Part shown: positions 1 through 32,000 of the stretch, one piece after another
Layout of the letters: every line of letters begins with the position of its first letter
How positions within the stretch are numbered: position 1 is the first letter of the stretch
Position numbers and translations under genes: made by a program
The notes under the pieces: model-generated
Databases searched by the model: none
Told to the model about the DNA's origin: nothing
Seen by the model: the letters and a program-made list of their open reading frames with translations, nothing else
From: Candidatus Scalindua sp.
GTDB lineage: Bacteria > Planctomycetota > Brocadiia > Brocadiales > Scalinduaceae
DNA: 32,000 bases
Direction of reading: 5' to 3'
NCBI GenBank assembly: GCA_031316235.1
Contig: JALDRA010000001.1
Coordinates: forward strand, 1,110,001 to 1,142,000

Positions 1-747
1 CTTTTAAAAGAAGCCCATAGGAAGTTGTTGTCAGGGGTACGCGGCCAGAGCAAATTGCCCGGAGAGATTCGGCGAAGTCAAAACTGGATTGGCGGTTCAA
101 GCGTAAAAGATGCTCTCTTTTTTCCACCGCGCCATGAGGATTTATCGGATTTATTGACCGATCTTGAAAAGTTCTGGCACAATCGAGAACTCAATATCCC
201 AAACCACATAAAGCTTGCTATCAGCCATTATCTGTTTGAAACAATTCACCCGCTTCTTGACGGTAACGGCAGAATAGGAAGGCTGCTTATCACGTTGCAG
301 CTTGTTGATATGACTATTTTAAGGAAACCGTGTCTGTATCTTTCCGACTTTTTTGAAAGGAACAAGGGCTCGTATTATGACGCACTTACTGTGGTACGGG
401 GTTCTCATGATCTGGACCAGTGGATAAAATTTTTCTTATCAGGAGTGATTTCAACCGCCATGAACGGGAAAGCTACTCTGGAAGCGATCGTAATCCTGAG
501 AAAGCGATATGAAGAGAGAATCATGACATTAGGGAGAAAAGCCAGGACAGCACAGAATTTCCTGCTTTATCTCTTCTCAAGCCCGATTGTTTCCATCAAT
601 CAGACGGCGGAATATCTCAATGTGGGTTTTGCCGCCGGTTCAAGAATGATCGCTGATTTTCAGCGGTTTGGTTTTTTAAAAGAGGTAACAGGTTTTTCAA
701 GAAACAGATTATTCGCTTTATCTGAATATTTAGGTTTGTTTAAGTAG
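1..747 (+). CDS. Fic/DOC family protein, 5' end lies outside the window
   Basis: The frame is open from nt 1, with no stop upstream of the TTG at 25. Fic motif [12 protein letters not shown] matches HxFx(D/E)GNGRxxR. Upstream ...[23 protein letters not shown] is typical of Fic proteins. Confidence 0.85.
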
Positions 748-896
748 CTGTTGCTTTATAAATATGCCAGATGGCTGAGAAAGAAAAATTGAGACGGAAG
801 CATCAAATCTCCATAAGGCACTATAGAAAAGGTGGATTTACCAAGGTTACACTTATAGTGACATCTAGAAGGGATACACCGAATTTTAAACTGAAT

Positions 897-1061
897 CAGC
901 ATGGTTTGATTCGGCCTTTGCATGTTTTATTTGTCGCCCCAAAGCTGTCATTCCCGCAGTCTGTTGAGCGGGAATCCAGGATGAACGAGCTTCTGGATAT
1001 CCGATAAAAGCGTTCTGGTATGACAAAAGACGTCTACGCAAAAATTAACCTGACAAAGTTG
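897..1061. repeat. MITE-like element, family B (core hairpin gtcattcccgc...gcgggaatcc), copy 1
   Basis: 165 bp bracketed by a 9-bp direct repeat aaactgaat (888-896 and 1062-1070). The core ctgtcattcccgcagtctgttgagcgggaatccaggatgaacgag and the ...tatgacaaaag..ctacgcaaaaa tail recur at 1661-1808, 2249-2335 (inverted) and 24653-24820. Confidence 0.7.
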
Positions 1062-1163
1062 AAACTGAATAATTATTGATGAGATATGGGAACTTATGCA
1101 AGAAATAGCGTGATGTTTAACTGTCATTTTTTTCCCTGCTTTCGGAGGAGTAATCTCATCGGT

Positions 1164-1264
1164 GTCATGCCTGCCCCCGCTTTCGCTGGGATAAACTGCA
1201 GCAGTCGCATGATTGTCATTCCCGCCCCTGCTTACGCAGGGATAAACTCCAGCGGGAATCCAGG
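1164..1264. repeat. Two short REP-like hairpin units (family C)
   Basis: gtcatgcctgcccccgctttcgctgggataaac and gtcattcccgcccctgcttacgcagggataaactccagcgggaatccagg. Related units occur at 2163-2182 and inside hsdM (3866-3939). The ORFs over this region translate only the repeats. Confidence 0.6.
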
Positions 1265-1292
1265 AATTATGTAAAGGCGACAGAAACAAGAT

Positions 1293-1583
1293 ATGAAACA
1301 ATATTACGTCTACATACTGGCAAGCAAAAGGAATGGCACCTTATACATTGGTATAACAAATGATTTAATTCGTCGAGTTTATGAGCACAAAAATAATTTG
1401 GTAGAAGGTTTCACAAAAAAGTATAGAGTGCATCGTCTCGTCCATTTTGAGTCGACATTAGATGTAAAGGCGGCTATAGAGAGAGAAAAATGTATTAAGA
1501 GATGGAAGCGCTCATGGAAAATAGAATTGATAGAGGAACATAATCCTGAATGGAAAGATTTGTATTATGAAATAATTGAATAA
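1293..1583 (+). CDS. GIY-YIG nuclease family protein (small, stand-alone)
   Basis: N-terminal YYVYILASKRNGTLYIGITNDLIRRVYEH (GIY..YIG motifs) and conserved REKCIKRWKRSWK tail. 96 aa is the typical size for this family. Confidence 0.85.
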   Translation: MKQYYVYILASKRNGTLYIGITNDLIRRVYEHKNNLVEGFTKKYRVHRLVHFESTLDVKAAIEREKCIKRWKRSWKIELIEEHNPEWKDLYYEIIE

Positions 1584-1660
1584 TACTGGACCGCTGATCG
1601 GGTTTATCCCTAAGAAGTCAGGAGCAGGTGTAGTGCATCGGTCCAAAGCAAATAACTAAT

Positions 1661-1808
1661 CAGGATTGTCCGATAAGGTTTTTGCGGGTATTATATTCGT
1701 TGCCACAACGCTGTCATTCCCGCAGTCTGTTGAGCGGGAATCCAGGATGAACGAGCCTTTGAATATTCGACAATATGTTCATGAATAGCAAAACCTAACT
1801 GGATTACG
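1661..1808. repeat. MITE-like element, family B, copy 2
   Basis: Same core as 897-1061. The ends tgtccgataaggtttttgc / gcaaaacctaactgga form an imperfect TIR. No clear TSD was seen. Confidence 0.55.
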
Positions 1809-1832
1809 TTAAGGCTTTCAAATATTGAATTC

Positions 1833-1989
1833 TATATAGTGTTTGAACGAAAACTACCCATCTACTGCGTTGCTGCAATAATTTCGCAATCCTCAAGTAC
1901 AATTGTACGTTCCGGTTACGAAATTATTGAGCGCCTAGTACCTAGGCACTTTTCATTCAAACACAGGGTTTTCGTTCAGACACTATATA
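1833..1989. repeat. Long palindromic element, family E, copy 1
   Basis: The terminal arms tatatagtgtttgaacgaaaactaccc / agggttttcgttcagacactatata are complementary. The internal sequence matches 28194-28313 and, inverted, 22541-22776. Confidence 0.65.
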
Positions 1990-2162
1990 ATAATGCATTG
2001 ACCTGGACACCTGTTTTCACAGGTGTGACAAGTATACTGAGTTATGTGAAGGTTGAAACCGTATGAGTTTAATTGAGACATTGTGGATTAATCCGTTTAC
2101 TAAATATTGAGTAAACGTTATTACTGCTACCCATATTATTGCTGATGCAGACCCACCAATGT

Positions 2163-2182
2163 CATGCCTGCGAAAGCAGGCA
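2163..2182. repeat. Isolated perfect hairpin unit (atgcctgc-gaaa-gcaggcat)
   Basis: 8-bp perfect stem with a GAAA loop. It has the same flavour as the family C units. Confidence 0.5.
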
Positions 2183-2248
2183 TCCATGAACGTCACATAT
2201 TCTGGCAGGGTTGCTGGAATATGAAACGAAATAATTTACTGAGTTTTT

Positions 2249-2335
2249 CAACATTGTCCGGTTTGTTTTTGCAATTCCTGAATGTCTTGGTAAGTATCCT
2301 GGATTCCCGCTCAACAGACTGCGGGAATGACAGCG
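2249..2335. repeat. Family B element, partial, inverted orientation
   Basis: caacattgtccggtttgtttttgc (TIR-like) followed by atcctggattcccgctcaacagactgcgggaatgacagcg, the reverse complement of the family B core. The far end is replaced by the next repeat. Confidence 0.55.
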
Positions 2336-2360
2336 TCTGGAGAGAGGAAAAGGACATAGT

Positions 2361-2459
2361 CTCACGCAGCGCCGCAGAGATCGCCAGGAAAAACAATATT
2401 AAATAAATAAATTAAAGATAAAATTATTGTATCTCTTTGCGTTCTTCGCTTTGCGTGAG
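2361..2459. repeat. Empty IR hairpin related to the IRs that bracket GxxExxY cassettes (family D)
   Basis: ctcacgcagcgccgcagagat (2361-2381) pairs with atctctttgcgttcttcgctttgcgtgag (2431-2459) around an AT-rich loop. The arms resemble ttaacgcagaggcgcggaggtcgcagagat at 28808 and 24984. Confidence 0.45.
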
Positions 2460-2485
2460 TATTACAAATTTAAAAGGACCTGATT

Positions 2486-4120
2486 ATGCTGACACCAAAA
2501 ATGAAATCACTGATCAATCAGCTCTGGGATAATTTCTGGAGCGGCGGGATTGCAAATCCCCTGACGGCAATAGAACAGATTTCGTATCTGTTATTTATGA
2601 GACGGCTCGACGAAGTAGATTTAAAGCTTAAGAAGGACGCTGAATGGACCGGCGAGAAATACACCTCGCTCTTTGACGGCACATTTCAATCACCTCAGAT
2701 GAATAAAAAGATTGATAAACAGACACTCCGCTGGAGCCATTTCAAACAGCTCGAAGGCGGCGAGATGCTTACGCACGTACAGACCGAAGTCTTCCCCTTC
2801 ATCAAGCAGGCTAATGGCAAAGAGAGTGTATTCGCAAAATACATGGCTGATGCCGTCTTCATCATTCCCAAGCCTTCACTCCTGATTGAGGCCGTAACCA
2901 TTATTGACGCGTTGTACGCGGAGATCGAAGGACAGACACAGGCCGGGCAGACATTTCATGACACCCAGGGAGATATGTACGAATTCTTGCTATCTGAGAT
3001 TTCCGCATCCGGTAAAAACGGGCAGTTCCGAACGCCAAGGCATATCATCAAACTCATGTGTGAACTGGTAAGCCCGAAGATTGGCGAGACGATCGGCGAC
3101 CCAGCCTGCGGCACCGGAGGTTTTCTGCTCGGTGCCTATCACTATATCCTGACAACCCATACCACCAAGAAACTTATCACAAAAGATGAAGATGGTTTTG
3201 AGCGCGGTTTTGGCGATAAGCTTACGGATGAACGTTTGTGGACGGCGCTCAGGGAAAAGACCTTTTTCGGCTACGACTTTGATACCACCATGGTGCGTAT
3301 CGGCCTGATGAACCTCCTGCTCCATGGAATCACCCACCCGAATATTGAACGTGTTGATACCCTTTCAAAAAAATATAATGAGGACGATCAGTATGATGTG
3401 ATCCTCGCCAATCCGCCATTTAAGGGCAGTATCGACAAAGGTGATATCAACGAAGGTCTCTCGCTCAAAACGACAAAGACAGAACTCCTCTTCGTGAACC
3501 GCCTGATCAATTCACTGAAAGTAGGCGGACGTGCGTCTGTGATCGTGCCGGACGGAGTGTTATTTGGTTCTTCAAACGCGCATAAGAGTCTGCGGAAGAT
3601 GCTGATTGAAGAGTGCGAGCTGCAGGGTGTTGTCTCCATGCCTTCAGGTGTATTCAAGCCGTACGCCGGGGTCAGCACCGCAATTCTTGTATTCATAAAA
3701 GGCGGCACAACCGAGCGTGTCTGGTTCTACGATATGCAGGCAGACGGCTATTCGCTGGATGATAAACGCGACAGAATAGTGGCAAATGACCTTCCTGACA
3801 TAGTGGAAGAGTGGAATCGTAGGGGCACCGTGCACCGTGCCTGGGAAGGAAACGACCACCCCCATGTCATCCCGGGCGAAGACCCGGGATCCAGGAAGGC
3901 CCGCACAGATGACATTCCCGACTCCGATCGGGAATCCAGAAAAAAGAAACACTTCTTTGTGCCGGTCAATGAAATCATCGACAACAACTATGACCTGAGT
4001 ATCAACCGATATAAAGAGATTGACTATACACCGCCTAAGTATGATAAGCCGGAAGTTATTTTAAGAAACATAAAAAAATTAGAGAAAGAGATTTTTTCTG
4101 ATTTGGAAGAATTAAAGTAG
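2486..4120 (+). CDS. hsdM: Type I restriction-modification system DNA methyltransferase subunit M
   Basis: HsdM-type N-terminus (LWDNFWSGGIANPLTAIEQISYLLFMRRLDE), SAM motif DPACGTGGFLL and catalytic NPPF (ILANPPFKG). The stop lies 2 nt before the hsdS start. Confidence 0.93.
   Translation: MLTPKMKSLINQLWDNFWSGGIANPLTAIEQISYLLFMRRLDEVDLKLKKDAEWTGEKYTSLFDGTFQSPQMNKKIDKQTLRWSHFKQLEGGEMLTHVQTEVFPFIKQANGKESVFAKYMADAVFIIPKPSLLIEAVTIIDALYAEIEGQTQAGQTFHDTQGDMYEFLLSEISASGKNGQFRTPRHIIKLMCELVSPKIGETIGDPACGTGGFLLGAYHYILTTHTTKKLITKDEDGFERGFGDKLTDERLWTALREKTFFGYDFDTTMVRIGLMNLLLHGITHPNIERVDTLSKKYNEDDQYDVILANPPFKGSIDKGDINEGLSLKTTKTELLFVNRLINSLKVGGRASVIVPDGVLFGSSNAHKSLRKMLIEECELQGVVSMPSGVFKPYAGVSTAILVFIKGGTTERVWFYDMQADGYSLDDKRDRIVANDLPDIVEEWNRRGTVHRAWEGNDHPHVIPGEDPGSRKARTDDIPDSDRESRKKKHFFVPVNEIIDNNYDLSINRYKEIDYTPPKYDKPEVILRNIKKLEKEIFSDLEELK
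3866..3939 (+). repeat. Two hairpin repeat units embedded in-frame in hsdM
   Basis: gtcatcccgggcgaagacccgggatccagg and gacattcccgactccgatcgggaatccag. These are the same unit type as families B/C and are translated as VIPGEDPGSR...DIPDSDRESR without breaking the ORF. Confidence 0.65.
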
Positions 4121-4122
4121 AT

Positions 4123-5313
4123 ATGAGAATTAAAGAGGCAATAAAAGATAAAATTACTGGTGAATGGGGCGATGAGGATGACGTTGGTCTTGGAGTGCAG
4201 GTTTTACGAACAACCAATTTCACCAATACTGGACGAATAAGTTATGAAAAAGTTGTTAAGAGAAAAATTTCCAATAGTCTTATTGAAAAGAAGAAGCTTT
4301 TGCCAGGTGATATAATAATAGAAAAATCGGGAGGAAGTCCTAATCAACCAGTAGGACGTGTAGTTTTTTTTGACAATAATAACGAGCTGTTTTTGTGCAA
4401 TAATTTTACCGCTATCTTGCGGCCTTCTGAACGATTAGTTCCAAAATATTTTTTCTATGACTTATTTTACAAGCATTTAAGCCAAGTAACACTGAAGTAT
4501 CAGAATAAGACAACGGGAATTATTAATTTGCAGCTTGATAGGTATTTAGATGAAAAAATTAATGTGCCATCCTTTGATAAACAAAAGCAAATCGTCCAAA
4601 CCCTCGACACAGCCGACACCCTCCTCCAGAAACGCAGAGAACAGCTCAATCTTCTCGATGATTACCTTAAATCCGTCTTTTTCGAAATGTTTGGTGATCC
4701 GGTGCTTAATGATAAGAAATGGGAAACTACATATCTAGATTCTGTAATTGATAGTATAGACAGTGGATGGAGTCCTGTTTGTCTTAATACCCAGAGACGA
4801 TCGGATGAAATCCCTGTTATTTTGAAATTAGGCGCTGTTACTTACTGCTATTTTAATCCGAAAAACCACAAAGTCATTCCTGCGAATATAAAAATAGAAA
4901 AAAGAGTAGAAGTAAAAAAACATGAATTGTTATTTACGAGAAAGAATACAAAAGAGCTTGTTGCTGCTTCAGCATTTATTTTTGATTGTGAAAGAAACTT
5001 GTTATTGCCAGATACAATCTTTCGATTGAATTATAAGAAAGAATTGGTAAATGGGATTTATTTGTGGAAATTGTTTGTTGAAGAAGGATTTCGTAGGGTT
5101 ATACAAAATCTTGCATCTGGCAGTGCTGGTTCAATGCCAAATATATCTAAGGAAAAATTGAGGAAATTATTAATCCCTATTCCTCCATTGCAACTACAAA
5201 ACAAATTCGCTTCAATCGTTGAACAAGTCGAACAAACAAAACAAAAAATGAGCGCGTCATTAGACGAAATGAACAACCACTTCAACGCCCTTATGCAGAG
5301 GTATTTTGGATGA
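4123..5313 (+). CDS. hsdS: Type I restriction-modification system specificity subunit S
   Basis: Two variable TRD halves are separated by the conserved central helix LDTADTLLQKRREQLNLLDDYLKSVFFEMFGDP. The gene ends in the conserved helix KFASIVEQVEQTKQKMSASLDEMNNHFNALMQRYFG and is tightly coupled to hsdM. Confidence 0.9.
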   Translation: MRIKEAIKDKITGEWGDEDDVGLGVQVLRTTNFTNTGRISYEKVVKRKISNSLIEKKKLLPGDIIIEKSGGSPNQPVGRVVFFDNNNELFLCNNFTAILRPSERLVPKYFFYDLFYKHLSQVTLKYQNKTTGIINLQLDRYLDEKINVPSFDKQKQIVQTLDTADTLLQKRREQLNLLDDYLKSVFFEMFGDPVLNDKKWETTYLDSVIDSIDSGWSPVCLNTQRRSDEIPVILKLGAVTYCYFNPKNHKVIPANIKIEKRVEVKKHELLFTRKNTKELVAASAFIFDCERNLLLPDTIFRLNYKKELVNGIYLWKLFVEEGFRRVIQNLASGSAGSMPNISKEKLRKLLIPIPPLQLQNKFASIVEQVEQTKQKMSASLDEMNNHFNALMQRYFG

Positions 5314-5412
5314 AAGGATAATATAAGGCAAGAATACATGGGTTAAAGATTAATAATTTTAGAGGAATGAAAGCTTGTTATCTAATATCTTGTATATGTC
5401 TCGGAGAAATTA

Positions 5413-6165
5413 TTGATGAATAAAGGAATTGAATATCTGAAATTACTTTGGTCAGATCAGTGGAAAACTAAATATGGATTAGTTTTGGCTTCCATTCTAT
5501 TGGCTTTCGTTTCATCTGGTAGTACTATTACAATACTTAAACTATTAAATGTGAAAGAAAAAACATTTTTAATAGTATTATGTGCACTCTTAATGCCACA
5601 ATTGTTACATCTCCTTGTATGGTACTTTTGCTCGGGTAGGATATTTATAACTAATTCGAAATTTACTGTGGTTTTTTGCTTAGCTGGTAAGGATCTACAG
5701 AGTGAAGGAAAGAGTGACAGTTACATTCAAAATGCTATATCAATACTAAAAGGAGAGTTAGAAAAGTTAGGATTATTGGAAAAAATCAATCTAAAGTCAA
5801 TTGGTCAAGATATTATTAAAACAAAAGAAGATGCACTTGATTATAGAGAAAAATATGATATAGATCTTATTATTTGGGGAAAAGTCTATTCTGGTTCAAA
5901 AGAGAAACAAGAAGTATGCGACTTTAAAAAAATATTTTTCACCTGTAAAATGCCTTCCTATATGTTACAAGCCAATCTATCCGACCTTTTTAAAAAAGAT
6001 ATAAATATAGCATTAGTTGGTCGAGATTGGAATATATACGAGGTTAATAGCCTTCCAGATATAGAAAAAATTTCAGGACATCTTAATGAGGTCATAATGT
6101 ATATCTTGGGTATAATTTATTGCCAGTACTATGAATATGCTGAAGATTCTGCCATAATACTTGAA
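5413..6165 (+). pseudogene. N-terminal 251 codons of a membrane/helical-repeat protein gene interrupted by IS copy 1
   Basis: The ORF runs into the IS. The last three pre-insertion codons ata ctt gaa (ILE) are the 9-bp target duplication. Two hydrophobic helices lie near the N-terminus. Confidence 0.75.
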
Positions 6166-6192
6166 GGGTGCATTCCCAATTTATTGTAAAAT

Positions 6193-7611
6193 TTATTTAA
6201 CAATTCGAAGACTTCTCTTAAATTTTTTATTTTTAATTCTTTCCTGGTCGTCCCTTTTGTATTTTTCGATAACTTTATCGTAAGTACCGTTATATTTCGC
6301 GCATCTGATCTTGAGTATGTTATTAGCGTTTTGGATATACCACCAAGCTCCTGATCGTTTAAGCCTTGTATGGCTAATGAATTTATTGGCGCTTTCAATA
6401 GCACCGCTGCCAATGTGATATCCTCCACGCTTGGCGGAACTGTAATCCATCTTTTCACAATGATTTGTGAGATAGGTATAAAACTTGTCAATTTTATCTT
6501 GAATATCTTGAGTTCGGGCTTTCATCTTTCCAAGACCGCCAAGCACCTCTTCATGGTAACCATAATATATTCTTGTCAGAGTCGCCTCACACCACTGTAG
6601 AGACTCTCTTGTCTCTTTTCCGTAATGGGCATTGGCTACACCATGGACATACTCCGAGCAATGGTAATAGTCGAGAATCTCTTTTGCCGAGGGAAATATT
6701 TCTTTACATCGGTTCCAGATCCAGGGAGCACCGTCTCCTATAATTCCCAGGCGTATCTTCTCGTGGGGAATAAGCCCGGCTTCTTTGATCTTAACCAAGT
6801 ATTCTGCTAATTCGTGATCTGCACAAACCTGGTGCCAGCTAATTAAATGAATAATAGTTTGACCATCGATGAGATACAGTCTAAAACCTTTAATCTCTTT
6901 GTATTCTCCCTTGCCTCTTTTCCCTTTACGGGGGTGAGGACTTGGCTCGGGACGCATCGGCCCGTGGGCTCCATCCAGGGCAAGCATCATAATGGGACGA
7001 CGAAACTTATCCACTGAGAGGTTTTCTATCTGCTTATCAATCTCTTCCCTGGGCGGGCAGACATCCAAAATTCCCACTTCTTGACCAATGGCATTCGTGG
7101 TCTCATGCATATGATGTTCACTCAGCTTTACTCCGGTTATTCTCTCGTAGGTTTCGCTGGCCGTCTCATAGGCCGTTTCGCTTGACAACCAGGCTTCCAC
7201 ATCTTGCACATCATATTGCTTCGATGATTCAGACAATCCAAGGGCTTCGTCTAAAGGATAGTATCCTAAACGACACGCTCTGCAATAAAAATAAGGCCTG
7301 GTTAATTCAAATTGTCCGGCAAGGGTTTGGATAGTCTTGGATTGTTTTCCTTGTCTTTGCATACCCTTGCCGCATTCGGGGCAATCGCAGCTTTGCTGAT
7401 TCAATAAATGTCCAAATTTCCTCTCTATGAACCCAAGAATCAGTTGTCCTAATATCTCCGCTCTCTCTTCGAAAACAGCTTTTGAGATTTCTCCTAAATC
7501 TTCCATTGAGTACTCTTCCTCAATCTTATCCAATCGGGTGTCTAAAAAACCATAAAATAAAGCTCTCCAGTTATCGGATGACTCTATCTTTCTTTTCACC
7601 ACACAAGTCAA
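6193..7611 (-). CDS. DDE transposase (layout recalls the ISKra4 family; family assignment unverified)
   Basis: 472 aa. Cys pairs CDCPECG and YCRACR precede candidate DDE-region motifs LALDGAH, IIGDGAPWIWN and ILDYYHCSEYV. The ORF lies inside IR-bounded element ends. Confidence 0.85.
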   Translation of the reverse strand: MTCVVKRKIESSDNWRALFYGFLDTRLDKIEEEYSMEDLGEISKAVFEERAEILGQLILGFIERKFGHLLNQQSCDCPECGKGMQRQGKQSKTIQTLAGQFELTRPYFYCRACRLGYYPLDEALGLSESSKQYDVQDVEAWLSSETAYETASETYERITGVKLSEHHMHETTNAIGQEVGILDVCPPREEIDKQIENLSVDKFRRPIMMLALDGAHGPMRPEPSPHPRKGKRGKGEYKEIKGFRLYLIDGQTIIHLISWHQVCADHELAEYLVKIKEAGLIPHEKIRLGIIGDGAPWIWNRCKEIFPSAKEILDYYHCSEYVHGVANAHYGKETRESLQWCEATLTRIYYGYHEEVLGGLGKMKARTQDIQDKIDKFYTYLTNHCEKMDYSSAKRGGYHIGSGAIESANKFISHTRLKRSGAWWYIQNANNILKIRCAKYNGTYDKVIEKYKRDDQERIKNKKFKRSLRIVK

Positions 7612-7634
7612 AAATACCCCCTTTCAAAAGACTT

Positions 7635-8300
7635 CTATCGCTCCCTGAATACATCTATGGCGAATAGTAACGCCTGACGTTCTAATACAGGCATGGATTT
7701 AAGTTTCGCTGTCCACCTTTTGGTCTTCCTCTTTATCCGTTCCCGCTCACGAAAGTTATTGCCAAGATAACGATAGTCGTGCAGTCCTACCGGAACACTA
7801 TAGTTCATCCATAACCACTCCGTTGCTACGCCATGATGACAGACGGCCTGAAAAGAATGTGTCTGCCAGCTACGCAATGATTCTTTGTATAAGGTTGACT
7901 CGTAACCGGATATCATCACCATGCAGGGAAGAGTTTTCAAAACTTCCAAAAGTTCGATGTGCTGCGCACGGCTATAGTCATATTTATATAGCCGTCCATA
8001 CTTTTTCCTTGTCTCGCGAAGATATGGTGGGTCACAATATACCAGTTCTTTTCCTGTGAAATGATAATTATTCAGATAATTAATTGCGTCATCATGGACC
8101 AGTTCAAAACCTATTGGATGCATATTTGTCCACATCTCAACAACTTCCGAGTCAATTTCTATCCCAAAATTACTCCTGGCAGGTCGTTTGTTCCGTATAA
8201 CAGCGCCACCACCCAAATGAGTCTCTATGTAGACATCATGGGGTGGCATAAGATTGATTAACTTTTGGAATACACCTCCTTTGCCGCCTGGATAATTCAT
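7635..8300 (-). CDS. N6-adenine DNA methyltransferase, D12/Dam-like, passenger gene of the IS
   Basis: N-terminal YPGGKG, SAM-binding-like ETHLGGGAV and catalytic DPPY (VYCDPPYL). It has the same orientation as the transposase and lies 23 nt upstream of it, inside the IRs. Confidence 0.78.
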   Translation of the reverse strand: MNYPGGKGGVFQKLINLMPPHDVYIETHLGGGAVIRNKRPARSNFGIEIDSEVVEMWTNMHPIGFELVHDDAINYLNNYHFTGKELVYCDPPYLRETRKKYGRLYKYDYSRAQHIELLEVLKTLPCMVMISGYESTLYKESLRSWQTHSFQAVCHHGVATEWLWMNYSVPVGLHDYRYLGNNFRERERIKRKTKRWTAKLKSMPVLERQALLFAIDVFRER

Positions 8301-8375
8301 GGAAGAATTATCGTTGAAAACAACGAGGAAGTCAAGATCTTTTATTATATTTTACAAAAAATCGGGAATGCTCCC

Positions 8376-9026
8376 ATACTTGAAAGACTTCTTGAGATCC
8401 TCACTACGCAAACAGCAGGAGAAAGAATTAAGGAAGATAAGGAGAAAAAGTCTGTAAAATTGTCGTCACCAATGTTCCGTAAAGGTCGTATACTTGCAAT
8501 ACTTTTAATTACTTATAAGAAATTGGGTTTTAGTTTTTTTGTTACAAAAAAATATGATAAAAGCTTTTTTTATCTAAATAAATTTATTTCTTATGAGAAA
8601 AAAGACATTGATGCACTTGCAATACTAGCTGAATGTTCTTTCTATTTACGAAATGACATACAAAATTCCAAGATGTACACAGATGAAATAAAAAAAGCTG
8701 ATAAGTATAATGAAATATATCATTTTAATAGCGCTTTTTTTGGTATCTGGAATAAAAACTACCAGAGTGCATTATTCTTTTATAAAGAAACATTAAAACA
8801 GGGAAGGAATATTTCTCCATATATTGTTACGAAAGTAATTGCTTTTTTAGATGAAAGAAAAACAAATAATCCGCAAGAACTTGCTTATGATTTTGCTATT
8901 GGATTCCTTAATTATCATTTTAGTCAAAAAAAAATAGGTAACCGTGAATTAAAGGACTTTGTAAAAAAAGCTAAAAATAAAACTGAATATTATGAAATGG
9001 TAAGTTATGTTAAACAGAACATATAG
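8376..9026 (+). pseudogene. C-terminal 213 codons of the gene interrupted by IS copy 1
   Basis: After the IS, the TSD ata ctt gaa is followed in the same frame by RLLEILTTQ... The listed ORF 8265-9026 begins inside the IS, so its first ~37 codons are IS read-through. Confidence 0.75.
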
Positions 9027-9145
9027 AATGTGCTTATTGAATAATATGCGCAACAGACAATTATTATGCAATCATTTTTTTGAGAAGAGTTTGTTTGTAT
9101 AGGGCGGAGGAGGAGATGAAAGTCAGGAGTAAAATTAATCGGAAT

Positions 9146-9219
9146 CAAAAAAAATGCGCGCGTCATTAGAAGAAATGGACAACCACTTCAACGCCCTCAT
9201 GCAGAGGTATTTTGGGTAA
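9146..9219 (+). pseudogene. Orphan hsdS 3'-end remnant (copy 2 of the hsdS tail)
   Basis: Translates QKKMRASLEEMDNHFNALMQRYFG*, against hsdS QKMSASLDEMNNHFNALMQRYFG*. No upstream hsdS body is present. Confidence 0.75.
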
Positions 9220-9297
9220 ATTTTTATTTTCACAGGCTCTATTTAATGTGTTAAAATAAAAAACATTACATTGAAAAATATATGGGAGAAGGAATCC

Positions 9298-9534
9298 ATG
9301 TCTACGGTAACCACAAATCATTTGTATATTATAAAAGACTCGACAATATATGAAGGGAAAGCGACTATTAAAGGTACACGCATACCGGTCGCTTCTCTCG
9401 TTAACCATTACCGTTCGGGTATGACAATAGAAGAGATATTGGAAGGTTACCCGAACATTAACCATGCGCAGTTGTTTGACGCACTGAGTTATTACTTTGA
9501 CAATAAGGGTGAAATTGATAAAGAGTTTGAATAA
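9298..9534 (+). CDS. DUF433 domain protein (antitoxin-like partner of DUF5615)
   Basis: ATIKGTRIPVASLVNHYRSGMTIEEILEGYPNINHAQLFDALSYY is typical of DUF433. The ATG at 9298 follows gggagaagg; the ORF track starts at an upstream TTG (9271). Confidence 0.75.
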   Translation: MSTVTTNHLYIIKDSTIYEGKATIKGTRIPVASLVNHYRSGMTIEEILEGYPNINHAQLFDALSYYFDNKGEIDKEFE

Positions 9535-10050
9535 GTGATTCGGCTTTATACAGATGAAGACGTACACAAAAAAGTATCCGTAGCACTGCGTACCCGAGGA
9601 TATGATATACCCATTGCAAAATGGTTTTAGGAATTTCTGGGCTGGAGTTTACTTGAAATTTTGATTTTTCGATTGAACAAAACCAGAGGCTTAGTAATAC
9701 TAAGTCGAGGATTTTGAGATTGAGAAAAGTCTAAATTTCATATGAAATCGGGTTCTGAAAACCGAAAATCAATTTGTGATGGGTATATAGTCAGCGTACA
9801 TGATAGTAAGAATTGGGGTCTCTCTGATTTGCAACAGCTGGAATATGCCACATCTCAGAAAAGAGCAATTTTTACGTTCAACACAGGTGACTTTGTAAGA
9901 TTACATAAAGATTACCTTAGCAACAAAAAAAGTCACTTTGGTATTATTCTCTCGAAACAGATTCCTCTTAAAGAAACCATTAATCATCTCATATCTTTTC
10001 TCTACAATCATTCATCAGAACAATTGAAAGACAATATTTTCTGGATATAG
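9535..10050 (+). pseudogene. DUF5615/PIN-like toxin-type gene interrupted by a 174-bp MITE
   Basis: GTG-start VIRLYTDEDVHKKVSVALRTRGYDI (9535-9609) continues in frame at 9790 as VSVHDSKNWGLSDLQQLEYATSQKRAIFTFNTGDF... once 9610-9789 is removed. The start lies directly after the DUF433 stop. Confidence 0.7.
9610..9783. mobile_element. MITE inserted in the DUF5615 gene
   Basis: The ends cccattgcaaaatggtttt and the reverse complement cccatcacaaattgatttt match at about 15/19. TA-rich flanks are duplicated (gatata | tatata). Confidence 0.65.
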
Positions 10051-10126
10051 AAAATAGGCAACAGGAATAGCTGCAATTAATTCAACTCAAATAAATAAAT
10101 TCCTGTAAAATCGATTTGCAAAACAA

Positions 10127-10235
10127 ATTCGCTTCAATTGTTGAGCAGGTCGAACAGACAAAACAGAAAATACAAATGTCACAAACCGAAATGGGTAACC
10201 ACTTCAACGCCCTTATGCAGAGGTTTTTTGGATGA
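10127..10235 (+). pseudogene. Orphan hsdS 3'-end remnant (copy 3 of the hsdS tail)
   Basis: Translates QNKFASIVEQVEQTKQKIQMSQTEMGNHFNALMQRFFG*, collinear with the last 38 codons of hsdS. Its stop overlaps the RAYT start (ATGA). Confidence 0.8.
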
Positions 10236-10795
10236 GGGGAAGAGATCGAAAAACCCTGCGCTTAAGGGGATATGATTATACAAACGCAGGGTATTATTTT
10301 GTTACTATATGTGTTAAAGAGAGAAAATGTCTGTTGGGAGATCATATTGACAATGATGTTGAATTGTCGAAGATAGGAGAGGTCGCAAGGAAATGCTGGT
10401 TAGAAATTCCGGTTCATTTTCCGAAAGTATCATTGGATGAATTTATTATTATGCCAAATCACATTCATGGAATAATCATAATACATGAAATGGTTGATAA
10501 AAAAATTACAGGAAACAAATTGGTAGGGAACAAAAATTTTTGTTCCCTACACAGGAATGAACAAATCTGGCAAAAACGATGGGGAAGATCTTTGTCTTCA
10601 GTCATACGCGGATTTAAAATCGGTGTTACATCATGGTGTCGCCAGAATCATCACGAATATTTTTCATGGCAGAAATCATTTAATGATCATATCATACGAA
10701 ACGAGAGGGCATTATGTAATATTCGTGAATACATATCCTTGAATCCCTTTACATGGAAAGAAGATGAATATTTCCAAAACAGGAAAAGAAAATAA
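10232..10795 (+). CDS. REP-associated tyrosine transposase (RAYT) / IS200-like Y1 (HUH) transposase
   Basis: RGYDYTNAGYYFVTICVKERK, HUH motif MPNHIHGII and C-terminal ...FNDHIIRNE..IREYISLNP are typical of RAYTs. Confidence 0.82.
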   Translation: MRGRDRKTLRLRGYDYTNAGYYFVTICVKERKCLLGDHIDNDVELSKIGEVARKCWLEIPVHFPKVSLDEFIIMPNHIHGIIIIHEMVDKKITGNKLVGNKNFCSLHRNEQIWQKRWGRSLSSVIRGFKIGVTSWCRQNHHEYFSWQKSFNDHIIRNERALCNIREYISLNPFTWKEDEYFQNRKRK

Positions 10796-10982
10796 ACCAG
10801 GGCAGGCGCTTATTACCCAATATTTTTTAAAAGACAAGAGTGGAGGAGAAGTTAACATTCAGATAAAGAAGCACAGCTAAGGAAAATCAAGTATGACCTG
10901 ATTGAAGATGGAATACAGGTAAAAAAAAATGGAGAAAACTTTTTAGTTAAAAGAATTTAATAATATTGTTATCATACGAAAC

Positions 10983-11180
10983 ATGGAAAGATATATCAGC
11001 GACTGTGCATGGGAAGCAGGTTTCCCTGAGGATGTTGTTGTTATGCCTGTTGCTATAAGTAAGAATGCTATAAAAAACAGTCCCATACGGAAATCGGTCT
11101 TCATTAAAAAAATCTATCATGAAGGAGTGCCGTATGAAGGACATAATGGCACTGCTACAATATCGGTTGAAAGAGGCTGA
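10983..11180 (+). pseudogene. Possible C-terminal remnant of a nucleotidyltransferase (MNT) partner of the HEPN gene
   Basis: Only ...EDVVVMPVAISKNAIKNSPIRKSVFIKKIYHEGVPY resembles MNT C-termini. The GSxxRG/DxD region is missing. It overlaps the HEPN start. The call is weak. Confidence 0.3.
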
Positions 11181-11505
11181 AGAATCATTAAAGGAAGCAG
11201 AGGTGCTTCTAAGAGGGGGCATGAGTATGCGCGCTGTAATGAACAGGATGTATTATGCAATGTTCTATGCTTTATTGGCTCTGTTACAGCAGAAGCAAAT
11301 TGTAACTTCAAAACATTCAGGTGCAATTTCTCTGTTTGATAAAGAATTATCTAAAACATTACACCGCGCTTTCGAACTCACGCAAAAGGGTGATTATATT
11401 GAAGAGGCAGAAGTTACAAAAAAACTGATACGCTGTAATGGTAACCGTCTGGACCAAAATTGTGAAGCAGATTTCGAATGCTTCGCTTACGAGTCGAAGC
11501 AATGA
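11134..11505 (+). CDS. HEPN domain protein, probably 3'-decayed and fused to an unrelated repeat
   Basis: MKDIMALLQYRLKEAEESLKEAEVLLRGG..RAVMNRMYYAMFYALLALLQQKQIVTSKHSGAISLF is HEPN-like. From about 11427 the sequence switches to a repeat also found at 18595. Confidence 0.5.
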   Translation: MKDIMALLQYRLKEAEESLKEAEVLLRGGMSMRAVMNRMYYAMFYALLALLQQKQIVTSKHSGAISLFDKELSKTLHRAFELTQKGDYIEEAEVTKKLIRCNGNRLDQNCEADFECFAYESKQ

Positions 11506-11560
11506 AATTGATATTCGAACAAGCTCTTCAAGTGGACGCGGAAAGGCGTCGTTAAAGCAA

Positions 11561-11950
11561 ATGAAAATGGGTAAATCAAAAACAACAGTTATATTCGAAG
11601 AAAAAGGAGAAATTTGTCTGAAGTATATCCATGCACCGGAATATCTATCGTACTCAACGAAGATTATTAAAAAATCTACAGGAAAAAACCCGGTCACAAT
11701 TGAATTAAGTTTTACAGGCATTCCGCCTTGTGCAGCACCGATGCCTCCAGAAGAATATAAAATGTCTGCAGTAGATATTACATCACTTTTTGGTAAAGTA
11801 TACTCATCTCATAATGGTTTTCGGATAAAATCCGAGATAAAATTGAGCGAGTATAACTGCAACCAAGATTTGGTTTCCGGTAAAACCGAAAGCCAAATCG
11901 GTTTTAGTATATCAAAATGGGCAAATAAATACGGCTATAAACTTCATTAA
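11561..11950 (+). CDS. Hypothetical small protein carrying an in-frame MITE insertion
   Basis: MKMGKSKTTVIFEEKGE...SLFGKV [37 MITE-encoded codons] SKWANKYGYKLH*. The insertion is 109 bp plus a 2-bp TSD, 111 bp in total. A deletion derivative lies at 18729-18767. Confidence 0.3.
   Translation: MKMGKSKTTVIFEEKGEICLKYIHAPEYLSYSTKIIKKSTGKNPVTIELSFTGIPPCAAPMPPEEYKMSAVDITSLFGKVYSSHNGFRIKSEIKLSEYNCNQDLVSGKTESQIGFSISKWANKYGYKLH
11801..11909 (+). mobile_element. MITE family A (TA-duplicating), copy 1
   Basis: tactcatctcataatggttttcggataaaatccgagataaaattgagcgagtata...ccggtaaaaccgaaagccaaatcggttttagta flanked by ta/ta. The ends TACT...TGGTTTTCGG are inverted. Confidence 0.75.
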
Positions 11951-12211
11951 CGCTTCTAAAAAGAAGATCGTCGATCTATACTGACAAACCTAACCTGTTG
12001 ACCTGTATCAGAACGGGACAAGCCTGTCAATGCTAATAACTTAACTTGATATAGTGTAAAACAATCGCTGAGCAGATCTAACAAACAAAAACACAGATTT
12101 CAAAGTATTTTAATGTATACCTTGAAAACTAAACTCAAAATTAATAATATGTTATTTTGATCTATAATGATATTTGAAAATAAATGACATTATTCTAGAA
12201 GAGGAATAAAA

Positions 12212-13621
12212 ATGAGCAAGTTAGGAAGAAATGAACCATGTCACTGCGGTAGTGGGAAAAAGTACAAAAAATGCTGCCTGAATAAGGACGAAGAAAAAAA
12301 CCGGATGGACATTAATGGTAATAATGAAGGTTACATTGATGATGATTTTGAAGCAATTTTTGAGGAAGAGGAAGAGGAGATTGACGACACTGAATTTGAA
12401 GATATCACCGATAAGGAAGATCACAAGAAAATTAATAATAAGTTAAAAGAGTTGAGGAAGAAATATTCCTGTAAGAAATTTGAAGAGGAACCACCGGATA
12501 TTTCTCCGGATGAACAGAAGATTGTTGACACCTGGTGGCATAAGTTTGAAGACGTCTATATGAAAAACTTTGATCTTTTCAAGTGTATATATCTGATAAA
12601 AGATTTTATAATTAATCACCCAAAACTTGTTCCAAATTTATATTTACATGAAGAGGCAATATTTGAAATTGAAGGCAATTCATTAAAGTCAGGTAATTAT
12701 GATGATTTTATCGAATTTTTAAAATGGTACAGAGATAATTTTTTTAAAGCTTATATTCTGGGTGGGACCTATTATGATCTGTCTTTGATAACGTATCAAC
12801 TTGTCAATGGTGATGTTGAAAATATTACTAAGTATTTTTCAATTTACAGAGAGTACCCTGACCACGATCCTGACAACCTCATGCGATTGGTGGATATATT
12901 CAAGGCAACTAATAATCAAGAGTTGCTTATTGAATTATTAAAAGATATATATCCATATGTTTATTATTCACCGGGTATAATTGGAGTGGAGGATTTTGTA
13001 CAACCAATCTTAAAGGATGCGTTTTGTAAATATCTGAAGAGAGATTATACCGATCAGGACATAGATTCAATAGTTAACACCATGAAAGATTTTTCCAACC
13101 TTTTCCCTGATATGTTTGTACAAACCAACAGAGAATTCTGGATTCATTTACTTGAAGATATGTATAAGCGTGTTCCTGAGGAAAAACATCTAAAAAACAA
13201 AAAAGAGGCTGAAGAATATTTTGCCCATATCAAAAATAATTTTGAAGTGTTTTTACATGAAGCAAGAGGTAAACATTGGATTACTGCGGAGTATTATTCC
13301 GTTTTAATACTTGAATATCTTTTCAAACCACTGGAAAAAAATAAGATTGCCAAAAAACCATTTCTGTTGAATAAAGCCGTAGTTAATAACTATCTGGCAA
13401 CTCAATTTCGCGACATCATCGGTATTCGTGAAATCCCAAGCTTATCATTTATCCAGGCGTTATTTTATTTCAATGAATATTTGGGAGAAACAGGATTAAT
13501 TTCATCAGAGTGTCGGGATTCTAATGAAGGTGTCTGTCGCGATTTGTATGAGATTCTTTATCGAATTTGCCTGAAATCCAATTATGGCGCGAGATTGTTT
13601 GAAAAATTCCCACAATGTTAA
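12212..13621 (+). CDS. SEC-C metal-binding motif protein of unknown function
   Basis: N-terminal GRNEPCHCGSGKKYKKCC (SEC-C motif), then an acidic low-complexity stretch and a ~380-aa uncharacterised body. The RBS gaggaa lies upstream. Confidence 0.7.
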   Translation: MSKLGRNEPCHCGSGKKYKKCCLNKDEEKNRMDINGNNEGYIDDDFEAIFEEEEEEIDDTEFEDITDKEDHKKINNKLKELRKKYSCKKFEEEPPDISPDEQKIVDTWWHKFEDVYMKNFDLFKCIYLIKDFIINHPKLVPNLYLHEEAIFEIEGNSLKSGNYDDFIEFLKWYRDNFFKAYILGGTYYDLSLITYQLVNGDVENITKYFSIYREYPDHDPDNLMRLVDIFKATNNQELLIELLKDIYPYVYYSPGIIGVEDFVQPILKDAFCKYLKRDYTDQDIDSIVNTMKDFSNLFPDMFVQTNREFWIHLLEDMYKRVPEEKHLKNKKEAEEYFAHIKNNFEVFLHEARGKHWITAEYYSVLILEYLFKPLEKNKIAKKPFLLNKAVVNNYLATQFRDIIGIREIPSLSFIQALFYFNEYLGETGLISSECRDSNEGVCRDLYEILYRICLKSNYGARLFEKFPQC

Positions 13622-13690
13622 AAAATCGCATAAATCACGAATTTTCTATCAATTCTTGAAAAAAGCGTAAATGATCTTGGTAATTAAGAG

Positions 13691-13834
13691 ATGAATATTG
13701 AAAATGAAAAACATAAACTCGAAAGAAAAATTAGACGTCTTGATGAACAGATTGCTTTTCTGCAAAAACTTAAAGCCCGGCATCTTGCCAGGATTCATGC
13801 TAATTCTGCTAAAATGCAAATCTGTTTTTATTAA
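13691..13834 (+). CDS. Possible 47-aa coiled-coil peptide (below the ORF-track cutoff)
   Basis: MNIENEKHKLERKIRRLDEQIAFLQKLKARHLARIHANSAKMQICFY*. The only support is an open frame and heptad-like sequence. Confidence 0.2.
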   Translation: MNIENEKHKLERKIRRLDEQIAFLQKLKARHLARIHANSAKMQICFY

Positions 13835-13962
13835 GCCCTTAACAGCATACCCCTCAGGCAGTTAAAAACCTGTTAATGGAAGAATATCTTATAGATGTAA
13901 CATGACTTCCGCAAAGATCGTTTATATGCGGACAGGAGTCTTTAGGAAAAGAAATACTACCT

Positions 13963-14511
13963 ATGGGAAGTAAAGTAAATATATTGAGAGTAAACTTGAA
14001 CATTTCGGACTTAGACCGTAACTATTATCAGGAACACAAGTTTACTATAGCTCATCAACCGCCTGAGACGGGGATATATATAGTTGCCCGCATATTGGCG
14101 TTTACTCTAAATGCACATGAACGGCTCGTAAACACCAAAGGAACTGATACAAAGCATGAGCCGGCCATATGGCAAAAAGATTTAACAGGCGCTATTGAAT
14201 TGTGGATTGAACTTGGCGAAGCTGATGAGAAGCGCACGCGCAAAGCATGCTCCCGTTCAAAACATGTCATTATCTACACTTATAAAGAAGGGAGCTCCGC
14301 CATCTGGTGGAAACATATAAGTTCCAAGTTTAACTTATTTAAAAATTTGTCCGTAATAAGCCTGCCCGCGCAAGCCCTGGAGGATTTGACCTCAATGATA
14401 GACCGAACAATGGTATGGCAATGCACTATTCAGGACAGGCATGTCTGGATTACCGACAACGACCGGACCGTTGAGTTTGATCCAATACTATGGAAAGAGC
14501 AGGAAATATAA
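13963..14511 (+). CDS. yaeQ: YaeQ family protein (PD-(D/E)XK-like)
   Basis: LNISDLDRNYYQEHKFTIAHQPPET...ARILAFTLNAHERL...HEPAIWQKDLTGAIELWIELGEADEKRTRKA matches the YaeQ pattern as recalled. Confidence 0.8.
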   Translation: MGSKVNILRVNLNISDLDRNYYQEHKFTIAHQPPETGIYIVARILAFTLNAHERLVNTKGTDTKHEPAIWQKDLTGAIELWIELGEADEKRTRKACSRSKHVIIYTYKEGSSAIWWKHISSKFNLFKNLSVISLPAQALEDLTSMIDRTMVWQCTIQDRHVWITDNDRTVEFDPILWKEQEI

Positions 14512-14580
14512 GTAGAGAACAGATAGAGGAAAAACTTGTCTATTGACAAATTTTTCAATCCATCATTCTAAAAAGTAATT

Positions 14581-15153
14581 ATGGCTAAAACACGTTGTGA
14601 CTGGGTAACTACCAGTCCTCTTTATATTGATTATCATGACAATGAATGGGGGGTGCCCGTACATGATGACAGAAAGTTATTTGAGTTTCTCATCCTGGAG
14701 GGTGCTCAGGCAGGACTGAGCTGGGAAACCGTTTTAAAGAAAAGAGAAAATTATCGCAAGGCATTCAGCAATTTTGATCCCGAGAAGATATCCCGGTATG
14801 GTGACAAGAAAATAGAGGCATTACTGGGGGATAAGGGAATTATTAGAAATAGACTGAAAATAACATCCGCAATAAATAACGCCAGAAGATTTCTTGAAGT
14901 CCGGAAGGAATTTGAAACATTTGATACATATATCTGGCAGTTCGTTGATGGAAGGCCCATCACCAACAGGTATAAGTCTATCGGGGAACTCCCGGCTACA
15001 ACAAAAATATCTGACGCAATGAGCAGGGATTTGAAAAAAAGGGGGTTCACGTTTGTTGGCTCTACTATCTGTTACGCACATATGCAGGCAACGGGAATGG
15101 TTAATGATCATATAGTAGACTGCTATCGATACAAAGAAATTAAAGGCATTTAA
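14581..15153 (+). CDS. tag: DNA-3-methyladenine glycosylase I
   Basis: RCDW...YHDNEWGVPVHDDRKLFEFLILEGAQAGLSWETVLKKRENYRKAF is the canonical Tag signature. 190 aa. Confidence 0.92.
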   Translation: MAKTRCDWVTTSPLYIDYHDNEWGVPVHDDRKLFEFLILEGAQAGLSWETVLKKRENYRKAFSNFDPEKISRYGDKKIEALLGDKGIIRNRLKITSAINNARRFLEVRKEFETFDTYIWQFVDGRPITNRYKSIGELPATTKISDAMSRDLKKRGFTFVGSTICYAHMQATGMVNDHIVDCYRYKEIKGI

Positions 15154-15185
15154 CTATGAAAAGGGAATAGAAGGAGGATTATGGG

Positions 15186-15452
15186 ATGAATAATAAAGAG
15201 TTGCTCAAAGCATTGAAAAAGGCTCAACTTGTTGCATCTAAAGACGAAATATCTAAAGAACATGAGAAACTGGCGCATTGGGTTAGTCAGGTTGCCCCTC
15301 TGTTATTAGACAGCGATGAACATTATACAACTTTTATGAATGCTGCAGGCAAGGCAATGGCTCGTGTGTCTACTGAGGCTACAACTGAGAATATAACTAT
15401 CATGAAAAGCGCAGTAGATAGTGCAATTATCGAATTAGAAAGTGAGGCCTGA
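15186..15452 (+). CDS. Hypothetical protein (88 aa)
   Basis: A good RBS (aaggagga) precedes the ATG. The sequence is helical, with no recognisable motif. Confidence 0.45.
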   Translation: MNNKELLKALKKAQLVASKDEISKEHEKLAHWVSQVAPLLLDSDEHYTTFMNAAGKAMARVSTEATTENITIMKSAVDSAIIELESEA

Positions 15453-15520
15453 TTTGTGCCTGCTGTGCCCCTCTTACCTTAAGTTTAATAGAAAAGTTAT
15501 ACCATCCAGGTTTTCTATTA

Positions 15521-15644
15521 TATCCACCTCATGATGGTTTTCGGATAAAATTGAGCGAGTAAAGTCCTCGGCGCTTTTTGTCCGGGGATACCAGCAACCA
15601 GGATTTGCTTTCCGGTAAAACCGAAAACCAAATCGGTTTTAGTA
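15521..15644 (+). mobile_element. MITE family A, copy 2 (long variant)
   Basis: tatccacctcatgatggttttcggataaaattgagcgagtaaagtcctcggcg...ccggtaaaaccgaaaaccaaatcggttttagta flanked by ta/ta. It shares the extra segment aagtcctcggcg..gtccgggga with the copy at 24542. Confidence 0.7.
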
Positions 15645-15681
15645 TAGTAGGCGCTTTACCCTCTTATTGATAAGGAGAAAA

Positions 15682-16878
15682 ATGGAAGAATCGGGTGATT
15701 TTATCGTAATAACAGTTAACGGGCCGGATGCGCAGGGTATTGTTTCATCTTTCACCTCAATACTATCTGAGAATGAGGTAAGAATCGTTGATATTGAACA
15801 GATTGTTATACATAATCTAATATTGCTCTCTATGTTATTAGACCTGAGGCAGAGTAAAGGAGGTCAAATATCATTACTTAAGGATTTGCTGCTTGAGGCG
15901 AAAAGACTTAATGTTGATCTTGACTTTAAAGTAGCGTCAAGGTATGACCAGCTGCAATATGACAATAATTTCTTATACGCGATCACATGCCTGGGAGATA
16001 AAATAACAGCGGATGTGCTTGCCAGGATTTCGAAGGCAATGTATTCTGAAAACGTTAATATAGAAAGAATTAGACAGCTCAGCCAGGGAGAACTTAGTTG
16101 TGTTGAGATGATTGTCAACACCGACAAATCAATAAACGTTCGCGATATAACAAGGAAGCTGCTCTCCATAAGCTCCGAATTTGGCGTTGACATAGCCGTT
16201 CAAAAAGAGAATATATTTAGAAGATCAAAGCGGCTTGTTGTGATGGATATGGACAGTACTCTTATACAAGTTGAAGTTATTGATGAGCTTGCAAAGGCCG
16301 TCGGCAGAGGTGACGAAGTCAGCGCTATAACACGCAAGGCAATGAATGGTGAAATAAGTTTCAATGAGTCATTAGATAAGCGTGTGCTGCTTCTCGCAGG
16401 TTTAGACGAAGAAGCTCTTGATAAAATTTACAATAACATCCCGTTCACTCCAGGCGCTAAAAAATTTATAAAAATATTAAAAAAAATAGGCTATAAAACA
16501 GCCGTAATAAGCGGAGGTTTTACGTTTTTTACCGATCGATTAAAAAAAGAACTTGGTCTTGATTATGCATTTGCCAATAATCTTGAAATAAAGGACGGAA
16601 AGATAACCGGCAAGGTCACGGGAAGAATTATCAATGCTGAATTTAAAGCAAAAATCTTAGAGGATATAGCAAATAAAGAGGAGATTAATCTGGATCAGGT
16701 AGTGGCAATTGGAGACGGCGCAAATGATTTACTAATGCTTGACAAGGCAGGTTTAGGAATAGCATTCAACGCTCACAAGGCTGTCAGAGAAAAGGCGAAC
16801 TATAACATATCACAAAAAAACCTGGACTCTATAATATACCTTCTCGGCATTAGTGAAAAAGAGAAAAATACAATATAA
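15682..16878 (+). CDS. serB: Phosphoserine phosphatase SerB (ACT-like N-terminal domains + HAD)
   Basis: HAD motif I VVMDMDSTLI; later motifs VISGGF and GDGANDLLML. The ATG at 15682 follows aaggag; the ORF-track start at 15667 is an upstream TTG. Confidence 0.9.
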   Translation: MEESGDFIVITVNGPDAQGIVSSFTSILSENEVRIVDIEQIVIHNLILLSMLLDLRQSKGGQISLLKDLLLEAKRLNVDLDFKVASRYDQLQYDNNFLYAITCLGDKITADVLARISKAMYSENVNIERIRQLSQGELSCVEMIVNTDKSINVRDITRKLLSISSEFGVDIAVQKENIFRRSKRLVVMDMDSTLIQVEVIDELAKAVGRGDEVSAITRKAMNGEISFNESLDKRVLLLAGLDEEALDKIYNNIPFTPGAKKFIKILKKIGYKTAVISGGFTFFTDRLKKELGLDYAFANNLEIKDGKITGKVTGRIINAEFKAKILEDIANKEEINLDQVVAIGDGANDLLMLDKAGLGIAFNAHKAVREKANYNISQKNLDSIIYLLGISEKEKNTI

Positions 16879-16926
16879 TTATAAGAACGGGTCACCAATA
16901 AATTACCTTGATATTATTCAAGACAA

Positions 16927-17105
16927 TCGTTGCCCTCCGTGATACGCGGATTTAAAATCTGCGTCACACCATGGTGTCGCTAAAATCATCATGAATATTT
17001 TTCATGGCAGAAATCATTTAATATCATACCCTCCACAATGAAAGGAAATTTGATAAAATCCGCAAATACTTTTCCTTAAACCACCCATAAATTGAAAGAA
17101 GAATG
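16927..17105 (+). pseudogene. RAYT gene 3' fragment (decayed paralog of 10232-10795)
   Basis: tacgcggatttaaaatctgcgtcacaccatggtgtcgctaaaatcatcatgaatatttttcatggcagaaatcatttaat aligns with 10604-10685. It has an in-frame TAA (CAG in the intact copy) and deletions. The tail translates NERKFDKIRKYFSLNHP*. Confidence 0.7.
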
Positions 17106-17137
17106 CATAGACAGGCAGGTACCAAGCAACTGTATGA

Positions 17138-17181
17138 TTATCTAACCATATATTGACATAATATCTAACATATGCTAGGCT
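17138..17181 (+). promoter_or_regulatory. Candidate promoter/operator of the PanA-toxin operon
   Basis: -35 ttgaca (17153-17158), 17-nt spacer, weak -10 taggct. Direct repeats tatctaaccatat / tatctaacatat flank the -35. The RBS aaggagg lies at 17191. Confidence 0.4.
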
Positions 17182-17205
17182 TATTCAATAAAGGAGGCGA
17201 TATTT

Positions 17206-17994
17206 ATGGTTAAATTTTATAAAAATCTAGGGATAAAGCTTAAAAAGATAAGAGAAAAATTAGACTTGTCGCAGGAAGCATTGGCAAAAAAGTTAGGAGT
17301 AAGCAGGGTTGCTATTTCACAAATTGAAACTGGTGACAGGAAGATTAGTGCGGAAGAAATAGTCAAGTTAGCTAAGGTTTTCAATATTCCTACGGATGTT
17401 TTGTTAGATATAAAAAAAGATGTTGAGATTATATTTGAGAAAACTGTGAAGAAATCAAAGAAGAAAAACGACATTAGAATTAGTGTTCCTCAGCGAAATT
17501 TGCAGAAATTTAAAGAGATATTGATTTATATCCTCGGGAAAGTTGGATCAAAACCTAACATAGGAGAGACAGTTTTATATAAACTTCTTTATTTCATAGA
17601 TTTTAATTTTTATGAGAAGTATGAAGAACAGCTGATAGGGGCAACATATATAAAAAACCATCATGGGCCGACGCCTAAAGAATTTGTAAAGATTGTAAAA
17701 GAATTGGAAGGTAAGGACTTGGTCAAAGTGCAGGATAAATATTTCCAATATCCACAGACAAAGTATTTGCCTTTAAGGAAACCTGATCTTACTCAATTTA
17801 AGGCGCATGAAAAAGAAGCGATAGATGATGTTTTGAATAGTCTATCAAACATGAATGCTTCCGAGATCAGCGAATACTCTCATAATGATGTACCATGGCA
17901 AACTACCGAGGATGGTGAAATTATTGAATATGAAGCAGTGTTTTATAGAACTCCGCCTTATTCAGTGAGAAATTATAGTGAAAAAGAAATTTAA
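17206..17994 (+). CDS. HTH(XRE)-Panacea (DUF4065/SocA-like) antitoxin, PanA type
   Basis: N-terminal XRE HTH (LSQEALAKKLGVSRVAISQIETGDRKISAEEIVKLAKVF). The C-terminal region ILIYILGKVGSKPNIGETVLYKLLYFIDFNFYEKYEEQLIGATYIKNHHGPTP is typical of DUF4065. Confidence 0.8.
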   Translation: MVKFYKNLGIKLKKIREKLDLSQEALAKKLGVSRVAISQIETGDRKISAEEIVKLAKVFNIPTDVLLDIKKDVEIIFEKTVKKSKKKNDIRISVPQRNLQKFKEILIYILGKVGSKPNIGETVLYKLLYFIDFNFYEKYEEQLIGATYIKNHHGPTPKEFVKIVKELEGKDLVKVQDKYFQYPQTKYLPLRKPDLTQFKAHEKEAIDDVLNSLSNMNASEISEYSHNDVPWQTTEDGEIIEYEAVFYRTPPYSVRNYSEKEI

Positions 17995-18391
17995 TGAAAT
18001 ACGAAAAATCGCTGAGTTTGAAAAAGATTTCAAAAGGCTTTCGAAAAGGTTTAAGACGCTTGATGACGATTTCAAAACTTTTATTGATAAACAGCTAATG
18101 ATTACTCATAAATTGGGAATTGATAATAAGGGTGTAATACCTATCTCAGGATTAGGGATCGAAGTTCCGAAGATATATAAGGCAAGAAAATTTGCCTGTA
18201 AAGCACTAAAAGGTAGCGGTGGAATGAGTGGCATAAGAATAATATATGCATATTATGAGGAAGATGATGTTATTGAATTTATAGAGATCTATTTTAAGGG
18301 TGATAAGAAAAACGAGGATAGGAACCGAATTATAAGATATTATACAACTGACATTCAGGAGTACAAAAGAAGGCAAATACGCCCGGATTGA
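17978..18391 (+). CDS. RelE/ParE-superfamily type II toxin
   Basis: FEKDFKRLSKRFKTL... and ...GSGGMSGIRIIYAYYEEDDVIEFIEIYFKGDKKNE fit the RelE/ParE fold signature. The GTG start overlaps the antitoxin end by 17 nt. Confidence 0.7.
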   Translation: MKKKFNEIRKIAEFEKDFKRLSKRFKTLDDDFKTFIDKQLMITHKLGIDNKGVIPISGLGIEVPKIYKARKFACKALKGSGGMSGIRIIYAYYEEDDVIEFIEIYFKGDKKNEDRNRIIRYYTTDIQEYKRRQIRPD

Positions 18392-18471
18392 GCAACGCTC
18401 ACTTTCATTTGTTCGTGTTCATGAAAAAAACGTAGACATAATTGATTCTCGAAGATGAGAAATAAAAAACA

Positions 18472-18669
18472 ATGAAAACACCAGATGACAGACTCAAGTA
18501 TTTTGATGATGACGGGAATGAGGTAAACCCCGATCTTATTTCAAAATCTTCTCTCTGTGTCTCGTGTGTGAAGGTTGAAGATCCAAAAGAAGAGATGCGC
18601 TGTAATCTTAACTGCCTGGACCAGCAGAGTGAAGAAGATTTCGAATGCTTCGCTTACGAGTCGAAGTAA
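18472..18669 (+). CDS. Small Cys-rich protein (CxxC ... C...C), unknown function
   Basis: 65 aa, ...LCVSCVKVEDPKEEMRCNLNCLDQQSEEDFECFAYESK. Its last ~25 codons plus ~100 bp downstream are duplicated at 11427-11579. Confidence 0.5.
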   Translation: MKTPDDRLKYFDDDGNEVNPDLISKSSLCVSCVKVEDPKEEMRCNLNCLDQQSEEDFECFAYESK

Positions 18670-18796
18670 TGAAATTGATATTCGAACAAGCTCTTCAAGT
18701 GGGCGCGGAAAGGCGTCGTTAAAGTAAATGAAAATGGGTAAATCAATACGGCTACAAACTTCATTATTAATACTTTAAAAAAAAGATAAGATGAAT

Positions 18797-18890
18797 TGAA
18801 TTTCACCATTGACCAATCGGGAGATTCCATCCTTCATCAGCGCTTCACCGAAGTTCAACAGGTATCCTAATTTCATATTTGCCAATTTCA
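18797..18890 (-). pseudogene. GxxExxY gene C-terminal remnant
   Basis: The reverse strand reads MKLANMKLGYLLNFGEALMKDGISRLVNGE. Compare GDKNLGLIINFHVEVLREGIFRVVNK in 28895-29259. It abuts a family-D-like arm (cttcgtgtctctgtgcgag, about 18915-18940). Confidence 0.5.
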
Positions 18891-19006
18891 TTTTCCGTCA
18901 TCTTCTTTGTGGCTTCGTGTCTCTGTGCGAGCTTTACTGATCAAACTGGAAGGTGAATACTTTTAATTTGAATCAATATTGGCATTTTGTTCGCGTGTTT
19001 TAAGAA

Positions 19007-19029
19007 TCTGCCGGCTTCGCCTCGGCAGA
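19007..19029. terminator. Hairpin downstream of the NACHT gene (possible bidirectional terminator)
   Basis: tctgccg-gcttcgcct-cggcaga with T-rich sequence on both sides, about 70 nt after the stop at 19102. Confidence 0.35.
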
Positions 19030-19101
19030 TGTTTCTTGATACTTTCCTCACCTGAAAAAACCTACCCGCCGCCAAGGGTACAAGGGCCCAAGGGACAAGG
19101 G

Positions 19102-22071
19102 TTACACTGACCTGGAAAGGCGAAAGCCAACGAAGTTGCCGCGGGCGCCGGGCCCGAGGCCGCCCCGGAGCGCCGACCGGCAGCGCTGCGCATCGTCGCC
19201 CCAGCTGCCGCCGCGAATCACACGGAAGGAGCCTCTCGGTTTATCGGTCCATGCCTTTCCGTCATTGGGTGCCCCCTTGTAATCACCGTGCCAGTCGTCC
19301 TCCACCCATTCATACACGTTTCCATGCATATCATAAAGACCGAAGGCGTTCGGCTCTTTTTCTCCAACAGGATGAAGCAGTTCTCCCGAATTCTTATCAT
19401 ACCATCCCACTCGATCCAGGTCTTTTTCTGCGTCACCATTACAGTAACGAGTCTTACCCCCCGCACGGCAGGCATACTCCCATTCTGCCTCGCTCGGTAG
19501 CCGTAGCCCAGTCCATTCTGCATACCGTACGGCGTCATCCCAGCTCACCCCTACTACCGGCTGACGCGGCTGGTTGAATTGCCGGTCGGCCCAGTACTTC
19601 GGTTCCTTAACCTCTGGATTCTCCTTGAGAAACCGTCCATACTCCTCATTGGTCACGGGGTAACGCCCCAGATAAAAATCCTGAATCTGTACCTGATGGA
19701 CAGGTCCTTCTGCTTCAGATCTCCCCTTCTCCCGATCCGGAGATCCCATGGTAAATACTCCACCAGGTATTTTCACGAGCTCGTATCCACCGGGTTCGGA
19801 TACGATGACATCCTGACCGGCCTGCACTGCACGCTCCTCTATCCAGCCACGAATCTTTTGTGAAGGGTGTTTTTTGAGATGTGCTTCCCGATTATGAACT
19901 GCCTCAGGATCAAGCCGTTCCAGCACACGGAGAGCCACGAGCTGACGTTCCCATAACTCTTCGTCCTTTCCCGGCTCAGTTTCCAGAAGTTCTATGAATG
20001 GTTTCGTTGATGTCTCTGCCGCGTCATCCAGAGAGGCTTCAATCAATTCTGTATATTCTGCAAACGCGGGTTGTTTTACCACCTCGCGCAGGTAAGGAAC
20101 AAAGAGGGAGGGGTCTTCAAGGGCCAGTAAGATAAGTCCCACCTCCTGCCACCAGCTCTCGCCGAAGTGTGAGGCAAGCTCTCGTAATACACCCTCATCA
20201 TGAAATGCCCGCGTTCGTATCTCACGGGCGGCAAGATATTCCTGGAAACCGAGGTGCATAAAACCATACTCTTCAGGATTCCAACCTGTCAGGAGCCCGC
20301 TTTCGTCACGAACGGTATTGAGAAACTCTCTGGCAGTGCCACCTGACCATTGTACCGATCTGAGAACAGGTTCTATGATCGGAATGAGTTCAGAATACTC
20401 TGCCCGCGTACGTCCCTCCTTTCCATGCAGCCACAATGCAACCGGTTGAAGCACACGCATCCCGTCTCGGGCAGTTACACCAACAGAGAGTCCTTTTGCC
20501 TCACGCCAGTGTTCGAGGAGAACGTTTACACACTCTTCATAGAGGCACGCCCTCTTCTTCGGAAGGGCGCCCCGGTGGCGATGGACGAGACAGATATTTG
20601 CAAGGAGGAGCGGGTTGCGGGTAAGCTCAAACACCCTTCTTGCCCTGAAATCGGGCTCCTTCAGACGGTTGATAAGACTCTCGGCTTTTTCTGCAGCAAT
20701 CACCGTTGCCTGATCAGTATCTCTGGCAAGGCCCCTTTCTACAATCGTGTACCAGTTCCGGATAAATCGTGCTACCTGGTCTTCCGTAAGCGGCCGGATG
20801 TGCATCTCAAGAAACTCCTCGCCTAACTGAACAGTCGGGCTGTATCCCGCGAAACGGCATGTCACGACAAAACGACACGCACTATGAACGCGAATGGCTT
20901 CTGTTATCCAGCCTGCGACCTTCTCACGTCCGGCAAGGTCGGCAACTTCGTCGAGTCCGTCCAGGAGGAAGAGCAGATTTTGTCTCTCCAGGAGACGTCT
21001 GCCAAAGCCTTTGGAGGTATTAAGGTGGGCGCCCTGGAGCTGTTCCTCGATGAAGGCGTCAAGCCCCTGATCAAGACTCTTTAACTGACGCAGGGGTAAA
21101 AACACCGGGATCATATCATGGGGAAGGCCTATCGTCTCCTGATCTTTTCTCAGACACCAGAGGAGCAGCCTCTTTAAGTGGGTGGTCTTTCCTGACCCCG
21201 GATCTCCAAGGATAACAATGCCCCGCTGCCTGCGATTTCCGGATTGACGGAATGCCTCCAGAAGTGAGATCTCCAGTCCGGCATCCTGACCTCTCAGTCT
21301 TTTTTCGGCATGCTCCGCGTCCCGGAAAAAATCCTCCCTGACGCCCTGGAGGTTGACCATGGCTCGCAGGGGCACATACATCTCTTCAAGGTCAATGGGC
21401 ACCTTGATCTGCATGGCAAAACCTGCAACCGGCAGGTTTTCGTGCAGGGCCTCCGCCTTCCGGCAATAGGAGAGGATCTCCTTATCCGTTTGCAGTTCTG
21501 GTGGAGAAACTTCCTCTCCGGCCTGGAGGTGTCTCTCTTTTCCGGAAACTTCTTCTCTCTTCGCCCGCCATTTGTTCAGTGAGTCCAACACCTTTGCGCC
21601 AAGGGTGGTTTCGTTAAAGACTGCAGGTATTTGATCCCGCGATATTTTTTGCTTGAAGGCTTCCAGTTTTTCCTGTTTTTTCCACTTATCTGACCCTTCA
21701 TCATAATCTTTCTGCTGATTCACCGGAAGTTCAGGGTCAATGAGGAACATCAGCCGCTCTTTTACAGCATCATATTCCATCTCGGTAATGGATTTCATAC
21801 CATCCGGTTCCCATCCGTATCGATGAGCAATGATGCCTACGAGGACGTCCGCTTCCCTTGCGTGGCGCAGGCATTCTTCCACAACAGGTCTGGTTGAGGC
21901 CTCAAAGAATTCCATCCCATGCCATACCATTCCCGCCATCGTAATGGAGTCTTCAACCGTTCTCCGCCTCTCTTTATTATCGAGAAAAGTACTTGAAACG
22001 AATACCTTGTAACTCTTACCTGAACTTTTCGATACGGATTTTTTCTTGCCGGCCATTTCGCCTTCTCCCAC
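19102..22071 (-). CDS. STAND NTPase: DUF4062 (TIR-like) - NACHT - helical region - FGE/SUMF1 domain
   Basis: N-terminus KVFVSSTFLDNKERRRTVEDSI...ADVLVGIIAHRYGWEP (DUF4062). Walker A GDPGSGKTT and Walker B LLFLLDGLDEV (NACHT). The C-terminal ~260 aa contain YPVTNEEY, VGVSWDDAVRYAEW, EAEWEYACRAG, HGNVYEWVED and RGGSW...GFRLSRS (FGE-sulfatase fold). Confidence 0.88.
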   Translation of the reverse strand: MGEGEMAGKKKSVSKSSGKSYKVFVSSTFLDNKERRRTVEDSITMAGMVWHGMEFFEASTRPVVEECLRHAREADVLVGIIAHRYGWEPDGMKSITEMEYDAVKERLMFLIDPELPVNQQKDYDEGSDKWKKQEKLEAFKQKISRDQIPAVFNETTLGAKVLDSLNKWRAKREEVSGKERHLQAGEEVSPPELQTDKEILSYCRKAEALHENLPVAGFAMQIKVPIDLEEMYVPLRAMVNLQGVREDFFRDAEHAEKRLRGQDAGLEISLLEAFRQSGNRRQRGIVILGDPGSGKTTHLKRLLLWCLRKDQETIGLPHDMIPVFLPLRQLKSLDQGLDAFIEEQLQGAHLNTSKGFGRRLLERQNLLFLLDGLDEVADLAGREKVAGWITEAIRVHSACRFVVTCRFAGYSPTVQLGEEFLEMHIRPLTEDQVARFIRNWYTIVERGLARDTDQATVIAAEKAESLINRLKEPDFRARRVFELTRNPLLLANICLVHRHRGALPKKRACLYEECVNVLLEHWREAKGLSVGVTARDGMRVLQPVALWLHGKEGRTRAEYSELIPIIEPVLRSVQWSGGTAREFLNTVRDESGLLTGWNPEEYGFMHLGFQEYLAAREIRTRAFHDEGVLRELASHFGESWWQEVGLILLALEDPSLFVPYLREVVKQPAFAEYTELIEASLDDAAETSTKPFIELLETEPGKDEELWERQLVALRVLERLDPEAVHNREAHLKKHPSQKIRGWIEERAVQAGQDVIVSEPGGYELVKIPGGVFTMGSPDREKGRSEAEGPVHQVQIQDFYLGRYPVTNEEYGRFLKENPEVKEPKYWADRQFNQPRQPVVGVSWDDAVRYAEWTGLRLPSEAEWEYACRAGGKTRYCNGDAEKDLDRVGWYDKNSGELLHPVGEKEPNAFGLYDMHGNVYEWVEDDWHGDYKGAPNDGKAWTDKPRGSFRVIRGGSWGDDAQRCRSALRGGLGPGARGNFVGFRLSRSV

Positions 22072-22380
22072 CCCAGTCAGGTTTCATCGTAGAATATCGG
22101 AATTCGGATTGTGGATTTTTACATTTTGCAAGAGAACAGACTACAAAAAAAAACAGTCTCTCTCTTTGATAAATATTAGAGCAAAAACCATAAAATTTGC
22201 AAGCCATTTCAATAATGGAGACTGAGTAGACAGTTCCTCACATCCCTCGACTCCCGCAGGGCATTATAGACATCAACTTTCCGTTCATCCAGATCATTAC
22301 GGTTTCACAAACCAATACTGACTCTTGAAATCCGATCTTGCTTTTAAAGAGTACAAAAACACTCTGTAATTAATCAGCGG

Positions 22381-22500
22381 TTACAACACACCCCGTCTGC
22401 TTACGCAGCCACCCCTCTTTATAGAGGGGATGATACGGCATATGTCCTGGAACTTACAAGTCCCCTCTAATAAGAGGGGATTCAGGGGTGTGTTACTGGA
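22381..22500. repeat. Compound palindromic element (outer IR aacacacccc/ggggtgtgtt, two inner cccctct...agagggg hairpins)
   Basis: acccctctttatagagggga and tcccctctaataagagggga hairpins are nested in an outer inverted repeat. The ORF 22381-22599 over it is rejected. Confidence 0.55.
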
Positions 22501-22540
22501 TTTTGCTGAATAGACACAAAACTCTTTTGATTTATTTTCA

Positions 22541-22776
22541 GGTGTCAGCGTTTGAACGGAAACCCTCTGTTTGAACGAAAACTGCCCAGGTATACTCATT
22601 TCATAATGGTTTTCGGATAAAATCCGAGAAAAAACGGAGCGAGTATACCTTCACCAAGATTTGGTTTTAGCATACAAGGCGCGTAATAATTACGTAACCG
22701 GAGCGTACTCAAGTACGTGAGGATTACGTCATTATTGCAGCAACGCCGTAGATGGGTAGTTTTCGTTCAAACACTA
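22541..22776. repeat. Family E palindromic element, copy 2 (inverted), interrupted by a MITE A
   Basis: The reverse complement aligns with 28194-28313 and 1833-1989. It is continuous except for 22593-22672. Its end supplies the last codons and stop of umuC. Confidence 0.65.
22593..22672 (+). mobile_element. MITE family A, copy 3 (80-bp short variant) nested in element E
   Basis: tactcatttcataatggttttcggataaaatccgag...caccaagatttggttttagca flanked by ta/ta. The uninterrupted site is visible in E copy 3 (cccagatacaagg, reverse complement of 28286-28298). Confidence 0.7.
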
Positions 22777-24059
22777 ATTATGAGGAGATCTTCCCACTTA
22801 CTCGTATATGCCGGTGAAAGCATCGATCTCCTCATCTTCCATCTCTGCCGTATCCCCTCCGCCGCCAGTCTCAGGCTCCCCCTCCCCCATCTTCTGTTTA
22901 TCCTGTCCACTGTCTCCATGAGTTTTTCCTCCCGTTCTCTCCCCGCATAATCAAGGGAGCTGAAGAGGTGTAACTGTATCAGGCTATCCGTCTGGATCCC
23001 TTCCAGGAGAATACCGGCTTTTTTGTACCGATATCCCGGTTTATATATCTTACCCAGCCCCTGCAGCGCATGCCTTGTCAGATCGATGGTATTTGCCGTA
23101 GGCTCCTTCAGCCTGATATGGAGAGAATTTGCATATTGTGGCTCATCTCTTTTAAACTTATTCGTTTTAATATAGACAATCAGTATATTGGCGCAGGAGT
23201 TCTGGCTCCTGAGCTTTTCAGCCGCCCTGCTTACGTATGAGGCTACCGCCTCCTCCAGCTCCTCCCGCGTAGCAACAGGCTTTCCAAAAGAACGGGAACT
23301 GCGGATCCCTTTTTTGGGCATGGGGTATCGATCCAATCCAAAACAGGGGATTCCCCTCAACTCAAGGACGCATCGTTCGCCCATTACGGTCATTCTCTTG
23401 CGTACCCATTCCATATCCGCATACTTTAGATCCCTTGCCGTCTTAATCCCCTGTCCCCGCAGCAGCTTCGCATACTGATGACCAACACCCCACACATCCT
23501 CAACCCCGAGCTGCTCAAGGTAAAAGTCGATTTCCCTCCCCGGGCCCTTACTCAGATCCACAACTCCTCCGTATCGGGGATGTTTCTTCGCTATCTCATT
23601 GGCAACTTTTGTCAGGGTCTTCGTCTGTGCAATACCAACCGACACCGATATCCCCGTCCACTTCATTACCGTCTGCCGAATTCCCCTTCCGCATGCAGCA
23701 TAATCTTCACACCGTAGTCCCGTAAGAGAAAGAAAGGCCTCATCGATAGAGTAGATCTCGATATCGGGCGTAAACTGTTTCAACGTCTCCATCACCCTGC
23801 GTGACATGTCGGCATAAAGCGAATAGTTTGAAGAGAACACCCTGATCTTGTGCCTCTTAATCATGTTGTCACACTGAAAAACAGGGATCCCCATCCTGAT
23901 ACCAAGGGCCTTCACCTCGTTTGACCGTGCAACAACGCAACCATCGTTGTTAGAGAGTACCATTACGGGAATGGCTGCAAGCGCCGGATCAAACACCCTC
24001 TCACAGGAAACGTAAAAATTGTTACAATCCACCAGCGCCAAAACCGTGTCCTGTCTCAT
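22767..24059 (-). CDS. umuC: Y-family translesion DNA polymerase, UmuC type
   Basis: N-terminal [21 protein letters not shown]...[21 protein letters not shown] is the UmuC signature. It overlaps the umuD stop by 4 nt. Confidence 0.9.
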
Positions 24060-24478
24060 CTTATTTCCTTAATAGCATGCGTCACTACTCCCCATACCTG
24101 AAAATCCATCTCTTCGGTAACCCTGATCGGTTCATACTCTCTATTCTCGGGGACCAGATATAATTCACCTTTTTTGTACCGAACCCGCTTTATGGTAAAT
24201 TCTCCGCTTAAGAACGCGACAACAATTGATTTATCACCCGGATCAAGCGCGCGATCAACCACAACCAGATCACCATCTGAAATTCCGCAATCCTGCATTG
24301 AATTCCCCTTCACCCTGACAAAGAACGTTGCTGCCGGGTGTTTCACGATATACTCGTTCAGATCCAGATGCTTATCAACAAAGTCTTCTGCCGGGCTCGG
24401 AAAACCGGCGGAAACAGGAAACTCATATAGAGGAAGTTTAATATTTTTGTCTATTTTCGCCTTATAAAAGTCAATCAT
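24056..24478 (-). CDS. umuD: UmuD-like S24 peptidase (polymerase V accessory subunit)
   Basis: 140 aa. Ser/Lys dyad context [20 protein letters not shown] ... FTIKRV. It is translationally coupled to umuC. Confidence 0.88.
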
Positions 24479-24506
24479 TATCGATAGTCCTTTTTACCTT
24501 TATAAT

Positions 24507-24533
24507 TGCTAAATGCTCATTGTTCATTTTGCA
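24507..24533 (-). promoter_or_regulatory. Candidate operator palindrome overlapping a putative umuDC promoter
   Basis: On the gene strand, TGCAAAATG-N9-CATTTAGCA with half-sites matching 8/9, 29-55 nt upstream of the umuD ATG. It overlaps the possible -35 tgaaca / -10 tataaa (16-nt spacer). Confidence 0.3.
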
Positions 24534-24541
24534 TCAAGTTA

Positions 24542-24849
24542 TACTCAGCTCATAATAGTTTTCGGATAAAACCCGAGATAAAATTGAGCGAGTAAAGTCC
24601 TCGGCGTCTGGTCCGGGGATACCTTCACCAGGATTTAGTTTTCAATAAAACCCAGTAATGTCCGGTTAGGTTTTTGCATATTTAATTTATTTCCCCAAAA
24701 CTGTCATTCCCGCATGTTTTTAGCGGGAATCTATGATGAAACGAGTCTCTTGATACCCGATAAAGTCGCTCGGGTATGACAAAAGCCGCCTACGCAAAAA
24801 CCTAACCGGACACTGTTGAGTAAAACCGAAAACCAAATCGGTTTTAGTA
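24542..24849 (+). mobile_element. MITE family A, copy 4, carrying a nested family B MITE
   Basis: The left end tactcagctcataatagttttcgg... and right end ...gtaaaaccgaaaaccaaatcggttttagta are flanked by ta/ta. The interior is interrupted at 24653-24820. Confidence 0.7.
24653..24820. mobile_element. MITE family B, copy nested inside MITE A
   Basis: 168 bp. Near-perfect ~20-bp TIR tgtccggttaggtttttgc / gcaaaaacctaaccggaca. The 7-bp TSD taaaacc lies at 24646-24652 and 24821-24827. Confidence 0.75.
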
Positions 24850-24983
24850 TAGATTTCTCGACTCTGCCCGCCCACCTGACCACTCTTTCGGACAGGGAAT
24901 GATGTCACTGTGAATGCTCACAACTACCGCATATTTGGCAAAAATCCGATGTATAGCAAACATGAAAATACTTGAAAATTAAC

Positions 24984-25257
24984 TTAACAGAGAGGCGCGG
25001 AGGTCGCAGAGATTATGCCGCAAGGCTTATGTCAAGCTGCGCTTATGTCAAACTGCGTTTGAGAAGAAACTTACTGTAATTTATTGACTATACTGACAAT
25101 TCCATCGCATAATGCTTCAACATGAAAATTGATTATTAAACTTCTATAACAACACAAATTATCTTCTCTGATATCTCGTATTCATACATAATGAATAAAT
25201 CTCTTCTTATTTTTCTTCAACCTTCAGCTCTCCGCGTCCTCCGCGCCTCTGCGTTAA
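24984..25257 (-). pseudogene. IR-bounded GxxExxY cassette with an internal deletion of the ORF
   Basis: It has the same end sequences as 28808-29457. It retains MYEYEISEKIICVVIEV (N-terminus) joined out of frame to LIINFHVEALCDGIVSIVNKLQ* (C-terminus). It also preserves the empty MITE-A target ctctgatatctcg (25166-25178). Confidence 0.7.
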
Positions 25258-25278
25258 AATAGAATAGAAGTCAAGATC

Positions 25279-25370
25279 TTATAATCTCCCGCCCTCAATA
25301 CTCCTTATCAATTCTGGGTTGTCATTTGTTGGGGAGTTTACCTCATTTGAGACAATATACACATCCATAT
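25279..25370 (-). pseudogene. Detached 3' end (last 30 codons) of the SRAP gene
   Basis: The reverse strand, after removing one TSD copy, reads ...DDDMD|VYIVSNEVNSPTNDNPELIRSIEGGRL*. This is a typical SRAP/YedK C-terminus. Confidence 0.8.
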
Positions 25371-25397
25371 GGGTGCATTCCCAATTTATTGTAAAAT

Positions 25398-26816
25398 TTA
25401 TTTAACAATTCGAAGACTTCTCTTAAATTTTTTATTTTTAATTCTTTCCTGGTCGTCCCTTTTGTATTTTTCGATAACTTTATCGTAAGTACCGTTATAT
25501 TTCGCGCATCTGATCTTGAGTATGTTATTAGCGTTTTGGATATACCACCAAGCTCCTGATCGTTTAAGCCTTGTATGGCTAATGAATTTATTGGCGCTTT
25601 CAATAGCACCGCTGCCAATGTGATATCCTCCACGCTTGGCGGAACTGTAATCCATCTTTTCACAATGATTTGTGAGATAGGTATAAAACTTGTCAATTTT
25701 ATCTTGAATATCTTGAGTTCGGGCTTTCATCTTTCCAAGACCGCCAAGCACCTCTTCATGGTAACCATAATATATTCTTGTCAGAGTCGCCTCACACCAC
25801 TGTAGAGACTCTCTTGTCTCTTTTCCGTAATGGGCATTGGCTACACCATGGACATACTCCGAGCAATGGTAATAGTCGAGAATCTCTTTTGCCGAGGGAA
25901 ATATTTCTTTACATCGGTTCCAGATCCAGGGAGCACCGTCTCCTATAATTCCCAGGCGTATCTTCTCGTGGGGAATAAGCCCGGCTTCTTTGATCTTAAC
26001 CAAGTATTCTGCTAATTCGTGATCTGCACAAACCTGGTGCCAGCTAATTAAATGAATAATAGTTTGACCATCGATGAGATACAGTCTAAAACCTTTAATC
26101 TCTTTGTATTCTCCCTTGCCTCTTTTCCCTTTACGGGGGTGAGGACTTGGCTCGGGACGCATCGGCCCGTGGGCTCCATCCAGGGCAAGCATCATAATGG
26201 GACGACGAAACTTATCCACTGAGAGGTTTTCTATCTGCTTATCAATCTCTTCCCTGGGCGGGCAGACATCCAAAATTCCCACTTCTTGACCAATGGCATT
26301 CGTGGTCTCATGCATATGATGTTCACTCAGCTTTACTCCGGTTATTCTCTCGTAGGTTTCGCTGGCCGTCTCATAGGCCGTTTCGCTTGACAACCAGGCT
26401 TCCACATCTTGCACATCATATTGCTTCGATGATTCAGACAATCCAAGGGCTTCGTCTAAAGGATAGTATCCTAAACGACACGCTCTGCAATAAAAATAAG
26501 GCCTGGTTAATTCAAATTGTCCGGCAAGGGTTTGGATAGTCTTGGATTGTTTTCCTTGTCTTTGCATACCCTTGCCGCATTCGGGGCAATCGCAGCTTTG
26601 CTGATTCAATAAATGTCCAAATTTCCTCTCTATGAACCCAAGAATCAGTTGTCCTAATATCTCCGCTCTCTCTTCGAAAACAGCTTTTGAGATTTCTCCT
26701 AAATCTTCCATTGAGTACTCTTCCTCAATCTTATCCAATCGGGTGTCTAAAAAACCATAAAATAAAGCTCTCCAGTTATCGGATGACTCTATCTTTCTTT
26801 TCACCACACAAGTCAA
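25398..26816 (-). CDS. DDE transposase, identical to 6193-7611
   Basis: The 472-aa translation is identical. Confidence 0.85.
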   Translation of the reverse strand: MTCVVKRKIESSDNWRALFYGFLDTRLDKIEEEYSMEDLGEISKAVFEERAEILGQLILGFIERKFGHLLNQQSCDCPECGKGMQRQGKQSKTIQTLAGQFELTRPYFYCRACRLGYYPLDEALGLSESSKQYDVQDVEAWLSSETAYETASETYERITGVKLSEHHMHETTNAIGQEVGILDVCPPREEIDKQIENLSVDKFRRPIMMLALDGAHGPMRPEPSPHPRKGKRGKGEYKEIKGFRLYLIDGQTIIHLISWHQVCADHELAEYLVKIKEAGLIPHEKIRLGIIGDGAPWIWNRCKEIFPSAKEILDYYHCSEYVHGVANAHYGKETRESLQWCEATLTRIYYGYHEEVLGGLGKMKARTQDIQDKIDKFYTYLTNHCEKMDYSSAKRGGYHIGSGAIESANKFISHTRLKRSGAWWYIQNANNILKIRCAKYNGTYDKVIEKYKRDDQERIKNKKFKRSLRIVK

Positions 26817-26839
26817 AAATACCCCCTTTCAAAAGACTT

Positions 26840-27505
26840 CTATCGCTCCCTGAATACATCTATGGCGAATAGTAACGCCTGACGTTCTAATACAGGCATG
26901 GATTTAAGTTTCGCTGTCCACCTTTTGGTCTTCCTCTTTATCCGTTCCCGCTCACGAAAGTTATTGCCAAGATAACGATAGTCGTGCAGTCCTACCGGAA
27001 CACTATAGTTCATCCATAACCACTCCGTTGCTACGCCATGATGACAGACGGCCTGAAAAGAATGTGTCTGCCAGCTACGCAATGATTCTTTGTATAAGGT
27101 TGACTCGTAACCGGATATCATCACCATGCAGGGAAGAGTTTTCAAAACTTCCAAAAGTTCGATGTGCTGCGCACGGCTATAGTCATATTTATATAGCCGT
27201 CCATACTTTTTCCTTGTCTCGCGAAGATATGGTGGGTCACAATATACCAGTTCTTTTCCTGTGAAATGATAATTATTCAGATAATTAATTGCGTCATCAT
27301 GGACCAGTTCAAAACCTATTGGATGCATATTTGTCCACATCTCAACAACTTCCGAGTCAATTTCTATCCCAAAATTACTCCTGGCAGGTCGTTTGTTCCG
27401 TATAACAGCGCCACCACCCAAATGAGTCTCTATGTAGACATCATGGGGTGGCATAAGATTGATTAACTTTTGGAATACACCTCCTTTGCCGCCTGGATAA
27501 TTCAT
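26840..27505 (-). CDS. Dam-like N6-adenine DNA methyltransferase, identical to 7635-8300
   Basis: The 221-aa translation is identical. Confidence 0.78.
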   Translation of the reverse strand: MNYPGGKGGVFQKLINLMPPHDVYIETHLGGGAVIRNKRPARSNFGIEIDSEVVEMWTNMHPIGFELVHDDAINYLNNYHFTGKELVYCDPPYLRETRKKYGRLYKYDYSRAQHIELLEVLKTLPCMVMISGYESTLYKESLRSWQTHSFQAVCHHGVATEWLWMNYSVPVGLHDYRYLGNNFRERERIKRKTKRWTAKLKSMPVLERQALLFAIDVFRER

Positions 27506-27580
27506 GGAAGAATTATCGTTGAAAACAACGAGGAAGTCAAGATCTTTTATTATATTTTACAAAAAATCGGGAATGCTCCC

Positions 27581-28187
27581 CATCCATATCATCATCAGGG
27601 TAGGGCCTTAACATCGCCATGAGCGCGTCACTATTCAGCTCAGGAGAACCCACCCCCAGCCATGCATCTTCACACTCCTGCCGCAGGATTACGGGCATCC
27701 TGTCATGAATGGGCCGCAGGGTCATATTGGATTCGGTTGTAATGATGGTGAATGTCTTGAGTTCACTCCCTTCACCATCTCTCCAGATATCATAGAGCCC
27801 TGCGAAGGAGAAGATCTCCCTATTTTTCAGTTTGATATAGTGAGGGAGTTTACTTTTCGCAACCCTCTTCCACTCATAGAAACCTGAACTCGGTACTAAA
27901 CATCTCTTCGACTTAAGGATATGTCTGAATGAGGGTTTTGTGTCCAGTGTCTCTGCCCGTGCATTAATCATCCGGTTTCCTATCTTGGGATCCTTTGCCC
28001 AGAAAGGCACCAGCCCCCACCTCATCATCTCCAGCACACGTCCTTTTTCCCTGTTAAGATATATTACAGGCGTATGTTGTGATGGTGCAATATTATAGCG
28101 CGGTCCGATCGTGAGATCCTCAGAAATGAGCACCCTGTATTGAGAAAAAACAGCATCGATGTCTGTAAGCGCAAATCTTCCACACAT
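27581..28187 (-). pseudogene. SOS response-associated peptidase (SRAP/YedK family), 3'-truncated by IS copy 2
   Basis: MCGRFALTD... The catalytic Cys must be residue 2, so the ATG at 28187 is the real start rather than the TTG at 28193. The ORF reads into the IS after ...PYPDDDMD. The reconstructed gene is 229 aa. Confidence 0.85.
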
Positions 28188-28193
28188 GGTCAA

Positions 28194-28313
28194 GTTAAAC
28201 GAAAACTACCCACCTACTGCGTTGCTGTAATCATTTCGTAATCCTCACGTACTTGAGTACGCTCCGGTTCCGAAATGATTACGCGCCTTGTATCTGGGCA
28301 GTTTTAGTTCAAC
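28194..28313. repeat. Family E palindromic element, copy 3
   Basis: gttaaacgaaaactaccca ... tgggcagttttagttcaac are complementary arms with the inner stem gtaatcatttcg/cgaaatgattac. It begins 7 nt upstream of the SRAP ATG. Confidence 0.65.
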
Positions 28314-28894
28314 TTCAGACTTCCTGACCTCACGGATTTAGCTTGATACCAAAAAAACATTTCTTAATCTTAATCGTAATCAAAAAAAAGGGAATTAAAA
28401 GTAAGATTAAGATTACGAGTAAGAATTTGATATCAAGTTATAATCCGGTAAGGATTAATGAAAAATTCCGCAATCAGAACGCTTCTCCTGAACAAATAAT
28501 ATATTATGTATTTATGGCAAATATACGGGGTCAGGAGTTCTGAATTTGAGGTTTCCGTTAAGCAATTAAATTACCTGGGTACGCACTTGACTCCCGTTGT
28601 CACTCTATATTGTGATTCAGGATTAACCGGCCAGGATTATCTTTCTTAAGCTTCGACTTTTGGAATGCAGGTTTTATTAATTGCAAAATCCGTTCTGATT
28701 TTCTGTCATCTCTCTTTATGGCTCTGTGCCCGCCCGGCCATCAGACTATTCTGACGAGTGCTGGGAGTAGAAGTATGACGACAATTGAAATATACTAAAA
28801 ATCTTCCTTAACGCAGAGGCGCGGAGGTCGCAGAGATTATGCCGCAAGGCTTATATCAAGCTGCGCTTATGTCAAACTGCGTTTGAGGGGAAAC

Positions 28895-29259
28895 TTACTG
28901 TAATTTATTGACTACCCGGAAAATCCCTTCTCGTAATACCTCAACATGAAAATTGATTATTAAACCTAAATTTTTATCACCAAGTCGTAAATATGTCAAC
29001 AGTTTCGGTTTGTCTATCGTTGATAATTCCTCTTTAGCTTTCAAATCTACTATTACCTTATCTTCTACTAATAAGTCTAAGCGAAGATCTGTGCCGAGTT
29101 TGATTCCTTTATAAGGAATTGGTACACTCTGTTGTCTTTTAAATTGCACTCCTCTCAGGTGTAACTCATGGCAAAGCGCATCTTCATAGACAGATTCCAA
29201 AAGTCCCGGTCCTAAAATACGATGTACTTCTATTGCGGAGCCTATTATCTTCTCTGATA
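28895..29259 (-). CDS. GxxExxY protein (PD-(D/E)XK-like family); native start separated by a MITE
   Basis: ...EKIIGSAIEVHRILGPGLLESVYEDALCHEL... contains the GxxExxY signature. The native start MHENE (ATG at 29385) is cut off by the 110-bp insertion, which shifts the frame. The listed ORF start at 29299 is a TTG inside the MITE. Confidence 0.7.
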
Positions 29260-29367
29260 TACTAAAACCGATTTGGTTTTCGGTTTTACCGGAAACCAAA
29301 TCTTGGTGAAGGTATACTCGCTCAATTTTATCTCGGATTTTATCCGAAAACCATTATGAGATGAGTA
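29260..29367 (-). mobile_element. MITE family A, copy 5 (inverted), inserted in the 5' end of the GxxExxY gene
   Basis: tactaaaaccgatttggttttcgg...ccattatgagatgagta flanked by ta (29258-29259) and ta (29368-29369). The empty allele of the same site is at 25166-25178. Confidence 0.8.
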
Positions 29368-29532
29368 TATCTCGTTTTCATGCATAACGAACAACGTCTT
29401 TCCTATTTCACATCAGTCTTTACAACCCTCTCTGCGACCTCTGCGCCTCTGCGTTAAAAGAAAAGACTAAAATTCTTAATTTACAGAGGTTCAAAGAGGT
29501 TAAGGACCTTTCGGACAGGCAGACCGGCCTAT

Positions 29533-30126
29533 TCAATACTTTCTAAAAAGCCCGACGACAACACCCAGAATAGTGACCTCACCGGATTTGACCCTGAGCG
29601 GCTCCATCAGGGGATTTGAAGATCTGAACTCAACTCCCTCCTCCCTCTTATAAAACCTTTTCAAGGTCGCCTCATTATCTATCAAGGCAGCAACCATCTC
29701 ACCGTTATCAGCCACCGCCCGCTTATTGATAATGACAATGTCTCCGTCAAAGATGCCGTCCCCTATCATGGATTCTCCCTTCACCTTCAGGCAGAAGTTT
29801 TCGCCCCTCCTCAGAAGTTCCTGAGGCACTGAAATAGTTTCATCATTCTCAACAGCCTCAATCGGTTGACCGGCAGCAATGGTACCCAACAGTTTAATAT
29901 TGACAGTCGGAGTCCCCTCCTCAACAATGGTAATGGCCCGGGCCCTATTTGGCTGAACGGTGATTGCCCCTTTCTCTTCCAGCTGCTTAATATGCTTAAA
30001 TACGGCATTAAACGAACTGAATCCGAATCGTTTCCGTATCTCGTCATAGGTCGGCGCCACCTTGTTCTTTTTTATGTATCTTTCTATATAGATAAAAATA
30101 TCTTTTTGTCGTGGTGTTAAATGCAT
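29533..30126 (-). CDS. lexA: LexA repressor
   Basis: N-terminal wHTH LTPRQKDIFIYIERYIKKNKVAPTYDEIRKRFGFSS, cleavage site AAG (GTIAAGQPIEA), and S24 Ser/Lys context VKGESMIGDGIFDGDIVII ... ATLKRF. Confidence 0.92.
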   Translation of the reverse strand: MHLTPRQKDIFIYIERYIKKNKVAPTYDEIRKRFGFSSFNAVFKHIKQLEEKGAITVQPNRARAITIVEEGTPTVNIKLLGTIAAGQPIEAVENDETISVPQELLRRGENFCLKVKGESMIGDGIFDGDIVIINKRAVADNGEMVAALIDNEATLKRFYKREEGVEFRSSNPLMEPLRVKSGEVTILGVVVGLFRKY

Positions 30127-30214
30127 GGTCTGGCATGTGCGGCTAAACTGTGCAACTCAATTTATGTAACATTTTAAATCTTTTTCAGAAATTCTATTTT
30201 GGAAGCGTTCAAAA

Positions 30215-30430
30215 GGTTCAGAGTTCACCGTTCTGGGTTACCTTTCTTTCGTTGACCATCCCTGCCAGAACTTCCTTTTCTGACTGGTGAACGGCCTTGA
30301 TGGCCGACCAGGATTGTAGGACAGCCAACACTTTCAAAACTTACGAATGAACGGTTTAGACCAGATCAACGGATAGCAGGCTTTCGACGAACCCGGAACC
30401 TTACAACACTGAACGGCTGCACCGTTTTTT
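30215..30430 (+). ncRNA. Candidate structured sRNA (rod-like fold, 6S-like in shape only)
   Basis: A noncoding GC-rich island in an AT-rich spacer. 5' gttcagagttcaccgttctgggtt pairs with 3' aacccggaaccttacaacactgaac. Inner pair cgttga/tcaacg. Apical hairpin cuggu-gaac-ggcc-uugau-ggcc-g-accag. It ends aacggctgcaccgtttttt. Strand and identity are uncertain. Confidence 0.3.
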
Positions 30431-30643
30431 AATGTATAGGTGAAAATAAGGTGAAAGTCAAGTTATTTCTAAAAATTTTAAATTTCACTTGAAAATTGCT
30501 TTAAAGTAATATAAACCATGACTATGATATTGGAAATATAATGTTACGCCATTAACAATGTTGACCCAAGAGATGTTGATGATTCTGTCTGTCAAAAAGA
30601 AAGGGAAACATTAAAACGTTCAGGAGAAAAATTCAATAAATTT

Positions 30644-30865
30644 ATGAAAATGAAACGAGACAAAGAAGTAGAAATTCCTTATAAAATTAGAAATGAAAGG
30701 TATAATGCGTTTTTAGAGGAGTATAGTTCTTATACTGAAGAGATATTAGAAGAACTACATAAAACACATTGTCAAACAAAATGGGGAAGTTCAGACTCTT
30801 CTGAATATATGGCAATAGCACAACAATTGGCGAAAAAGAGAAGACAACGGCTACTTTCTCAATAA
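30644..30865 (+). CDS. Hypothetical protein (73 aa)
   Basis: Open frame with aggag upstream. The protein is charged and helical, with no recognisable motif. Confidence 0.35.
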   Translation: MKMKRDKEVEIPYKIRNERYNAFLEEYSSYTEEILEELHKTHCQTKWGSSDSSEYMAIAQQLAKKRRQRLLSQ

Positions 30866-31051
30866 ATTCTGTTAAAAGAATAGGGAAATGCTAAATATCA
30901 TAAACCGTAGTATCAAGCGCATGAAGCCAACCACCAATAACTATAAGGTTTAATATTTATTGAAGCTGCCGCTCCAAGCTTCTCTTGTAAACATTACACT
31001 CAGGTGGTGGTTGCTTATGTTCAAACGTTAGGCGGTGCAAGGGAAAACATT

Positions 31052-32000
31052 ATGGAATCTGCCATTTCAGCAGACCGTCTCAGGTTTCTCATCAATCGTT
31101 TGCGTAAGCGCCTTTGGGTGAAACCATTGGCGGTTTGCTTGTTGTCGGTCGGCGCGGCCTTCGTGGCGAAACTTGCTGATGACACCGCGCTAGCACAGTT
31201 CGTGCCTAAGATCGCACTTGACTCTATCGAGACGTTGCTGTCCGTCATGGCGGCCAGTATGTTGGTAATCGCCACCTTTTCGGTGGCGTCGATGGTGTCG
31301 GCATATGCTTCAGCTAGTAGTACCGCTACTCCGCGTTCATTTGGTTTGGTCGTTGCCGACGACGTATCCCAGAACGCGCTTTCGACTTTCGTTGGCGCTT
31401 TCATTTTCAGCATCGTGGCTCTAACGGCGGTTAAAAACGCCTACTTTGAAAAGGCAGGTCTGTTCATCCTCTTTATCCTGACGACGATAGTATTCGGGAT
31501 GGTAATCTTTACGTTTGTGCGCTGGGTTGACAGCATCGCCCGCCTTGGGCGCCTTGGATCGACGATTGACAAGGTTGAAAAGGCAACGGTTGAAGCCCTG
31601 AAACGACGACGTGCTGCGCCAAGCCTATATGGTATGCCGGAGGATAAATCTCGGGTACGGGGGCAACCAGTATTTGCAAAGAATATTGGATACGTGCAGC
31701 ATATCGACATGGCCGCAATTCAAGTGTGGGCCGAGGAAGCCAGCGCACGGGTGGTGGTAGCGGCATTGCCTGGTACGTTTGCTGCACCTGATCGGGTACT
31801 GGCGTATGTGAGCAGCTCATCAGGCAACCGGTCTGAAATTGACTACACGTGCGCTGTCGAGTCGTTTCAGATTGGAAACGAACGTCTTTTCGATGATGAC
31901 CCACGTTTTGGTCTGGTCGTTCTATCGGAAATAGCCGGTCGTGCTCTGTCACCGGCTGTAAATGACCCCGGTACGGCGATCAATATTATCGGCGTACTGC
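31052..32000 (+). CDS. DUF2254 family membrane protein, 3' end outside the window (missing from the ORF track)
   Basis: My own translation from the ATG at 31052 is open to the window end: MESAISADRLRFLINRLRKRLWVKPLAVCLLSVGAAF ... NERLFDDDPRFGLVVLSEIAGRALSPAVNDPGTAINIIGVL. It contains several TM helices and the DPRFGL..LSEIA.RALSP..NDPGTAI signature I associate with DUF2254. The minus-strand ORFs listed here are shadows. Confidence 0.75.
   Translation, partial: MESAISADRLRFLINRLRKRLWVKPLAVCLLSVGAAFVAKLADDTALAQFVPKIALDSIETLLSVMAASMLVIATFSVASMVSAYASASSTATPRSFGLVVADDVSQNALSTFVGAFIFSIVALTAVKNAYFEKAGLFILFILTTIVFGMVIFTFVRWVDSIARLGRLGSTIDKVEKATVEALKRRRAAPSLYGMPEDKSRVRGQPVFAKNIGYVQHIDMAAIQVWAEEASARVVVAALPGTFAAPDRVLAYVSSSSGNRSEIDYTCAVESFQIGNERLFDDDPRFGLVVLSEIAGRALSPAVNDPGTAINIIGVL

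Follow-up and report, generated by a model that had tools for sequence, protein, structure and literature searches.

A promoter and Dam-fold gene cassette that precedes the transposase in at least seven insertion sequence families, with a possible role in transposase control

The DNA analyzed here, a stretch of 32,000 nucleotides (the window), carries two copies of a 2,210-bp insertion sequence (IS), at 6166..8375 and 25371..27580, both with their genes on the minus strand. The copies are 100% identical (0 mismatches) and the identity ends exactly at the element boundaries. Each is bounded by imperfect 27-bp inverted repeats (IRs) with GGG ends, which are identical at 24 of 27 positions between the transposase end (IRR, GGGTGCATTCCCAATTTATTGTAAAAT, 6166..6192, plus strand) and the methylase end (IRL, GGGAGCATTCCCGATTTTTTGTAAAAT, 8349..8375, minus strand). 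This IR pattern occurs four times in the whole window, against 0 expected. In copy 2, the same unit comprises an IR (25371-25397), the transposase (25398-26816), the methylase-like gene (26840-27505), its promoter (27512-27541) and the second IR (27554-27580).

Both insertions have left their own 9-bp target-site duplication: atacttgaa flanks copy 1 (6157..6165 and 8376..8384) and catccatat flanks copy 2 (25362..25370 and 27581..27589). In-silico removal of one element and one duplication restores a 473-codon open frame at the first site and the gene of a 229-aa SRAP protein (PF02586, 251 bits) at the second. The architecture given by the original prediction, with two identical copies, shared imperfect repeats, separate duplications and an interrupted ORF at each site, is thus borne out in every part. 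An identical transposase is recorded five times on one 4.15-Mb contig, showing that the source genome has more copies than the two in the window. The closest named relatives are Candidatus Scalindua MAGs. The element consists of two ORFs only and neither encodes a nuclease, in agreement with the description of the methylase as lacking a cognate nuclease within the element. The type I hsdM/hsdS genes of the neighborhood lie outside the IRs and are unrelated to the element, and an Rfam scan of the window gave no match above gathering scores.

The downstream ORF encodes a 472-aa transposase (6193..7611, minus strand). Its TTG start codon follows an AGGGGG Shine-Dalgarno motif by 5 nt, and database records also contain a 469-aa form that begins at a GTG codon. 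It scores 241.5 bits against the curated ISKra4 model NF033572 (cut-off 205; residues 32-443, model positions 15-421/422) and 50.7 bits against PF06782 (cut-off 24.3). We found 3,534 relatives, and the gene evolves with a dN/dS of 0.12-0.16. In the ISfinder family table, ISKra4 elements have IRs that start with GGG and target duplications of 9 bp, and both copies have 27-bp GGG IRs and 9-bp duplications. The element is a recently active ISKra4-family insertion sequence, as had been proposed from its ends and its duplication length.

Among its relatives are ISKra4 elements with the same IR type that carry the transposase as their sole gene; two of them (L165 and L169) have GGGAGCAT(A/T)CCCAAATTGTTG at both ends. 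The methylase cassette is therefore optional for ISKra4 transposition. The original prediction had named related ISs lacking the methylase as a finding that would count against it, and these transposase-only relatives partly provide that finding. In its model score, ends and duplication the element resembles the ISKra4 family as described in ISfinder (p-MULT 4 group, PMC3942029), whereas the sub-lineage studied here differs from plain ISKra4 in having, between IRL and the transposase, a promoter and Dam-fold gene that it has in common with other IS families. Extra genes of unknown function were reported in four ISKra4 elements by Guerillot et al. 2014 (PMC3942029), whose supplement contains no methylase annotation for ISKra4 elements, and PMC9296519 gives ISKra4 copy counts only. 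A cassette of promoter and Dam-fold gene between IRL and transposase is not described in the ISKra4 literature that we searched.

The upstream ORF (7635..8300, minus strand) encodes a 221-aa methyltransferase-like protein. It had been read as D12-like from its motifs (YPGGK, HLGGGAV, DPPY), with a profile search proposed as a check, and PF02086 indeed matches at 35.8 bits (gathering cut-off 22), in an alignment limited to residues 83-148. Catalytic motif IV (DPPY) and SAM-binding motif I are both conserved: in an alignment of 17 diverse members, including the plasmid protein Upf31 and phage forms, D90-P91-P92-Y93, E26 and G30/G32 are invariant, as are the C-terminal R186, E207 and R208, and G31 is nearly so (≥90%). 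The AF2 model (pLDDT 77.5) has a Rossmann core followed by a basic C-terminal two-helix hairpin. Among PDB structures it most resembles E. coli Dam, T4 Dam and DpnM (E 4e-9 to 1e-6, TM about 0.53). When PDB entries were searched by sequence, neither the methylase nor the transposase of unknown family from another locus (L020) gave a match. Comparison of the AF2 model with Dam, T4 Dam and DpnM showed that the Dam-type target-recognition domain is absent from the 221-aa protein. Longer homologues have inserts near residue 62, which we considered as a recognition domain and rejected since they are low-complexity and unconserved.

The protein does not reach the cut-offs of TIGR00571, the Dam family model (42.4, cut-off 114.85), or NF008152 (15.9, cut-off 441). 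Judged by its sequence it is not a Dam orthologue, and GATC specificity is not indicated; we describe it as a D12/Dam-fold protein without a cognate nuclease and with putative DNA methylation activity. It shares the catalytic fold, the motifs and the carriage on mobile elements with orphan D12 methylases (T4 Dam, P1 Dam, DpnM-like; PF02086), but differs from them in lacking their Dam-type DNA-recognition domain.

Both genes lie in the same orientation, and the 23 nt that separate the stop codon of the methylase from the start of the transposase (7612..7634, minus strand), read directly from the sequence, contain the transposase ribosome-binding site. The predicted operon layout on the minus strand thus agrees with the arrangement noticed originally. 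The methylase is preceded by a predicted near-consensus sigma-70 promoter (8307..8336, minus strand): C-TTGACT (-35, 8335-8330), a 17-nt spacer, GATAAT (-10, 8312-8307), with the ATG at 8300 following after 6 nt. No other site in the element matches a promoter as well (10/12), and such a match occurs only twice in the window against 0.02 expected. As the -10 box stands only 6 nt before the ATG, a leaderless mRNA is predicted. This architecture, including the 6-nt distance, is kept in 45 unique sequences from seven or more IS families. The element also has a weak internal promoter-like site ahead of the transposase (7940-7912), and matches of this kind are at least as frequent in shuffled sequences as in the element itself, so that co-transcription of the two genes need not be obligatory.

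The promoter spacer contains a dyad, TCGTTG-TTTT-CAACGA (8311..8326, minus strand), that overlaps the -10 box and that we propose as a candidate operator. Its positions -26/-25 (TC) and -12/-11 (GA) are near-invariant, its conserved core is short (ATCG..CGAT), and the pair -24/-13 covaries (0 of 2000 shuffles, a test that related sequences inflate). C-36, T-29, TC-26/-25 and G-12 are conserved beyond what a plain promoter needs. A possible second operator near the 3' end of the transposase gene (CGATAAnnTTATCG, element positions 2096-2109) was discarded: it is coding (YDKVIE) and also occurs in the methylase-less L169, and so is not related to the cassette.

A census covered 100 loci with a methylase of 64% identity or more. 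At 83 of them a transposase lies directly downstream on the same strand; HMMs detect transposase fragments at a further five, and at another five the contig ends too soon. The partners belong to at least seven families: ISKra4, IS66 (NF033517, 223-226 bits), ISL3 (NF033550, 256), IS1634 (NF033559, 236), IS4 (NF033592, 186), IS630 (NF033545, 124) and an ISAs1-like type, assigned through DDE_Tnp_1_assoc below its cut-off. In multi-copy IS66, ISL3 and ISAs1-like elements the IRs enclose the methylase and target duplications are present; in an IS630-type element the IRs enclose it as well, and no target duplication was seen. DNA homology between families is confined to about 0.7 kb; counted from the ATG, it extends from about -37/-48 to +634/+646. 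This segment consists of the promoter and the methylase ORF, and its position and orientation are constant among families. Members with different partner families are intermingled in the methylase tree, implying that exchange has been repeated.

The original prediction had called the methylase a passenger, a term that proves too weak in view of this census. Gene and promoter together make up a conserved cassette that precedes the transposase in at least seven unrelated IS families and that behaves as an accessory or regulatory module. Plain cargo, whether neutral or beneficial to the host, would have been captured by chance and would have no part in IS biology. Methyltransferases are indeed a listed category of IS passenger genes (paraphrased in PMC7232470), the four ISKra4 elements with extra genes mentioned above offer a parallel, and the cassette is dispensable for ISKra4 transposition. 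Yet chance capture sits badly with a same-strand, upstream position that recurs across families, with a conserved promoter of the cassette's own, with the exchange implied by the tree and with purifying selection on the methylase (dN/dS 0.11-0.24) comparable to that on the transposase. Hitch-hiking is already strongly disfavored by the cross-family census, and we rate it as very improbable. The same cassette in the same place in so many unrelated families looks instead like a shared control module rather than random cargo. A Dam-like cassette common to several IS families is not described in the full-text literature that we searched.

A control module could act on the transposition reaction itself. 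The protein would then mark donor or target DNA by methylation, as in target immunity or in telling old from newly replicated DNA, or would load or modulate the transposase at the ends. The tight linkage of the two genes, whose stop and start codons sometimes overlap in the ISAs1-like type, and their similar dS within ISKra4 lineages are in line with such a co-factor, for which host Dam control of IS10/IS50 end activity is a precedent. Against it, the partner transposases are unrelated and their IRs (GGGAGCATTCCC, GTAACTACTCACC, GGCTCAACCGG, CAGCAATTCTCGG and CTAGTACCTCT) are unrelated too, with no methylation or binding motif in common; a single protein is unlikely to recognize all of these ends or enzymes. 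The cassette is the sole DNA common to the families, and transposase-only relatives have the same IRs. We find a direct role in the reaction quite unlikely, if somewhat less so than chance cargo.

IS10, IS50 and IS903 depend on host Dam and GATC sites for transposase control. The resemblance is conceptual: an N6-adenine methylase together with a site at the transposase promoter could couple expression to replication. In those elements, however, the methylase is the host's and acts at GATC, whereas here the enzyme-like gene is borne by the IS and GATC is not conserved in the IRs or the promoter. Neither IR contains a GATC, and the one that adjoins the -35 box of the window copy has no counterpart in relatives (L083, L084 and L003). 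Together with the TIGR00571 score below cut-off, this led us to reject the Dam-like GATC control through the IRs that had been suggested at the outset.

The nearest tested homologue of the 221-aa protein is Upf31 (upf31.0): residues 1-212, or 96% of the length, align with it at 55% identity and with no large gaps. It is encoded by a backbone gene of IncP-1 beta plasmids such as pBP136, where it works in the KorB regulatory network, and it represses its own promoter about 50-fold (bioRxiv 10.1101/2024.02.05.579024). Its C-terminal domain is predicted to dimerize (10.1101/2024.02.05.579024). Upf31 keeps all the methyltransferase motifs and the C-terminal helices of the 221-aa protein, and its promoter is also alike (TTGACAgCATCG...CGAgACT), a dyad again spanning the spacer and the -10 box. 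The dyad of the window (TTGACTTCCTCGTTGTTTTCAACGATAAT, compared with TTGACAGCATCGCCATTTCTGACGAGACT in pBP136) matches in position the inverted repeat of the Upf31 promoter, a promoter that Upf31 represses. Unlike the IS-borne gene, upf31.0 belongs to a plasmid backbone, has a leader and is not followed by a transposase.

These parallels suggest, tentatively and with a likelihood that we put a little short of even, that the promoter and the methylase gene form a self-repressing module that governs transposase expression. In such a circuit, the cassette promoter would drive the methylase-transposase operon; the 221-aa protein, probably dimerizing through its basic C-terminal helical hairpin, would bind the dyad that spans spacer and -10 box in its own promoter, switching that promoter off. 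Transposase output would be self-limiting and would fall per copy with rising copy number, and host factors would not be needed. More speculatively, the protein may also methylate an adenine in the operator or in the -10 box (GATAAT), which we consider possible because the catalytic residues are all invariant. Re-expression would then depend on the passage of a replication fork, much as under host Dam control of IS10, except that the element itself would provide the enzyme. For the IS-borne members, a regulatory role would be an extrapolation from a single plasmid homologue, whose setting is KorB-dependent. The model also has points against it: the invariant DPPY and SAM motifs would be superfluous for a pure repressor, the dyad core in common is short, and ISKra4 relatives without the cassette still transpose. 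The full version, in which a portable transposition governor of about 0.7 kb (promoter, leaderless start and Dam-fold protein devoid of a recognition domain) has been captured and exchanged repeatedly by unrelated DDE ISs, and both binds and N6-methylates its own -10/operator adenine, seems to us unlikely.

The usual description of an IS element stops at a transposase flanked by two repeats. Among accessory genes that cross IS families only TnpB/IscB, found in IS200/IS605 and IS607, is well known; it proved to be an RNA-guided RuvC nuclease of major biological and technical interest. The Dam-fold protein with its own promoter points to a second accessory module, common to at least seven families of DDE elements. 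Like TnpB/IscB (distribution in PMC3627910), it is a single accessory gene that accompanies unrelated transposases, is optional for transposition and has spread by exchange between families. It differs in having a SAM-dependent methyltransferase fold where TnpB/IscB is an RNA-guided RuvC nuclease, in lying upstream of the transposase and supplying the promoter, and in its partners, which are DDE transposases. Should the governor reading be true, the cassette would be a methylase counterpart of TnpB, and every carrier IS would come to control its transposase in a host-independent, replication-coupled and copy-number-sensing way. A switch that represses or methylates itself would also show how ISs keep transposase expression low, independently of the host and across phylum boundaries. 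It would give a function to many "DNA adenine methylase" annotations, including that of IncP-1 Upf31, which fails methylation tests, and broad-host-range work would gain a compact expression cassette that is leaderless and autoregulated.

A different role is suggested by relatives of the methylase outside ISs. At 40-56% identity they occur on 129 conjugative plasmids, in P2-like phages and on 65 viral contigs, the usual sites of anti-restriction methylases. The proteobacterial relatives are paired with an HhH-glycosylase-like gene, maybe as a modification or defense cluster, and PADLOC scores the 221-aa protein as a Type II MTase. The protein could thus be an active orphan N6-adenine DNA methyltransferase that marks a short motif across the host genome or carrier replicon and keeps restriction-type nucleases or glycosylases from attacking the vehicles of the IS (plasmids, phages, chromosomes), which would let carrier ISs spread more widely. 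Catalytic and SAM-binding motifs invariant across the family, purifying selection and a very wide taxonomic spread fit this explanation. By contrast, Upf31 produced neither GATC methylation nor a SMRT motif in methylase-free E. coli, in DNA that did not include its own promoter/operator (10.1101/2024.02.05.579024). A recognizable target-recognition domain is absent, and incoming DNA would be unprotected until the IS gene is expressed. Protection also leaves unexplained the fixed same-strand position upstream of the transposase and the conserved operator-like promoter. We hold a protective methylase to be a minority possibility. If the protein did methylate genome-wide, ISs would be unrecognized spreaders of epigenetic marks and anti-restriction functions. 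The 65 relatives on viral contigs are all below 57% identity and none adjoins a transposase; the IS-borne clade (≥64%) is absent from these contigs, which also argues against protection. Methylase relatives include thousands of metagenomic sequences, and the hosts of the cassette span many bacterial phyla, possibly archaea.

The two copies of the element (6166-8375 and 25371-27580; 2,210 bp each, genes on the minus strand) are identical at every base, and identity between them stops exactly at these borders. Both terminate in 27-bp imperfect IRs, GGGTGCATTCCCAATTTATTGTAAAAT and GGGAGCATTCCCGATTTTTTGTAAAAT, matching at 24 of 27 positions, a pattern found four times across the window and in no shuffle. 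Each copy has its own pair of flanking 9-bp direct repeats (atacttgaa for copy 1, catccatat for copy 2). When copy 1 is excised in silico with one duplication, a 473-codon open frame results; at the second site, the same operation yields a 229-aa SOS-response-associated peptidase (PF02586, 251 bits). The 221-aa methylase ORF (7635-8300, minus) is followed 23 nt downstream by the 472-aa transposase ORF (6193-7611, minus). The original prediction's account of the copies, IRs, duplications, interrupted ORFs and two-gene layout was accurate in every detail checked. Five records of the identical transposase come from a single 4.15-Mb contig, so the element is present in multiple copies in its genome. 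At 241.5 bits against a cut-off of 205, the transposase satisfies the NCBI curated ISKra4 model; it also passes Pfam UPF0236, and the element itself is a new ISKra4 family member. The outer end of IRL, the terminal IR on the methylase side (8363-8376 and 27568-27581, minus), reads GGGAGCATTCCC then GATTTTTTG and scores as a short hairpin with a T-run, which might block read-through from flanking genes into the element.

The methylase is not private cargo of this IS. Its relatives number in the thousands, the majority on 2-3 kb contigs that look like collapsed repeats in assemblies. We sampled loci solely by methylase similarity, 80 each from species genomes and metagenomes (L-numbers below). 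An ISKra4 transposase lay downstream in the closest relatives only; at other sampled loci, the directly downstream same-strand ORF encoded a transposase of a different family: IS66 (NF033517, 223-226 bits), ISL3 (NF033550, 256 bits), IS1634 (NF033559, 236 bits), IS4 (NF033592, 186 bits), IS630 (NF033545, 124 bits), an ISAs1-like DDE_Tnp_1_assoc protein and one unclassified DDE protein. Of the 100 loci whose methylase shares at least 64% identity with that of the window, 83 had a same-strand transposase directly downstream and 5 more had transposase fragments detectable only by HMM, while in 5 the contig ended too early to judge. Among the loci sampled, we saw no methylase gene downstream of, or on the opposite strand to, the transposase. 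Many matches are short contigs in MAG bins whose host assignments may be wrong, a caution that applies most of all to the archaeal hosts (Thermoplasmata, ANME-1, Heimdall, Altiarchaeota). Apart from a closed 5.16-Mb Thermoplasmata MAG chromosome, where only a truncated cassette with an intact promoter is present (L035, 5001-5417), the archaeal assignments come from short contigs that may have been mis-binned. One contig of 2.9 kb, placed in an ANME-1 bin (L008), carries two methylase genes in tandem (1-513 and 1601-2269).

Multi-copy sets in other IS families place the methylase inside the mobile unit. A Longimicrobiales MAG has at least nine copies (99% identity) of a 2,277-bp IS66-type element with IR GTAACTACTCACCCC and 8-bp duplications, and an alphaproteobacterial chromosome has at least five copies of an IS66-type element of ~2,455 bp. 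The other sets are ISL3-type (IR GGCTCAACCGGAACTG, 8-bp duplications), ISAs1-like (IR CAGCAATTCTCGGTGA, 9-bp duplication) and IS630-type, the last with 30-bp IRs and no target duplication identified. The cassette-bearing IS66-family elements (L056 4846-7122; L079 4662-7116; L105 233-3241) encode the large, tnpC-type DDE transposase alone; the usual tnpA and tnpB are missing, and the methylase cassette sits in that upstream position. In a methylase tree built by neighbour joining only, IS-linked methylases of all partner families form one clade in which the families interleave, IS66 being polyphyletic and IS4 nested within ISL3. A further clade linked to IS66, independent of the first, falls among phage-type sequences.

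Viewed from the transposase, ISKra4 relatives 59-70% identical to the window's occur in 1.6-1.9 kb elements that lack the methylase and keep the same GGGAGCAT(A/T)CCC ends, and one relative (65% identical) carries it. The cassette is therefore optional and exchangeable. That the methylase acts as a direct co-factor of transposition seems improbable to us. Methyltransferases figure among the passenger genes listed for ISs (PMC7232470), and a 2014 study (PMC3942029) remarked on a few ISKra4 elements that hold additional genes whose function is unknown. A full-text literature search, with ISfinder and TnPedia outside its scope, returned no description of a single promoter and Dam-fold cassette common to at least seven unrelated DDE families at ~70% nucleotide identity; the nearest parallel in kind is TnpB/IscB.

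DNA homology between families (~70%) is confined to the interval from -37/-48 through +634/+646 relative to the methylase ATG, and the IRs and transposases of different cassette-bearing families share no nucleotide homology. Across 45 unique upstream sequences from at least seven families, we found a common cTTGACAt-N17-GATAAT, separated from the ATG by exactly 6 nt or, occasionally, by 5 or 7. In the window this promoter (TTGACT 8335-8330, GATAAT 8312-8307, ATG at 8300, minus) is the top-scoring promoter match within the element. Six nucleotides leave no space for a ribosome-binding site, so the mRNA is predicted to be leaderless; the transposase, unlike the methylase, has AGGGGG 5 nt upstream of its TTG start. 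Conservation extends beyond the needs of a plain promoter to C-36, T-29, TC at -26/-25 and G at -12 (44/45). The promoter also contains a TC-N12-GA dyad that is lengthened in individual lineages, as in the window (TCGTTG-TTTT-CAACGA) and L085 (ATTATCGC-N8-GCGATAAT). Positions -24 and -13 are complementary in 33 of 67 unique promoters, where 21.5 would be expected (0/2000 shuffles), a test inflated by the kinship of the sequences. An IS66-linked sub-group (L099, L103-L105, L109, L111, L122, L142, L160 and similar), whose ORF begins ATGAATTTTCCA, retains the TTGACATTATC...TTGATA promoter, here ~60 nt upstream, and has acquired an AGGAG ribosome-binding site, which makes it a leadered version of the leaderless design.

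The methylase passes Pfam D12 (35.8 bits, cut-off 22) over residues 83-148 only; it does not reach the cut-off of the Dam family models (TIGR00571, 42.4 against 114.85). In its AlphaFold model (pLDDT 77.5), a basic two-helix hairpin (residues 183-220) follows the Rossmann methyltransferase core. In structure it most resembles E. coli Dam, T4 Dam and DpnM, at a TM of only ~0.53 because the Dam DNA-recognition domain is absent. Across 17 diverse relatives, DPPY, the glycine-rich SAM loop and ~35 further positions do not vary. Both genes are under purifying selection in ISKra4 lineages (dN/dS 0.11-0.24 for the methylase, 0.12-0.16 for the transposase, with similar dS). That the methylase is mere cargo strikes us as very unlikely.

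The nearest annotated non-IS relative is upf31.0, an IncP-1 plasmid backbone gene (55% identity), whose type occurs in 179 plasmid records, 129 of them conjugative. Upf31 of pBP136 shows no Dam-type GATC methylation, leaves no SMRT-detectable modification when expressed in methylase-free E. coli, and represses its own promoter ~50-fold (4.76 to 0.09 XylE units); an inverted CAGCATCG repeat has been proposed as its operator, and dimerisation is predicted for its C-terminal domain (bioRxiv 10.1101/2024.02.05.579024). From the paper's cloning description we infer that the SMRT vector held the ORF only, with the native operator absent as substrate. A genome-wide protective methylase appears unlikely, though less so than a transposition co-factor or mere cargo. 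The pBP136 upf31 promoter, cCTTGACAGCATCGCCATTTCTGACGAGACT, has the same layout as the IS cassettes, with a dyad at the same position.

Extrapolating from this one plasmid homologue, we tentatively propose, at somewhat short of an even chance, that the cassette governs transposase output through self-limiting control. Its promoter would drive a leaderless methylase-transposase operon, and the methylase would bind the dyad and repress that promoter. Transposase output would thereby limit itself, falling per copy as copies accumulate, independently of host factors, which would suit an element crossing between phyla. The invariant catalytic residues suggest a role beyond binding. Most economically, though hypothetically, the protein could methylate an adenine in the operator or -10 box and thereby tie de-repression to replication, in the manner of host Dam at IS10.

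More distant relatives lie outside the IS-borne clade. P2-like Salmonella phage methylases are 47% identical to the window's; 65 viral contigs carry relatives, all below 57% identity, and none has a transposase beside the methylase. Proteobacterial and acidobacteriotal chromosomal relatives (38-53% identity; L029, L030-L032, L036, L038, L039, L048-L050, L052, L064) are followed by a 275-283-aa HhH/Ogg-glycosylase-like ORF and, beyond it on the opposite strand, a QueC-like gene and a PfkB-kinase/nucleoside-2-deoxyribosyltransferase fusion. PADLOC models recognised only the QueC-like gene and neither the glycosylase-like nor the kinase/deoxyribosyltransferase gene. Together these genes may form an undescribed cluster for DNA modification or defence.

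Elsewhere in the window, intergenic regions contain several families of 30-120-nt repeats whose cores can form hairpins (e.g., GGTTTTCGGATAAAATCCGAGA, AAAACCGAAAACCAAATCGGTTTT, GTCATTCCCGC...GCGGGAATC), in both orientations (925-1007, 1691-1773, 9606-9788, 11798-11914, 15519-15647, 22568-22776, 24537-24852, 28192-28312, 29255-29372); they match no Rfam family and look like MITE or REP elements. Copy 2 splits the SRAP (YedK-like) gene (25343-28193) ~1.2 kb from a Y-family polymerase gene (22767-24059; PF00817/IMS_C/DUF4113), and its insertion may have disabled an SOS or translesion gene pair. The gene split by copy 1 (5413-9026) is a 464-aa ORF without a family match; type I restriction-modification genes hsdM (2486-4120) and hsdS (4123-5313) lie immediately upstream, with no hsdR among the window's large ORFs. 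Together with a 989-aa protein combining DUF4062, NACHT/STAND NTPase and FGE-sulfatase domains (19102-22071, minus), the type I genes suggest that the window lies within a defence or variable island.

What the first reader, a model, noticed from the sequence alone, without database searches (positions are those of the whole stretch)
19102..22071. Stand-alone DUF4062(TIR-like)-NACHT-FGE/SUMF1 protein in a GC-rich patch: NLR-like candidate with an unusual sensor domain
One 989-aa ORF combines four parts:
- An N-terminal DUF4062 module (KVFVSSTF...IIAHRYGWEP).
- A NACHT NTPase (GDPGSGKTT; LLFLLDGLDEV).
- A ~350-aa helical region.
- A complete C-terminal formylglycine-generating-enzyme fold (...HGNVYEWVED...RGGSW...GFRLSRS).

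This is the effector-switch-sensor layout of antiphage STAND/NLR proteins (Avs, bNACHT), but with an FGE-type ligand-binding domain in place of TPR/WD40/LRR repeats. As far as I recall, FGE domains fused to STAND NTPases have been noted in comparative-genomic surveys of bacterial conflict systems. I know of no experimental characterisation.

Sampled 60-nt rows of the gene are visibly much GC-richer than the AT-rich flanks. The flanks hold a TA pair, repeat debris and a GxxExxY remnant. This pattern suggests horizontal acquisition.
Basis: partly seen in the sequence, partly recalled or inferred. Interest (0 to 1): 0.7.

Follow-up and report, generated by a model that had tools for sequence, protein, structure and literature searches.

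The report
NLR-like NADase with DGR-written lectin sensor
This anammox-bacterium gene encodes an NLR-like immune-type receptor (NAD-degrading head, NACHT switch, lectin-fold sensor) whose sensor tip carries the marks of a diversity-generating retroelement that is absent from this locus; it belongs to a class already described by comparative genomics and is not a new kind of system.

Summary
ORF 19102-22071(-) encodes DUF4062 + NACHT + FGE-sulfatase, all above Pfam cut-offs, in a GC-rich patch (0.53 against about 0.38). The true start is probably the ATG at 22056 (984 aa). The source is a Candidatus Scalindua MAG.

The interpretation needs revising in three ways.
- The FGE domain is not an enzyme and not an unusual sensor. 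It lacks the catalytic Cys pair and is the TvpA-type C-type-lectin fold targeted by diversity-generating retroelements (DGRs).
- Close relatives (59-76% identity) sit in cassettes of target, HRDC, bAvd, RT/TR, second target. The window gene's last ~120 nt align with their TRs and VRs. They differ mainly at TR adenines (20/28 against 11/86 elsewhere). 12 of 15 hypervariable codons end in C (P~1e-5). The post-VR GC-rich segment and GCGAAGC hairpin are retained. No RT, Avd, HRDC or TR is in the window, and no close RT relative is on the 4.15-Mb contig.
- DUF4062 was shown in 2026 to be a TIR-like NADase, and its E-Y motif is invariant here.

Most likely this is a single-gene abortive-infection receptor orphaned from its DGR. 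NACHT-FGE ("FGS") DGR targets were described in 2020-2024. None has been tested experimentally. I rate it a new member of a known kind.

The parts
19102..22056 (-). Coding sequence of the DUF4062-NACHT-FGE protein (984 aa from the ATG; the mechanical ORF extends to a GTG at 22071)
   Evidence: ORF list. Identical 984-aa NCBI protein P0001. Shine-Dalgarno-like GGGAGAAGG upstream of the ATG.
21541..22008 (-). N-terminal TIR-like (DUF4062) effector module, residues 17-172 in 984-aa numbering. The Pfam DUF4062 core is 21769-22008.
   Evidence: Pfam E = 5.9e-19. AF2 model pLDDT 86.5. Best PDB matches are TIR domains and nucleoside 2'-deoxyribosyltransferases.
21772..21777 (-). Codons for E94-Y95 (E99-Y100 in 989-aa numbering) within SITEMEY: the probable catalytic Glu of the NADase
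   Evidence: E94 and Y95 are invariant in 66 family members. They correspond to the E-Y motif (Eva01 E87-Y88) and the catalytic Glu (KpSwz E97) in the 2026 preprints.
20749..21219 (-). NACHT NTPase domain. Walker A GDPGSGKTT is at 21181-21207. Walker B is LLFLLDGLDE. The sensor-1 Arg lies in VVTCRF.
   Evidence: Pfam NACHT E = 2.4e-17. G284, P286, G287, G289, K290, T291, T292, D366, G367, L368, D369, E370 and R401 are invariant in the family.
19783..20748 (-). Helical / winged-helix region following the NACHT (NLRC4-like), including the invariant H601 in GFMHLGFQEYLAA
   Evidence: Model secondary structure. Foldseek hit to NLRC4 4kxf, E = 5.5e-13 over 552 columns. Invariant residues.
19117..19782 (-). 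FGE-sulfatase-type C-type-lectin fold, non-catalytic: the sensor domain
   Evidence: Pfam E = 2.2e-61. Closest solved structures are PvdO, TvpA and FGEs. The catalytic Cys pair is not conserved.
19112..19233 (-). Variable region (VR) homologous to the TRs and VRs of relatives' DGRs (residues about 942-982)
   Evidence: Alignments A2 and A3. Mismatch counts at TR-A against non-A positions. Entropy profile. NNC codon bias and A depletion.
19065..19101 (-). GC-rich post-VR segment (CCCTTGTCCCTTGGGCCCTTGTACCCTTGGCGGCGGG), conserved after the VRs of DGR-linked relatives but not after their TRs. It is IMH-like. A terminator-like stem at 19063-19080 lies mostly within it.
   Evidence: Alignment A3. 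Coordinates. Terminator-like site.
19006..19030 (-). Hairpin ATCTGCCG-AG-GCGAAGC-CGGCAGAT, homologous to the hairpin downstream of the VRs in DGR-bearing loci
   Evidence: Alignment A3. DNA fold with the same topology as L006 and L007, z = -3.1. Distribution across loci.

Best explanation
The gene encodes a cytoplasmic, single-chain NLR-like receptor of the 'DGR-diversified STAND antigen-receptor' class.

Domain layout:
- The C-terminal FGE-type C-type-lectin domain is a non-catalytic binding module.
- Its last ~40 residues form a variable region. In this lineage the VR was written by mutagenic retrohoming from a DGR: adenine-specific substitutions copied from a template repeat.
- The centre is a NACHT NTPase with an NLRC4-like helical region.
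- The N-terminus is a DUF4062 TIR-like NADase.

Proposed mechanism (inferred):
1. The lectin tip binds a foreign ligand, most likely a phage protein.
2. Binding releases autoinhibition.
3. The NACHT module exchanges nucleotide and oligomerises.
4. The DUF4062 domains are brought together and hydrolyse NAD+.
5. The infected cell arrests or dies (abortive infection).

In this genome the DGR machinery (HRDC, bAvd, RT, TR and a second target) is not at the locus. The receptor therefore most likely now works with a fixed specificity, as a copy orphaned from its DGR that arrived by horizontal transfer.

Shown here:
- The architecture.
- Intact NTPase and NADase motifs.
- Loss of the FGE catalytic Cys pair.
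- VR/TR homology and the DGR mutational signature.
- Retained cis elements.
- Absence of a DGR within 32 kb.

Inferred, not shown: NADase activity, the ligand, the activation path, the defence role, and orphan status genome-wide.
For: Architecture:
- All three domains exceed Pfam cut-offs.
- The full-length model has pLDDT 84.8. The centre matches NLRC4 (E = 5.5e-13) and the C-terminus matches PvdO, FGE and TvpA.
- The N-terminal model (pLDDT 86.5) matches TIR domains and NDTs.

Motifs invariant in 66 relatives: Walker A, Walker B, sensor-1 R401, H601, and the DUF4062 residues F19, S21, S22, T23 and E94-Y95.

DUF4062 function in the literature:
- Shown to be an NADase in KpSwz, requiring E97 (bioRxiv 10.64898/2026.05.01.722283).
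- Predicted to be one in Evangelion, with E87-Y88 (bioRxiv 10.64898/2026.06.25.731849).

DGR link:
- Relatives P0074 (59%), P0002 (76%) and L085 (73%), plus S. japonica P0103 (a Metallophos-type target, 64%), lie in cassettes of target, HRDC, bAvd, RT, second target.
- In the three cassettes examined (L006, L007, L008), TR/VR pairs differ at 9-16 TR adenines and only 1-2 other positions.
- The window's 3' end aligns with them. Against the S. japonica TR, 20/28 A positions differ and 11/86 other positions differ.
- TR AAC codons correspond to NNC codons in the window. 12 of 15 hypervariable codons end in C (P = 1.4e-5), and A content is 6.5% against 26%.
- Family entropy exceeds 3 bits at exactly these positions, between invariant scaffold residues.
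- The IMH-like segment and the GCGAAGC hairpin are retained.

No DGR here:
- No RT, Avd or HRDC by Pfam or tblastn.
- No TR-like copy of the VR.
- None of the 120 best RT relatives (at least 51% identity) lies on the 4,149,782-bp contig.
- The VR is identical in an independent assembly.
- DGR-less copies are common: about 65 of 79 loci.

Effector modularity: the same chassis carries Metallophos, TIR_2+Metallophos, EAD7 and other N-termini.

Horizontal transfer: family members are 4-10 GC points richer than their flanks in five anammox genomes, but match their flanks in GC-rich hosts.
Against: - There is no experimental evidence for any STAND with an FGE sensor.
- PADLOC and NCBIfam give only weak, partial NACHT hits far below cut-offs.
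- The immediate context is not a classical defence island.
- The cognate TR was never seen. The A-position test uses heterologous TRs, so part of the enrichment could reflect selection on binding-site codons.
- The intact hairpin and IMH, and the lack of synonymous decay, would also fit a target still diversified in trans.
- The genome outside the window could not be searched: it is absent from genome contigs and metagenome contigs.
- The identical VR in L092 may come from the same dataset as the MAG.
Confidence: 0.62

Rival explanations
1. Same protein and mechanism, but the VR is still actively diversified. The gene would be a remote target of a DGR (TR plus RT) encoded elsewhere in the Scalindua genome or on a mobile element, giving an adaptive-like repertoire.
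For: - All cis requirements are present: the IMH-like segment and a perfect 8-bp GCGAAGC hairpin at the canonical distance.
- There is no synonymous decay of the NNC codons.
- Trans-acting DGRs and remote targets are reported in Thiohalocapsa (PMC10907252).
- Among RT-less loci the hairpin is uncommon (4/16), so retaining it here is notable.
Against: - No RT relative of at least 51% identity lies on the 4.15-Mb contig.
- There is no TR in the 32-kb window.
- The VR is identical in an independent short-read assembly seen in two samples.
- No other family paralogue from this contig appears among the best 120 homologues.
Confidence: 0.2
2. The protein is not antiviral. It would be a programmed-cell-death, kin-recognition or signalling receptor of aggregate-forming bacteria, sensing an endogenous or environmental ligand through the lectin domain.
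For: - The family is concentrated in aggregate-forming, filamentous or social lineages: Desulfobacterales, anammox Planctomycetota, Myxococcota.
- Kaur et al. and Dore et al. link these systems to multicellularity.
- The neighbours are SOS/mutagenesis genes and not defence genes.
- There are no matches to validated defence models.
Against: - DUF4062 proteins tested so far act in phage defence.
- Hypervariable binding sites and swappable effectors are hallmarks of an arms race.
- NACHT proteins with such layouts protect against phage (Kibby et al.).
Confidence: 0.1
3. One reading: a stand-alone innate NLR whose FGE domain is a conserved small-molecule- or peptide-binding (possibly catalytic) sensor with no connection to retroelements.
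For: - The gene stands alone in this window.
- The FGE fold is complete and confidently modelled.
Against: - The catalytic Cys pair is absent, and the corresponding loop is the most variable part of the family.
- There is nucleotide-level homology to TRs and VRs, with the adenine-specific pattern and NNC codons.
- The closest relatives sit in DGR cassettes.
Confidence: 0.05

Closest known systems
DGR 'clade 5D' STAND-CLec target proteins (Thiohalocapsa PB-PSB1 DGR3/DGR6 and relatives; Dore et al. 2024, PMC10907252)
   Same: - A central NACHT/STAND NTPase with a C-terminal FGE-type CLec domain that carries the VR.
- In relatives of the window gene, two targets flank the Avd-RT cassette.
- Incomplete loci and remote targets occur.
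- MITEs or transposons erode the loci.
   Different: - The window copy has no DGR components within 32 kb.
- Its N-terminus is DUF4062. That paper reported N-termini that were mostly unannotated, TIR or peptidase.
- The host is an anammox planctomycete.
- The cassette in relatives carries an HRDC gene, which that paper's text does not mention.
Bacterial NACHT (bNACHT) proteins, 'FGS antigen-receptor type' (Kibby et al.; Kaur et al. 2020/2021)
   Same: A tripartite layout of N-terminal effector, NACHT and C-terminal FGS sensor, predicted to be DGR-diversified.
   Different: - The tested bNACHTs have short C-terminal extensions or repeats. No FGS-type protein was tested.
- The window protein matches no PADLOC bNACHT model.
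Swarozyc / Evangelion DUF4062 NADase defence proteins and human TEP1/NWD1 (2026 preprints)
   Same: - A DUF4062 TIR-like domain with the conserved E-Y catalytic motif.
- In TEP1 and NWD1, DUF4062 is likewise fused directly to a NACHT.
   Different: - Swarozyc and Evangelion use a small auxiliary (AUX) domain as the sensor, and Swarozyc is activated by the phage portal. They have no NTPase.
- TEP1 and NWD1 have WD40 sensors.
- The sensor here is a DGR-type lectin domain.
TvpA, Treponema denticola DGR variable protein (PDB 2y3c)
   Same: An FGE-type C-type-lectin fold with the VR in the same C-terminal segment (RGGSW...C...R...P...R...GFRL). It is the second-best sequence match among solved structures, at 1.4e-27.
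   Different: TvpA is a stand-alone lipoprotein-type binding protein (my knowledge). It has no NTPase or effector.
Avs (antiviral STAND) pattern-recognition receptors (literature, plus my own knowledge)
   Same: An effector-STAND-sensor design with ligand-triggered oligomerisation that activates an N-terminal effector.
   Different: - Avs NTPases belong to other STAND clades.
- Their sensors are TPR-like repeats with germline-fixed specificity for conserved phage proteins.
Formylglycine-generating enzyme (SUMF1) and PvdO
   Same: The same fold: TMt 0.65-0.80 and 27-39% identity.
   Different: - It lacks the CxxxxC copper-binding catalytic pair.
- All NCBIfam equivalog scores are far below their cut-offs: PvdO 155 against 500, EgtB 103 against 360.

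Membership tests
STAND / NACHT NTPase | P-loop Walker A (GxxxxGK[ST]) and Walker B hhhhDGLDE | tested here: met
   GDPGSGKTT and LLFLLDGLDE are present and invariant in 66 relatives. Pfam NACHT scores 63.7 bits against a cut-off of 26.7.
STAND / NACHT NTPase | NLR-type helical and winged-helix domains after the NTPase, with a conserved His | tested here: met
   Foldseek matches NLRC4 4kxf and 8fw2 over about 550 columns. H601 in GFMHLGFQEYL is invariant. That this His is the nucleotide-contacting residue is an inference.
Validated antiphage NACHT/Avs systems (PADLOC, NCBIfam models) | Full-length match to a curated defence-protein model | tested here: not met
   Only partial NACHT-region hits: PDC-S60 at 26.9 bits, EruA at 35 bits against a cut-off of 1000, DS8 at 14.5 bits against 790.
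Validated antiphage NACHT/Avs systems (PADLOC, NCBIfam models) | Protection against phage | not testable with these tools
   Requires heterologous expression and phage challenge.
DUF4062 / TIR-like NADase (Swarozyc, Evangelion, TEP1) | DUF4062 profile match and a TIR-like alpha/beta fold | tested here: met
   Pfam 68.5 bits against a cut-off of 24.7. The model's top PDB matches are TIR domains and NDTs.
DUF4062 / TIR-like NADase (Swarozyc, Evangelion, TEP1) | Catalytic Glu (E-Y motif) and the N-terminal aromatic motif | tested here: met
   VFVSSTF and SITEMEY are present. F19, E94 and Y95 are invariant. The motifs are as described. I could not make a residue-level alignment to KpSwz because no sequence was available.
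DUF4062 / TIR-like NADase (Swarozyc, Evangelion, TEP1) | NAD+ hydrolase activity | not testable with these tools
   Biochemical assay needed.
Formylglycine-generating enzyme (catalytic FGE/SUMF1) | Two catalytic, Cu(I)-binding cysteines (human C336/C341) in the C-terminal loop | tested here: not met
   - The region has only one Cys.
- In the alignment to human FGE, C336 aligns with Asp.
- In the alignment to T. curvata FGE, neither Cys is matched.
- The loop residues are hypervariable in the family.
Formylglycine-generating enzyme (catalytic FGE/SUMF1) | FGE-sulfatase fold | tested here: met
   Pfam E = 2.2e-61. TMt 0.65-0.80 to PvdO and FGE.
DGR variable (target) protein | C-terminal VR in a CLec fold, homologous to a template repeat and differing at TR adenines | tested here: inconclusive
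   Met against the heterologous TRs of relatives, and supported by NNC codon bias. However, no cognate TR was found in the window, and the rest of the genome was unavailable.
DGR variable (target) protein | IMH-type GC-rich element and a hairpin downstream of the VR | tested here: met
   Alignment A3, fold, distribution across loci.
DGR variable (target) protein | Cognate RT and Avd at the locus | tested here: not met
   No RT, Avd or HRDC in the window. No close RT relative on the same contig.

The most novel reading that the evidence does not exclude
The gene is a live remote target. A DGR elsewhere in the Scalindua genome, or one brought in by a mobile element, would rewrite this VR in trans. 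An anammox bacterium would then run an adaptive-like, somatically diversifying NLR whose output is NAD+ depletion.

A related reading is that orphaning is functional: a selected specificity becomes 'germline-fixed' once the mutator is lost.
Probability: 0.2. Interest if true: 0.65.

Novelty: new member of a known kind. Interest (0 to 1): 0.4.

Why it matters
NLR-like receptors with DGR-hypervariable lectin sensors are the closest bacterial analogue proposed so far to diversifying antigen receptors, and none has been tested experimentally. This locus adds three things.
- It places the class in anammox Planctomycetota.
- It links the class to an effector domain (DUF4062) whose NADase chemistry was defined only in 2026. 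That gives a simple biochemical read-out for a single 984-aa protein.
- It documents a copy that has lost its DGR yet keeps every homing signal. This bears on how such receptors spread and become fixed.

For experiments, the intact cassettes found in relatives (L008, L085, L007) are better starting points than this orphan. The value of this particular locus is therefore moderate.

Tried and rejected
- FGE as an enzyme: rejected. There is no Cys pair, and the loop is hypervariable.
- DGR in cis: searched by Pfam on all larger ORFs, by tblastn with three RT/Avd/HRDC sets, and by an 80-mer ungapped scan for a TR. Nothing was found.
- Cognate TR elsewhere in the genome:
  - A degenerate 'VR-or-A' IUPAC pattern was validated on the window.
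  - It then gave 0 hits in genome contigs, not even the VR itself, so the genome is not in that collection.
  - A looser VR/TR pattern gave 0 hits in metagenome contigs.
- RT on the same contig: I used the 'longest_contig' field of RT homologues. None equals 4,149,782 bp. This covers only relatives of at least 51% identity.
- PADLOC and NCBIfam classification: no usable system-level hit.
- tRNA and Rfam scans for integration sites or ncRNAs: nothing found.
- Conserved synteny among homologues: none found.
- Literature on DGRs in anammox bacteria: none of the 15 listed papers contains the DGR term.
- The third DUF4062 preprint (10.64898/2026.09.04.749371) is not held.


Full report
**Observation**

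The ORF is real and lies at the stated coordinates, 19102..22071 on the minus strand (989 aa from a GTG). NCBI annotates the identical protein as 984 aa (P0001, 'SUMF1/EgtB/PvdO family nonheme iron enzyme [Candidatus Scalindua sp.]'), on a 4,149,782-bp contig. The ATG at 22056 follows a purine-rich GGGAGAAGG, so I use 984-aa numbering below.

Pfam supports all three domains well above the curated cut-offs:
- DUF4062: E = 5.9e-19
- NACHT: E = 2.4e-17
- FGE-sulfatase: E = 2.2e-61

The gene's GC is 0.53 and its GC3 is 0.54. The housekeeping neighbours YaeQ, Tag and SerB have 0.38-0.42, and the window as a whole has 0.41. The patch ends abruptly near 19000.

**Anatomy**

A full-length AlphaFold2 model built on 66 relatives is confident (pLDDT 84.8, pTM 0.69).
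- Its C-terminal domain superposes on PvdO, true FGEs and the DGR variable protein TvpA (TMt 0.65-0.80).
- About 550 central residues superpose on NLRC4 (E = 5.5e-13).

A separate model of residues 1-172 (pLDDT 86.5) best matches TIR domains (RPS4, TIR-STING, SARM1, SPARTA, AbTir) and nucleoside 2'-deoxyribosyltransferases.

The following are invariant in the family:
- Walker A (G284...K290 T291 T292)
- Walker B (D366 G367 L368 D369 E370)
- R401 and H601
- The DUF4062 motifs F19/S21/S22/T23 and E94-Y95

**The FGE domain is a DGR-type variable lectin domain, not an enzyme**

By sequence, the closest solved proteins are PvdO (1e-41) and TvpA (1.4e-27), ahead of the catalytic FGEs. In those alignments the catalytic CxxxxC pair of FGE is not conserved, and the corresponding segment (GGSW-GDDAQR-C-RSALR...) holds only one Cys. 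NCBIfam equivalogs (PvdO, EgtB, GldK and others) all score far below their cut-offs.

Across 66 relatives, entropy in this segment exceeds 3 bits at residues 953-955, 958, 963, 965-968, 971 and 973-975, and is about 2.8 bits at 957 and 970. These positions alternate with invariant scaffold residues: R945, R948, G949, G950, R964, and the nearly invariant R960, P969, R972 and GFR977-979. The residues used there are mostly N, D, Y, S, G, F, I and V.

**Relatives are DGR targets**

Neighbourhoods of homologues show no conserved synteny. Several close relatives, however, sit in the same cassette:
- L007 (P0074, 59% identical, same architecture): target, HRDC, bAvd, RT, then Metallophos-NACHT-FGE.
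- L006 (Scalindua japonica): NNH5-NACHT-FGE, HRDC, bAvd, RT, then a second NACHT-FGE target, P0103. The source names it a Ser/Thr-phosphatase-family protein, and Pfam hits only its NACHT and FGE domains.
- L008 (P0002, at 76% one of the closest relatives): target, HRDC, bAvd, RT, then AAA_35-FGE.
- L085 (Brocadiaceae, 73%): the same arrangement.

L006, L007 and L008 each have a VR1/TR/VR2 repeat family. Cognate VRs differ from their TR at 9-16 TR adenines and at only 1-2 other positions. This is the definition of DGR mutagenic homing.

Of 79 family loci from named genomes, about 14 have an RT within 10 kb. A few others have only HRDC or Avd remnants (L018, L088, L040, L079). The rest have no DGR component within reach, although some of those contigs are short.

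**The window copy carries the DGR signature but has no DGR**

The last ~120 nt of the gene (19112-19233) align base-for-base with these TRs and VRs.
- Against the S. japonica TR, 20 of 28 TR-adenine positions differ, but only 11 of 86 other positions do. By arithmetic on those counts the odds ratio is about 17.
- This uses a heterologous TR, so selection on binding-site codons could contribute to the enrichment.
- An independent test is codon structure. TR AAC codons correspond to NNC codons in the window. 12 of the 15 hypervariable codons end in C, whereas synonymous usage in the rest of the gene predicts 8-44% per codon (P = 1.4e-5). The VR contains 6.5% A, against 26% elsewhere in the gene.

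Downstream of the stop codon the window keeps two elements:
- The GC-rich segment that follows VRs but not TRs in relatives (19065-19101).
- A hairpin, ATCTGCCG-AG-GCGAAGC-CGGCAGAT (19006-19030). It has the same topology as those after the VRs of L006, L007 and L008, with different but still complementary stem bases.

That hairpin follows 6 of 9 VRs in RT-bearing loci and 4 of 16 in RT-less loci. The window is one of those four.

The DGR machinery itself is missing:
- There is no RT, Avd or HRDC by Pfam or tblastn.
- No TR-like copy of the VR exists in the 32 kb.
- None of the 120 best relatives of the S. japonica RT (at least 51% identity) lies on the 4.15-Mb contig.

An independent short-read contig (L092, SRR28338161) is 100% identical over window 18673-22415, VR included. 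I could not search the rest of the genome, because it is in neither the genome collection nor the metagenome collection.

**The effector**

Two 2026 preprints that I read address DUF4062. One shows that it is a TIR-like NADase (NAD+ to ADP-ribose + nicotinamide) that executes abortive infection.
- KpSwz requires E97 and is activated by a phage portal protein.
- In Evangelion, an E87-Y88 motif and an N-terminal aromatic motif are conserved, and the NADase role is predicted.
- Human TEP1, NWD1 and NWD2 carry DUF4062 directly before a NACHT.

A third preprint, which renames the domain NIR, is not held; I know it only from its abstract. The window protein has both motifs, and they are invariant in the family.

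The same NACHT-FGE chassis carries other N-terminal modules in other genomes:
- Metallophos, the most frequent alternative
- TIR_2+Metallophos
- EAD7
- An FAD/NAD-binding module
- Unannotated modules

The swap point coincides with the high-entropy linker at residues 161-200. This is effector modularity typical of conflict systems.

**Mechanism (inferred)**

1. The lectin-tip VR binds a foreign ligand.
2. Autoinhibition is released.
3. The NACHT module oligomerises.
4. The DUF4062 domains are juxtaposed and hydrolyse NAD+.
5. The cell arrests or dies.

The current specificity is most likely fixed, because the mutator is gone. A trans-acting DGR elsewhere in the genome remains possible (about 0.2), given the intact cis elements and the precedent in Thiohalocapsa.

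**Horizontal origin**

In five anammox genomes, family members are 4-10 GC points richer than their flanks. In GC-rich hosts they match their flanks. The family is most abundant in Desulfobacterales. This fits acquisition from GC-richer donors with incomplete amelioration, but it is not proof.

The local context is mixed. A TA-like HTH-Panacea pair lies on one side and UmuDC on the other. There are interspersed MITE-like repeats and a recently active IS. SoFic and the type I R-M genes are 13-19 kb away.

**Comparison and novelty**

NACHT proteins with 'FGS' sensors predicted to be DGR-diversified were described by:
- Kaur et al. 2020 (PMC7159879, read) and 2021 (PMC8195603, listed and cited by Kibby et al., but not read here)
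- Kibby et al.
- Dore et al. 2024, whose clade 5D has two STAND-CLec targets per DGR, remote or incomplete loci and MITE erosion

The 2026 Nature STAND survey models FGE-sulfatase sensors but does not mention DGRs. In the passages I searched I saw no test of an FGE-sensor STAND.

So this is a new member of a known kind. New details here are:
- The DUF4062 NADase head on such a target
- The anammox host
- The HRDC gene in the cassette of relatives
- An orphan copy that keeps all its homing signals

Specialists would not be surprised. The class as a whole remains experimentally open.

Noticed in passing
window 6166-8375 and 25371-27580: Two perfectly identical 2,210-bp copies of an IS. Each encodes a UPF0236-family transposase (472 aa) and a D12-class adenine-methyltransferase-like passenger (221 aa). 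Each has its own 9-bp target-site duplication (ATACTTGAA and CATCCATAT) and terminal inverted repeats, so the element has been recently active. The first copy sits between two low-GC ORFs with no family match (5413-6189 and 8265-9026). These may be halves of one disrupted gene.
   Followed up: partly
window 22767-24478, 27537-28193, 28895-29299, 29533-30126 (all minus strand): An SOS-type cluster lies next to the gene: UmuC and UmuD (translesion polymerase V), an SRAP/YedK abasic-site peptidase, a PD-(D/E)XK_3 nuclease and LexA. The second IS copy interrupts the cluster.
   Followed up: partly
window 925-1007, 1691-1773, 24681-24763; 11798-11914, 15578-15646, 22588-22776, 24537-24617, 29255-29372: At least two families of 50-100-nt interspersed, hairpin-forming intergenic repeats (MITE/REP-like) are scattered through the window, including the region between the gene and umuC. 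They probably cause the breaks in short-read assemblies: L092 ends at one of them.
   Followed up: partly
window 17206-18391: An HTH_3 + SocA/Panacea-domain protein (262 aa) overlaps by 17 nt a 137-aa ORF with no Pfam or PADLOC match. This is a candidate PanA-type antitoxin with a novel toxin.
   Followed up: partly
window 25-747 and 2486-5313: A SoFic-like Fic protein (PADLOC 4e-71) and type I R-M HsdM + HsdS are present, with no recognisable HsdR in the window. The IS lies immediately downstream.
   Followed up: partly
L006 6205-6699, L007 12086-12583, L008 4017-4514, L016, L047, L067, L085: The DGR cassettes that target this family carry a conserved HRDC-domain gene immediately upstream of bAvd. 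L018 (Ca. Anammoxibacter) and L088 keep only the HRDC gene next to the target, which suggests decaying cassettes.
   Followed up: partly
L050, L051, L054, L055, L063, L064, L076 (Desulfobacterales MAG CAXXIG01): One Desulfobacterales genome carries at least seven NACHT-FGE paralogues with different N-terminal modules (Metallophos, EAD7, unknown). Only some are near an RT, which points to a large receptor repertoire.
   Followed up: no
L001 9001-15353 and L004 6365-11946: In two genomes without a nearby DGR, a DUF4062-NACHT-FGE gene sits in tandem with a second NACHT-FGE paralogue that has a different N-terminus. This is reminiscent of the two-target DGR layout with the cassette removed, or of paired NLRs.
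   Followed up: no
window 18572-18746 and 11405-11579: A 175-nt segment downstream of the gene is 89% identical to a segment 7 kb away. It overlaps a small Cys-rich ORF (18472-18669). It is a duplicated gene fragment of unknown nature.
   Followed up: no
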